64,000 nt of DNA from Caecitellus pseudoparvulus (GCA_965644315.1 CBFFRQ010000029.1:62001-126000), one strand, 5' to 3'. Counted from the first letter of the stretch, positions 1 to 64,000 are shown. Notes: generated by a model from the sequence alone, not told the origin. Numbers and translations are program-made.

Positions 1-3000
1 CGCAAGGCAAAGACGAGGCTCGTGGCATGCGTGCCGTTGAGCAGACCACCCGAGCCAAGGCTGGCCCCATCTATGTTCATGGAGCTTCTGACAAACGACA
101 TGGGGCTGCCCAGGGCTGCCCCCAGGGCATCGTGGAACTGCACTTGCTTCACCTGGATGTCGTCACTGGAGAACGCCGCGGCGCCGGGAGAGGGGTACCT
201 GCCAGGCAGGAACTTGGGCCGCCCAGAGAGGAAGGGGTCGTTCTCCACTGCGGGACTCTCGTGCAAGGGCAGGAAGGACGGGTTGGCAAATACCTCAGGC
301 ACGACAGCCACAGCCACTGCCGGGTCCACCAGCTCCTCACCAGTGCTGTTGAAACGCAGCTGCGTCTGGATGGCAGCCTGCACAGGCACTGGGAGCGTAG
401 CTGCTGCGCTGTGGGCATCCACAGCTGCGACAGAAGGATTCAGCGGCATCTCGAAATGCAGCCAAGAGTGAAGTGGCATGTGTACATGCTGCACAGCTCC
501 AGGCACGAACGGGGCGATGGCACGGGCGGTGATGTCGAACGATGCGGCCCAATGCGACCTCGCGGACACGACGAGCAGCACGGTGTTAGCGGCTTCCATG
601 CCGTGCCTGAACCAGGTGCGTGCGAGCTGCCCAGCAGCAGCTGCAGTGCTTCCCCCCGCAGGGCGGATGAAATCCAGCTTGTTGTGGGAGGGGAAGCCTT
701 CCGCATGCACTGCGTCTTGCCCCACCCCCTCCGGGCCAGGGGGGCGCAGCTGCACGTCCAGCACCTCGGCATCCGACGTGCCCACGCCAAGCACCTCCAG
801 AGACACAGCGTCGAGAACAGTGACCTCCACAACTGCCCCTGCAGGGTTGTCAGCCTTGCGCCGTCCACCAAGCACGGACTGTGGGAGGTTCTTGCCCAGC
901 TGGCCGGCCACGGGCTGGCTGGACGCTGTGTCTGCCAAGCCCTTTGCCGCAGGCAGGGCACACAGCGTGCGCCACACAGCTTCATCGACTGTGCTGCTGG
1001 AGTGGTTGGCTGACTGTGGAACGTCGAAAGCCGAACGGAATGTTCGCACGAGGTCAGCCATAGCAGGGCTCCAATCTCCGGTCGCATGCACGCGGGCGTC
1101 GCCACCCAGGTACCCGCCCATGGCCGCTTGAAGCATGAGCTGCGCAAGGCGCAGGTCGTCATCGCTCGTAGAATGAGACGCAATGACTGGCCGCCGAGCG
1201 CACACGTCGGGAGTCCGCTGCACAGAGACAGAGAGGCGTCCAGTGCCCGAGGGCAGTCGCACCGCATACACTCTGTGATCGCCCGCGGCAACCGAGCCGC
1301 GTAGTGCCGAGCCAGTCACGGCATAGAGTACTTCTGAACTTGCCACGCGAGCATGGTACGGTCCAGCTGTGGCAGTGCCTGCGCCCCGTCGGGGCTTCAC
1401 ACTGGCTCGGGTGACGGCTGTACGAGAGGCTTCCCCGCAGATGCCGAAGCTGCCAATGTTGGTGGCACCAGGGGGAGCTGCCGCCGCCAACGCAGCTGAA
1501 GCTGCGCAGGGCATGAAGAGGCGCTCCTCCCCCGCTGGCATGTCCATGCTCGCAACGCGCGAGATGCCTGACGAGTCGGTGAAGGAGTACGCCGCCCCTG
1601 CAGGGGTTCTCCAGCGGGCACTTGACACGGCGCCGCTGCTCGCAGGGTGCTGAGTGTCTTGTGATGCCGCAGCAAGGGTGAGGCCAGCGTCAGTCATGGC
1701 CCACGCAAGGTCCACGTCCGCTGCGGCAACGCCAGGCAGGTCGTCAGCAGGCAGGGAAGCAGCGAAATAGCCCACAGCCCGGGAGCCAGCCAGGGACAGG
1801 AGAGCAGCACGCTGTGGCACGTCCCCGCTTGCGGGAGTGAAGGTACCTTCCACCTCTGCCGCGCTGCCCAGGGCAGGAAGCACTGCGACTCCACCCCGGA
1901 CGACGAACTGGCACAGGCTGGTGCCCGACGCTGCCACATTGCTTGCCACGAGGCCAGCAGCGGCAGCCGCGCCTGCTGCACACCTGACAGTAACGAACAT
2001 GGATCCCTCTGCGTTCAGCGCTGCTTGGCGGAGGAGCGCATAGTGAGAGTCGTCCATCACACCGTCCAAGAATGCCGAGGAGGGCGTGTACGAAGCGACT
2101 GGGAAAGGCGCCGCCAAGCCATGTGACACAGCCACATCGTTGCTGCTGGAGCTGGGCTGGGGGTCACTGGCCGACAAGAAGAGGTCAACAGCACCCAACA
2201 CATTTGATCCGCCTGCATCCCGCACGGAATCCACGCTGACGTCCAAGGTTGCGGCAGTCAGGGGGACGGGGATGCGGAACGTCACAGAGTCGCTCTCGGC
2301 CAGGGTGAAGGTTGTGTCACGTCCTGGGGGGAGTTGTCCGGCGCCCCCTGCAGACCCTGCAGCCTTGCCTTGCAGCGGGGCAACATCAGTCTTGTAGGTG
2401 AGAATCTCTGAGCCAGAGGCTGATGAAGTGGGTGTGAATGGGATCTGCCAGTCGATGGACAGGGAGCCATCAGCCTGCTGAGTGCAGGTGCTGGGCGCGG
2501 ACACAGCAGCACAATGGATGGGCAGCGGCGGCACTGCAATGAGGCCGAGAACAGCCCCCGAGGCAGACTGCACCTCTAAGAGCACGTCGGGTGCCTCACG
2601 CGGGACACCGCCGATAAAAGGGCTGCTTGCGCCGACGTCGACGCTGGCAGCGAAAGAAAACTGCCCTGCTGCAGGCTGAGGGGACCCAGCTGCCTCGAGC
2701 AACGACACCTCGCCTGAGGCCCCAGCTGCCGCTGCAGCACCGTCACCCCACAGCGGTGCAGCCCATGCAGGCCGCTGCGTCGTGTGGGTCAGTACACGCA
2801 CGCTGGGGGTTCCGTGATCCGCATGCAGGCCCTGCACCGCACGAGGAGCAACGGTCAGGCCAACCGTTTCGGGCGCCAGCTGACCCGGCCGAGCACTGCC
2901 TGCCGCAAGAACGCCAGGCAGCTCCCTGCACCGGTCAGCCAGGGTGTTGTGGCGCTCCAGGTGATACATGAGCGTGTAGCCAGGCAGCCTGTCGTTCACC

Positions 3001-4841
3001 AAGCGAGGCAGCTCAGAGTCAATGTTGGCGTGTGCTCCTGAGGGTGACGACACAGCATACCTAAATGCGCTGCCTTCGGGGGACATGTCCTGGGGTGCTA
3101 CGCGTTGGCCAGCAACTTGGAAGTCGTTGAACTGCAGGGAAGCCAGGTCAGCAAGGTCCTCCGGCCACAGTGCTTCGTCCCGCACCCAAGTCACGCCAGC
3201 CAGGGAGAAGCGAGACCGCTCCCGCACCTGCAGTGGCGCAAGCCCTGCGGAGACCGCGCCGTTGTGGTCCGGGGCTGAGCATGCGCCCGTCGGGTCAGGG
3301 GAGGTGGAGGTCGTGGTGAGAGTGGGCACAACCCAGCTTGCCATGGGCAAGACTTCCCCCATCACCACACGCATGCCCATGGCAAGCTGTGCTGTGACCT
3401 CTGCGTCCCCTCCAGACGTGACGCCGGAGAAGTCAGCAGGGCTCGTTACCCAATCGCCAGTGCGGCGGGCTGACCGCACATGGGCCAGGCGCTCAGCAGC
3501 AGGGCGGGAAGCGTCGTATGTGAAGCCTTGTGTGACGACGTAGCTGCTGCGCACTGAAGGGGTGAGGAGGGACCCCCCTACAACAGCTGCAGCCTGCACT
3601 GCCAGCATGACGTTGGCATCTACGCTGAAGCGCACGGGAATTCCGCCCACGTGCAAGATGCGGTCAAACACCGGCTGCCAATCCTGTCCGGTCGCAACAG
3701 GGAGAATGGTCTGGGTGCGGGACACTCGGTATGGGGAGGCCCAGTCGGACAGGCGCCACTGCATGCCAAAGCCGAACTCGGTGGTGGCACGGAAGTCTGC
3801 CCGGTGCACCTCTCCCCATGCGGTGACTACCTCGTAGTTCACGGTGCGCTTCATGTACCCATGGCAACCGACACAGTCCACACCCCCCGCCACTGCAGTG
3901 GGCAGGCTGCACGGCTGCACTCGCTCCAGGGCAGGGGAGCAAGTCCGGTCACGCCAGACTTGGGATGCGCCAGCGCCAGACAGGGGTGTGCCTGCTTGCG
4001 GCGCGAGGTTCACGTCAGCGCCTGGGGTGGGTGCCTGGGCTCCAAAGTCGTAGTTGAAGCCCATCTGGGACATCGTCATCTCGCCGTCCAGGCCCCAAGC
4101 CAGAGATCGACCACGGTTGTGGCTGTGGGGGTGCTCCAGTGGCACTTCGCTGGCAGCGTACGACAGCGTGATGCGGGCTGCGAAGGTGGAGGACACAGGG
4201 GGCATTCGTGACAACGGCCAGCAGGATCAGAGGTGGAGGCAGGTCAGAGGGGGGGCTTCTCAAGTGGAAGGGGGCGCAATGCAGGGGCGTTTGCAGGTTG
4301 CGTGCGAGCTGCACTGCAGCAGGCACGACGCCAACGCCCCTGCCTTTCCACGTGGCCACGGGCCAAGTCACTCACAGTGTTCAAACAGGTGTGAGGCATT
4401 GACAACATCGAACGTGACGTCGAATGCCTTGACGCCTCCGTCTGCTGCTGAGTCGGGTGCGAGGGTTGGCGTTGCCTTCCGCACTCGAAGGTACCACGGC
4501 GCCGTCTGCAACGCCGAGCAGCCAGTGACGGGGGAAGCCGATGCGAGGAATGATTCTGTTTCACTGTCTGTCAGGAGAGTCTGCACTCTGGCTGGCGCCT
4601 CGGCGCTGATTTCCAGCTGCAGAGAATCCGCTTCACACGAAGCTTGCACTCCTTGCACTCCACCCAGGACGAGGACACCCGCCCGGGGCAGCGCCTCGTA
4701 GTCAACTTGCAGCTCACCACCATGCCGGTCCAAGTGGGACAGCTTCCTGGACAGCGTGCCCTGCGCAGAAACTGTCTGCAGGAGGGCGAGGGAAGCAACT
4801 GCGGCGATGCACCACCGACGGCACGGTCGGAAGGAAGCCAT
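1..4841 (-). CDS. Large secreted protein (>1,500 aa, 3' end outside the window): signal peptide, beta-rich region with CxxC, PPC-like modules, inserted peptidoglycan-binding-like domain
   Basis: ATG at 4841 begins MASFRPCRRWCIAAVASLALLQTVSAQ (signal peptide). Exon 1 4841-4376, GT-AG intron 4375-4178, then an exon 2 that I read as open, with the same reading phase at 4175 and at the left edge. It is absent from the ORF track, probably because it has no stop in the window. The run of + strand frame-1 ORFs (22, 478, 1369, 1837, 2086, 2482, 3022, 3562...) are its antisense shadows. Confidence 0.85.
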
Positions 4842-5209
4842 GGCTGGCCTTGCACTTCGTGGCAGGCAGCTCAGGCGGAGTCGATCGCAGCCCAAAACAC
4901 TGGGGCGCGAAGAAGCCACTGAGGAGGCTAGGTGGGGAGGAGTTTGTCGCCGCCCTAATGTTGCCAGGCTTCCTGATCAACGCGGGCGAACTCCGGGGGG
5001 CTGCCAGCCCTCACAACTGCTTCTTACCGCAGTGACACCTCCGGCGTTGAAGCAGACAGGGCAGAGACTCGCACGGTGTGGCCAAAACAGAAAACTTGTT
5101 TGGCTTGGCTCTCGCGGGCCCACGAGCCCGCTGTCCCCTAGCGCACTGCCGCCTGCTTGTCACACCTCTTCTGTCGCAGCAGCGTCGCCGTGCCTCGCCT
5201 GTCTCAGGC

Positions 5210-6579
5210 ATGTGTCGCCTGCTCGTTTTCAAGTCCAAGTCAAAGAAGGGCAGCGTGTACCTTTCCGACCTCATCCTCCGCCCATCGCATGGGATCATTA
5301 CACAGTCCTACGGCTGCACTGAGCGGTACACGGCCGGAGCAGGCACGTGGTATCGCGTGTCGATGGGCGTTTCGCGAATGAAACGCAACCCCGCACCTCG
5401 CACGCTCCCCGCAGTCCCGCCGCACCTGAATGCGGACGGCTTCGGCATCGGATGGTACATTGATGATGCAGAGGAAGATGCCGCCCCGCCAGCACAGTGC
5501 GAGCAGGCTGCTGTCGCCACTGCCCCAGGAAAAGGTGTGTGTCTGAGTTGGGTGCTCACGCTGGTCTTTCGCCCACAGCGCAGCGGCCCCGCGCAGGCAC
5601 GCTCCCTCGCTCCAAGACGCCTGGAGTGTACACCAATATCGCCCCAGCGTGGAACGACAGCAATCTGTTCAACCTCTCGGAGAAGATCAGGTCAAGCTGC
5701 ATCTTTGCCCACGTGCGGGCGGCGTCTCTGGGCTCACCAGTGACCACTGTGAACTGCCACCCGTTCGCAGCAGCACAGTACATGTTCATGCACAATGGCT
5801 TCTTGTGTGGCTTTGACCGCCTGCGCAAGCAGCTTGTGCAGGCCATCGACGACTCCGTGTTCCACCATGTGCAAGGCACGTCTGACTCCTCCCACTGCTT
5901 CGGACTCTTCCTCACAGAGGTGTTGAAGGAGGGCCCCCTGTCGAGCAGCCTGTCGCCTCTGCAGCTGCAAGGGGCAATGAGCCGCACCCTGGCGCGGTTA
6001 GAGGACATGTGTGCGGCGAACGGTGTGGAGGATGGCTCCATGCTCAATTTCTGCGTGACTGACGGCGCCACAGTGCTGGCCACGAAGCACGTCATCGGCA
6101 AAGGGCCCGCAGCCAGCCTGTACTTGGCCTGTGGCTCAGGGTGGGAGGCAGACGACGAAGAAGAAGGGGTCTTCCGCATGGCGCGCCGAGACCGCCGGGA
6201 GGAGGTCGTCATCGTCGCCTCTGAGCGACTGACTGCGGAGGCGGAGGATTGGATCTCCCTGCCCCGCAACCACATGGTGGTGGTGACGGAAGCCTTGAAT
6301 GTGCTCATGGTGCCGACGTCGCAGCAGGCCATGCAGGATGCCCTGCAAGGTGCTGGTCAGGCGGTGTTGGTCGCGCCAACCTCCCATGAGGTGGACCCGG
6401 GCATGGCTTTGGAGGACGCTTCTGTGTCGGCGGCAGAGGCGGGCAGCGAGCACCCCGCCTCGGCAGTGCAGGCTGGCCTGATGCCCCTGGACAGCTCAAC
6501 TGCGTGGTTCTGGGGTAGCCAGCACGAGGCGAGTGCCAGCCAAGGGGCGCAACCTCGCAGTTCAGAAGCACCTGCCTGA
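5210..6579 (+). CDS. Class II (Ntn) glutamine amidotransferase, Dug3/EgtC-like
   Basis: Starts MCRLL with the Cys2 nucleophile. Motifs NADGFGIGWY, PAWNDSNL, FAHVRAA, NCHPF, FMHNG, GTSDS and VASERL are present. Introns at about 5343-5414 (likely GC-AG, in frame) and about 5535-5578 join ORFs 5078 and 5497. Confidence 0.9.
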
Positions 6580-6870
6580 GGGGCGGCTTGGCTGCTCGGG
6601 AGACTGCATGTATGGCGCAAGCGCCGCGTGAGGCGAGGCCGCAGACTGTGAGCGAGCAAATCATAAGGCATGGGCAACTCAATGCATGCACCCTCTGCGG
6701 GACAGGGCGCATGGCCACCCTGAGCCGGGTGCAGAGGTTGCTTTGCACAGAGACTGCGCGTTTGAACCGGCGGGTGAAGGAGTGCCTTGCCCAGGTGGTC
6801 GCCCCTGCACTGCCACGGTACGGCTCGGCGAGCAGGCCAGTGTGGACCTTGTTTCGGATTGTGGGCAACC

Positions 6871-9800
6871 ATGAGGATAATGGAACTTGCGTGGCTGAGG
6901 CACGACAGCATGGGTGAGAGCGGCGTCCCCCCTGCACCGCAACCCAGCGCCAGCTGCAGGCACCTCACGAGACCCGCGGTGCAGGCGAAGGTTTGGGACG
7001 GCAGCCCTCCATCACGTCCATTGACATGCACCCAGATTCGTCCCGGGTAGCAAGCACCGGGGAAGGTGCGCAGAGGCGCATTTGCGACGTGGGCAGGCCT
7101 CGCAGTGTGCTGCACGTGCGGTATTTGAATGCCCTGCCCCACAGACTCCTGTGTGAGGCTTTGGTCCACACTGCACATCCAGGAGGTGGTGCAAGACGAC
7201 AGAGAAGCAGCCTCTGCATCTAGTGACTCTGAGGATGAAGAGGAGCCCAGCCCCCTGCTGCAGGTTCTGTCGTTGAAGAAGGCCGAGGGAGGCGGTGGCT
7301 CTGTGGTGGGGAACTGTGTGAGGTGGAGCCCAGATGGGCGCCTGCTCGCAGCCGCTACCGAGAACGGCGTCGTGTTCATATGGTCAGGCCTTCCGACAAA
7401 CTCCCCTTCCACGGCACGTGAGCACTGGACCTTGCTTTGCGAAGTGGCCTTGTGCACGGGCACCAGCATCACCGACTTGGCCTGGGCTCCAGATGGCAGC
7501 CAGCTTGCTGCAGCCTGCGTCGACTGCATTGTGCGCCTGGTCGAGTTCAAAGTCGGAGAAGGGCACGATCAGCAAGTGTCAGTGGGGGCAGAGCTCCATG
7601 GGCACACAGAGCCGGTGCGGGGCGTGGCGTGGGACCCTGTGGGGCTGTTCTTGACGTCGCAGGGCGCCGACCACAGGGCCATCACGTGGGCCATTGCAGA
7701 CGGATCACTGGCTCCCCGCAGCGTCCTGCAGTCGCCCTTCTCCCCTGGCTCTGCTTGCGCGCCCTCCATGCGCTGCAGCTGGGATGCCGCTGGTACAACC
7801 GTCGCAGCTGCGTCTGGATACACCGCCCCGCGCTTCACAGTGCCGATCCTGCTGCCCCCCAGCGGCAGCTCGCAGGCAGAAGTGGACTTGTCCAAGCCTG
7901 GAGATGCTGGGGCATCAGTGAGCGCCACCATGGTGGGCCACATGGGCACTGTGTGTGCGGTCAGGTGCCCGCCGTACATGCTGCAGCGCACGGCTACCAG
8001 CGTGCCACTCAACGCCTTTGCGTCAGGAGACACGCTGGGAACGGTAGCAGTCACCATCTCCGACAAATCGAAGCCCTTGGCGGTGGTTGCGCTGCCAGCT
8101 GTCCCTGGGCTGCCTGGTCGTGTCACGGACTTTGCATGGGGGTGGGAGCCCATGTCGGCAGCGGGTGTGTCGGACGCCCCGCACAGGGAGCACGTGCTGC
8201 TGGCTGCGACAGAGCACGGCGTCGTGTACGCGCTCTTCTTTGAAGAAGGCGAGCTCGGGCAGGAGTGCCAGCTACCTGTATTGCAGGAGCTCGCCACCAC
8301 TGCGCGCAGGGCACCGCGGCCCGCTGCGTCGCTAGTCGCACGGCGCAGGCAGCAGCGCCTGGCCAATGCCCGGAGCCGCCTGGACGCCAAGGCGCTGAGC
8401 GCGCCCCAGTCCCGGTCCGCCACCCCCCCACCGGCAAACCCCCTCCCCATCCAGGGGCCACCCAGTGTCGCTGCAGGGCAGGCTATAGCAAGCACTGGGC
8501 AGCGCAAGCGCATTTCAACGGTGCACGTGCCGAGCCCCCAGGTGACGCTTGTTCCGAGGCGCATCCAGTCAGACGCCAAGCGTCCCCGGCTTTCGCTCGG
8601 AGGTAGCCCTGGAGCTGGGCAGGCCTCGGCCCCTGCTGCAAGAGGAGCCTTGCCGCCTGTCGCGCCGACCGGGAGGCCACCAAGCCAGAGCCCAAAGTCT
8701 GCGGGGTCTGCCATGCTCCGCATGCAGCAGCCGCTGCAGGCGTCCAAACCTGCCACCATAGTGTCTAGCCAACGGCCTTCCGTTGCATCAGCTGGAGGCG
8801 GCGCGACCAGGTCATCAGCTGCCTTGCCTGCCGCTCCGCCGCTGCCTGGGGGCGTGTCTCTTCTCAGCGCGGCTGGCGCACCCGTCGCCATCAACACTGC
8901 AATGCTCGCCACTGAGTCTGCAGCGGTGGAGTCCATTCGTAGTGGTCAGGCTTCCTCGAGTGGGACATTTCCACTGGCATCCGCACCGCTGCAAGACACA
9001 GTCATGCTGGACGCAGGCCCCATACTGGGCGACGAAGCCCGGGGGCTCTTTGTGTTCCAACTGCGTCGAACTGGCGCCGAGTGTGCCGAAGCTGCCACAT
9101 TCGTTGACTTCATTGCCTCGGGTAGCATTCAGTGGACCAGTGCCGTGCCAGGGCATTGCACCTGCGTGTCTGGCGCAGCTTTAGGCCCCACAGCTCCCTG
9201 CGTCGCCATAGGCACCCACTCGGGGGACTTTCACATTCTAGACCACCAAGGAGCCCTGCTTGCGCCGTCAATGGTCCTTGGGAACCCAATCGTTGCAGTG
9301 AAGGCCTGCTCTGCACTCCCAAGCTCGTCAGGTGCCACGGCAGCCTTCACCGCAGTCACCGCCGATGGGCTCGCCCGGGTTTGGCGCCTTCGGAAAGCTG
9401 GCCCCACGGACTGGCCAGCATTGCAACACGAGGCGAGCATCAGCCTGGTCGACCCCATCTTGCACATTGCACGCGAGGGAGGAACGTGTGCCCTGACGCA
9501 GGTCGAGCTGGTGGCCTCGCTCGGCACGACGGAGGTGGAGCAGCCACGCTGGACCATGCAAGTTCGCTTGTCCAAGCTGTCGCCGTCGGACACGAGCAAG
9601 GACCAGTCTCGGGTGCTGTCCTTCTGCCCACGGGCACGGGCATGGTCCAGGCGCCAGGTGCCACTTGGCGCGACGCACGCGTCCCCCTCGGATGCAAACC
9701 ACGCCGCACCCAGCAGCGTGGCAGGTCGCCTGTTTCGGATTCCAAAGGTTGCCACAGACTCGCAACCTGGGGGTGGTGCGCGTCAACTCCCTGCTGTACC

Positions 9801-10422
9801 CCCCCTGACAATGCCCTTACTTGCTGTGCAGGCCTCGGAGCAAGATTTGGCACTGTCCCGGTCAGGTACGTTGGAGCAGTGGTGTCAAGCGGAGCGTGCC
9901 CTCGTGGACTTGACGGCTTCCTTGGCGGTGCACAGTGGCGTGTCGCCAGAGTGCAGGGGCGGCCTGCTATCCGCACTGCAGCACCAGCTTCACCGTGCAG
10001 GCCAGCAGGCGGCTACCAGTGCGCCTGACACCTCCGCTCGCCTGCTGCAGCACGTGCTCCAGCACTTGCTGCCGGTGGTGAGGGGCCATGCTGCAACCGC
10101 CCAAGGCCCAGCGGGGCAAGGGGGTGATGCACCTGTCCTAGCAGGTTCCGAAGGCATTGCTGAGCTGTTTGGTGGCGGCAGCTCCAGTGCAGGGCCAACA
10201 TCGGCTTCCGCACAGGGGCAAGCGGGAGGGCTTGGCGCGTTCAGACCCTTCCCCACCCTGGCGGCCCTGTGGGACGAGGCGGGGGCCGCTGTGAGCACAG
10301 GGTCAGGCGCAGCTGCGTTGGAGGCAGTGGGGGGCCTCAGCCACGTTGCGCAGCAAATGCGCGGCATGTGCACAGCCGTTGAGCAATGGTTGAAAGGAGG
10401 CCACACGCCTTTACAAAGCTGA
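6871..10422 (+). CDS. HIRA: Histone chaperone HIRA (WD40 N-terminus, B-motif, C-terminal domain)
   Basis: The spliced N-terminus MRIMELAWLRHDSMGEGLGRQPSITSIDMHPDSSRVASTG matches the HIRA start pattern. WD repeat GHTEPVRGVAWDPVGLFLTSQGADH and B-motif-like GQRKRISTVHV are present. Two short 5' GT-AG introns. Confidence 0.82.
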
Positions 10423-10483
10423 CAGGTCGCTCAGAGGGGTGGGGGCACGTTGCCGTGCAGCTGACCTGCGTGGAGCAGCACAA

Positions 10484-12436
10484 TCAATACATTCCAGCGT
10501 GCGAACGCACCCGTCGAGGTCCGCGCCCCTGCTTCGTCTGCAGCAGCTGCTCCACTGTGAGGTCCCCCTTGGGCACAGGCTTTGAGACTGCTGCTGCACC
10601 TGCGACTGACAGGCCGATGGCGCGGCGAATCTCAGAGGCTGGGTCGTGCACGGGTTCCGCAGCGGCCCCCGCGCCTGTGCGCCGTGGCGAGGCAGCATCC
10701 TGTCGCCCGCCGCGTGCACGAGGTGAGGAGGCCCCTGTCGCCCAGGGACGCGCGTACTCCCGCTTGGGCGCCACCGTGCGCTGCAAGTGGTCGAATCGGC
10801 GCGCAGCCACTGCCTGTCGAGGTGACCCATGACTCCTCGCGCTGCGCGGGCTGTGGCGGGGTGAGGCGCTGAGGCGAGAGCTGGCTGACGGCGCCAGGGA
10901 GCCCCTCGCCGACTGGCTTCCCCGTGGCACACTCACGGAGGGCCTTGCTGCCCGGGGGCTGGCAGGGAGCCTTGCGGAGCGGAAGCCTGGCGCGACAGGC
11001 TGCCCGCGTCGCGCTGTGCTGCGCGCTCGAGGGCTTTGCCGCCACGGACGACTGTCAGAGCGGGGGCTGCGGCGGGCACGGCCCGCTTCTTGCGCAGCTG
11101 CCCGCGCTTCCAGTCGGGCTTTGTGCGTCGCCCGCATCTCTGCCTGTCGCTGAGCCCTGGGTGACACCGCGGGGCCCCTCCTGGGAGACGCCCGGCCCCA
11201 ACGCGGACTGCCGGCCACCTTGGACCGGGGTGAAGCGCTGGCCACAGAGGCCACAGAGAAGTGGCTTCCAGCGCGTTTGTGCGAAGGCGGGGGTGCTCCT
11301 CTGCGCCAAGGTCGCTGGCGCCCGCGGACGTGGGCCCGGGCTGCGGCGGCTGGGTGTGGCGTGTCTTTCACCCGAGTGCGCAGGCGGCCGTGCGTGGAGG
11401 GGGACTGCAGGCCAACGCTCTGCGTCAAGAAGGTGCCGCCTCCCTGGACCTCCTCTCGGGGCCTTCGAGATGGGTGTGGCGTGTCGTCCTTGCCCCCTCC
11501 GCCCACTTGCACCTTGGCTGGCTGCAGCGCTTGTGGGTTGGTGCCGTCGACAGGAGGGATGCCCGGCCCAGGCACATCGTGGGAGTCAGGGGAGTCGAAC
11601 GAGTCTTCGTCGTAGGTACTGCTTCGGTCGCCAGGTGACGTCATTTTGGTGCCCCACGACCTGCCCCCCAGCGCAGCCACCTGGTCCACTGTGAGACGCC
11701 CGGACATGGACCGCGGCAGGGTCGGCTGCCTGCCGCTTCGCCCATGCCGCAAATGCTGCACCCGTTTCACTGTGCCGCTGGGGTGGATGATAATGTTCCG
11801 ATCATACTTGGCCCGTGCCGCGGCATCGTCGTACACCCGCGTCTTGGCATCGTGCAGTCGCGAATACAGCCGCCGGTTCTCGCGAGCGATGCGCTGCGCC
11901 GCCAAATTCCGCCGACTGCCCCTGTTGCTGCGGATGGGCGTGACATCCACTGACCTGAACGAGATCATGGACCGCTGGCGCCCAACAGAGTCCAAACGCT
12001 TTGCTAGAGCCAGGTTCTCTTCTTCAATGGCATCCAGGCGGCTGGCAGCTGCAGGCAGTGCGAGGTGGGGTGGCGAAGTGCGTGTCGCTGCGAAGGTAAA
12101 AACGCCGGCACACTCACAGAACGTATAATTGCCCGTGTGCGAGCGGGCTGACCGCGTGGACCCCGTGGATACCACTGAGGGAGGGCCCTTCACCTCCCTC
12201 GTCGCACTCTTTCCCTCCTGCTTCGTGAATGTGTACACCTCCATGCCTTCCCAGTCAAGTTGGGGTTGCCCCAGCCTTGATTGAGCCTCCTGCCCGCCTT
12301 GCCTAGCGCCTGTTTCGGGGGAGCCATGCACAGCCGTAGCCTGCAGCTGAACTTGTTTCTCCTTTGCCTGCCTGCCCGACGCCTCCAGTGCCACCAAGCG
12401 CGCCGCAAGCGTTGACACAAAGGCTTGGTTCGCCAT
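10484..12436 (-). CDS. CFAP97/Hemingway-like ciliary protein with long Arg/Ser/Pro-rich tail
   Basis: Removing the in-frame 69-nt GT-AG intron (12117-12049) gives NYTFSASRLDAIEEENLALAKRL followed by QRIARENRRLYSRL, the paired motif pattern of CFAP97-family proteins. ATG at 12436. Confidence 0.65.
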   Translation of the reverse strand: MANQAFVSTLAARLVALEASGRQAKEKQVQLQATAVHGSPETGARQGGQEAQSRLGQPQLDWEGMEVYTFTKQEGKSATREVKGPPSVVSTGSTRSARSHTGNYTFCECAGVFTFAATRTSPPHLALPAAASRLDAIEEENLALAKRLDSVGRQRSMISFRSVDVTPIRSNRGSRRNLAAQRIARENRRLYSRLHDAKTRVYDDAAARAKYDRNIIIHPSGTVKRVQHLRHGRSGRQPTLPRSMSGRLTVDQVAALGGRSWGTKMTSPGDRSSTYDEDSFDSPDSHDVPGPGIPPVDGTNPQALQPAKVQVGGGGKDDTPHPSRRPREEVQGGGTFLTQSVGLQSPSTHGRLRTRVKDTPHPAAAARAHVRGRQRPWRRGAPPPSHKRAGSHFSVASVASASPRSKVAGSPRWGRASPRRGPAVSPRAQRQAEMRATHKARLEARAAAQEAGRARRSPRSDSRPWRQSPRARSTARRGQPVAPGFRSARLPASPRAARPSVSVPRGSQSARGSLAPSASSRLSASPRHSPRSARSHGSPRQAVAARRFDHLQRTVAPKREYARPWATGASSPRARGGRQDAASPRRTGAGAAAEPVHDPASEIRRAIGLSVAGAAAVSKPVPKGDLTVEQLLQTKQGRGPRRVRSHAGMY

Positions 12437-13370
12437 GGCCCAATCACCGCCGCCTGGCAAAGTGCAGGTTCACTGACAAGGCCTTCGGGGCTCGAAGTTG
12501 CGCAAACTGCGTCTGGTGGCTCTGGAAACACCTGCCACGCAAACGTCGATATAGTGGGCCGTCACTTGTTGAGCCCAAGGGAGCGTGAGCTGCAATGTAC
12601 CTGCAGCGAGGGTTTGCTACGCGGTGACCTTGGCCGTGAGCGAAGCTCAGGCCTTGCGCAAGCCAGCCTGGTGCCCGGGCCCTCCACCCAAACAGCTCGG
12701 GTGACCTGCCCAAAGGAAAAGTTGAGCCAAGCGAGGTTCACCTCTGGAGCCCTGTGGGATCGGCCTGCTGGGCCGAAGGAGCTGTCACATAAGATGGCCA
12801 CTGGGAGCGAGCCGGCGCAAACGAAGGGTTGCATGACCAGGCACTCATGCGCTGCCTCATTGAAATCTGTCTAGACTGCTTTGATTTGATGGTGGTTGTC
12901 AGAGGCCCATGCCGGACACGCCCTCCTCGACCCGGCAAGGCCAGCCAAGCCAGAGCCACGCAAGATGAAACGCCACGTCGTCGCGGAATGAAGGCCAGCC
13001 ACGGCGCCGGTCGGAGCTGCGAAACCGGATTGAAAGGGTGTGCAGCGTTCAGCATTTCCCAACGACTCCGCTGCAGCCTCACGAAACACTGGTCCTATGA
13101 AGCCGAACGGGCCAGAGGCGGGTTTGAGTGTGAGCAACTCTGCATACCTCGCATTGTACAGTCGTGCTGCTCGACCAACCGCCTCGAACTGGTCAAAACA
13201 CCACATGTGTACCTGCGTTTTGGTGCACACCTCGACACCCACTTTGCTCACTCCTTCTGCCAGTTCCTGGCAGCACGTTCCAGCTGGCCTTCTCGCTGGA
13301 GCAGGGCGCACTGCCCAGCCGAGCTGCTTTCGTTCTGCAAGCTCATTGTGCGCGGTGGCACCCCTCCACG

Positions 13371-16300
13371 ATGAAGGGCGTCGCAAGCTTTCTTTTCCTC
13401 GTGCTATGTGGGGCGCTGCTGGGCGCAGAAGCGTCTCACTACCGGTACGTAGCCGGCGCAGAGCACGTGCTGAGGCGCAGCCCCAACGCTGCTGGACACG
13501 CTGCTGCTGACAGCGTCGAGCTCTGCACACCCCCGCCCCACCTCACCCGCCGCCAGCTACGGAAACGTCAACTGGGAGCCTAACAACCCGAACAATCTTG
13601 CCGAGCGCTCCGTGAAGTTCTTCGTCAAGCAGGCCTGGTACGTTGTTGGTTCAGCTGCAACTTCCGCACGGGCCGCTGCCGACCAACGCGCGCACACCCC
13701 GTGTCCTTGCCTCCCCGCAGGCGTCTGAGTTTTTTCACCAGGAGCTGCCGCTGTAGGAACTCAGGTGGCAGCTGTGACAACTCCTGCCCCATCGGCGGCA
13801 CCCTGTGCGTTCTGCGCAAGAGGCACTGCAGCTGCTGCCAACTTTTTCACCCTCATACGTTGTACCCCTTCTCACCGCAGGTCGAGTGTTGGGTCCATGT
13901 CCTGGGGAGATGGGTCATCCAGCAGCATCAGTAACTTGGGCATCACCAACCGCTGCGTCGGCGGCGGAGGCGCGTGCGATTGGTTCACGCTGTCAAGGAC
14001 CCTCACCCACACATACAGCGCGCAGAACCGTGGCGGCGGCGCGCCGTGGCAAGTGACTTGGGGCAGTTGCTGCCGCATTGGAGGCATGCAGAACAATGCC
14101 CATGGCTCGTACCGTTTCTTCTCGGACATCAACCTCTCGCCTGTGGGGTCCTGGGTCAACACGTCGCCTGTCGCGTCGCAAGTGCCGATCCAGGAAATCC
14201 AGACTGGCCGGAACAATGTGTGGAGTCTGGGCGCCTCGGACAACGACGTGGACCCCCTCAGCTTCAGCATTGGCTCTGGCGCGGACATGGGTTCGGGCTG
14301 CTCCGGCGCGCCAGGTGGCTTCGCCGTGAACTCCCAGACCGGTGCAGTCTCCTTCAACCCGCCCACTTCCAGCGAGAACGTGTTGTACTCCGCTATGGTC
14401 ATCGTGGGCGATGGTTACTCTCGCATTACCGTGGACTTCATCATGATCACCATCAAGCCCAAGAACATCTGCAAGAGCTGCTCTCCAGGCACCCCCACCC
14501 GGTGCAACATCTGCACGTCCAACGGCCAGTGCTCCGGCGGCTGCCAGTGCCAGATCAACGCCGACCCGACCTTCTACAACGTCCCCGGCTCCCCCTTCCT
14601 GGCACCCACCTTGGGAACCACTGTGTGCTGCCTGGTGGGCCAGGCGTGCAGCTTCCTCATTGGCGTGGAGGACACGGTGGACACCACTTGTGACACCGTC
14701 AGCGTCGTGTCGGGAGACGTGCCCATCGGCGCCACCCCGCCTGTGCTCCACAGGAACGTCGCTGGCACGTGGAGGCGCGAGTACTCCTTCACGTGGACCC
14801 CCTCCGCTGCACAAGCGCGCACGCACCGTGTGTCGTTCGTTGCGCACGACCTCTTCAACGGCCGTGGCGGCCCGCAGTCCATCGAGCTCTTCGTGCCAAC
14901 TGTCTCGCAGTCAGTGCAGCCGACCATCTCAGGCTACAGCCCGCAGACTGCCGATGAGAACACGGCATCCATCTTGACGGTGGACGGCTCAAACTTCAAC
15001 CGAGGCCTGGGCTTGTACTGCCGCTTCCAGCTGGGCGGCAACCCCTTCTTCCTTGTGCGTGCGGTGTACGTGTCCACCTCACGCATCCTGTGCTCCATGC
15101 CCAACAAGGCTTCCCTGGGTGGTGGCTCCAACAACAATGTCAAGGTGTGGGTGTCCAACATTGCCTCGTGCAACCAGTGGACGCCCGTGACGCCCGACTT
15201 CGCCTTTTTCCCGGCTTGCCCTCCTGGCACGGCAGGCCCCACCTGCAGCCAGTGCCCTGCTGGCAAGTACCAGACAGTGGGAGGTGTGGGGACAGGCACA
15301 CAGTGTGTGAACTGCCCAGCAGGCCGATACGGCAACGCGCCAGGGCTAACCATCCCCACCTGCACGGGGCCCTGCATCGCTGGGCATTACTGCCCACCAG
15401 GCAGCACTGCCCCCACTGCCAACGACTGCCCTGCTGGGTACTACGGTGATCGCCCTGAATTGCAGGATGCTGGTTGCTCTGGGCTGTGCCAGGCAGGGTA
15501 TTTCTGCGGCGCTGGCTCTGTCAGTGCCCGGCAAGGTACCTGCCCCCCCGGCCGGTATGGTGGGCCAGGGGAGGTGAACTCAGTCTGTGCCGGGCCCTGC
15601 AACGCTGGGTACTTTTGCACGGGAGCCTCCACCACTGCCACGCAGAACGAGTGCGGAGGCGCAGATGTCTACTGCCAAGAGGGCTCTGGCAGCCCCCTCA
15701 CTGCGCCGGCTGGCACATACACGACGGGCGGCGCCGGGCCCACGACGCGCACCGGCATTCAGACCTGCGAGCCAGGCTACTACTGCGACGGTGGCGTGCG
15801 CAGCGACTGCCCTCCTGGGCGCTACCAGGCAGACCCTGCCGGGTCCAGTGCTGGGTGCCAGGGTCCCTGCCGCTGTGGTTTCAAGTGCCCTGCGCGGTCC
15901 ACGTCGGACTCTGCTGTCCCTTGTGGCGCAGGGTTGGCCTTGCCCGCAACTGTGTACTGTCCGCCGGGGACCAGCATTCCTCAGACCTTTGACACGGACG
16001 ACTTCTACTCCACCCCTGAAGACGCCCCCCCCGATCAGCGGTGTGGCTTCGCTGCTTGCACTGGGGACGAGTTCTGCGTCGACGGCTACCGGCGTCCACG
16101 AGTCGAGTGGACCGAGACCTGCAGCGGCTCTGCGCTCGTTGTGCAGAACAACTACACCGTGTCTGAGAACTCCAATGTGAACTCCTTTGATGTGAGCCTG
16201 AGGTCCAACGAGAACAGTGGGACTGTCTCCATCACCGACGTGACTTTCACGGCACCTCCAGGCTGCCCCAATGCCTCTGCTTGGAGCTACAGCGCTTCTC

Positions 16301-19300
16301 AGAGCGGCAACTCCGCCACTGCCACCCTCTCAGCGACTGGCTACTCCCCCAACCATGAGGTGTGTGATCACTTCAACGCCGTTATCGATGCAAGAACTGG
16401 CCTTGGCGTGGACTTCACCTGCGAGTTGGAGATCTTGGTGGAAGACTTGAATGACTGCCCGGTGTGGGACACGGGGGCCATGACTGCGGACGACTCCCGG
16501 TACCCTGTGCGATTGCTGGAGAATCCGAAGCTGGGAACTGGCCTTGCCATGCAGCTGGCCGCCGAAGGCATCGTCACCGACGAGGACGAGGGCTCTGAAC
16601 TGGATTTCAGCATTGTCACCGTGACGCCTTCGGACGTCACGCCAGGCGCGCCCTCAGGACTGTTCGCCATCGGTCGCTGCTCTGGCCAGCTGTGGATCAA
16701 CACCACCATTCCCGGCGACGTGGACTGGGAGCTTGGGCAGCGAGAGTGGACGATCCGAGTGCAAGTGAACGACACCGCTCAGGAGAACCCCTGTGCTATC
16801 CAGGAGGACATGCAAGTGCGCGTGGTGAACATCAACGAGGCGCCATACTTCTCTGCAGCCGGTAGCACCTTCACTGTGCCTGAGAATTCGCCGCTGGGCA
16901 CGCTCACCAGCCCCTCAAACCCCTCCGTGGTAGATCCTGATGCGACGTTCAACCCGCCTTCGCCGCCCGACACGCAGCCTGACCCGCTCTGGTACAAGAC
17001 GTCGTTTGACATCGTGGCTCAGTCGGATGCCCTTTTCAGCATTAACGTCACCTCGGGAGACATCTCTGTTGGCGTGACGAGCTTGAACTTTGAGGCACTT
17101 GGCACCCCCAGCGTCACTGCAACCCTGGCTGTGCGAGACAGCGGCAGCCCACCTCTCAACTCCCAGGACGATTTCACCCTGCAGGTGCAGGATATCAATG
17201 ACCCCCCTCGGGTGCCTGCCACCCAGCTCTTTGTGCCAGAACTGTCTGTCCCTGGCACTGTCGTCGGGCAGGTCACGGCTGCAGATGACGAGTACATGTT
17301 CAATGCCAGCTCCACCACCATTTCTTGGACCGTGCAGGTGGAGCAGTTTGGCGTGTGTCCCGCGGGGTCACCCCAGAGCTTCTCCAATCCGTTCATCATC
17401 GTGCCCACGACGAACCCCTCCTTCGACCCTCGGGTTACGGCAGACATCATTGTGAACGGCACCCTCGACTTCGAGAGCCTGGCCCTGTACACGCTGCGCG
17501 TGCAGGCGACGGACAACGGCCACCTCGGCTTCCCACCTGAGTCTGGTGTTGGGTTTGTCACCGTGAACATCACGAACGTGAACGAGCCACCCATGTACGA
17601 TGGCCCAACCACCCTCTACACAGATGAGGAGCGCATCACTCCTGCCCAAATCAGCGCCTGGGGCCTGGCCCTGAATGCTTCTGACCCTGACGTGGGCCCT
17701 GGACTGGGGTGCGCACTGGGGCCCCGCCAGCAAGACCCGCTCTCCTTCTCCTTTGTCTCAGGCTCTGATGACGACATTGGCATCAACCTTGCCACGGGGG
17801 TGGTCAGTGCCGTCGCCCGCTTGAACTACGAGTCCAAGAACGTGTACACCATCGTCACTCGCCTCGCCGACCCCAGCACCTTCATCACATTCACTCTCAC
17901 GGTCAACGTGCTGAACGTAAACGAGCCTCCCACGATGCCGTCTGGTCAGGTGGTGTACATGGACGAAGACGTGGGCCCTGGCGTCTTCGCCTCGGCCACC
18001 GCGGCACTGCTCACCCCAGGCCTGCTCGTCGCCGACGACCCTGACTTTGACGACAACACCACCACCTTGCACTACGCCATGCAGGCAGATGGTGCAGGCT
18101 CGGACAAGATGCACGTCCAGGTTCGCTCCCTGGTCACCAACCCAGGTACAGTGTCAGCTTGGCAGCATGCCACCTTCAACTTCGAGGCGACGCCCACCTT
18201 GGGCATGGACATCACTGTCACGGACCGGCACGGCGCCACTGTGAACGGCTCAGTCACGCTTATGCTGCAGAACATCCCAGAACCACCGTTCTTGAGCGAC
18301 TCCTTCGTTGGCCTCGCAGAGCTGTCGCCCTCAGGGACCTCCGTCCTCTCGTTAACTGTGGAGGACGACGACTTCGGCGACTCAGTCACCTACAACATTT
18401 CTTCTGTGTCCAGCAATGGCAGCATTAGCTGTGCAACACTCTTCCCGCCTGGCACAGACATCGTTGGAGATACTCTCGTCACGGCCGACACAGCCCCCGC
18501 CAAACTGGTTGCTGTCCAGGAGTGCTACGTGACGATCATTGCCAAGGACTCCACCAACCTCACAGATGCGGCTGTCATCACTGTGCGCCTGACTCCCCAG
18601 AACCTCGCGCCGACCATTGACCCCATTCAGTCATTCACTGTCCCCGAGTCGGCCATCGTCGGCACCATCATTGTGGGCAACCTCACGGGGAAAGACGCCA
18701 ACGTGCTCCAGAGCCTCTCCTACGTCCTCGTCTCTGCTGTGGACAAGAACGGGGCCAACGCACTGAGCAAGTTTGCTGTCGCAGGCCCGACGCTGTGTGC
18801 GCCTCCCCCTGGCCAGCAGTGCCCCGGCAAGCTCCAGCTCCTGAGCAAGCTTGACTTCGAGACGATGGACGAGTACACACTGGAAGTGCAGGTTGCGGAC
18901 GACGACGTTCCTTCCGCGAATGCCCGGTCAACCATCACACTGACTGTGCAGGACGTAAACGAAGCCCCCGTGCAGACGAGCGCAGGAACCATCTTCCTCA
19001 TCCCTGAGGACACGACCGACGGTGGCGTCCCCGACCCCGCGCCAACGTATGCCGTGGCAACTGATGACGATGGCAATACTTTGACGTGGAGCAGCACAAG
19101 CCTGCCAAGCATCTTGTCTGGCGTCGTCACCGTGCAAGACGGTGGTCCCAGTGGCGCACATGGTCTGATCACGGTGTCAAACCCTGACCCAGCCGTCATT
19201 TCGGCGGCCCTGAACTTCGAGGCCAACACGCAGCCCCTCGGGTTCAACTTGACTGTCACTGACGATGGTGCGGGATTCTTGTCCAGGCAGGCTTTCTATG

Positions 19301-22300
19301 GCATCCAGCTGGTGGATGTGAACGAGCCTCCCTCCGCGACATGGTCCCCGGCTGCCTTGACCGTAGTGGAGGGGCAAGACCGCATCGGCGACGTCCTGGC
19401 GTCTGTCTTTGGCACCGACCCTGACATCTGGTCCACTAACGGCTGGCGTGTCCTTACGTACTCCATTCAGTCTGGGAACACTGACAACACCTTCGAGGCC
19501 ACCACCAATGCGCAGGCACAAATGGGCGAGATCCGCGTGCAGCACATTGTGGACTACGAGAAGGCCACTTCCTTTTCTCTGGGTGTGCGGGTGACAGACG
19601 GCGGTGGGCTGTTCTACGACTTCACCCTGCCTGTGACGGTTGTGAACGTGAATGATGTGAGCATCTCCAATGTCACGGGGCCTTGGACCACCATGAACAC
19701 GCAGGGTGGTGAGATACTGAACTTGTGGGGCACCAACCTGGGACACTACCACGACATGAGCGCTGCCACCATCACCCTGCGCGCTGACGCGACTATCAGC
19801 CGGGGTGACCAGCAGACCTTCCTGAGGAGGAACGTCTTCCCTTGCACCCAGATCACAACCAACACGCACATCCAGTGCACCACGCAGGCGGGCGTCGGCT
19901 CAGACTTGCGATGGAAGCTGTACGTTGAGCACCCAGACGGCGCCATTGACATTGCGCCTGTGACCGTCAACAATGGCCAGCAGCTGCTGGGCTCATACGG
20001 CGTGCCAGTCATCACAGGCATCTCGGGAGCTCATGTTGGCATGAACACCGAAGGTGGCAACAGCGTCTCGTTCACAGGCATCAACTTCCCACCTGCCAGC
20101 CTCAGCAACACCTCTGGTTTCGCTTACTGGCGGGTGACTTACGGACAGGCAGGGGCATCATACACCGCTTCGAATGACGCGTCCACTCCGACGTCAGCAT
20201 CTGTGACCTCTGGGCCCGGTGTCGGCTCGGGGCTCGGATGGGTTATCAACGTCGGAGGCCTGCAGTCTGTGCCATTCTTTGCGCCTGGCACTGCCAGCAG
20301 CTATGCTGCGCCGACCATCACCTCGGTTCGCTTGGCAGTGCAGGGGGTGGACATTTCGGGCCTGCCTGGGGCCGTTGACCGCACCATTATGAACGGGGCT
20401 GGCATGGAGACTGTGGTCATCAAGGGCACGAACCTTGGCACGGAGAGCACGCGTGCCGTGGACGCCGGTTTCAAAGTCGTGTACGCGCGCCTCCTAAACT
20501 CTGTGACCATTAATGGCACCACCAGCGTGCTGCCGTCCCAGTACCGAGGCGGGCGCGGCTCTGGCATCGCCGCTGGGCCCCTCGTCGTGCCAGCGCAGTA
20601 CGCCGTGAACTGGGAACGCCTGTACACGTACACGGCCACTGGCTGCTCAGTCATCATTCCCCACGAGGAGCTGCACTGCACGTCAGCTGTGGGCGCTGGT
20701 GATGGCCTGGTGTGGCGCGTCACAGTGGGTGGCCAGGAGTCTGCCATCGTCGCCGGCTCAAGCGTGTCCCTGCACTACCACCCGCCCATCATCTCGAATT
20801 TGGGCGGCGAGAATGCGTTCAACTCCCCAACCCAGGGGGGTGGCGCCATTGACATCCAGGGCCTGCACCTGGGGGCACCAGGGGATTTGCGTGTGCTTGC
20901 CACATACGGCCGCCAGCATGAAGTAACTCGCTTCCAGGCTGTCGCGTGCACGACAGAGAGTGACAAGTCCATCCGCTGCTACACGGCGCCTGGTACAGGA
21001 AGCCAGTTCTACTGGACCCTTGCTGTGGCGGGGCAAGCATCTCTCTCCAATGACTTCCCCGCCATGACTAGCTACGGACTCCCTGTGGTGTCCGAGTACA
21101 CTGGCCCTGGTGCCAAGGATGCCAACACCACCGGTGGCCAGGTTGTGATCCTGAAGGGGCGCAACTTTGGTCCGATTGGGCCTCATAACATCGACATGGC
21201 CCGCTACTACAATGGCCGGTCCATGGTGAAGTTCAGGGAGGCCGAGGCTGCCGGCTCGACGTCTGACTTCGCCCCCCCTGTCTTTGTGGTCACGAGCGAC
21301 TGCAACGTCACGGTGGCCCACACTCAGGTGCAGTGCACTCTGGCACCTGGTGCTGGTGAGGGCCTCAAGTGGGACCTCGTCATTGACGGCCTGTTGTCCT
21401 CTGAGCTGTCCACAGCCTACCGGCCCCCCAGCATCATCAGTCTGTCGGGGGAGGGTGCGTCACCCGCCAACTCTGCTGGAGGCGAGATTGTGCACCTGGA
21501 CGGTGCTGACTTTGGGCCGCCCCTGTCATACTTGCAGTCTGTGCTCGGTGTCCAGACGCCTTACCTCGAGTGGGTGCGGTACACGCCCTACACAACTCTT
21601 TCCGTAGGGTACTACGAGGCCCAGGACTGTGCTGTTGTGAACCACACCCGCATCACCTGTCGAACCCTCCCTGGGTCAGGCCTGAACATGCACTGGTTCG
21701 CAAGGGTTCGCGGGCAGACCAGCCTGCCCTCGGTTGCTACGTGGAGCTACGACAGCCCCACCATTGACGCCCTTGAGGCAGGGGTGCGCTTCGTTGGGCA
21801 AGGTGCGGCGGCACAGCTCATCGTGCTGCCTCGCGGGCAGTGGGGCACACCTCCCCGCATGTGGACCAACGACGACGGCGAGCTCATCCGCATTGTTGGG
21901 CGTGGCTTTGGCGTGCGAGACCCGCAGACCAACCTGACTGTGGTGGCAGGCGGGCGCGACCTGCCTGTGTTGGAGTCTTGGTATGACGCCCAACGTGAGA
22001 AGGAGGTCATTCTCTTCCGCAAGCCTGCCGGGTGGGGGTCTTCACAAACGCTGCATGTGCGCATTTCCAACTTGGAGCCAGTGCCCCGCATGTCTACGTC
22101 GGTGCCCTTCGACTACAAGCCGCCAGTGCGCACTGCCCAGCCCCGTGACGAGTTTGCAGACTTGTCCACGACGCTGATGAACATCACCATCCTGGGATCG
22201 GGCTTCTGCACCCCCTTGACCGGGCCAGGCCCCACGGTGGGCGCAGGGGACCCCGTGCCACCACCCACGCCCTTCTCCGTGAACGGCCCCCAAGACAACT

Positions 22301-25300
22301 GCGGGCAGATCTTCTTGAAAGATGTCAACTACGATGTCCCGAACCCCAACCAGATCGACCAGTTGTATCCCAACTGGGTGACCATGCAGGGCGCTTCCAG
22401 GGTCTTCCCTGTTCCTCGCGAGCGCTTCTTCTCCTGGAATGACACCTACATCAAGTTTTGGCTGTACTCAGCTGAGGGCAGCGCTGACATCCAGGTTGGT
22501 AACCAAGCATTCTCCATCGGTTTCAGTGACATCCAGATCGCAGCCCGCGACGGTGTCTGTGAAGCGACCACCCAGCGCTACCGTCTCCAGACTGCTGGCA
22601 CAGACATCCTGCGGTTCCCCGTGGACAACGTGTGCAACCGCAACGACGTGGAAGTGGAGTTCTCCCGGGTGGGTGGCTCAAGCACACAGCCTTGCGTGCT
22701 CGTGAGCAACGTGACTCAGTCAGTGGGGCAAGCCGATGGCGACGGTCCATTCGGCACCACCAGCTCCACTACGAACGGCCCTGATGCGTGCGTCGTAGAG
22801 TGCAGGGTGCCACCGGGAGACGGCAACGCTGACCGCAACGTTTTCATCGTGAAGACCTCTTCTGCAACGACTGACCCTTGCAAGATTGGGTACGCTGCTC
22901 CAAACGTCACCTCTGCCACGATGGCGCTGGACACCAACGGGCGCCCGGCCGCTTCTCGCGTCGTCTCTGCGCGCATGTCTGATGAGCCTGTGCCTGATGG
23001 GAACATCTTCCTGGACTACGGTGGTGGTGAGTCCGTCACCTTGCCGTCCTTCCGCACGATCCTCACTGTGCCCACCACGGGTGGCCCGCTCGTGCTGCAA
23101 GGGCACAACTTGGGCCTGCAAGGCCCAGCGGCAGACTCCTCCTGCCTGGACTCGTGGGTAGCACTGTGGAGGTACGGCGCTGTCCCCTCTGACGGCGCTG
23201 TCTGTGCAGGGACAGACAGTGTCGCTGAGCGCACGCCCCACTCCCACTTCGCTGCCACCATCCCCATGCCGCCCGGTGTCGGCCGCCGCCAGTACCTCGC
23301 CATTGGTGTCTCGGGACAGGCCATGCGCGATACCTTCGTCGCCGTTCAGTACGAGCGGCCGGTTGTGACTTCTGTCACGCCGTCTTCCGTGCCTTCCCAG
23401 GGAGGGTGGGTCACTGTGGACGGAGCAAACTTCGGCAACCGTGAGCAGGACATCACCGTTTGGGTGGGCGGCGTCGGCGAGCGCCAGTGCAGCAACGTCG
23501 TCTTTACGAGCCTGCACCACACGTTCATGTGTTTCGTGCCCGAGTTGCTGCCTGGCTTTGCCACTGCCTCAGGTGTGTCCCTCATCGTGGAGGTGGCAGA
23601 GCAGCTGAGCTGCCAGGCTGGTGACCCAGCTGCCCGCTGCGCGCCCTCTGTGCAGTACGACGCGCCCGTCATCACCTCGTTGTCAACATGGCAGGTCCCC
23701 ACCAATGGCGGCACTCGTATCGTGGTGGAAGGCTCCAACTTTGGCCGGAACACGTTCTTGCCCCCTTCGAACCCAGGCGCCGACCTGAACACGGCGGGCC
23801 TCACGGACGCGGAGGTGTTGGCTGTTCTCCGCCTGCGGCCTACCCGCCCCTCAGACCTTACGTACCTGGTCCCTGACCCATTCAGCAACTCCCAGCTGGC
23901 GGACAAGGGCGGTCGCATTGTATACCACAACCACACGCGCATCGAGTTCATCACTCCTACAGGCCAGGGTGGTCCTCGCGAGCTCACCATCTTCGTGGGG
24001 CAGAACAGCTACACCGTGCCAGTGGCCACCAATGCCTTGCGCTTTGACCCCCCCGCTTTTAACATCGCTAAGCCTCCCTCTGGCCCCACGAAGGGTTTCA
24101 TCGTGGCCCTGGAAGGCACTTCCCTTGGTTCCAGGGAGTACCGCTCCCCCAACTCCGCCTTGGTCCCCACGTACACCTTGGGGAGCATCGCAACAAGGGC
24201 TGACCTCTTGGACAAGCCAGCTGGGCAGAACGGCATCGAAGTCACTCTGAACATTGACGGCTATGCGGACCCCCAGCCCTGCTTGGACATGCAGCCGTAC
24301 TGGAACACTGATCGCGTGAACCTGCAGTGGGCACGGGCCTATCTGCACTATGAGTTCCTCTTTGACACCATGCCTACCCCGGCCAACCGGCCCCTGTCCC
24401 CCTACACCCACAACACGTACTACTGCTTCGTCCCCACCGGCCTTGGCAGCGATGTGGAGGTCGTCGCAAACGTGGACGGCATCGAGATGGTGCAGCCGTT
24501 CAGCCTGGACTACAACCCGCCGTACATTTCCACAACGCAGGCGAACCCCGCAGACGCCTTCGGGCAGGATGACTTCAAGATTAAGGGCTCTGACTTCGGA
24601 CCCCTGGACCCCGAGGTCAACCCCATTTCGGTTTACATCGGCGAGGACGAGTGCCTGGGAGCAAGCCAAATCCTGGACGGGACCATCCAGTGTGCCATGC
24701 AAGGAGGGACAGTTGGCCCCAAGGGCATCCTGCTCACGGCAGCTTCCTTCGTCAACATCTCCTACCCGGCTTTGGCTGCAGGCTCTCTTGGGAGCCGTGT
24801 CCTGACTGACGTGCTGGAGGGCCGGGTCGCCGCGGTGGGCTCCAGTGGCGATGCTCTGCATGTGCGTGACGTTGTGCGCCGCCTCAGCGACCTGCCAGAC
24901 CCACGTGCTCGCGTGCGCATCCTGCCTGCCGGGGAAGGACGTGTGTCCATTGACATGGTTGCGGTGGACAGAGCTTCGGGCCTGCCCGTCATGACGCCTC
25001 TGGATCAACTGCCAACGCTGCCGTTGAAGACGGCCGGTCGCGCACTGCAGTCCAATGCGAGCGACTCTGGTGACGCCCAGATCCCCCCCTCGTACACACT
25101 CAACGACTACCCTGTCAACCGCCTGGACGGTGTGTTCAAGATCCAGTTCCACTGTCAGATCGGCTCCTACGGGCAGGTCTCAGAGGAATGCTTCCCGTGC
25201 CCTGATGGTGGCGAGTGCCAGCCCATGTGCCTTGCCTCCACTGCGGCAGGCATTTGCGTGGATTTCCAGGAGCCATACTCCCAGCCTGGCTGGTACGGCA

Positions 25301-27768
25301 TGCCAGTTGCCGTGGGCGACCCCGAGTGCGACCGCCAGTCCCGCCCCGCCCCCTACAACGAGACTGTGTGCTTGAACTTCTTGCCTTGTGAGCCGGCCGA
25401 GGCTTGCATCGGCAACAACGAGTGCCGCCCTGAGTATGAAGGCCCGCGCTGTGGTCAGTGCTCGCAGGGGCACTACCGAGTGGCGGGGCTTTGCGTCAAG
25501 TGCCCAGACTTGGCTGGCTTGTTCATTGCGCTGTTTGTTATCATGATCATCTCCATGGCCCTCATCGGGTACATCCTGAACCGCAAGAAGATGCACCTGG
25601 CCTTCATCTCCATCGGTGTGGACTACTTCCAGGTGCTGGCCATGTTCGCAACCGCTCGCGTCGCTTGGCCCCAGTTCCTGCGGGACCTGTACCGCATTCT
25701 GTCCATCTTCCAGATCAACCTGGACATTACTGCGCCTGAGTGTGCCATCCCTGACGTCAAGTACAGCGGAAAGTGGTTCGTCATCGAGTCCTTGCCCCTG
25801 TTCCTGGGCCTGCTGCTCCTGCTCATCCACGGCGCCAAGACTCTGCTGAACATCATCCTGAAGGTGGACCGCAAGCACAGGAACAAGCACACACCGACTC
25901 TCGTGGCAATGGCCACCCTGCTCATGTACTACCTGTACCTGCTGCTCACCCGCACGACCTTTGACGCGTTCAACTGCCAGCCTACAGACCCCAGTGACGG
26001 CAAGTTGTACCTGGAGGTGGAGTTCATCGAGTGCTACCAGCCCACACACAACGAGATCTTCTACCCGGCTCTCTTCTTCACGCTGCCTGTCTACACCATC
26101 GCGTACCCCGTGTGGGTTTACTTCCACTTGAAGAAGAACAAGGACAAGGTCAAGACGGACCAGATCCTGCGCGCAATGGGCATCGGAGACTCTGAGCTGA
26201 CCAACCCCAACTACGCCTTCCGTCAAATGTTCCACAAGCTGTACTACCACTTCAAGCCTGGCAAGTGGTACTGGCTGCTGCTCATCCTGCTCCGCAAGTT
26301 CCTCATCGCCTTGACAGGCCTGATGTTCCGCCGCACGCCGTCGTTCCAGATGGCCCTGGCATTCCTCGTTCTCTTCTTCTCCTTCTCCCTGCAAGTGCGC
26401 CACAACCCGTACATGTCCATGGCCGAACGCCGTGGCATCATCCTGCACCACCAGTCCAAGGTGAAGGAGGGCAACAAGAAGCACCAGGCCATCAAGGCTG
26501 CCTACGAGACTGCGGTGCGGCATTCCAACGCCCGCCAGCGCCGCCGCCAGGTCAACATGGACGCCGTGTCCTCCTCCAAGGGCCCCTCCTCCCAAGATTA
26601 CCTATTCGACTACAACACCATGGAGGCGGTGCTGCTCTCTTGCGGCTGCTTTGTGTGCTTGTCCGGTATCATGTTCCAGACTGGCGACCCGAACTCTGAC
26701 ATCTACCTCGCCCAGCGTGACGCCCTGACCGTCCTCGTTGGGATCGTCATCTTTGTGTCCATGGTGTACTTCTTCACAGTCTTTGGCTTTGAAGTGTACA
26801 CAACGTGCGGAGGTGCCAACTGCTCCAACCTGTGGGCATCTGACGGAGAGGGTGGCCGTGGCCGCTCCGGCACCAAGTCTGGCAAGAAGCCAAAGCTCAA
26901 GAAGGGGGGCGCTGGCGCCAGCCGGCGTGACCTGGCCCTTGCTGCGGAGCTGGATGCTCAGATGGCTGAAGGCGGCGCCATGGAGGTGAACCCCCTGGCC
27001 ATGCGCCAGACCATGGAGGCTGACCTCGCTGCGCTGAACGACGTGCTGGGCTCAGAAGGCATGCCCACCCAGCAGCAGTGGAACATGGTGCGTGCCCATG
27101 CCAACACCCTGAACAAGGACGTCACGGACCTTCGTTGGGAGGTGTCCAAGCTGGAGGAGGAGCGTGACGCCGTTGCTGAGAAGCGCCGCGAGACAGTGGG
27201 GCGCAACGGCAAGCGCCGGTCCATCCTCGAGCGTGCCCTGGGCCTGAACAAGCAGAGCCCTGGAGCAACCCCTGATGTGGCGGCTGTTGTCGCAGCCCGC
27301 TCTGGGTCAGGCAGCCTGTCTGCGTCAGATGAGGCAGCGGGCGATGGCATCCAGATGGCACCCTTGTCAGCTGGTGGCGCTGCCGCTGCCAGTGTGGTTC
27401 CTGGCAAGCACAGCAAGCAAAAGCGCCCAAGCCTGGCCACCACAGTGCCCAGCGCCGTGCAAGCGACAGACGGCGACTGGACCCGCTGCCACAATGAGGA
27501 CGGGGAGGTGTGGTATGTGAACAACGAAACCGGCGAGAGCACGTACGACATGCCTCAAGGCTTCGCCGCTCCTGACAGTATGCTGTGGACCCCTGACATG
27601 GCAGCAGTCCAAGCTGCCACTCTAGACCACATCAAGGAAGAAGAAGGAGATGGGGAGGGGGACGACGACGACTCGGACGAGCCTGCCGCCTCCGAGGGCA
27701 AGTCAGCCGCAAACCCCATCCATGACCGAGCTTCTCGCATGCGACGCATGTCCATGTCCACGAAGTGA
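13371..27768 (+). CDS. Giant (~4,700 aa) cadherin-repeat, IPT/TIG, Cys-rich receptor with 9 TM helices and a C-terminal WW domain (nonagonal-cadherin-like)
   Basis: Signal peptide MKGVASFLFLVLCGALLGAEA-SHYR at 13371 and three short 5' introns, then one ~13.9-kb exon. Cys-rich CPxGxYC repeats ~15214-16095. About 10 cadherin repeats with DxNE/DPP, LDFE and DPD motifs ~16150-19655. IPT repeats (GGxxVxxxGxNFG) ~19660-24760. Nine hydrophobic segments ~25510-26790. WW domain 27472-27555. Confidence 0.93.
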
Positions 27769-28224
27769 GGCTCCCGTCTCACCACCTCGCTGACGCGTCA
27801 GCGAGCTCATGCCCGGCCAGGCGTTACTGGCCCGGGACCTATTTCTGTTCTTCTCAAGTGACGTGCGACTGTTGCAGTTGCGCCCCAAGGCTTGCTCCCG
27901 CGCGGAACAGCCCGGGGCCCTTCTCTGCATCGCTAGCAGAAATGCATCGCTTTCCTCTCGCCGCTGGCGGGGCTCACGCGCCTGTCGTCAGACATAAGCC
28001 TGCGCGCTGGGTAGCCTGTGCTCAAGTTCTGCGCAGCCACCCATGACAGCCAGAGCCTCTCCTTCTGGAGGGCAGCGTTGCGCAAAGTGCCGCTCTTTGC
28101 ACTTCCCCAAACATCCACAATTTGTCCCAAGTTGGCTGCCCTGTGCCAGTACACTTCCTCCCTGGCGTGCACAGCCAGCTGAGCCACTTGACAGAAGGAA
28201 TACGAAGCCAATTTCCGCTGCACC

Positions 28225-30048
28225 ATGGCCGCCGAATCTGCTGCCAAGCGCCGCCGCGTGCTGCCCATGGCTGAGCCCAGCGGAGCGCAAGTTGCGGGAG
28301 GGCTGATTCGCACGACGTCCCTCGGTGACCTGCAAGCCGAGGGTGGTGCCCTGACGCCGGCTGCACGAGGTTCCTTCCTTGAATCGTGGCACGCGGATGA
28401 AGCTGCGGTGGAGATGATCCTGCCGCTTGTTGGTACGTGGCGCCGAAGCTCGAGACCATAGCAGCGGAATGGCATCCACATCTTGCACAGCATCCTCCCC
28501 CTGCCCTTGGTCTCGCTGCAGGCGAACTGTACCGCCGGAACATCATCGTCTCTGTTGCTGGGCGGTCACTGGCCAATCAAACCGCGCCTGACGTGCTTCG
28601 ACTGCACCACTTTGCAGCCGGGCATGTTGACCCTTGCATCACCGTGCACACCACGGTGGCCCTGCTCAAGGCCCTCAAAATCGTTGTCAGCCAGCCATTC
28701 CGCGTCGACGTAGGGCTGCTCCTCGTGGAGCTGAAGGTGAGCTGGGCCACTCGTGGCGACTGGCTTCCGCGTCTTCACACGTGCCACTTATTCCTCTACA
28801 CAGGGCCTCTTTGATGCACACTCGGGGGAGGAACTGCAGCAAGCGCTCATTACTCGCCTTTCTGAGGACTTGGCGAAGGTGGAGGCGGTTATCCAGCGCC
28901 CCAACCCCATGGACGAAGCTCGCGATGTTGTGCTGTATGGCTTCGGGCGCATCGGGCGCCTGCTGGCCCGCATCCTCATCCAAAAGACCGGTGCTGGCGT
29001 GAAGATTCTGCTGCGAGCCATCGTGGTTCGGCCCAAGGGTGCCAAGGAGCTGCTGAAGCGCGCATACCTGCTGGCACAGGATTCGGTGCATGGTCGCTTC
29101 CCGGGCACCGTGAAGGTTGACGAGGCCAACCAGGCCATCATCGCGAACGGCAACGTCATTCACCTCATCCACGCCAAGGCGCCAGAGGATGTGGACTACA
29201 CGGCATATGGCATCAAGGACGCCATTATCGTCGACAACACCGGCGTGTGGCGGGACGCTGCGGGCCTCAGCAAGCACCTGAAGGGGAAGGGGGTGTCCAA
29301 GGTCGTCCTCACTGCACCTTGCAAGGGGGAGGGCGTGAGCACTGTCGTGGTGGGTGTCAACAATGACAGGGTTCAGCCTGAGCAGAGCCTGTACTCCGCC
29401 GCCTCTTGCACAACCAACGCCATCGTGCCGACGCTGAAGGTGATGCAGGAGGCGTTTGGCATCGAGTCAGGGCACCTCGAGACGGTGCACTCTTTCACCA
29501 ATGACCAGAACCTCATCGACAACTACCACCCGAAGGCTCGGCGGGGGCGCGCTGCCACCCTCAACATGGTGCTCACCGAGACAGGCGCCGCGAAGGCTGT
29601 CTCCAAGGCGCTGCCTACGCTGGAAGGGAAGCTGACCGGCAATGCCATCCGCGTGCCGACGCCTGATGTGTCCATGGCCATCCTCGTGCTGAACTTGAGC
29701 AGGGAAGTGACAGTTCAGGAAGTCAACCAGGCTCTGTTCGAGGAAAGCACGTGGGGTGCCCTGCACCACCAGATCGGCTATTCCCACGACGCAGATGCCG
29801 TGTCTTCTGATTTCATCGGCGAGGGGCACACAGGTGTTGTTGACGGCCCTGCTACCATCGCCAAGGGCAAGCGGGTGAACCTGTACATCTGGTATGACAA
29901 TGAGTGGGGATACTCCGCTCAGGTTGTGCGGCTGGTGCAGAAGATTGCAGGCATCGAGTTCCCCAACTTCCCGCTCACCCTGGGCACACGCGGTGTCGGT
30001 GCTGCGGCCACAGGTGTCGCCGCCGTCGCCGCTGCTGCCTCTGACTGA
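28225..30048 (+). CDS. gap: Glyceraldehyde-3-phosphate dehydrogenase, bacterial long N-terminally extended type
   Basis: Motifs DVVLYGFGRIGRLLARILI, DSVHGRF, AASCTTNAIVP, TVHSFTNDQNL, GNAIRVPTPDVS and WYDNEWGYS. Spliced N-extension WHADEAAVEMILPLVGELYRRNIIVSVAGRSL. GT-AG introns at 28433-28521 and 28737-28803. Confidence 0.95.
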
Positions 30049-30223
30049 GCCGCATCCCTCGGCAAGCTGCCTTGCCCTGGGTGGGGGAGGGCTCGTGCAG
30101 TGTGCACCACGCCCAAAATGAAAGTGCCGCTATCACTCACTGTAGTTGGTGTGGTCCATGCCTGCCTGCTTGCGTGCTTCGCTGCAGAGCTGCTGTACCT
30201 GCTCGCGCCCACTGTCCACCGCC

Positions 30224-31918
30224 ATGTCCACTGCGCAAGGGACTGGTGCCGATGTCCCCAGTGTTCCAGATGGAGTTGACACGGTCTTCTTTGCCCAGCT
30301 CAAGCTTAGACAGCGTAGATTCGACGAATGTGCTCATTTGTGCACAGAGGCGCTCGCAGCCAACCCCTACGACCAAGTGGGTGCCGGGCGTTACACGCGG
30401 CAGTGAAACGCCAAGTGGCGACTCCCTTCACGGCGTGCTCCTCTGCCCCAGGCTGCGTGGAGCCTCAAGGCGCAGTGCTTGACGGAGAAGATGTGGATAG
30501 ATGACACAGAAATGGAAGAGGAAGGCGTGGGTGACTTGCTTCTGGACGAGGACGTGGTGCAGGCCGCAAGGTGAGCTCAAGCAGCTGCCTGCCTCGGCAC
30601 CGGCTCGGACACACTGCGCTGCTTCCGACTCTGCAGACCAGGAACGTCCCTCCGCAGCGCGAGGGGATCTGCTCGTCGAACTGGCCCCAGCGCAGCTGTT
30701 CGCCCGATGTCCTCCACCGCCCGCCCTGCGTCGGGCTTCGCACGGCCTGGGTCGTCGGCAGGCACGGCCCGAGGCACGAGTGTGGACAAGCTCATGCGCA
30801 GTGGCCGAGCCGGCAGCTCCAGACCCATGACATCCCTTGGTCGTCACATTCGACTCGGCACAGCCTCCATGCTCTCATCTCCGGGGGGACCCTTCATTGA
30901 TGTGGATAAGCTGCCCCTGGGCAAGTATGCCAAGCGACCGAAGCTCGCCAAGACGCTGTGCGACTACATCCTCTACCATGACCACAACCCGCGAAAAGCG
31001 CTGGAGTTAGCTGCTGCAGCCACCCAAGCTGTCGGCTTTGCAGAGTGGTGGTGGAAGGCGCGCTTGGGCAAGTGCTACTACCAACTAGGCATGCTCCGGG
31101 ATGCAGAGAAGCAGTTCCTATCGGCACTGAGGATGCAAGACATGGTGGAGGTGTATTTGGAACTAGCTAACGTGTACCTGCGCCTCGACCAGCCCAATAC
31201 TGCACTGGACACGTACATGCGAGGCGCTGAGGCATTCACAGGAGACCCCAGCATGCTGGTTGGGATGGCCCGCGTGCAGGAGATGATGGGCGATGTGGAC
31301 AAGTCGTGTGCACTCTACAAGCGGGTACTAGCATACGATGGCTCTCATGTGGAGAGCATTGCCTGTGTCGCAGCCAACCACTTCTACTCCGACCAGCCGG
31401 AGGTTGCCCTCAAGCACTACCGGCGCCTGTTGCAGATGGGCGTGCAAAGCACAGAGCTGTGGACCAACCTCGGCCTCTGCTGTTTCCACGCAGGGCAGTA
31501 CGACATGATTCTCACCTGCTTCGAGCGAGCGCTGCACTTGGCCTCCGATGACTCGATGCCAGATGTGTGGTACAATCTGGGCCAAGTGGCCGTGGGCATC
31601 GGCGACCTGGCCATGGGCTACCAGTGCTTCAAAGTTGCAGTGAGCATTGATCCCGCCCACGTGGAGGCCCTCAACAACTTGGGTGTGCTTGAGGTGCGCA
31701 AGGGCAACGCCGAGGCCGGCCGCGCGGCGTTTGAAGCCGCCATGGAAGCTGATGAAGGCGCATACGAGCCTGCCTTCAACGCTGCCCTGGCGTCTTTCAA
31801 AGCTGGCAATTTTCAGCAAGCCTACAATCGTGTGCGGCAGTCATTGGAGGCTTTTGAAGACCACGCTGACTCCAAGGCCCTGCTGGCTGAGGTGAGGCAG
31901 CACTTCACGCTGCTCTGA
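30224..31918 (+). CDS. BBS8: BBSome TPR subunit BBS8/TTC8
   Basis: Motifs NPYDQAAWSLK, RPASGFARPG, RPMTSLGRHIRLGTASM, WWWKARLGKCYYQLG and a TPR array. Two 5' introns. Confidence 0.95.
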
Positions 31919-31945
31919 GCGACAGGTGTTGCATTGCTCCAAGAC

Positions 31946-33037
31946 TCAATCGTCCTTGTCGTGAATGTAGGCAGTGGGTCGGCGGGGGAAGGCAGGGCAG
32001 CAAGGGAACAGGACGGGGGTGCGCGTCGCGAACTCGCGCCAGGCCTGGCGGTGTCCCCACTTCGCTGCAGCGGCCTTGTCCAATAGAGGCACGCCAGACA
32101 GGAAGAGCAGCAAGCACGCTTCCAGGCACGGGCCGACCAGGCTCGCGTATGCCCACTTGCTGCCGTGGAGTGTGTGTAAGGGGTCTGTGTACGCGAGGTG
32201 TGCGGCTGCCCCGCCCAGCGCCAACCACAGCACCATCTCAGCAGCGTAGTTGGGGTGCTGGCTGTAGGCCCAGATGCCTGAGTCAATCCATCGTCCTTTG
32301 TTGTCCTCGTCTGCCTTGAATTGCCGCTTCTGCTCGTCAGCCAGCACTTGTGCCAGCCACGCCAAGCTCCACACTGCGAGCAGCACAAGCACTGGAGCAG
32401 GCAAGCTCTCAACATCAGCGGGGCGGAGGGCAGACACGCCATGAAAGAAGCGGGCCGCTCCAAGTTGTAGGTAGTGCAGGGGCTTTGTCACCCACTCCAT
32501 CGGCGAGCTGGGGAGTGCCTCCGTTGGCCCACGCCCTGCCAGCAGCACGATGATAGGCAGCATGGTGGCGACCACCCACAAGCCCTGCACAGTCCATGGA
32601 CCAAGAAGGAACCGCACAGGGCTCTTGGTGTACTTGCTTAGGCGGTGGTCGATGCCCCCGTCCTGAATGATGCGGCTGAAGAGGAAGGTGCCGAGGCGGG
32701 TTGCCCACAAAGCCACCGCAAGCGCCACCAGCAAGTGGGACGGAGGCGTATCGGCGCTGCCGAGGCCCAGGCTGACCAATGCCAGGGCGGTGAAGGTGGA
32801 AGAACCAGTCAAATCAAACCAGTACTGCAATCCCGTTGCAGCAGCTGGGATTCCTGCGGCACTGGGGACAGGCAAGCAGCGGAAACGGTCTGACGTTGTC
32901 GTGGTGGGCTGCAGGCGAGAGATGCAGGACAACACAGCTTCCGCGTGAGCCTCGGCTTCGCGCACGCACTATTGGATGAGGTATGATGCAGCTGTGGGGA
33001 CTGCAACAATGCAGCCGAGCGACTGCAGCGGCTCCAT
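31946..33037 (-). CDS. DUF1295 / steroid 5-alpha-reductase-like membrane protein
   Basis: Motifs FDLTGS, WATRLGTFLFSRI, ADEQKRQFK, GIWAYSQHPNYAAE and LLFLSGVPLL. First exon MEPLQSLGCIVAVPTAASYLIQ joins via a GT-AG intron to YAAGIP. Confidence 0.88.
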
Positions 33038-33389
33038 GCTGCAGCACAGTGAGGAAGTGCTGTCTGAGGTGTGCAGCGGCAATTGGTGCGGAATATGCCT
33101 TGCCCTTGTGCACGAGCCACGGCAACCAAGAAAAGATTCTGAGGGACCAAGTGAGTGGGCGAAAGTAAAGGCAAATGGATTGTTGCCTGTAGCGTGCGCG
33201 GGAAGTCGGGAGCACCCCCAACGCCCTCCGCTGCAAAAATGTTGCACTGCGCACACGGCGGCATGTCGCAAAACATTGGCGATTCCGAGCCTGAAACGAC
33301 TGTGAGTCTGGAGAAGTGCAACTTCCTTCCCGAACAATTCCTCCTGCCTCACGCCCTGGGCCCCTACAGGGGAGGCGCTGCGGAGCAAG

Positions 33390-34851
33390 ATGGGGAACTG
33401 CTGTGGGGGGAAGCAGGCGGTGGCCCCTGGCAAACGGTGAGGACTGTCTCAGGAGCCGCGAGACGCTTGCTCGCGCATCAGGGATCATGTGCCTCCTGCT
33501 GTCTCCGTGCAGAGATCCGCCTTCTAACCTGGAGCTCCGCATCCAGAAAGCCCTGCAGTTCATCGTTGAGCAGAGGCAGCAGGCCGCACTGCGACGGCAG
33601 CCAAGCGCCACCAGCATGGCTGCAGGGGGCGGGGACATGGCAAACTTTAACCGCATCATCCTCAAATTCCCCACTATTCGAGCGGCATTTGCCTCCATCC
33701 GCAAGGTGCGCCGACCCTGAGCCGCGAGGCCCCTCTCGTAGCGTTTCGGTGAAGAGCGTTTCGGAAACTCTGAAGCTGTCCCTTCCCGGCCCACAGGTGT
33801 TCCACGCGTTCGACGAAGATAAGAATGGCGTCATCGATAAAGACGAACTGAAAACTGCGATGGAGACGCTGGGGGCTACGCTGACAGATGCAGAACTCGC
33901 CGAGATGTTTGAGGTGCGCTACCTCGCCCGGCAACCATGGCCAGCTTGGCCCAGTGAAGGACTGGCACCAAAGCCACGCTGAGCTGCACACCAGGCGCCC
34001 ACCACTACTTCTACCCTACCCTTTGCAGGAGATGAGCATGTCTTCGTCTTCACAGGGCCTGAATTTCCGGGAGTTTCTGCTCTGCCTCAGCATCGGCAGC
34101 GTGTTGCAGCTCTTCCCGCTCATGAAGGCATACAGCAGCCATGAGCTGCCTCCGCTGTGAGTGATGGCGCGGTTTGTGTTGCCTTGGTTACTGCTTTATT
34201 CGCTCCGTTTCTGCTCCTTTGTAGGGAGACGAAGGACTCTGATGTCGGCAGCTCGCAGCCCATGTCAGCACGCAGCTCAGCCTCCATGACAGAAGGGTCA
34301 GGACTGTACCTCCGGGTGAGTGCCTTGTGAACGCTCTGGTTGTCTGGAGACCCACTTGAACGCGTTGGTCTGCCTCGCCGCCCGCTTGTGTCCAGGGCCA
34401 AAAACTGGTGAAAGCGCTGCAGCACGTGCTGGAAGCGTACGTGCTCTTCGATGCGGATGCATCTGGGACCATTGACAAGGAAGAGGTCTTGCACATGGTG
34501 GCTGAGAAGGGGGCGAAGGGGGGTGGCAACATGGCCAGCGCCTTGCTCTCAGAGGAACGGTGGGCGGAGCTGGACTGGGACAAGGATGGCAAGATCACGT
34601 TCGTGGAGTTCCTGTACGCATTCGAAGCGTGGGTCGGCGTGGATGATGAAGACTCTGATGAGAGCGATGGTGATGGTGCTGACCTTATCCTACCCACGGC
34701 CAGCAGTGGAGCGGCAGCTGCCCTGGCGCTGGATGCGCCGTCCCCGGAGTCTCCGCAGGGTGCTGGGGCCACAACTACTGCTGCTGTCGGGCCCGCGACT
34801 GGATCGGCGGCCTTGCCAACGCCACAAGATGCTCAGTCTCAGCCCTCGTAG
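33390..34851 (+). CDS. EF-hand calcium-binding protein (calmodulin-like, plant CML21/22-like) with MGNCC acylation motif
   Basis: Spliced: MGNCCGGKQ...NFNRIILKFPTIRAAFASIRKVFHAFDEDKNGVIDKDEL...FDADASGTIDKEE...LDWDKDGKITFVEF. Several GT-AG introns. Confidence 0.85.
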
Positions 34852-35236
34852 ATCGTGATGCTTGTGGCCAGAGCACGCTTCCTAGGAAACGGCAATGTGG
34901 TGCCGGTGTCCTGGGGCATTGCTGTAGTTGAATGTATGCCTGCCCATTGTTGACAGGTGCCACCAGAGTGGCACAATCTACTGCCCAGAGACACATCAAA
35001 GAAGACTTTGTCCACGCCGCGTGTCTCGCACACCGCTGCTGCGTGGTGCGATGCAGCAGCGGCCGAGTCACTTCGGCTCCCCGGCTGGCGCACACATACT
35101 GCGCAAAGGCACACCGCAAGGAGAAAAGCACGAATTCCCATCGCGTACATCATGCGCAGAGTTGGAGCCCCCGTGCACGAGCCCACCCCGCAAGGTGAGG
35201 TTGCTCGTGCGTCACCAATCCAGGCGCCGTGCGGAA

Positions 35237-36673
35237 ATGCACTTGCACCACGATCTCGTGCTTGCAAACTCAAATACAGGCAAGAAGATCCTCAGGAGCG
35301 CAGCTGAAGCGCCTTGGCAACCACGATGTCGAGCAAGTGTGCCGCATCGACCCCCTGCCCTATCTGCCTCTGCCCAGTGCCTTGCGAGCAAGTCTGGAGA
35401 GCCTGGCCCCTTGTCCCGTGACAGCCAAGGAACGCAGCGGGGAGAGGGGCGCGCGCCAAGCGACCACAGAAGACCCCAAAGAGACACATCTACTTTTCCA
35501 CCAACGGAGTCAGCAAAGCGAGCGCAGCATGACGATGGGCGCACCCTCTTCGGGCGAAAGCGAGGTGGTTTGCGGACAGGTGATTACCGCAAGTCTGCTG
35601 CGGTCCTGTCGCCTACAGACCCAGACTATCCGAGCGGATTTACTGCTGATGGCCAACGAGTCGACTTCATGCTTCGGCAGCATGGGGGGGTGCTTCGGCG
35701 CCCAGCGTACAGGGAGCAGCTAGTCCCAACAGCTGGTGTGCAGGGGACGACTACACGGTCGCGATGCGGCTGGAAGTCGAGAGAGAGGGCAGACATCCAC
35801 AATGTGGGGCGCCAGAGCTTGGCCAGGTCATACATCCCCGGGGTCGTGGACGTTGCAGCTGAAGAAGCCAAGGTGCGAGTGCTGGCAGCCAGTGCACGGG
35901 AGAGCGAGTCGAACGAGGTCCAGAGCGAGGCTGGCTCCTCACACATCAGCCAACGAAGCTTTCAGGGCCTGCAGATAGCGGACATCGATGCAATTCCCTC
36001 TCTGGCCCACACCCCAACGACTTCCCTTCCTTCAAGCACCCGCTCGCCCAGAACGAGTGCCACCTGGGACAGCCTGCCAACTGGCGGGTCACGCGAGACA
36101 ATGGCGTGGGACGCCCCAGCCGTCCGGCCAGACCTAGCACCACCTTCACTTAATCAGTATATGCTTTCTCGAGAGGACCACTTGCGCACACTGAAGGGAC
36201 CTGTCGGGGGGCCACAGGCCGCGGTGGCCGGAAGAGTCTCCGGATTTCTCTCCGCAGCTTCACATATGAAGCACCCTGGCACAGCATCGCGTGAAGCTGA
36301 GCCAACTGTAGCACCGAGTACACAGCCGGATGTGCGTGGTGGGACCGTTCCCGTGCCGTGGGATATTCTCGAGCGGATACAAGAAGACCGCGCATCCTCC
36401 CAACAATTGGTTGCGACCGCCACCCACCGCGAAGTTGAAAGCTGCCCAGGCATTCGCCCAGGGAGGAGACCGGCTGCGACCATTCTCAAAATGACCGATC
36501 CTTTTGCCCAAGCCGTGCCTGCAGCTGGGAGACCTTCATCCCCGTCCACAGCTCACTTTTCACACATGCAGGCACGTGTGCCATTCTCCAACGAGCCAGC
36601 GGCAATGTTCGTGCGTGCTGGGCAGCAGCTCGTCGGAGAAACTGCATCTACACCAAGTGCACAACCGCTTTGA
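35237..36673 (+). CDS. Hypothetical protein (low complexity, no recognised domain)
   Basis: A long open frame (34928-36673) fills an otherwise empty gap in a very compact region. The start at 35237 is uncertain and no motif was recognised. Confidence 0.55.
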   Translation: MHLHHDLVLANSNTGKKILRSAAEAPWQPRCRASVPHRPPALSASAQCLASKSGEPGPLSRDSQGTQRGEGRAPSDHRRPQRDTSTFPPTESAKRAQHDDGRTLFGRKRGGLRTGDYRKSAAVLSPTDPDYPSGFTADGQRVDFMLRQHGGVLRRPAYREQLVPTAGVQGTTTRSRCGWKSRERADIHNVGRQSLARSYIPGVVDVAAEEAKVRVLAASARESESNEVQSEAGSSHISQRSFQGLQIADIDAIPSLAHTPTTSLPSSTRSPRTSATWDSLPTGGSRETMAWDAPAVRPDLAPPSLNQYMLSREDHLRTLKGPVGGPQAAVAGRVSGFLSAASHMKHPGTASREAEPTVAPSTQPDVRGGTVPVPWDILERIQEDRASSQQLVATATHREVESCPGIRPGRRPAATILKMTDPFAQAVPAAGRPSSPSTAHFSHMQARVPFSNEPAAMFVRAGQQLVGETASTPSAQPL

Positions 36674-36712
36674 TTGGCGCTTCAGCTGGAAGGTACACCG
36701 CTCAGACCAACC

Positions 36713-37615
36713 ATGTCCGGCCAGCAAGACCCTAACCACAGTGCTAGCGCTGACATTCCTGAGCCTGAAATCAACACTGATGTCATCAAGCTTGCTCGAT
36801 GTGGCATGCTCGCAGGCGTGCGGTCTGCTTTCGCCAGAGCTCAAGCAGCGCAGGACGCCGGAAACGATGCGGGCGCTGTGCAAGAGCTTGCCGCTGCCAA
36901 GGACGCCTATGGAGCAAGCTGCATGACGTGGGCAGTGCGGAATGGCTTCAAGGGCCTCACCAAGTTCCTGGTTGAGCAAGAGAGTGATGTCGAGACGCTG
37001 TCGTACGGAGGCCTTATGGTGCGGAATGCCAGCATTCTCGGCGAGTCACTTTGAGCAGCCGAAACGCCACTGAAACGCCTATTTTGCTCGCGCAGCCCAT
37101 ACACCACGCGGCAAATCAGACCCAAGAGAGCATGCTTGCGATACTTGCCGTGGATTCTGGTCGTACAGCAGCGGCTTCCTCTGCTGGAAACACTGCTCTG
37201 CACTTCGCCGCAGGCCGTGGCATCGTGCGACAGGTGCAGCTTTTGTTGCGTGCAGGAGCTGATCCCAATGCTCAGAATGCCGCAGGTCAAACCCCCACAC
37301 ACGTTGCCGCTTCTGCTGGATTTAGTTCTGTCATTCGTGCTCTTCAAGAGTCAGGTGCAGATCTACAAGCCCAAGATGGCAAAGGGAACACCCCTCTTCA
37401 CCTTGCCTGTGCTTGCGGGCATGCAGACGTTGTAAGCGACCTTGTGAAGATGGGCTGCACGGAAACCCCCAACAGGTACGTGCTCTGAGGGGTATGAACG
37501 TTTATCCTGCTCCGCAACCTTACTACCCATGCTTCTTTGGCGCAGGCGAGGAGAGACACCAGGCAACGCGGCGTGTACGGAAGCAGTGCGAGGCGCTCTT
37601 TCGCAAAGAAGCTGA
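36713..37615 (+). CDS. Small ankyrin-repeat protein
   Basis: Motifs GNTALHFAAGRG, GQTPTHVAASAG and GNTPLHLACACG. Two GT-AG introns; last exon ends ...GALSQRS-TGA at 37615. Confidence 0.88.
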
Positions 37616-37639
37616 GCAATTTAGAAGTGCGAAGTTAAA

Positions 37640-40600
37640 TTAGTCATCCAACAAGGGTGCGCTGATGGTGCCGTTGCCCGGCCCGAAGAATTCACGCAGC
37701 TGCTCGTGAGTGGGAGGCTTCACCTCGCCCTCTTCACAAACCACTTCAACCCCCTCATCGTCGAAGTAGAAGGCAGCCCCTTCTTCTGTCCGAAAGAAAG
37801 TAAGACCTTGCCTTTCTGTGTATGCATACGTGCCGTCTTCGCACCTCTGCCAAGGGAAACCAAGGCCGTCAACACCCCAGGACACTCCATCCCCCCACAG
37901 CTCCTCCTCCGCCTCGTGGGACGTTGCATCCTCGCCATGGCTTACTTGGCGCCCCTCTGCCCTTGCCGCCGCCTTCACTGCATCGGGGGCATTCCAAATT
38001 GTCTCCGTTGTGAAGAATGATGGCCTGCTGGAGTCCTGGCTGCTTTGAGCCAGTGCTGCTTCCTGCTGCAAACGGGCGGAGATTGCGGCTTCAGAAGTCG
38101 GTGCCTTCGAGCTCGATTTTGACAAAAGAGGGTGGGCACCCTTTCTTACTGGGGGGTAGTGTACCGTCAACCAACCAGGCGGGGCACCCTTGCGCTCTCC
38201 TGATAGCTGATCTACATACTCAAAGGTGTCTGACTCGGGCACGTACTCGCAGACATACCGGCGCTTCAACAGCCGACGCACCTCGCAGCGCGCCAAAAAG
38301 CCTTTTGCAATGCGCTGAATAGCTGATGCTGCTTCGCTATTGTTTCGGTACACTCTGGGACGCCGCCGGCTCCCACCTGCACCCGATGAGATTGCACGAG
38401 CAGGAACAAATACTGCGCTCCCTTCTGCTGTCTCTGGAGGATCTGCCTGAGGAGTGTCAGCAAGGCGTGAAGTGGCCGCAGGAGATTCAGATCCGACGAA
38501 GGTGTCTGGCTCCGCTGAGCCGTGCGGCAGCTCACCCTCTGCGGTGAGTGTCGAGGCGGTTGCATAACCGTGAAGGGAGTAGTTGGTCTCCGCAGAACCA
38601 GCATGTGCTGCAGTTTCCAGGTTGCTCAGGATCTCCGCCGCCGTGGTTTCGTTCGGGGGAACAGGGTCGAAGTATGTCATTTCGCCGCTCGCCCTGTACA
38701 TGTATGCTGCCCCAGTGTCGTCACGGTAAAATGACACCCAAGACGCATCTGTGTAGCATGTGTACCCATCCACATCCACACTCCACGGGAAGCCGTCTGC
38801 GTCAATGCCATACGCGGCGCTTGCATGCGCTTCAGCAGCACTGCTGTGCACATCAACCGTCTCCACGCCTGTTGAGGGGACTGTCGAATCTTGCCAGGTC
38901 TCCTCTTCGGCATCTTCAACATGGAGGCCGTGGTCAGTGGCAGACTCTCCGTCAGCAGGCGTCTGCAGCTGTGGTGAGTCGTACATGATTTCTCCGGCCT
39001 CCAAGCGGCGCAGGACCTCCTCTGGCGTTCCAACCTTCTGCATCCATCGAAGGACGAACTCCTCTGCATCGTGCAGCCGAGGGGACCTTTGGCGAAGCGT
39101 TTGGAAGCGCTCGCCGAGGCGGGCCTGGACTTCGCCGCGGGCAAGCCATCCGCGCACCACAGCCTGAATAGTCGAAGCGAACCGATCCACAGGCTTTGCT
39201 GCAAGCTTTGCTAGCATGGAGATCGACCACTGCGGCAGGCACAGGCTGAGGGTGCGTTCTCTTCGGTATCTGGCCCCAAGCTTGCCTTGCCACATGGTCG
39301 TCCAGGGCCCCGCAAACACTTGCTCCTGAACGATTTCGAATGCAGAATCAAAGGCGCTGATGGGGAATGGCACCTTATCTTGGCTCTCCAGAATGCCATC
39401 CCTGATGTTCATGGGAATTATGGGAATGCGCTGAGGTTGCCGGACAAACTGGTCAATGATGCGCGAGGCTGCCGAGACCCGCACTGTCTCCACCCGCCGC
39501 TCCAAGTCGAAATTACTTCCGATGTTGATGCGCCGCTTGTCTATGGAGCGGTATGCAAGGACTTCAGCCAGAAAAAGCACACTGTCCTCGATGCCTTGGC
39601 GCCGCGCAGTCTGTGCCAGCATGCGCGTCCATCGCTTCACGGCCAATGCCTGCTGCAGCTCAGCCGTGCTTGGAACGAGTTTGAACTGCAACATGTGATT
39701 GCTGGAACCTGGACCCTCCTCATCGGAGCTTGAAGCTCCATCTGAGTCAATACGGGCACTGACTGAGAAGAACTCTGGCGCGGAGGCAAGTGCTGCGAGA
39801 GCCTCCTGCTCGCCCTGTTGCCGGGCTGGCTCGAAGGCGTCCTCTGAAATGAGAGGATCCAGCTCTGGCATCTGCTGAAACAGTGAATCTCCGGTGTACT
39901 GTCCATACATCCATCGCTGCAGAAGGCGCCAAGAAACACCCAAGCACACCAAATGCGACGTGCGGTTGTGTCGACAAGATGCTCTGAACTCAGCACGCTG
40001 CCGCCTCTTTTGGTACACTGCATCCTCTCGCATCATGTCAAGGGTTTCTCGCTGAACCCTTGTTAATTCTAACACCTTCATCGTGTCCGCCAAAGCATGC
40101 CTGCGCTCCTGCTCGCTTGTGCGCCTGCCGTTGAATAGCAGGTGGCCATCATCGGCCGACACGGCGCCAACACTCTCGCGGCGCTTCCATGACTCCTCAG
40201 CATCGAACGCAGACAAAAGGTCCTGGTAGTACTGTTCCATTTTATGGTTTGCTTCGTAAGCAAGCCCAGCTGAGCTGAGGCTCTCGGTCAACAGCGTGAC
40301 GGCAGACCGCACATCCTCGTGTGCTGGGTGCACCGAGTGTAAGCGGAGGAGTTCCAAAGCCTCGCACAGGACCGATTGAGCAAGCTGAGCATCTTGCTCA
40401 AGCGAGTGCAGTCGCCCAAGCAGTACCAGAGTCCCTGAAAACCCCAGGTGCTGTCTCGGGAGGTTAATCTTTTGTCTCTGCATCAGACCTGTCAGCGTGC
40501 GCTTGGCCGCTTGCAAGTCCCCACGATCCATTTGGCATGCAGCCATTTGCAGCTCAGGGGGGCGTTCATACATGCTTTGAACCCTCAAGCGCGCGAGAGT

Positions 40601-43600
40601 TCGGCGAGATTCCCGGTCAGCCGCCTCCGCCTCAGCTCGCTCTGTCTCAGCTTGCTTGCTCAGGGCCTGCTCTGCTTCGAGGTTCCGGACAGCATTCCCC
40701 ATGGCCTGCTTCGCACGTTCAACGTCAACAAGGTTGTCCAGTGTTGACCGAGACTCCGCAAAACTCGCTCTCTTTGCGCTCGACCCCGCGACTCGTGCTG
40801 ATGACGGCGAGGCGCCTTCCTGCCTCCACTCTTGGCCTGGAAGGGGCACACCTAAGCCGAGGGATTGCAGTTGGCGTGAGGCCTCGTGTAGCAGTGCTCC
40901 CCGCCCAGTGGCACTGAAACCCTCCGCTTTCTCCTCGCGTTCTGCTTCCAGGCCCAATGTCTGCTGTGCGCTGCCTTGCAGCAGGGCAGCGCGCCGAAGG
41001 ACTGTCGCTTTGGCTTCAGGCGAGCCGACGGTCTCCCCATCAAGCCCTGCCTCCAAACTCTGGGCCAGACGGGACAGTCGCAAGATGTCATCTTCAAAGG
41101 TTTCACGAAGTGCTTCGCCTCCCTGAATGCTAGCTTCGTGCTCAGCAGCCAACAAGGCCGCCATGCGCTGCAGCCTCGCAGCCTTCTTCTCACGCAAACG
41201 CTCTGCCTTTTGGGTTCGAGCGAGCGCAGCTCGCTCTTCTTCCGCCGCATTTGACGATGCGTGTGGAGTTGGAGGCCCTTCTGTTGGGACCTGCGCATCT
41301 ACCCCAGACAGAAACTGGCCCGGCGAGAATGCCCGAAACACAGCAAGGGCTGCAGGGTGCGTTTGCGTCGTTGAATCAAGGGACCCAGCAGGTAGAGCAG
41401 CTCCATCTCCTTCAATGCCATCAGGTGCAGATTCTCGTTTTCCCATGTCAGACTTAATGGGCAGGACAGCACTGGGGGGCGTGCCAGTGGATGACCCGAC
41501 CTTGGACTTGTAGTGAGTCAGCATGGCCGCCTCGGCGAGCCTGCGCTTTTCATGCAACGGGAGGTCGGACTTAGCCCCCGGTCCAGCTGCGCTGGACGTG
41601 CTTATGAGAGCTTTGAGCTTCTCAAGTGCTTTTATGTCGCCAAGTTGCGATTGTCGGAGGAGAGCAGCCTTAGTCGCGATGCGACGGGCCCGCTCCCGAG
41701 CAGCTTGCCCGATCAACCCACGGGACGTCATTTGCCAGCCCACTGACCCAGGTCGAAAACGCTGACGAGCTTGGCGAGCTTCAAGACTGTCAGCTTGCGG
41801 ACGAACGCGACCTAATTCTTCAATAACCGCCAGGGTTGCACTCCCAGGATCACCCGAGCCGCCATCGTCTGCAGCGGCGGTGACGCTTGGGAGTGCACCG
41901 GTGAACTCAGGGTCCGCAGCCAGCAGGAGAGATGCCGCAGTTGCTACGATGCTGCGTTCTGTTGCAGCCTTCGCATCTTTGCTTGCTTCCAGCTTGGCTG
42001 CTCGAAGGCGGGAAACCGCACTAAGCGCTGGGTGATCCCCTCCGTTCTCGCTTTGCCGAGCCTCTTGCAGATCACGAGACAAGCCCTCCGAGAAGCGGTG
42101 TTGCAGGACCTCTGTCGGAGACACAGCTGCGGCGCTGATGCCTGTTCGTCCAGATGCTGCTGTGCTGGGACGGGTACTAGCAGCTGTGCTCTGCGTGTCT
42201 GTCGATGCATCGCCAGGTGTCAGCAGCGCCGCTGACTCCAGAGTCTTGCTGAGTGAAACATGGTTTCTGACCCGTGTTATGCCACCCATTAACTTGTTTC
42301 GGATCAGTGAGAGGGCCTCCTGCTCTTTGCTTGCCTTGGACGCCCGCTGGGCCATGATGCCGTCGCTGAGACCATCGGGTGGAATAGGCTTGAACCTGTG
42401 GTGGCGATGCCCATCTTGCTTCGCCAACCACAGCGTGCACCGCTCACAAAGCTTCCGGTGCGAATTCAAATCTCGCAACCTTGCAGCTCGCTTGGAACAG
42501 TTGTCACACAGTTGATTTTGGCGCAGGACGATGACAGGAGCACTGTCCCCGCCGGCGCCTGAACCATGCTCTGCAAGCAGCCGGGCGCTGACCGCCCCTT
42601 CGTAGCCGGTGAGGAAGTTTCCAAAGGCAATCTGAGCACTAAGGGCTGCGTCAAGATCGTGGCGCGCGCGCTTCACCAGCTTCTTCTGCAGCTGCCCTCT
42701 GCTCCTCAAGCTTGCCCGGCTCTTGCCTGTGCGCCGCATGGCATCTTGCACCGCGGCCTCCTCCAGACCTGCCTCAACCTCAGCTGCGCGCATGCGAATC
42801 TGTCGGATGGCTTGCCTGCGGACCACTGCACTTGGGTGTGCTGCCAAGGCAAGGATGGACTTGGACGGCTTCAAGCGAAACTGGCTTTCATCCAGGTCGT
42901 AGCCCAGCCACAATTCAGGCAGAACTCGCCGAACGCCTGCTGGGGCACGTGGATCACAGTCCCACTCTCCGGGCTCCGGCACCACATCGTCCAACTCCTC
43001 GCCGAGCTCTTCCTCCTGCTCAGCCGCAAGGGACTGCCTTTGCTGTAAAGCGCTTGACGCTTTGGCTTCTGCCTCAAGCTTCTTCTGCCGCTCAGCAGCC
43101 TCCTCTTGCTCTCGGTGACGTGCGGCTTCAGCAGCAAAGTTCGAAAACGCTGCCACGGCCGTGCGCCGGATGTTCCCCACTCTCGAAGCTCTGTGCGTTG
43201 CCTGCAACTGAGCCTGAAACACGCGCTCGACATCCTGTGCACGTGCAGTCTCTCCCCCAATGACCTTCATCCACTTGCCGACGACTTCAAAGACGCTGTG
43301 TCCGCGCTTCAGAAGTGCAGCAGCTGCTCCTGTTGTCGAGCTTGCCACTGGCAGGGCAGGTTGACCGGACTCTGCCCCTTGCATCGTGTTGCCCTTCCAT
43401 TGTGCCTTGCCAAGGCGGCTGTCAATAGCTTGCTTCATGGCAGCGATGAACTCTTCTTCAACCACTGATAAGATGGCTTGCCTCTCCGACATGCGAGGCT
43501 GTGCGGTGCCCAGTGGGCGAAGGGTGGACAATTTCTGACCTGGTCCGGCGAGCAACCTCTGAACCTTGGATACAACGTCAGAGGTGTCGAATGTCAACGG

Positions 43601-44725
43601 TCTGCCGCCGCCCCTCGTGTCACCACGCACCCTGAGGCTCTTATTGGCCCCTCTCTCCCGCGCACCGTACTTCGTCCACTCTATGGCTGTGTACCCCATG
43701 TTGTCCATGAGTGCAGGGTTCGCGAGCTCTTCCAACAGCGTGCGGGCACACTGCAGCTGCCGAAAGCGGCATGCAAACATGAGAGCTGTTCGTCCTTGAC
43801 TGTTTTGAGCATCCACAGTTGCTCCATGCTTCAGAAGCTCCAAGAGAATGCCAACATCGCCACTGCCCAACGCTGCTGCGACCATCAAGGCGCTGGCCGT
43901 TTCCCCTGTCCCATGCTCCACAACAGCTTGCTGGTTCACTGCCGCTCCAAGCTCCAGTAGACGTCTCACCAGTCCGAGGCTTCGTTGTTGCACAGCGATC
44001 ACGAGCGGAGTCGCACCCAGAGCATCCGCGGCGTTCACGCTGACTCCGAGCCGAACCAGCGGCGCCAAATACTTGACAGCCTTCATCCGCACGGCAAGCG
44101 TCAGTGGCGTGTCCCCTCGGCGGGTCAGCCAAGACGTTGGCGCACCAAGTTCCAAAGCAATCAAAACGGCGTCCAGCTTCTCGTCCAGCAGCGCCCGCTC
44201 TAGCGTCCGGGTCAGGCGGCGAGAGCAGAACTGCCTGAGCAATGCCAGTCGCTTGGCTTGCGAACTCAGGTGGTCTCGAGCTTTGAGCCGCAAGACACGC
44301 TCCTTGTATGTGTCCCAACGCTCCTGGAGGAGCACTCGGCGCTCCTCCATGTACGACACCCCCGGAGTGGCGGAGCTGATGCCAACTTTCCGAAGCTTGT
44401 GCGCCAGCTCCTGGACAGCAAGGAATGCTTGCGATGGTGGCTTCGGCGCAAGGGACGGATCTCGCTTGATTGCGGGGACGTAGAGAGAGAAAATGGGCCC
44501 CAGAACTCTGCCTCCCATTTGCCAACCTCCACTGGTGAGGAACGGGCGCCGAAAGTGCTGCACCAGCTTCTTGCCACGGCGCTGCTCAATTGGAGGTGGG
44601 GGGCCATACACGCGGAACGTTGTAAAGGGCCTTTGCAAACGAGGTGTCTGTGCACCCAGAGGGGCTGGTTTAGCCTTGTCCATGGACCGTGGCGCAGGAG
44701 AAACCGACGTTGCCGGTGCAGACAT
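37640..44725 (-). CDS. ~2,360-aa ankyrin / B-box / TPR-like / RGS-like / IQ multidomain protein
   Basis: Uninterrupted 7-kb ORF. Ankyrins (GDTPLTLAV, GATPLVIAV, GRTALMFAC) ~43680-44200. B-box-like CDNC...LCERC...H..H ~42385-42515. RGS-like ~39300-39640. IQ motifs IQAVVRGWLAR and IQRIAKGFLAR. Confidence 0.88.
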   Translation of the reverse strand: MSAPATSVSPAPRSMDKAKPAPLGAQTPRLQRPFTTFRVYGPPPPIEQRRGKKLVQHFRRPFLTSGGWQMGGRVLGPIFSLYVPAIKRDPSLAPKPPSQAFLAVQELAHKLRKVGISSATPGVSYMEERRVLLQERWDTYKERVLRLKARDHLSSQAKRLALLRQFCSRRLTRTLERALLDEKLDAVLIALELGAPTSWLTRRGDTPLTLAVRMKAVKYLAPLVRLGVSVNAADALGATPLVIAVQQRSLGLVRRLLELGAAVNQQAVVEHGTGETASALMVAAALGSGDVGILLELLKHGATVDAQNSQGRTALMFACRFRQLQCARTLLEELANPALMDNMGYTAIEWTKYGARERGANKSLRVRGDTRGGGRPLTFDTSDVVSKVQRLLAGPGQKLSTLRPLGTAQPRMSERQAILSVVEEEFIAAMKQAIDSRLGKAQWKGNTMQGAESGQPALPVASSTTGAAAALLKRGHSVFEVVGKWMKVIGGETARAQDVERVFQAQLQATHRASRVGNIRRTAVAAFSNFAAEAARHREQEEAAERQKKLEAEAKASSALQQRQSLAAEQEEELGEELDDVVPEPGEWDCDPRAPAGVRRVLPELWLGYDLDESQFRLKPSKSILALAAHPSAVVRRQAIRQIRMRAAEVEAGLEEAAVQDAMRRTGKSRASLRSRGQLQKKLVKRARHDLDAALSAQIAFGNFLTGYEGAVSARLLAEHGSGAGGDSAPVIVLRQNQLCDNCSKRAARLRDLNSHRKLCERCTLWLAKQDGHRHHRFKPIPPDGLSDGIMAQRASKASKEQEALSLIRNKLMGGITRVRNHVSLSKTLESAALLTPGDASTDTQSTAASTRPSTAASGRTGISAAAVSPTEVLQHRFSEGLSRDLQEARQSENGGDHPALSAVSRLRAAKLEASKDAKAATERSIVATAASLLLAADPEFTGALPSVTAAADDGGSGDPGSATLAVIEELGRVRPQADSLEARQARQRFRPGSVGWQMTSRGLIGQAARERARRIATKAALLRQSQLGDIKALEKLKALISTSSAAGPGAKSDLPLHEKRRLAEAAMLTHYKSKVGSSTGTPPSAVLPIKSDMGKRESAPDGIEGDGAALPAGSLDSTTQTHPAALAVFRAFSPGQFLSGVDAQVPTEGPPTPHASSNAAEEERAALARTQKAERLREKKAARLQRMAALLAAEHEASIQGGEALRETFEDDILRLSRLAQSLEAGLDGETVGSPEAKATVLRRAALLQGSAQQTLGLEAEREEKAEGFSATGRGALLHEASRQLQSLGLGVPLPGQEWRQEGASPSSARVAGSSAKRASFAESRSTLDNLVDVERAKQAMGNAVRNLEAEQALSKQAETERAEAEAADRESRRTLARLRVQSMYERPPELQMAACQMDRGDLQAAKRTLTGLMQRQKINLPRQHLGFSGTLVLLGRLHSLEQDAQLAQSVLCEALELLRLHSVHPAHEDVRSAVTLLTESLSSAGLAYEANHKMEQYYQDLLSAFDAEESWKRRESVGAVSADDGHLLFNGRRTSEQERRHALADTMKVLELTRVQRETLDMMREDAVYQKRRQRAEFRASCRHNRTSHLVCLGVSWRLLQRWMYGQYTGDSLFQQMPELDPLISEDAFEPARQQGEQEALAALASAPEFFSVSARIDSDGASSSDEEGPGSSNHMLQFKLVPSTAELQQALAVKRWTRMLAQTARRQGIEDSVLFLAEVLAYRSIDKRRINIGSNFDLERRVETVRVSAASRIIDQFVRQPQRIPIIPMNIRDGILESQDKVPFPISAFDSAFEIVQEQVFAGPWTTMWQGKLGARYRRERTLSLCLPQWSISMLAKLAAKPVDRFASTIQAVVRGWLARGEVQARLGERFQTLRQRSPRLHDAEEFVLRWMQKVGTPEEVLRRLEAGEIMYDSPQLQTPADGESATDHGLHVEDAEEETWQDSTVPSTGVETVDVHSSAAEAHASAAYGIDADGFPWSVDVDGYTCYTDASWVSFYRDDTGAAYMYRASGEMTYFDPVPPNETTAAEILSNLETAAHAGSAETNYSLHGYATASTLTAEGELPHGSAEPDTFVGSESPAATSRLADTPQADPPETAEGSAVFVPARAISSGAGGSRRRPRVYRNNSEAASAIQRIAKGFLARCEVRRLLKRRYVCEYVPESDTFEYVDQLSGERKGAPPGWLTVHYPPVRKGAHPLLSKSSSKAPTSEAAISARLQQEAALAQSSQDSSRPSFFTTETIWNAPDAVKAAARAEGRQVSHGEDATSHEAEEELWGDGVSWGVDGLGFPWQRCEDGTYAYTERQGLTFFRTEEGAAFYFDDEGVEVVCEEGEVKPPTHEQLREFFGPGNGTISAPLLDD
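37740..38815 (-). repeat. Two copies of an aromatic ~50-aa protein module in the ankyrin/RGS giant
   Basis: YGIDADGFPWSVDVDGYTCYTDASWVSFYRDDTGAAYMY (~38670-38815) aligns by eye with WGVDGLGFPWQRCEDGTYAYTERQGLTFFRTEEGAAFYF (~37740-37885). Confidence 0.75.
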
Positions 44726-45032
44726 CGTGCGTTGCACCTGTCCCGCTGCTGCTTCAAAGCCCTGTCTCTCTGAGTCTGGAAGTGGACATCCAGCACGTAC
44801 ACAAAGAACCTTGCCCTCTGTGTCCTCGAATGTGGTTGGTCCCTGTCGTGGCGCTGCAACAGTATCTCAGATGTTGTGCGGGCTGGAGGGCGTCAATTTC
44901 CGCAAGTTTGACCCTTGCTCCATGCGCTGCCAACACGTCGAAGCAGGCTACGCAGCAAGTTCATGCATTCTCGGAGGCCAACTTCATAAAGGCCTCAAAT
45001 GTGCCATCTTGGAGGAAATGTGGATGTAGGCG

Positions 45033-46656
45033 TCACCTACTTCTCAACCCAACCCGACTGCGCTGGTCCGGCGGAGCAGACCTTCCTCGGCTGGCCAGCG
45101 GGTGCAGCTGCGCCCACTTCAACGAAGCAACCTCTGCTTTCGTAACCTCCTTCCGCAGCAGGCTTGCAGCTCCATGGCTTTGCAAGGGGGTGCTCCTTCG
45201 TTGGGCAAACTCGGCCTTGCTTGCAGCAGCGGCACTTTGCCCTGACGGCGCAGCATGCTGAGCTGACGCTGCCAAGTCTCGCACACTGACAGCAGGGAGG
45301 AGGTGGCCCATTCCACCTCGTGTTGCACGCATGGAGGCCTCCACCAACGGCGTAGCAGTGGTCGCAGCCCTTCCCTTGGAGCGAAGCAATCGCGCCGTGC
45401 TGGCCACAGACGCTGCAGCAGTAGAAGGCAGGGACTTGAGAGCATGGTCTTCGAAGAGACCACCACGCTTGACAGTGGAGCTCCTCCACGCTGCCTGACC
45501 ATAGGCAGTACCCGTTCTACGAGCGATGTGCTCGGCTGTGTGGTCACGAACCCGGTCAGGGATGGCCGCCTGCCCTGGTGCAGTGTACGGCTCCTGGCTG
45601 TGAATGCTCTTTATGTGGCGAACCTTCGAACCCCTGGTTCCACCTGCGGTGAACGCCCGTGGAGCAAGGTGACGAAGGCGAGAGTGGCGGGCTTCAGTCC
45701 GGCGAGCGGCTTCCTCCTCGCCGTACGCGGTGCTGCAGCGCAGGGTTCGCTTCACCTCGCCAGGATTCAAGCCCCCTGGAAGCACGGACCCAACGTAGCT
45801 GCGAGGGCCCGGCCCTTCTCCGTCCCGGAACGCTGATGCGGTGCGGAGACCCCGTGTGCGGAGGAATCGCTTGGACCCTCGCTTCAAGTGCGTCTCCATT
45901 GGGATGTTGAACGCAGAAGGCACTTCAGACGCATCTCGAGCATACGCAGGATTGAACACACCCCGAATGGATGCAGTGGACACAAGGTGGTGCAGGTTCT
46001 GGGTCGCTTTGTCAAAGGCGGCCTCGGCTTTCGCCTCCTCCGCTGCCAAGGTGGCAGACACCTGCTCATCCAAGTGTTGCTGCAGCTTGGAGCGCATTGC
46101 CTCGCCCTGCTGCACCACCCCAATGACGTAGGCTCTGCGAGCGAAGTAGTCATGCTTGTACCGTCTGGAGTAGAACCCCCGAAAGGACTTCTGGATCTGG
46201 ATAGCGGCGTAGTTGTGCACTGCTTCTTGGAAGCGCTCATTGGCTTCAGCACGCAGGCGACGAATACGCTGCCTTCCGAGGAAGCCCCGAAAGAAGCGCT
46301 GGATCTCCGCTGCGGCGAAACTGTGTGTGTGGCAAGGGTGACGGCACTGTGTGCTGCGGCGTGCTGCGGCGACCCGATGCATCATCGCAGCTTCTCACCA
46401 CTGCAGGATGACGTCTGCACGAACACAAGCACCTCGAAAGTGTCGCTGGATCGTCTTCGCTGCCCACTCTTCATCTTCATGCGCAGCAGCGGCATCTCTG
46501 CAAGCATGGTGCACATGTCCGTTGCTTTCGCATCACCTCGCTCATGGGCTGTGGGGTGCAGTTTCCGCAGACACCTCAGCGCACGCACGCTTTCCTCGCG
46601 GCCAAAGCGTGCAAGATGCTGTCCCGCTGTGCCCAGAGAGCAACAAACTCAGTCAT
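45033..46656 (-). CDS. SPATA17-like IQ-motif ciliary protein
   Basis: Spliced N-terminus MTEFVALWAQRDSIL...AAKTIQRHFRG, then two more IQ motifs (IQRFFRGFLGR, IQKSFRGFYSR) and the conserved-looking HHLVSTASIRGVFNP. Confidence 0.75.
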
Positions 46657-47124
46657 CTTGCGTGGAACTCTTCCTTGAATCAGCAAAACGCGGCAGGGCC
46701 TGGCAGGCCGGTCGCCGCTTCGACTCGCTCAGCTTGCCTGGCCTCTCGCAAGCCCGCCAGCCCAGCGTCCTGGACAGTCCTCAACAAGTCAGTTGCACAA
46801 GAGTGGAGCATTTCAAAGGGACACGTGGAAACCTTTTGTGTTCCGCCTTGTCAATTGTTCAGCTTTGCCTCCGATTGGAAGCCGCCGCAAGAGTGGACCG
46901 TGAGCCACCTCTGCACGAGAAAATGATGGATCAAATTGGGCCTACGCCAGGCCGAGGCGCGAGGCGGGCTCATCCCTTGCGCGAGAGTGCATTTCTTTAC
47001 GCCACCTGGGGCCGGGGAGAACCCTGACCTGCCAGCACGGCGCGCACTCTCCTGCTTGTATGTGCAAGCACCAGCCCTTGGCCGAAAAGTAAAGGAGGGA
47101 GCACTGACGAAACACGCGCCCTCC

Positions 47125-48554
47125 CTACTCAGATACGTCCCCTGTGGACCAGACCAGGATGAACTGGTCCCAAGACCCGGTGGCAAGTGCCTGTCCCTTG
47201 GCGTTGACTCCCAGACAGGACACGCGTGCGCTGTGCCCCAAGCCCTTGCTGTCAGCTCGCGCAGAGCGGTCTCGTGAGAGCCCCAGCTGGTACCACTTCC
47301 TGTGACGGGGGGCAGCGAGGAGTGAACGATGCATACAAAGTGTAGAGGCACTTGGCGCAGCACGCACAGGTTTTGGGAGGTCGTCTCCCAGGCCACGGCA
47401 GTGTTGTCTTCGTATCCAGCGAAGAGGAGTGACCCCGACGCGGAGTGAGCGATGCTCGTAACGCAAGATCCCATCTTCATCTGGTCTGAGAATACAGCGA
47501 TCGTGCCACGCGAGCGCAGGTCGAACATGCGGCAGGTGGAGTCATCAGAGGCGCTCGAGATGACGTTTCCGCTGGGGTAAAAGTCCACGGCGTTGACATC
47601 GGAATCGTGGCCAAAGAAGGTGTGCGTGCACTTGCCTGCACGAACGTCCCACACTCGCACAGAGCCATCGCAGGACCCGGAGCAGAAGACGTTCTTATCG
47701 TCTGGCCGAAGGGTGAGGCTGCGAGGCGAGCCGGAAGTGGGGGTGTACACAAAGCTGCCTGGAGGGATGCGAAGCTGAGAACGGCGCACCTCATCACGTC
47801 TGCAGCATGGTCCGTGAACTGCGTCGTGCGCGTGTTGCTGGTGATGTCCCACAGAATGCACGTGGAGTCGCCGGAGCAAGTCAGGATCTGCTCCGTGGAC
47901 AGGAACCGGCAGCAGGACAAGTAGCCCTCATGCCCCGTCAACTCGAAGGTTGGCTCGTTGATGGTGGTGTTGGGCGGGTTGGCCACGTTGAACAGCGAGC
48001 AAACGTTGTCAAGGCCGCCGCAGGCAACAAACTTCTGCGAGTCTTGCTCATATGCACAGGTCATGACCCAGGCAGACTTCAAGTTCACGGCGAGCTGCCG
48101 CGTCTCACTGCAACGGAAGCAGAGACAGCTGAGAGCTTTGCAGCGAGCGCCAAGGCTGCTGCACGTGCACGTACGTGAAGGCGTTCCAAATCAGCAGCTT
48201 GCCATCCTGAGAGGCCGACACCAGCCGCGTCGAATCCCCGGCCCAGTGCAAGGCGTAGATTTTGCCGAAGTGCCCCTGCAGGCGGCGGACAACAGAGAAG
48301 CCAAACTTGCCCTTTGCACCCCCCTGCATGCCAATGTTGTTCCAAATCTCGTCCAGCTCCTTCTCAGTCTCCTCACGGTTGGCCTCGAGTTCATTCTTGA
48401 GCTGCTCCGCCTCATCCTGCAGCAAGCAACGACGCCGCAGGTGCATGGCGCTGTGAAGGGACCAGGCGCCCCCTGGCACATAATAACGTACTTTGGCAGC
48501 ATCCAAGCGCTGCGTGAACTCTGAGCGGCGGTTGCGGCGTCCCCGGGCTGCCAT
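47125..48554 (-). CDS. GNB: Heterotrimeric G-protein beta subunit
   Basis: Motifs [68 protein letters not shown] and LATGSWD. About four GT-AG introns. Confidence 0.96.
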
Positions 48555-48771
48555 GGTGACGCTTGTCGTGTGTGTCGCTGTGCGACCTGCTAACGCAACT
48601 TCACAAATGCCGTGCCAAGCACACAGCACACTCGGGCAGAGAGATGGTGGGGCAGAGAGGATACTACATGTGAGGCTGGTTACGTGGAGCCGTGGTTTTA
48701 TGTTGAGACTCGTCCACTGATATCAGCAGGCCACGCTCGCCATTACACCTTGCATTGTGGAGGAGCAGCCC

Positions 48772-51700
48772 CTAGAACCATGAAGCCACACCGCCCCCCG
48801 GCTTCGCGCTGCCCCCCCCTCCTCCAAACATGCTGCTCAAGTCTGCAGAGTGACCGCCTTGGGTGCCCAGAGCAGGCTGTGTCGTCTGATCTGTGGAAGG
48901 GAAGGTGGCAGGCTGGCCGCTCTCGTACGGCAGTGGCCTAGCAGGCTTCGTCTCAAATGCCGGCGCTGCCGCTTCAACGTGCTGTGTTGAGACCACGCTG
49001 GGCTTGTTGAAACTTTGCACTGAACTCGGCGTGGTCAATGATGGGGGGGCTGCCGCTGGCTCCACAGGGGCGTGTGCAGCGGGGACCTGCTCTGGCATGC
49101 TTGCCACATACATGGGACGCCGACTAGCTGGTGCCCTTGTTTGGGGCAGCACCGCGGCAGGGGAGAAGAAAGCAGAGGCAGATGGTGTGGCTGCTGCATG
49201 GCTCGACGCAGCCACTTCTTGAACACTCCCTGGCCCTGCGTGCTGCTGCAGCACCACCTCTGAAGCAGGCAGCGGCACCCTGTCGGCTGCTGCAGCAGGA
49301 GACATACCATCAAAGGAATCAGAAGCGTCAGGTTCGAACACGTCTTTCAAATCTCTTTGCTCCTCTTGTTGTGAGCCAAACCAGCTGAAACTAAATAGGC
49401 CCATCCCGCTTGGCTGGGGTGCAGGCGCTGGCGCGCGAGGTGCAGGCTGGACTGTGCTGGCCAAGCCAGCAGGTTCACCCGCTGGTGCTACCACGCCAAA
49501 GTGCCCCACGGAAGGTGGGGTCAGAGACTCCTGGGCTGGCGGGGAGCTATCACGAGAAGGGCTGGAGGAGGGAGGCATGCCTTCTGCCTCGCCTCTTGCC
49601 TCCTTCGGCACAGGCAGGTGAGCAGCAGGAGGCGCTTGAGGCGCTTGAGGGGCTGGCTGCGTTGGGTCTGCTGGAACACAGCTAGAAGACCCCTCATCGT
49701 CTTCACCGTCCTCTGGTGTCATGACTGAAGAAGTTGCTGGCAAGACTTCTACCTGGCCTGGACTGTGGTCGCGGCTGGGCATTTCGTCGTGCCCCGCTAC
49801 CGCATCACCTTCCACGCTCTGCACTGGTGCACCGTCGCTGCCGCTTAGTGGCCCGCCGCCAGGAAGCACAGACAAAAGCAGAGCCGCGCCGGGGGCTTGA
49901 TATGCGTGCTGCTGTGGTGGAACTTCGGCCTCAAGCGTGAGGGCTGTCACATCCTCGCCCCCATCGGACACAGAAGAGTGCGAGGGTGTGTCCAGCGGCA
50001 CTTCCACGAGGTCCTGCTGTGGCGGTGTGGAAATCGACATCAAACCAGCGCCTGCATAGCTATGCTCTGGCGCCGAAGTGCTCTGCTGCGATGTGAGGGC
50101 CACGCAAGGTGCCTCTGCACCCCCGCAGGCGCCTGCAGCTGGAACGGTGCAGTCCGGCCTGCAGGGGCTGTCTGGGGGACACTGTGTCACTTCGGGGAGT
50201 TCACCCCCTGCTGCCTGGGAACTGCCCGTATCAGCTGCCGGAGATGATGGGCGTGCAGACAGGTCCAGCTTCCTTGGGGTGAGCTCCACATGCTCTGCGT
50301 CAGTGTCAGAGGGGGGGGACAAGTCCGAGTCCACCGCCGCATGCCGCCCACGCTGTCTTTCATCAGAGGTGACTTCTTCGCTGAAAACACCGACACTGCA
50401 GTCCGCGGCATCCCCCTCTCCGCAAGTGGCAAGTTCCATAGCGACCTTGGCTTCCCGCTTCGCTGCCAGCACTGCTTCAGCACCCCCCAGGCTGTGGAGC
50501 GCCTCCTCGAAAGCAGCGTGCTCGAAGTCTTGCTCGGCAAGCAAAACCAGCAAGTCTTCGTGCTCGGCTTGGAGGGAGGTGAATGCTGTCGCGGTCGACA
50601 GCCCGCCCACGCTCATGCCATCTTCAACAGTGTGCTCGGACTGCAGCTGCCCGCCGAGCCCAGCGCGCTCCGCAGCCAGCGCAAGCTGAGTCCGCAGTGA
50701 ATCACACTCTTGAGCCGCACGGTTTAGGCTGGCCTGCAACTCTGCTTTGTCGCTTTCGAGGCCCGTCAAAGCATCCTCAGCGTGCTCCTTCGCAGCTCGC
50801 TCGGATGCCACAGCCTCTTCAGCCCGTGCAAGCGCGTGGCGAAGCGTGGAAGTCGCTTCGTGCTGGACTTGAGCCTGCGAGGAACTGTGCTCGCGATATT
50901 CTCTCAGCTCTTCAAGCTCTGCTCGAAGAGTACCAAGCTCTGTGGCTAGTTGGCTGATGCGCGCTTGGGCCGCTTCGGAGGCAGTCTTGTGTTGAGCTGC
51001 CTTGCTTTCAGAGCGTGCTGCAGCTGCCCGAGCCTCTTCACAGGCAGCCTCAGCGTCCCTTGCCCGCTGCTCAACAGCGTGTAGTGCCTGCAAGGACTCA
51101 GGAGGCGACACTGAAGCAGGTGCCTCCACTGAGCCTGAGAGGGCCTCGATGTCTGCTTGAAGGACTTGAATCTGGGTCTCAGCCTTCATCGCTCGTGCCT
51201 CTGCCTGTGCAGCCCGAGCTTGAGCCGCTTGCAAGGCTTGTGGGTCAGCACCAGCTGGGCTGTCTGAGGCTGGTGACCTCTCACCCCGCGCGTTCAGCTC
51301 CCTCAGCAGCGCAGCGGAGCGAGCTTTCTCTTGTTCAAGCTCTGCTTGAAGGCGCAGTATGCTGGCTGGCTGGTGTGTGTGGGATGGCCCTGATCCGGGG
51401 ACAGATGAGCGCAGGCTCTCAAGCTCGCCAAGCTGCGAGCGAATGATGTCCTGATAGCCAGCAACCAGCTCAGCTGCGGTGGTGGGGTCCAGCTCCGCAG
51501 CTGAATCCACCTGAGCGCCTGGGGTGAGAAAGGACGCGACAATTGCTTGTCGAAAAGCCGCCTGAAGTGCGCTCAGCCCCACAAACACGGAAGCTGGGGC
51601 TACGCTCCAAGGTAGGGAAGGAAGCGGTGGGCTGCCTTGAGGGTGCTGGCTCTGTACCTCCCATAAAACATCTTCTGCCGCCAAGACACGTCCGGAAAAC

Positions 51701-54014
51701 GTCGCTACCGCTTCTCCTGCATGCTGTGCGACAGCCGCCAGGATGTGTTCTTCCGACCTGGCAGGCAAAAGGGAGCACGCAGCCTGCCACTGCGTCGAAG
51801 CCTGGGCAAGGGCGGCGTGGCGGGCTAAAGCAGTGACTGCACCTGTGACAGCAGAGATGCTGCTTTTGGTCTTGATGAATGCCAACAGTGCTGGCCTAGA
51901 TCCCATATCGGCCTCGTCACCTGCCGCTGCAGCGCAGAGAACGCTTTGCATGAGCAGGGCGCATGTCAGCCCAGCACAAACACCCTCCTCGTCACCATGG
52001 CTAGCACCTGAAGCAATTGCTGAGACGAGTACAGCTGCTGCAGGGTGTGTCCAGAGTTGGTGAACACACCGAGCATCACCCTCCAGCCAGCTCAGAACTA
52101 AGCGAACAAGCGGGAGCGCGGCCGCAAGGATGCCAGGCGGACTGGAAGGCTTCTGCAAGGCCACAAGCACCTGGCACAGAACATCCACAATACAATGAAA
52201 CAGAGACACTCTGGCAGGGGGGGTGGACGCAGTCACAGCGGGGACAGAAATGGCGCTCGCAACCTCCCGGGCGGTAGCACTGTTCCCCAACACAGTGGCC
52301 AGCATGGCGCAGGTTGCGGCAAGGACCGCACCATCACCATGTTCAAATGCAGCTGGAGTCTCCTGTGAGCAATGTGAGCTCACGGAGCGAAGACTGGCAT
52401 GCATAACGTCGACCAGAAGGCGGCATGGGGGTACTATCGGTGCTGGAGCATCGTACGCGCTGGGATGGCAAGACGCTGGCAGAAAGCCCGGCGGTGGGAC
52501 CACAGGGGGAGGAGCGAGCACGTGCGACAAGCTCGACACGGCTGTAGTGTCCCCTGCCCCCCGCCCTGTGGCGGCAGCCGCTGAGGTCCAGCATCGCACG
52601 CAATGCCAGGCTGCGCGGCGAGGAGAGGGCAGCTGCACCTGGCCGCCGAGTCCCAAGCCCACAGTCGGCTCCTCGGCACCAAGCAATGCTGTGCGCATGA
52701 TGCTGGTCCAAAGAAGCACCAAAGCTACCGCGCTTTGTTTTCCAGCTTGAATGGCCGCGTGGGCGTCGGCAGTCAGCACTGCAGCGCCTGGCCGCCCGAA
52801 GGCAGGGTTCGTGACACCCTCACCCGCAGCAGCCACTGCTGACGCAGCAGGCATCAGCTGGAGAGCGGTTCTCCCTTGGTTGCCTTCGTGGCCATCCACA
52901 AGCCCTGCAAGGGCCAGCATGGCTTGAACATTGATGCTGGACGGGGCAGCGGGGTCCGTGGCAAGGCACGACACGCGCTCGAGCAAGCCTGCAGCTGCCC
53001 CCAAGGCTTCTTGCACGGCAGCGACGGTGCGCTGCCTGGCGCGGAACGCTGCAGCAAGTTCGTCCGCACCTGACTGGGAGCCTGACAGCACACCATGCTT
53101 CGCCAAGGAGCACTGCGTGCAGCGCTGGATGATACTCAGGCAGGACCCGAGTGCCGCCCGTGCCGGTTCAGACATTCCTCCGGCGCTGACGTCATCAGCT
53201 TGAGGTTGCAAGCAAGCAACCAAGCAGGGAAGAGCTGGGCTTTCGACGAAGAGCTTCTGGCTGGTATCGTTATTGAGAACAAGGTTCCCCAGCAGGAGCA
53301 AACAGTCGCCGACGACAATGCCACGGTACGCTTCGGCCTCCACTATGGAGGCCAGGGCACTGAAGGCGTCCTGGAAGGCAACAAACGTCTGCATCTCTGA
53401 GTTTCCCTCAGTTGTAGCCACAAGCAGCAGCAAGGCTTCGTTTCGCACTTCTTCCCGGGCGTCGCGCAGAGCCTCCAGCAGCTTCATCATGCCCGCGCCA
53501 CAGCTCAGCATGGCACCCACCGTGCCCTTCGCATCCACTGTGTGGAGGCTTTGAAGCACTTGAATGCTCAGCAAGCGCGTCCAGATGTCAGGAGAGGCTG
53601 TGGAGACAAGCAGGGAAGCCACCCACGCGCTATTGCTCACAAAGCCTGCGGCAGCTCGCCGGGCAGCAGCGGCATGGTCTCCTGCCTGAAACACCACCAG
53701 GAGGAGCTCCAGACACGCTTGCGCAAGGTCTGCACTGCAACCCTCCTCTCCCAGCGTGGGCATGAGAACAGAAGGTGCGAGCTGGCCCACCAAGCCTGGG
53801 TGGGCAGACGCGGCATCCTGTGAAGCGATGGAAAAGGCGGCGTGAGTGCGCGGAAATAGCTCCTCGCCCGTTGGCTTCAGCGACTCGCCATGAGTTCCCG
53901 GAGAATGTCTTGCTGATCCGCCGCGGAGGAGGCATGGTGGAACCTGTGGCACATCTGCTTCACTGAAGCTTCTGCATCCTCGCCCCCACCCTCTGCTGAC
54001 CATTGTCCCAACAT
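48772..54014 (-). CDS. USO1: Vesicle tethering factor USO1/p115 with long disordered C-terminal extension
   Basis: Armadillo head motifs LLEALRDAREEVRNEALLLL and QTFVAFQDAF, a coiled coil, and the C-motif EHEDLLVLLAEQD. First exon MLGQWSAEG...SVKQMCHRF...LRELM joins through a probable GC-AG intron 53888-53818. Confidence 0.85.
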
Positions 54015-54494
54015 CCTGTCCTGCTGCCGCCGCCTGGCCTCGCACGTTGTGCCCCTCCAGCAAGGATACGGACCCAGCAATCACTGAATGCGAGAGGAGA
54101 CGAGAGTAGCTCCTGTCAAGGCGGGTGTGCTGGAAACTTTTGCACATTTTGCCCTCCGTGCAGCACTGACACCGCGCCAATCCGGACCTGCCCTGCCTCG
54201 CAAGCCACCAAGGAAGTCGACGTGCTGGGCTGTGTCGGGAAGTGCGGGCCTTACGCACCAGCCAGGCGTGTCGGGCACCCACAACAAATCAACCAGTGCA
54301 GACTCTTGTCGTCCATGCTTTCCATGGGCAAACGCGCAGTTCTGCTCCCCGACCCACCCCGGGCAGGATCATCATCCAGGATCCCAGGGTCTGGCGAAGT
54401 GCACTGCACCACGCCATTCCCGCGGCCGTCGGTTGTGGTCTCCAGGGCTCGCTCCCCACACGACCAGGTGCAGGTGTCCACCTTCTCTGTCATC

Positions 54495-57400
54495 ATGCGA
54501 CTGCTTTCGGCCTTACTGGCTCCGCTCGCTGCCGCCACCCTGTGCGCAGCGCAGGATCCACTGCCAGTCGTGAGCGTTGGCCATGGCACCCAGCTTTCTG
54601 GGAAAGGCCTGCAAGTGCTGACTTCCCCAGGCAAGCAGCCAGTCCTTCGCATTTACGTGCCAAAAGAGGACAAGGTGTCCCTGTGCTACAGCCCCGACCA
54701 CACTGAAGCGTGCGCGGTGATTCAGGACAGCGCGCCCATGGCGCTCTCTGCCACGGCTGTGGCGGCGGCATGCCTGTGAGTTGGCGAGCGCGTGTGGCCG
54801 TGGCCGCTCCCATGCCCTGCATGCGGTTCCCGTTTCTTGCGCAGAGAGGGTGCCACTGAATGCTCTGTACCAGTATTCTTCCACACGGCAGGAAAGGGCG
54901 TCCCTGAGCTCCGGGTTCGCTACGTCGGGCAGCAGGATTCCCCGGACCTGAGCTTGCCCGCTGTGTCCAAGACGCCCTCTGTCGTCCAAGCTGGCACAGA
55001 TTCATGCAATGCCCAGAACTCCCAAACCATCAAGGACGGCACCTTCATCCACGGCAGCGTGGACCAGCAGAAGTACGCGTGCTTCAAGATGTCCTTCATC
55101 CCGGCCACCTTCCCGAACTTTCGACTGGAGCTGATGCCCACCGGCGGGGATGCCGACCTCTATGTGAACATCGGTGGGGATGACTGGCCCACTGTCTTCG
55201 AATACGACTCAAAGGCTACCCAGTATGGTTATGACCAGCTGGACCTGAGCCAGGGCTCGCCAGCCATGAATGGCAAGTGCGGCGTGACCACCCAGCCTTG
55301 CATGGTGTACATCGCCATCACCGACGCAGACCTGCTCGCGCCAACGGTCAACTTCATTCTCTTTGGCTATGATGCTTCCGGGGGTGATGTCGTGGCCCTT
55401 GAGCTGGACACCCCAATCCTGGCATCTGTCATCGTCCCCGCCGGCCCAAGCCCGCCCAAAGTGTACAACTACTACAACTTGCTGAACATCCCTGCGGGCT
55501 CCTCCCTGAACATCATCTTGACGCAGCTGGTGGGTGATGCAGACTTTTACATAGGCTGGAACACGCTCAGCAGGCCTACATCCAGCAACAACAACGGGGC
55601 GGCCATCGGCCTGGGCGGCGAGGAGCTGGCTGTGAACTGCAACCCCGCCGGGGGCGCTGCTGCCTGCGACCTGCACATCGGCGTGCATGGCTTCGGCAAC
55701 AGCAATGCCACGTACACCTTGCGCGTGGAATCTGCCAACCAAATCATCAACCTCGTGAGCGGCGTCGCCCAAGCGGGGGAGCTGGCGAAGGGGGAGACGG
55801 CGCAGTACCAGTTCCTACTCCCCGAAGGGAACGTGCGGGGAGCCGACATCTGGGTGTACCCCACTGCTGGTGACCCTGATTTGTATGTGAACCTGGGCAA
55901 AGATGTGCCTTCCCCAGCGTCCCACCAGTTCGCGTCCTTCCACCTGAGTGGCATCGAGTTCGTCGGGCTCACGCCTGAAATCGTGTCCAGTAGCAAGGAC
56001 TGCCCAACAGGGCAAGACTGCTTTGCAACCATCGCAGTACGAGGCTTCTCTAACTGCTCCTACCTCATCACGGCGGCAGGAACGCACGGGTCGGACAACA
56101 TCACCCGCCTGAACGCTGGGGTGCCCGTCCCAGGCCACGTGGCACCGGACAACTTCGAGTACTACTCCTTCCAGCCCGCTGACTACTCCGTGCCTACGGT
56201 CATCTCCCTGACACCGCGCTCAGGTGACCCTGACATGTTCATCAAGGTGTCCTCTGCGGCACTGCCAGTGCACCCCACCCAGACCAATTACGACTGGCGG
56301 GTGAATGGCCTGGGCAACGAGACGCTCATCATTCCGCCGGGTGACCCCAAGCTGTGGGAGGGCAGCACCCTGTACATCGGTGTCACTGCCTTCCCCATGC
56401 CTGGAGCCACGTCGGCCTCATACTTCTTGGAGGCGGTGTCTGACACTCCCACCGCGGTCACCCCCCTCACGCCGGGCGTGCCTTTGCAGTCTGCGACAGA
56501 GCCTGGGACGTTCCTCAACTACCTCTTCACTGTCGAGGGTGACGAAGGCATTGACTCTTTGCAGTTTGAGCTGACGCCACTGACAGGGGCCACCCGCATG
56601 TACATCGCAGTGGCGCCAGGCGGGGCCCAGCTTCGCTTCCCCTCTGCCACATGCTCTGATGGCACACCGGGCAACTGCCGCCAATGGACTGTTGACCCTG
56701 CCTCCTATGACTACAGGGGTAACCAAATGGAAGATGGCAACTTCGTCCTCCGCCTCTCTGACCCCAACCTGTTCAACCACAAGACCCATTTCGTGGTTGG
56801 CGTGCTGGGCACTCGCCCCGGCACCGACCCCTCTCGCTTCGAGATCGAGGCCACCATCACGCAAGGTGGCTCCACTTCCACCTCCACGGACCCTGTTGCC
56901 CCCATCAATGAAGTGGAGTGGGGGCAGCGCTCGGACGGAGTGGTGTACAAGGGTAACGACAAGCAGCACGTGCACTACATCTTCTACTCTGTGCAAGTCA
57001 CCTCACCTTCTGACATTCGTGTCCTCAGCGAGGCTTCCATTGGCGGTGCGTACCTGTGGGGCTCGGCCACCACGCAGTACCCAAAGCTTGGGTCGGCCGA
57101 GTTCAGGGGCTCGCCCACCTTCTTGGGGGCAACAGTGGCCACGATGTTCATCCCCTTCTCTCGCCTGCCTCAAGACTGCCAAAACAGCGTCACCGGTGGG
57201 GATCCCTGCACAGTGTACTTCTCCGTCTCAGCAACGTCGTCTCAAATCAGCCCCAACACAACCTACTCGGTGGAGGCTCTCTCAACCGGGAAAGCTGCTG
57301 CAAACCCAGCTGAGCTGGGCATGGGCGACACAAGCTATGGCTACGTGGACAAGAGTGAGTTTTCCTACTTCCTCACAGACGTTGACGTTCCCCTGGGGGA

Positions 57401-60400
57401 CGCCCTGTACGTGTCCCTGGTGTCCCTGTCTGGTGATGCAGACCTGTACGTCAACATTGGTGGGGATGACGTGAGCTTTTACCCTGATGCTGACAAGAAC
57501 CCACCCATGTTCATGTCCCTTGGCATTGAAGGCGCAGACACCGTGGCCATTCACCGTGACAACGCACACTACTGCACCCGCTGCCACCTGTACATTTCCG
57601 TGCGTGGCTTCGACACTGAGGGCTCCCTATTCACGATCACAGCGAGCAGTGACGGCAGCTTGACGCCCCTACCCCCCAATGCGCCAGCTATCGCCGGTGG
57701 CGTGAGTGGTGGCAACTTCACCTACTACCGTGTGGACATGGGGCAGTTCGCTTACCGGTCTGTGTCCCTATCTGTGAACCTGCAAGTCATGGCGGGCTCT
57801 CCGTCTCTGGTTGCCATTGTGGAGGACGACAATGTCCCCCCAACCCTTCCCACCTCCACACACTACACTTGGGGCCTGCCCTACTACGCTGAGCACAAGA
57901 GCTTGGTGATCTCAGCCAATGATGACAACGCCTGCGGCGGTCGGCACTGCGCATACATCATTGGAGTCAAGGGCTCCGTGCGGGAAGACGCCAGCTTTGC
58001 CCTGACAGCGACCGTTGCGACAGATCCCCCCAGCGTCACCACGCTGATCAATGGGGAGTCCACACCGGGCCAGGTCCAGGCTGACCAGTGCGTGTACTAC
58101 CAGTTCGAGCCTGCGCCGCCGGGTGTGTCGCCTGACCCACCCATTTCCACTGACTTTTTGTGGCACGCCGACACTGGAGGAGCACTCAATGTCTACATCA
58201 CCAACGCGTACGTCGCTGGGGAGAGCGGCGCTGATGCGCTGCCCAACAAGTACTCGCATGACGTGTGCAAGCTGCCATTTGATGCGGGGCAGACTGAAGC
58301 CCGCATTTCTGAGTCCACGAAGCCCGCCTCGTGCTACAGCTCGGATGTCAACCAGACCTACACGCTGGGTGTGTGTGGCGTGTCATTCGGGCACGGTGGT
58401 ACCGTGGAGTTTACTATTTTGGCTGACGTGGACAGAGCCCCCGTGGCCCTTGCTCCAGGCCAAGAGTCCATCCCTGCCACTGTGGACCCGAAGTACATCC
58501 CCGACAAAAACTTTGAGTTCATCGTCACTGACCCGACGCGCACAATTGCAGTGACCGCTGACACCTTGCAAGGGGACGTCACAGTGTACATCACAGCACC
58601 CACCACCTCCGGCGGCGTAGCGCCCCCTGCTTCCAGCACGAACTTTCAGTGGACATTCACGACTGCAGGGCAGCCGGAGCATGTCGCAACCATGGAGATG
58701 CCGGCAAACCTCCCTTGCCGCAACGGCGGGGAGAACTGCCACTTGAACGCCCTCCTCGTGGGCACGTACAGTGTCAACGTCGTGCCGGCAGGCCAAACCA
58801 CCGCGAGGTTCAGCCTTGTGTACGAAATCGCAGGAAACCACGTTGAGCCAGTGCCTGGTGAGCCGACGACGGTGGAGCTGGCAATCGGTTCGTTGTGCCG
58901 CTCGCACAATGACGATGGCAGCTGCGCGAGCGGGGAGCTCAGCCAGGCATACCTTGCATGGCTGGCGTACACTGTGCCCATCTCTCAAGCTGTGGACCTG
59001 GCAGCGACAACCTCTGCGACCAGTGGGCAAGACCTCATTGCTGCGTCTTTCACTGTGGAAGTGACGTGTGGCTCCAGCGGCACCACCGAGTTCTGCGGCC
59101 AAGAGAACATGAACTACATGGCCACTGCCAGCGTGTGCACGACACAGAGCTGCTCAGGCGACGTGCAGTATCCCATGGGTACGGAGTACGGCGCCTCCCC
59201 TGACGTTGAAGTTACCACGGAGACCATGCAGCTGACGTTCGATGTCCCTGCCCACTTGTGCCAGGCTGGCAGCGATGGTGCCTCTGAGTGCACCATTTTC
59301 GTTGGGCTGTTCGCCTCCCCCACCAATGGGCAGCCCATCACAGATGTCCCCCCGCCGACCATGGTTATGACAGTGCTTGACCCTGCCACGCCCACTGAAA
59401 TCCCAGACGCATGCTTCGTCGCCAAGCAGACTTGCGTGCTGCCCGTTGCCACGCTGGAGCCCGGGTTCGAATATGTGCGCTTCTCAGGCCACGTGGAGCC
59501 AGGTGCCCCCGTGAACATTGCCCTCCGCGTCCAGGTATGCCGTGGCGAAGGCAGCGCGTACGTGTGCAATGACCCCGCAAGTGGACGCTGCGAGCCGTAC
59601 GAAGTCCCGAGCAAGTCGAACAACGACGCTGCATGGGCACTGGTGGACTCCAACCCCGGTGACGCTCCGGCGTGGTCCTCTCATTCCTTGGCCGCTCAAA
59701 CTGGAGACTTCTTCATCGCTGTGCAGCCGCGCCCGACAGCGGCTAGCCAAGACACACCTACCTTCCAGATGCTCGTCCAGGCTGGCAACGCAGGGTTGCT
59801 GTGGCTGCCCACCTCCGGGCAAGGCGAGAGCATGCCAGAGGCGACGTATGACGCAAGCGCTGGCACTGTCACGGTCACATGGGGCGATCTGTACGCGGTG
59901 TTCCCGGGCCAGCGTGCGCAAACTGTTTCAGGAGCCCGCTTCACTGTGTACCTCGCGCCGACGGCGTCTGTGTCTGCAGGGGCAGTCTTGGATACAGCCT
60001 GCGGTGTTAACCTGGAGTGGGCAGAGCACTTGCATGCGGTTGGCCTGTCTGCAACTGCCTCTGGCACCAACTCTGCAACTTTTGATGACGTCCCAACTGG
60101 CACGGACTACAAGGTCATGGTTGTGGCCTCCTGCACTGGTGGGCCGGCGGGGCAGGACCACTGCAGCGTTGACGGCGTGCAAGGGCAGCAAATCGCCTAC
60201 GAGGCCACCGTCGTCAGTGTTCCTGGCGGGGGCCACAACGGGAAGGGTGGCGGCGGCAAGAAGAAGCCTTCCAACGCTGGCGCTATTGCCGGTGGAGTCA
60301 TTGGAGGCCTTGTTGGCCTTGCAGCCCTCGTCGCACTGGGCATGTACCTGAACAAGCACCGAGACAGCATGCCTTGCTGCCGTGGCAGTGCGGGACAGTC

Positions 60401-60476
60401 AGGGTACGGCGGCTTGGACGACGGCCTGTACACGTCGTCTGACGTTGGCGCCAGCTCGGGCTACGACAGGTTGTGA
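54495..60476 (+). CDS. Type I membrane protein with ~10-12 tandem PPC-like repeats, a probable FN3-like domain, one TM and a short Tyr-motif tail
   Basis: Signal peptide MRLLSALLAPLAAATLCAAQ and one 5' intron. Repeated GDADLYV, GDPDLYV and GDPDMFI cores. TM AIAGGVIGGLVGLAALVALGMYL. Tail ...YGGL...YDRL-stop. Confidence 0.88.
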
Positions 60477-60535
60477 AATGCATTCACAGCAGCAACACGC
60501 AGAGCAGCCATGGCCACCGCGGGGGAGAGGGCAAG

Positions 60536-61497
60536 CTAGCCCTTCTTCACTTGCGTCAGCACGACGGGAATGACGATGGCAAGCAGGACAAGCACGACGA
60601 TGGCCAGAATGCAGCACCGCTTTCGGCGCTCAGCCGCTTGGAGGGTCGTGGCCTCCTCCAGGTACTCGTTGCCCTTCTGCACCTTCTGCACCGAAGTTGA
60701 CACATTGGCATCCACTTCTTGCAGCTGCTCGTGTTGTTCCTGCACCAGCACTGCCAAGTCTTGGAAGGTCTCCTTCAGCTGTGCGCTCTCCTCGGCGATG
60801 GCTTGGGCATCTCGATTGCGCTCCTCCAGAATGGCCATGTCAACCTCCCCGAAGCCCTTCATTTCAATGATTACATCGCCTTGCTTCGACTCTGAGGTGG
60901 CTTGTGCCTGCTGTGTGCCCCGGCGGGTGCCTGACTGGTCAAACGACGTGCCAAACGTGCTCATGCCTGCCGCAGTGCTGGCTGCGCCACTGCCACTCCC
61001 GTCATCCACAACTGCGTGCTGCCTCGCCTTTGTCTTGAAGGCCGAGCTGATCTTCCCAAGCTGTGACTGCACAGTCGCGTATGATCGCTCCAAGACTTTC
61101 AAATGCTTGGGATCTGGCAAGGCAGCAGGTTCGAGGAAGGAGTGCAGGGCGACTCAACTACGCTCTCCTGCGCCAGTGCCCCTGAACGCACCAGTGAGAG
61201 GCTGGGAACGCAATCCAGCCATGCCCGCTGATATTTGATCAAGCAGGCTCTGTGCCGCGCGCATTTCCTCCATCTGTAGCGTGGCCAGCGGTGCAAAGTG
61301 TGCAGGGCGCAGGTTGCCGCCTGAATCAATTTCCGCGGTGCACCCACCATCTTCTCCCGAAACGTGAGCGTGTCCTTCGGCGTTCCCAGGACCTTCACCC
61401 CTTTCCGAATGCGAGCCACAGCATTTGCGAGGTTCTTCAGCGCTGACGTGCAGTCATGTGTTGCTTGGATGCTGCTCGCGCGGCCCCGTGTGGCCAT
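60536..61497 (-). CDS. Qa-SNARE syntaxin (Stx7/12/Pep12-like)
   Basis: Habc-like LGTPKDT, SNARE motif LKETFQDLAVLVQEQHEQLQEVDANV, and a C-terminal TM. Short introns. Confidence 0.88.
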
Positions 61498-61876
61498 GGT
61501 GAAGGCCCGCACGAGCCACCCACGCACTGAAACACCCTAGAGCAGACCTCAATCGCCACACGGAAACTTCACAGGGTGCATCTCCTGGTGTCGTTCGGTT
61601 CCTTTGCCACGCGTCGGGTATTTTGCCAGTTTGTGCCTCGGTGCTCCGGCTGCCTCAACATCCTGCGCTGAGTGCAGACGGAGGCGATAAAGGTGACGAG
61701 ATACCACATCTATCGCGCACTTGGTCAGTGTGGGAAAATACCAAAGACCGTAGGTCCCTGCCTGCGCATGAGTGCTTGGCAGCTACCGACCTCAGCGCCC
61801 TCGGAAACACACTTCGTTGACTGCTGAGACTGCCAGAGAGGAGTTGTGTGTCTGGCACGGTGTCCAATTTCCGCTC

Positions 61877-62917
61877 ATGTCGTCCGCCAGCTCTCAGACT
61901 CTGACCGCGGGGGAGGTGGACCCAAGCAGGCCGATCTTTGTGCCCATTGTCGTTGGTTCGATGGCTTTCCCGCTGAACAAAGAGGAGCGAGTGGACGACC
62001 ACCACACACACAGGTGGCGGGGTGCGTGGCTCGTGCTGGTGTCTGGCTGAGGTGCCTGTCACTTTCGCTGGGCCGCGTGGCATGCAGTGTACGTCCGGGG
62101 AGCTGACATGCGAGACCTTTCATATGTCATTCGATCAGTGACCTTCTCGTTGCACCCTTCTTTCGTGGACCCAGTCAGGGGTGAGCCCGGGCACTGCAGC
62201 AAGTCGCACTGTGCCCTCCTCAGTACCCGCATCCAACTTCCTCAGACATCACCTCCCCACCGTTTGAAATTGCGGAGTTCGGCTGGGGTGAATTTGAAGT
62301 TGGCGTCAAGCTGTTCTTCCATGACGACTCCATCAAACCCGTCTCGTTCAAGCACATGCTCAAACTTTACGCCCCTGCCGGCGTGGAGCTGCCGAAGGGC
62401 ACGGTGAGTGTGACCCAGCCCACCCTGCCATAGCGATGAGCAGTCCCTGCAAACCATGCACACACTCGCCCCCCCTCCCTGTCCAGCCTGTCGTCAGTGA
62501 AGTGTTCGATGAAGTGGTCTTCAATGTCCCGAGCGCCCTGTCTGAGGAGGCCCTGACTCGCCTGCTAGCTGGCCCGACCAAGATCCTGCCTCGAGAGGGT
62601 GATGATGCGTACTTTGCCGAACACAGCCCAGATGCTGACCTGGCCCAGCTGGCTGGAGCGCATGCATTTGTGCGCTCTGAAACAGAACGTGAGTTATGGC
62701 CAGGGCCGCTGCCTGCGCACGAGACCGTCATGGCTGTCCTCGCTCATACTTCGAAGGTCTCCGGGAGCGCCTGGCTCGGGCTGAGGCCGACTCTGCGCAG
62801 CTTGCCAAGGATGTGGTGGCACTGGGAGGGAACCCACTGGATGAAGCAAGACACCACGTGGATGCTGAGGCTGTGTCTGCGGCTGTGGCAGCAGCACATG
62901 CAGGTTTGGTGGGGTGA
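61877..62917 (+). CDS. YEATS-domain protein (Yaf9/GAS41-like)
   Basis: Spliced HTHRWRVYVRG, VTFSLHPSF, PPFEIAEFGWGEF, HMLKLY and PVVSEVFDEVVF, plus a C-terminal coiled coil. Four introns. Confidence 0.9.
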
Positions 62918-63230
62918 AGGAGCCAGTATCCAGCCGCTCGTCCGGCACTCAAGGGCACCTGGCTGAGGCCGTCACTTGGCCCTTCGTGCCAATTCATTTT
63001 CACTGCGTCTCCACTTCGTCGATCACATCCATTGAGGCTTCTCTAAGTTTGCTTTCCGACGCGCCGCTACCCCCCGGGGCCACGGCTTGCGTTTCACCGT
63101 CAGCAGCGAAAACGCCCCGGTGCCCTGCGCCACCCTCTGCCCCTTCCACAGCCACCGACAAGGTGCCATTTGGGCCCTTATTTTTCCGGCCCGAAACAAC
63201 GTTCCAGGCAGCCCACACTGCTAGCTTACA

Positions 63231-64000
63231 ATGGTGAGTGTCGCACGGGGCTCCCGGGACTGGCTGGGCGGCTCTTGTACAACCCGCCAATCCTGGAGCG
63301 CTCCGCACACGCAACACCGAAACGACGACGCCCCCAACCGTGCAGGGAGTGCCCAAATTCTACCGCTGGCTCTCAGAGCGCTTCCCCCTCATCAACCAGA
63401 ACATTGAGGACGACTCCCTGTTGCTGGAGTTCGACAACTTGTACATGGACCTGAATGGTGTCATCCACAATGCCAGCCATGGCAATGAAGGCATCACTCG
63501 GCGAAAAGCTGACGACACCATCGCGCGGGCGTGTTGCGCGACCATCGACGGGATCGTCAAGAAGATGCGGCCAACTCAGCTCATCTACATGGCCGTGGAC
63601 GGCTGTGCCCCTCGCGCGAAGCAGAACCAGCAACGCAGCCGCCGCACCCGATCAGCAAAAGATGCACGCGAGGCTCGTCGGGAGGCAGAAGCTGCTGGCG
63701 AGACACATGAAGATGAGGATGTCTTTGACTCCAACTGCATTACACCGGGCACGCCCTTCATGGACATGATCAACAAGGCCATGAAGCAGTTCGTCATCAA
63801 GCAGCTCAAGGAAGACCCCGCCTGGCAGGGCCGCAAGGTGATTTTCTCTGGCTCCAACGTGCCGGGAGAAGGCGAGCACAAGATCGTAGAGTTTATTCGA
63901 GGCTTGCAGTCGCAGGGCGCAGCGGCGAACCCAAACCTCCGACACTGCATGGTGGGCCTGGACGCTGACCTGATCATGCTGTCCCTGGCCATGCACCAGC
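63231..64000 (+). CDS. XRN1: 5'-3' exoribonuclease XRN1 (5' part; continues beyond the window)
   Basis: ATG, then intron 63234-63345, then GVPKFYRWLSERFP...EFDNLYMDLNGVIH...YMAVDGCAPRAK...FDSNCITPGTPFM...PGEGEHKI...GLDADLIMLSL. GVPKFYRW favours XRN1 over XRN2. Confidence 0.93.

What the first reader, a model, noticed from the sequence alone, without database searches (positions are those of the whole stretch)
13371..27768. Giant 9-TM cadherin receptor with IPT arrays, Cys-rich repeats and a cytoplasmic WW domain
Seen: signal peptide, SHYRYG N-terminal domain, one IPT, CPxGxYC repeats, ~10 cadherin repeats, roughly a dozen IPT/TIG repeats, a Cys-rich stalk, nine hydrophobic helices, a coiled coil and a WW domain. 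Knowledge: cadherins with nine TM helices ('nonagonal' cadherins) are described from stramenopiles such as oomycetes. Inference: this combination, especially the intracellular WW output, may be an undescribed adhesion or mechanosensing receptor. Strong C-ending codon bias suggests substantial expression.
Basis: partly seen in the sequence, partly recalled or inferred. Interest (0 to 1): 0.8.

Follow-up and report, generated by a model that had tools for sequence, protein, structure and literature searches.

The report
Nine-pass stramenopile cadherin, Sib-like tip
This is a real, transcribed gene for a roughly 4,700-residue surface protein of a marine stramenopile protist; it belongs to the 'nonagonal' (nine-pass) cadherin family named in 2016, so only its adhesive tip, its WW tail and the kinship of its membrane part are modestly new.

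Summary
One gene at 13371-27768 (+) has three short GT..AG introns at its 5' end. A marine metatranscriptome contig confirms them exactly.

**Architecture, N to C**
- signal peptide
- Dictyostelium Sib-type head (Pfam SIBA-E_N and Ig_SIBA-E_2nd, both over cut-off)
- one IPT domain
- nine CxxGxY Cys repeats
- about 10 cadherin-sized modules
- about 13 IPT/TIG modules
- Cys stalk (DUF7630)
- nine hydrophobic helices
- a 57-residue cytosolic helix
- a WW domain of the FBP28/PRP40 type

**Interpretation: only partly right.** It is not an undescribed receptor.
- It meets the features of nonagonal cadherins (Fletcher et al. 2016) that I could test.
- About 20 loci in this 30.6-Mb genome combine the same base with cadherin repeats.
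- The base has thousands of relatives in public data. The named ones found here are Cafeteria, Cantina and Triparma.
- This scan already followed up a paralogue (s1-652613).

**What is modestly new**
- The Sib-like tip, found here in only two genes.
- A conserved WW tail.
- A nine-helix base distantly tied to Pfam TRP (PF06011, the fungal Pkd2/Flc type), with no solved fold.

**Most likely role (inferred):** a contact or force sensor of a phagotroph.

Interest is moderate to low.

The parts
13371..13444 (+). Exon 1: start codon, signal peptide (hydrophobic core, A-E-A before the cut) and the first residues of the mature N-terminus (SHYR).
   Evidence: Sequence read. The joint 13444/13557 is seen in an RNA contig.
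13557..13637 (+). Exon 2: first part of the Sib-type N-terminal domain.
   Evidence: GT..AG joints on both sides. Too short alone for Pfam.
13721..13804 (+). Exon 3: Cys-rich continuation of the N-terminal domain. The donor site is GTGCGT.
   Evidence: joint 13804/13881.
13881..27768 (+). Exon 4: 13.9 kb without interruption, through to the stop codon.
   Evidence: RNA contigs are colinear over 13881-19000.
13903..14133 (+). C-terminal two thirds of the SIBA-E_N domain (profile positions 46-117 of 119).
   Evidence: Pfam PF24907, 40.2 bits against a cut-off of 28.1.
14170..14538 (+). Ig_SIBA-E_2nd domain, with a conserved D-x-D-x-D-P-L-S-F-S motif.
   Evidence: Pfam PF24908, 47.5 bits against a cut-off of 27.8, and 52 bits in the genome scan. 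Conserved in the orthologue and paralogue.
14539..14919 (+). Cys-rich, beta-rich module without a Pfam family. Conserved within the subfamily.
14920..15174 (+). N-terminal IPT/TIG domain.
   Evidence: Pfam PF01833, E 1.7e-6.
15199..15981 (+). Nine CxxGx[YF] Cys repeats (Ephrin_rec_like/GCC2_GCC3 type).
   Evidence: Motif scan. Weak PF07699 hit, E 0.002-0.005.
15979..19656 (+). Ten cadherin-sized modules of 108-159 aa, separated by [DN]-x-N-[DE]-x-P linkers.
   Evidence: PF00028, 101.5 bits overall. Per module the E-values are 1.5e-5, 1.2e-7, 1e-4, 0.058, 1.3e-5 and 2.3e-7; four modules are not recognised singly. Linkers.
19657..24831 (+). IPT/TIG array of about 13 modules, with an unassigned 180-aa stretch at 22462-23001.
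   Evidence: PF01833, 105.5 bits overall. Signatures. Per-module hits.
24832..25131 (+). Linker of about 100 aa, rich in R/A/V/L. Most family members lack it.
   Evidence: No Pfam family. Family alignment A4 goes from the last IPT almost directly into the Cys stalk.
25132..25509 (+). Membrane-proximal Cys-rich stalk including DUF7630, with invariant cysteines.
   Evidence: PF24633, 26.9 bits against a cut-off of 27, just under it. It matches 32 of 36 homologues. Beta-hairpins in the model.
25510..26811 (+). Nine-helix membrane module. Invariant D and Q lie in helix 2 (25621, 25630). In helix 6, K is invariant (26296) and the neighbouring R nearly so (26293). Paired Cys lie in the two outer loops.
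   Evidence: Hydropathy. AlphaFold2 pLDDT 83, pTM 0.83. Alignment A1. PF06011 matches 13 of 36 homologues.
27070..27240 (+). 57-residue cytosolic helix, the candidate coiled coil. It follows a conserved N-P-L-A-M motif.
   Evidence: AlphaFold2 tail model, pLDDT 70-84 over this helix. Conservation in alignment A2.
27475..27555 (+). WW domain of the FBP28/PRP40 type, with the second Trp replaced by Tyr.
   Evidence: Pfam, 22.6-27 bits. PDB sequences at E 2e-7. Conserved in the orthologue and paralogue while the flanks diverge. Three-stranded sheet at pLDDT 72-77.
27941..27946 (+). AATGCA hexamer 175 nt after the stop. It is a candidate poly(A) signal only.
   Evidence: Sequence. The meaning rests on an earlier scan note (s1-652571) and was not tested here.

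Best explanation
**What it is (shown).** This is an expressed nuclear gene of a marine stramenopile. It encodes a nonagonal (nine-pass) cadherin of about 4,708 residues.
- A signal peptide sends the N-terminus outside the cell.
- The ectodomain is a long rod: a Sib-type two-domain head, one IPT domain, nine Cys repeats, about 10 cadherin modules and about 13 IPT/TIG modules.
- A disulfide-rich stalk (DUF7630) leads straight into a conserved nine-helix membrane module.
- The odd helix count and the K/R-rich inner loops put the C-terminal tail in the cytosol.
- The tail carries a long helix and a WW domain.

**How it probably works (inferred).** The rod holds an adhesive tip far from the cell surface, where it binds prey, substrate or another cell. 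Binding or pulling is passed through the rigid stalk to the nine-helix module. That module belongs to the same superfamily as the fungal Pkd2/Flc 'TRP-like' proteins, and fission-yeast Pkd2 is a nine-helix, stretch-activated, calcium-permeable protein. The module would therefore turn contact into an ion or conformational signal. The WW domain would recruit proline-rich cytosolic partners, and the long helix may pair subunits.

**My odds.**
- Real gene with this architecture and family placement: about 0.9.
- Role in contact sensing or adhesion: about 0.6.
- Signalling through ion flux in the nine-helix module: about 0.3.
For: **Gene and splicing**
- an RNA contig carries the three predicted GT..AG joints.

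**Domains**
-.

**Nine helices and topology**
-. Inner loops carry +5, +8 and +13 K/R. Outer loops are acidic and hold conserved Cys pairs.

**Family**
- 72 matches to the base in the own genome.
- together: 21 loci match the base at E <= 6e-34, and 20 of them also carry cadherin repeats.
- 4,252 representative relatives.
- the named relatives are the stramenopiles Cafeteria, Cantina and Triparma, apart from one row labelled Batrachochytrium, three labelled Symbiodinium sp. KB8 and a partial match to Willaertia. Those of Cafeteria, Cantina and Triparma combine cadherin, TIG and this base.
- the family name and the founding paper are confirmed through papers that cite it.

**Link to Pkd2/Flc**
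- PF06011 scores 16 bits on this protein.
- 13 of 36 homologues match PF06011, best E 2.2e-10.
- loci in the own genome over the PF06011 cut-off also match this base.
- the nearest ESM Atlas clusters carry PF06011 and DUF7630.
- Literature: Pkd2 has nine TM helices and a tail with a short coiled coil (bioRxiv 10.1101/2022.08.11.503631). Its calcium permeability is stretch-activated (PMC9727806).

**Signs of function beyond anchoring**
- invariant D and Q in helix 2, invariant K and nearly invariant R in helix 6, and 39% mean column identity across very different ectodomains.

**WW tail**
-.
Against: - No function has been tested for any nonagonal cadherin in the papers I could search.
- This protein itself is below the PF06011 cut-off (16 bits against 28.5).
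- The fungal ML-like lipid-binding domain is absent.
- No solved structure resembles the base. Foldseek found nothing at E <= 0.001, and the best VIA Z was 7.7 on partial helix bundles. So no pore or oligomer can be inferred.
- Even for Pkd2, channel status is called 'putative' by its authors.
- The short loop between helices 6 and 7 carries two Arg on the side predicted to face outward.
- The stramenopile identity of the genome rests on nearest named relatives, not on a marker phylogeny.
- Homology to the founding oomycete members was not tested directly.
Confidence: 0.7

Rival explanations
1. It is a pure adhesin. The nine-helix module is only a sturdy membrane anchor or trafficking cassette shared by many surface proteins, and no signal passes through it.
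For: - The same base sits under very different ectodomains in this genome and elsewhere: LRR, FG-GAP, Ephrin_rec_like, lectin and cadherin (earlier notes s1-661125, s1-677882, s1-685571).
- Tails differ between paralogues. The nearer relatives P0003, P0004 and P0158 lack the WW domain.
Against: - Nine helices with invariant charged and polar residues inside helices, and 39% mean column identity across deep divergence, are more than an anchor needs.
- Relatives in PF06011 include a protein with measured stretch-dependent calcium permeability (PMC9727806).
- Within the subfamily the WW motif is conserved while its flanks drift.
Confidence: 0.2
2. It is an adhesion-GPCR-like receptor of the Flamingo/Celsr type. 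Seven of the nine helices would form a G-protein-coupled core, and a GAIN/GPS module would be cleaved.
For: - GenBank labels a partial protein (CAE7265451.1, filed under Symbiodinium sp. KB8) 'Celsr2, partial'. It sits in the cluster (grouped at 90% identity) of P0002, which is nearly identical to this genome's C32 paralogue in the base.
- Apicomplexan CRMPs share the outline of signal peptide, Cys repeats, nine TM and a cytosolic C-terminus. PANTHER calls them GPCR-like (PMC9670195).
Against: - No 7tm, GPS or GAIN family appears in any Pfam scan.
- Family alignment A4 leaves no room for a GAIN domain of about 320 aa between the last IPT and the Cys stalk.
- GPCR chains in the fold searches score TM 0.1-0.2 and probability <= 0.25. 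None stands out.
Confidence: 0.04
3. It is a trigger of regulated exocytosis on contact. It would work like the alveolate CRMP complex, which senses the host and releases rhoptries or mucocysts. Here it would fire extrusomes or secrete digestive or adhesive material onto prey.
For: - CRMPs have the same outline: signal peptide, EGFR-type Cys repeats, nine TM, N-terminus out and C-terminus in. They are needed for contact-triggered discharge in Toxoplasma and Tetrahymena (PMC9670195).
- An earlier scan note (s1-652613) reports kinship of this base with CRMPs.
- The first 4.2 kb of this window hold part of a giant secreted bacterial-wall-cutting protein, according to note s1-677801.
Against: - I could not obtain a CRMP sequence, so homology was not tested here.
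- No extrusome or exocytosis partner was looked for.
- This is a version of the contact-sensor idea rather than a true alternative to it.
Confidence: 0.15

Closest known systems
Nonagonal cadherins of stramenopiles (Fletcher, van West, Gachon 2016, Gene 593:64-75)
   Same: - Cadherin repeats in the ectodomain.
- Nine TM passes.
- Stramenopile host: the nearest named relatives are Cafeteria, Cantina and Triparma.
   Different: - This member adds a Dictyostelium Sib-type head, Ephrin_rec_like Cys repeats and a WW tail.
- The founding paper is not held in the library, so I could not read what it says about IPT/TIG arrays, tails or the kinship of the membrane part.
- Direct homology to oomycete members was not tested.
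Fungal 'TRP-like' family PF06011 (S. pombe Pkd2, Trp663, Trp1322; S. cerevisiae Flc proteins)
   Same: - Nine TM helices over about 400-430 residues.
- N-terminus outside.
- Mostly disordered cytosolic tail with one helix or short coiled coil.
- HMM similarity at family level.
   Different: - The ectodomain is about 3,900 residues of adhesion modules. The fungal proteins have a 150-residue ML-like lipid-binding domain instead.
- A DUF7630 Cys stalk is present.
- This protein itself is under the Pfam cut-off.
Dictyostelium Sib adhesins (SibA-E)
   Same: The first two N-terminal domains match Pfam SIBA-E_N and Ig_SIBA-E_2nd over their cut-offs. Both proteins are surface proteins of phagotrophs.
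   Different: - No VWA domain.
- No single GxxxG TM helix.
- No NPxY talin-binding tail.
- A preprint found no Sib proteins outside Dictyostelia (10.1101/2020.04.29.069435), so only the head module is shared.
Alveolate CRMPs (cysteine repeat modular proteins; TgCRMPa/b, PfCRMP1-4, Tetrahymena CRMPs)
   Same: - Signal peptide.
- Cys-rich EGFR-type repeats next to the membrane.
- Nine predicted TM helices in the Toxoplasma and Plasmodium CRMPs (five in Tetrahymena's, per PMC9670195).
- Cytosolic C-terminus.
- Proposed contact-sensor role (PMC9670195).
   Different: - CRMP tips are MAR/Kringle modules, not cadherin or IPT.
- Sequence or fold kinship was not tested here.
Metazoan Flamingo/Celsr and classical cadherins
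   Same: Tandem cadherin repeats on a membrane protein, with linker motifs of the calcium-binding type.
   Different: - No 7tm_2 core.
- No GAIN/GPS module.
- No catenin-binding tail.
- Nine helices of another fold.

Membership tests
Nonagonal cadherins (Fletcher et al. 2016) | Extracellular cadherin (EC) repeats | tested here: met
   PF00028 scores 101.5 bits overall. Two modules are above the cut-off singly and six match at E <= 0.06. Nine EC-type linkers.
Nonagonal cadherins (Fletcher et al. 2016) | Nine transmembrane passes | tested here: met
   Nine hydrophobic helices by hydropathy and in the AlphaFold2 model at pLDDT 83. DeepTMHMM was not available.
Nonagonal cadherins (Fletcher et al. 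2016) | Found in stramenopiles | tested here: inconclusive
   The nearest named homologues with the same layout are Cafeteria roenbergensis, Cantina marsupialis and Triparma spp.. The genome's own identity was not established by markers. Other scan notes call it a stramenopile, but that is a lead only.
Nonagonal cadherins (Fletcher et al. 2016) | Sequence homology to the founding (oomycete and other) members | not tested
   No oomycete sequence came up in the word-indexed searches. The paper is not held.
Pfam PF06011 TRP (fungal Pkd2/Flc type) | HMM match over the gathering score | tested here: inconclusive
   This protein scores 16.1 bits against 28.5. Of 36 homologues of the base, 13 match, best E 2.2e-10. 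Loci in the own genome over the cut-off also match this base.
Pfam PF06011 TRP (fungal Pkd2/Flc type) | Nine-helix membrane domain with a cytosolic tail holding a short coiled coil | tested here: met
   The Pkd2 description is in 10.1101/2022.08.11.503631.
Pfam PF06011 TRP (fungal Pkd2/Flc type) | N-terminal ML-like lipid-binding domain | tested here: not met
   No such family appears in any Pfam scan of the ectodomain.
Pfam PF06011 TRP (fungal Pkd2/Flc type) | Stretch-dependent ion permeability | not testable with these tools
   Needs reconstitution or electrophysiology.
Dictyostelium Sib proteins | SIBA-E_N plus second Ig-like domain at the N-terminus | tested here: met
   40.2 and 47.5 bits, both over their cut-offs.
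Dictyostelium Sib proteins | VWA domain, single TM helix and NPxY talin-binding tail | tested here: not met
   No VWA hit. Nine helices rather than one. The tail has N-P-L-A and N-P-I-H but no NPxY.
Adhesion GPCR / Flamingo-Celsr | GAIN/GPS module and a class B seven-helix core | tested here: not met
   No Pfam hit. Alignment A4 leaves no space for GAIN. No GPCR fold match.
WW domain | About 30-residue three-stranded sheet with a first Trp, a central aromatic pair, and a second Trp and Pro | tested here: met
   Solved WW domains match at E 2e-7 to 1e-5. Three strands at pLDDT 72-77. The first Trp, the W-Y pair and the Pro are present. The second Trp is Tyr in all four WW-bearing sequences aligned here: this protein, P0001, P0002 and P0153.
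Alveolate CRMPs | Sequence or fold homology of the membrane region | not tested
   Only the outline was compared, from PMC9670195. No CRMP sequence was available through the tools.

The most novel reading that the evidence does not exclude
The cadherin-IPT rod is a gating tether attached covalently to a Pkd2/Flc-type mechanosensitive, calcium-permeable module. When prey or substrate pulls on the Sib-like tip, the nine-helix module opens. The FBP28/PRP40-type WW tail then couples the event to proline-rich actin regulators. This would be a single-polypeptide counterpart of the hair-cell arrangement, where a cadherin tip link pulls on a separate transduction channel. It would have been invented independently in a phagotrophic protist and diversified into about 20 tips per genome.
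Probability: 0.15. Interest if true: 0.8.

Novelty: new member of a known kind. Interest (0 to 1): 0.35.

Why it matters
Cadherins outside animals are rare, and no nonagonal cadherin has a tested function in the papers I could search.

- **Transcript support.** This gene has a 5' structure confirmed by a transcript, RNA contigs colinear over the first 5.1 kb of its large exon, and a complete domain map.
- **Clues to function.** The tip is a head module otherwise known from Dictyostelium adhesins that bind phagocytic particles. The nine-helix base ties to the fungal Pkd2/Flc group, one member of which responds to membrane stretch.
- **A testable idea.** Together these suggest how small marine grazers might sense contact with prey or surfaces.
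- **A wider point.** One conserved membrane module is reused under many heads, which looks like a general receptor platform of protists whose mechanism is unknown.
- **A practical by-product.** Several GenBank proteins filed under Symbiodinium sp. KB8 appear to come from this organism.

Tried and rejected
1. **Self-trained HMMs.** I tried to count cadherin and IPT repeats by iterating from one repeat of the protein. The repeats are too divergent and only the seed came back. I used linker and start motifs plus per-module Pfam scans instead.
2. **Foldseek against PDB.** Nothing at E <= 0.001. The best TM-scores, 0.1-0.2, were with unrelated helical proteins.
3. **VIA-align against 48,161 PDB representatives.** The best Z was 7.7 on four-helix parts of Cys-loop receptors and designed bundles. 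That is within the noise range stated for helical models. So there is no solved fold, and no classical six-helix TRP or GPCR core.
4. **The founding paper.** It is not held. I relied on three citing papers for its existence and scope.
5. **Exons 1-3 scanned singly in Pfam.** They are too short and gave no hits. All protein coordinates come from exon 4 by reference.
6. **GAIN/GPS or another cleavage module before the membrane.** Rejected.
7. **Misassembly, pseudogene or bacterial contaminant.** Rejected, because of spliced RNA, GT..AG introns, near-identical contigs in several public runs and conserved paralogues.
8. **Animal origin suggested by the 'Celsr2' label.** Rejected, because the label sits on a fragment of a paralogue with this nine-helix base.
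10. **Fold search with the tail model.** Not attempted, because its mean pLDDT is 52.7.

Full report
**1. Gene and transcript**

The window is about 61% G+C. An open frame of 4,667 codons as listed (4,679 from stop to stop) ends at the stop codon at 27766-27768. It is preceded by an ATG at 13371 and three short segments bounded by GT and AG. My reading of the splice sites gives these exons:
- Exon 1: 13371-13444
- Exon 2: 13557-13637
- Exon 3: 13721-13804
- Exon 4: 13881-27768

The total is 14,127 coding bases, or about 4,708 residues.

Four marine metatranscriptome runs hold pieces of the first 5.8 kb at 95-100% identity. One 1,345-nt contig spans 13235-14850. It skips exactly 13445-13556, 13638-13720 and 13805-13880, each with GT..AG ends. 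No other joint is seen between 13881 and 19000.

So the gene is real, transcribed and spliced as predicted. These are contigs, so they say nothing about expression level. All protein coordinates below count from window 13882, inside exon 4.

**2. Domain map**

- **Signal peptide.** Exon 1 encodes a typical one: a short basic start, a hydrophobic core, then A-E-A before the mature S-H-Y-R-Y-G.
- **Sib-type head.** The start of exon 4 matches positions 46-117 of the 119-position Pfam model SIBA-E_N, at 40.2 bits against a cut-off of 28.1. Residues 97-219 match Ig_SIBA-E_2nd at 47.5 bits against 27.8. These two models describe the N-terminus of the Dictyostelium Sib adhesins.
- **Unassigned module.** Residues 220-346 are Cys-rich, have no Pfam family and are conserved within the subfamily.
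- **N-terminal IPT/TIG.** Residues 347-431, E 1.7e-6.
- **Cys repeats.** Nine CxxGx[YF] repeats at residues 458-643, with weak Ephrin_rec_like hits.
- **Cadherin region.** Ten modules of 108-159 residues, separated by nine linkers of the [DN]-x-N-[DE]-x-P type. Pfam Cadherin scores 101.5 bits on the whole protein. Scanned one by one, six modules match at E 1.2e-7 to 0.058, two of them over the cut-off. Four are not recognised.
- **IPT/TIG array.** It runs from residue 1926 to about 3650. There are 13 start signatures, TIG scores 105.5 bits overall, and eight modules match singly. A stretch of 180 residues (2861-3040) has no family.
- **Linker.** About 100 residues rich in R/A/V. Family alignment A4 shows that most relatives lack it.
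- **Stalk.** A Cys-rich stalk with DUF7630.
- **Membrane module.** Nine hydrophobic helices.
- **Tail.** 328 residues.

**3. Membrane module and topology**

I aligned this region with 35 relatives that are 32-82% identical to it. Mean column identity is 39%. Invariant residues include paired cysteines in the stalk and in two loops, an Asp and a Gln in helix 2, a Lys in helix 6 (the Arg beside it is nearly invariant), and several prolines.

AlphaFold2 on this alignment gives mean pLDDT 83 and pTM 0.83, with nine long helices at the hydrophobic segments. With the ectodomain outside:
- The loops predicted to face inward carry 5, 8 and 13 Lys/Arg.
- The two long outer loops are acidic and hold the conserved Cys pairs.
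- The C-terminus is cytosolic.

One small misfit remains. The four-residue loop between helices 6 and 7 has two Arg on the side predicted to face outward. Whether that hairpin crosses fully or re-enters, the parity does not change.

**4. What the base is related to**

On this protein alone, Pfam TRP (PF06011) scores only 16 bits. It does match 13 of the 36 aligned relatives, best E 2.2e-10, and DUF7630 matches 32 of them. In the own genome, 14 loci match PF06011, seven over the cut-off. Several of those loci also match this base. One cadherin-TIG relative carries PF06011 in its precomputed annotation (P0226). The nearest ESM Atlas clusters, both by shape and by language-model features, carry PF06011, DUF7630 and Ephrin_rec_like, and one also carries WW. 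Their recorded taxa include green algae, haptophytes, ciliates and cnidarian samples.

To my knowledge PF06011 was built around fission-yeast Pkd2 and its fungal relatives. The papers I read describe Pkd2 as having a signal peptide, a small outer domain, nine TM helices and a mostly disordered tail with a short coiled coil. They also report stretch-activated calcium permeability (PMC9727806).

No solved structure resembles the base. Foldseek found nothing at E <= 0.001. An exhaustive alignment to 48,161 PDB representatives peaked at Z 7.7 on partial four-helix matches. So the base is neither a classical six-helix TRP core nor a GPCR core, as far as these searches can see.

**5. The tail**

AlphaFold2 on a seven-sequence alignment predicts a mostly disordered tail. 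It contains a 57-residue helix (pLDDT 70-84) and a three-stranded sheet (pLDDT 72-77).
- The sheet region matches solved WW domains of TCERG1/FBP28 and PRP40/FBP11 at E 2e-7 to 1e-5. In Pfam it scores 22.6-27 bits.
- The motif W-T-R...G-x-V-W-Y-x-N...E-S-x-Y-D-M-P is kept in the closest relative (P0001, 53% tail identity) and in the paralogue group (41%), while the flanks diverge. The second signature Trp is Tyr in all of them.
- More distant paralogues lack the domain.
- Other metagenomic family members in another branch of the tree do have Pfam WW, so the WW tail recurs on this base.

The nearest solved WW domains belong to proteins first found as formin binders. That suggests proline-rich ligands such as actin regulators, but this is inference only.

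**6. Family and organism**

The base finds 72 places in the 30.6-Mb genome. Twenty-one match at E <= 6e-34, all in open frames of 3,700-8,700 codons. Twenty of those frames also hold Pfam cadherin matches. Two pairs, C20/C68 and C32/C65, are nearly identical and may be haplotigs.

An exhaustive HMMER search of 1.84 billion representatives gave 4,252 relatives at E <= 0.001 and 552 at E <= 1e-30. Named relatives with cadherin + TIG + this base come from Cafeteria roenbergensis, Cantina marsupialis and Triparma species, all stramenopiles.

The family 'nonagonal cadherins' was named for exactly this combination in stramenopiles by Fletcher, van West and Gachon (2016). I could confirm the paper only through three citing papers, because it is not held.

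In a quick maximum-likelihood tree of the base:
- This gene pairs with metagenomic P0001 (82% identity).
- Next comes the C32/C65 paralogue (74% identity).
- This five-row group has SH-aLRT support of 99.

The Sib-type Ig domain occurs only in these loci of the genome, so there is a small subfamily with a Sib head and a WW tail. A preprint that looked for Sib proteins found none outside Dictyostelia. Only the head module is shared here; the VWA domain and the NPxY tail are not.

**7. Mechanism**

Shown:
- The architecture.
- The topology, by prediction.
- Transcription.
- Conservation of the base, the head and the WW domain.

Inferred:
- The rod presents an adhesive tip.
- The rigid Cys stalk joins it directly to a conserved nine-helix module whose fungal relative responds to membrane stretch.
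- The tail offers a helix for pairing and a WW domain for recruiting partners.

I therefore favour a contact or force sensor of a phagotroph. A plain adhesin is the main rival. A CRMP-like trigger of secretion is a variant of the sensor idea. CRMPs share the outline and a proposed contact-sensor role (PMC9670195), but I could not test homology. An adhesion-GPCR reading is not supported.

**8. Earlier scan notes**

This scan had already met the family on other DNA of the same genome.
- **s1-652613** is a followed-up paralogue with a lectin tip. It reached the same family assignment and suggested links to Pkd2 and CRMP. I re-derived the Pkd2/PF06011 link independently but not the CRMP link.
- **s1-668561** describes a paralogue with a Sib-like head. 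My genome scan places such loci at C32 and C65.

**9. Surroundings**

The neighbours are unrelated: a CFAP97/Hemingway-like gene and a WD40 gene upstream, and a GAPDH gene downstream. The codon-bias observation is correct (C3 = 0.468), but its link to expression level is untested.

**10. Verdict**

This is a well-supported gene and a fine specimen, but it is a new member of a known family. The new details are modest: the Sib-type tip, the conserved FBP28-type WW tail, and the PF06011 kinship of the base with no solved fold.

Noticed in passing
window 23566-27765 and paralogues; GenBank CAE7626518.1, CAE7826972.1, CAE7265451.1: Three partial proteins filed under Symbiodinium sp. KB8 match this family. 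One is 99% identical to this gene over the part compared, and one is labelled 'Celsr2, partial'. The KB8 assembly probably holds contigs of this stramenopile as a culture contaminant.
   Followed up: partly
window 54780-60473 (+): An open frame of 1,898 codons has the same strong C-ending codon bias (C3 0.452) as the cadherin gene and no Pfam family at E <= 0.001.
   Followed up: partly
G000:C29:43936-47847 (+), 14-18 kb before the window's start: An open frame of 1,473 codons holds at least nine Pfam WW matches. A multi-WW protein therefore lies on the same contig as this WW-tailed receptor.
   Followed up: no
window 27941-27946: The hexamer AATGCA lies 175 nt after the stop. It fits the AAUGCA poly(A) signal that another note of this scan (s1-652571) reports for this genome.
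   Followed up: no
G000 C20:28526-30070 and C68:861892-863436; C32:809541-811118 and C65:3786-5378: Two pairs of giant cadherin loci are nearly identical in the base (branch lengths 0-0.014). They may be haplotigs or very recent duplicates, so paralogue counts may be inflated by two.
   Followed up: partly
P0211 (labelled Batrachochytrium salamandrivorans BASA81): A 4,422-residue cadherin-TIG protein with this base groups with Cantina marsupialis in the tree. A chytrid origin seems doubtful, and contamination of that assembly is possible.
   Followed up: no
window 24832-25131: A linker of about 100 residues, rich in R/A/V/L, lies between the last IPT and the Cys stalk. Most relatives lack it. 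No cleavage-site test was possible.
   Followed up: partly
window 22462-23001: A stretch of 180 residues inside the IPT array has no Pfam family and no IPT start signature. It may be an inserted domain of another kind.
   Followed up: no
window 26326-26337: The four-residue loop between helices 6 and 7 (F-R-R-T) puts two Arg on the side predicted to face outward. The Phe is nearly invariant. This hairpin may be re-entrant rather than fully membrane-spanning.
   Followed up: no
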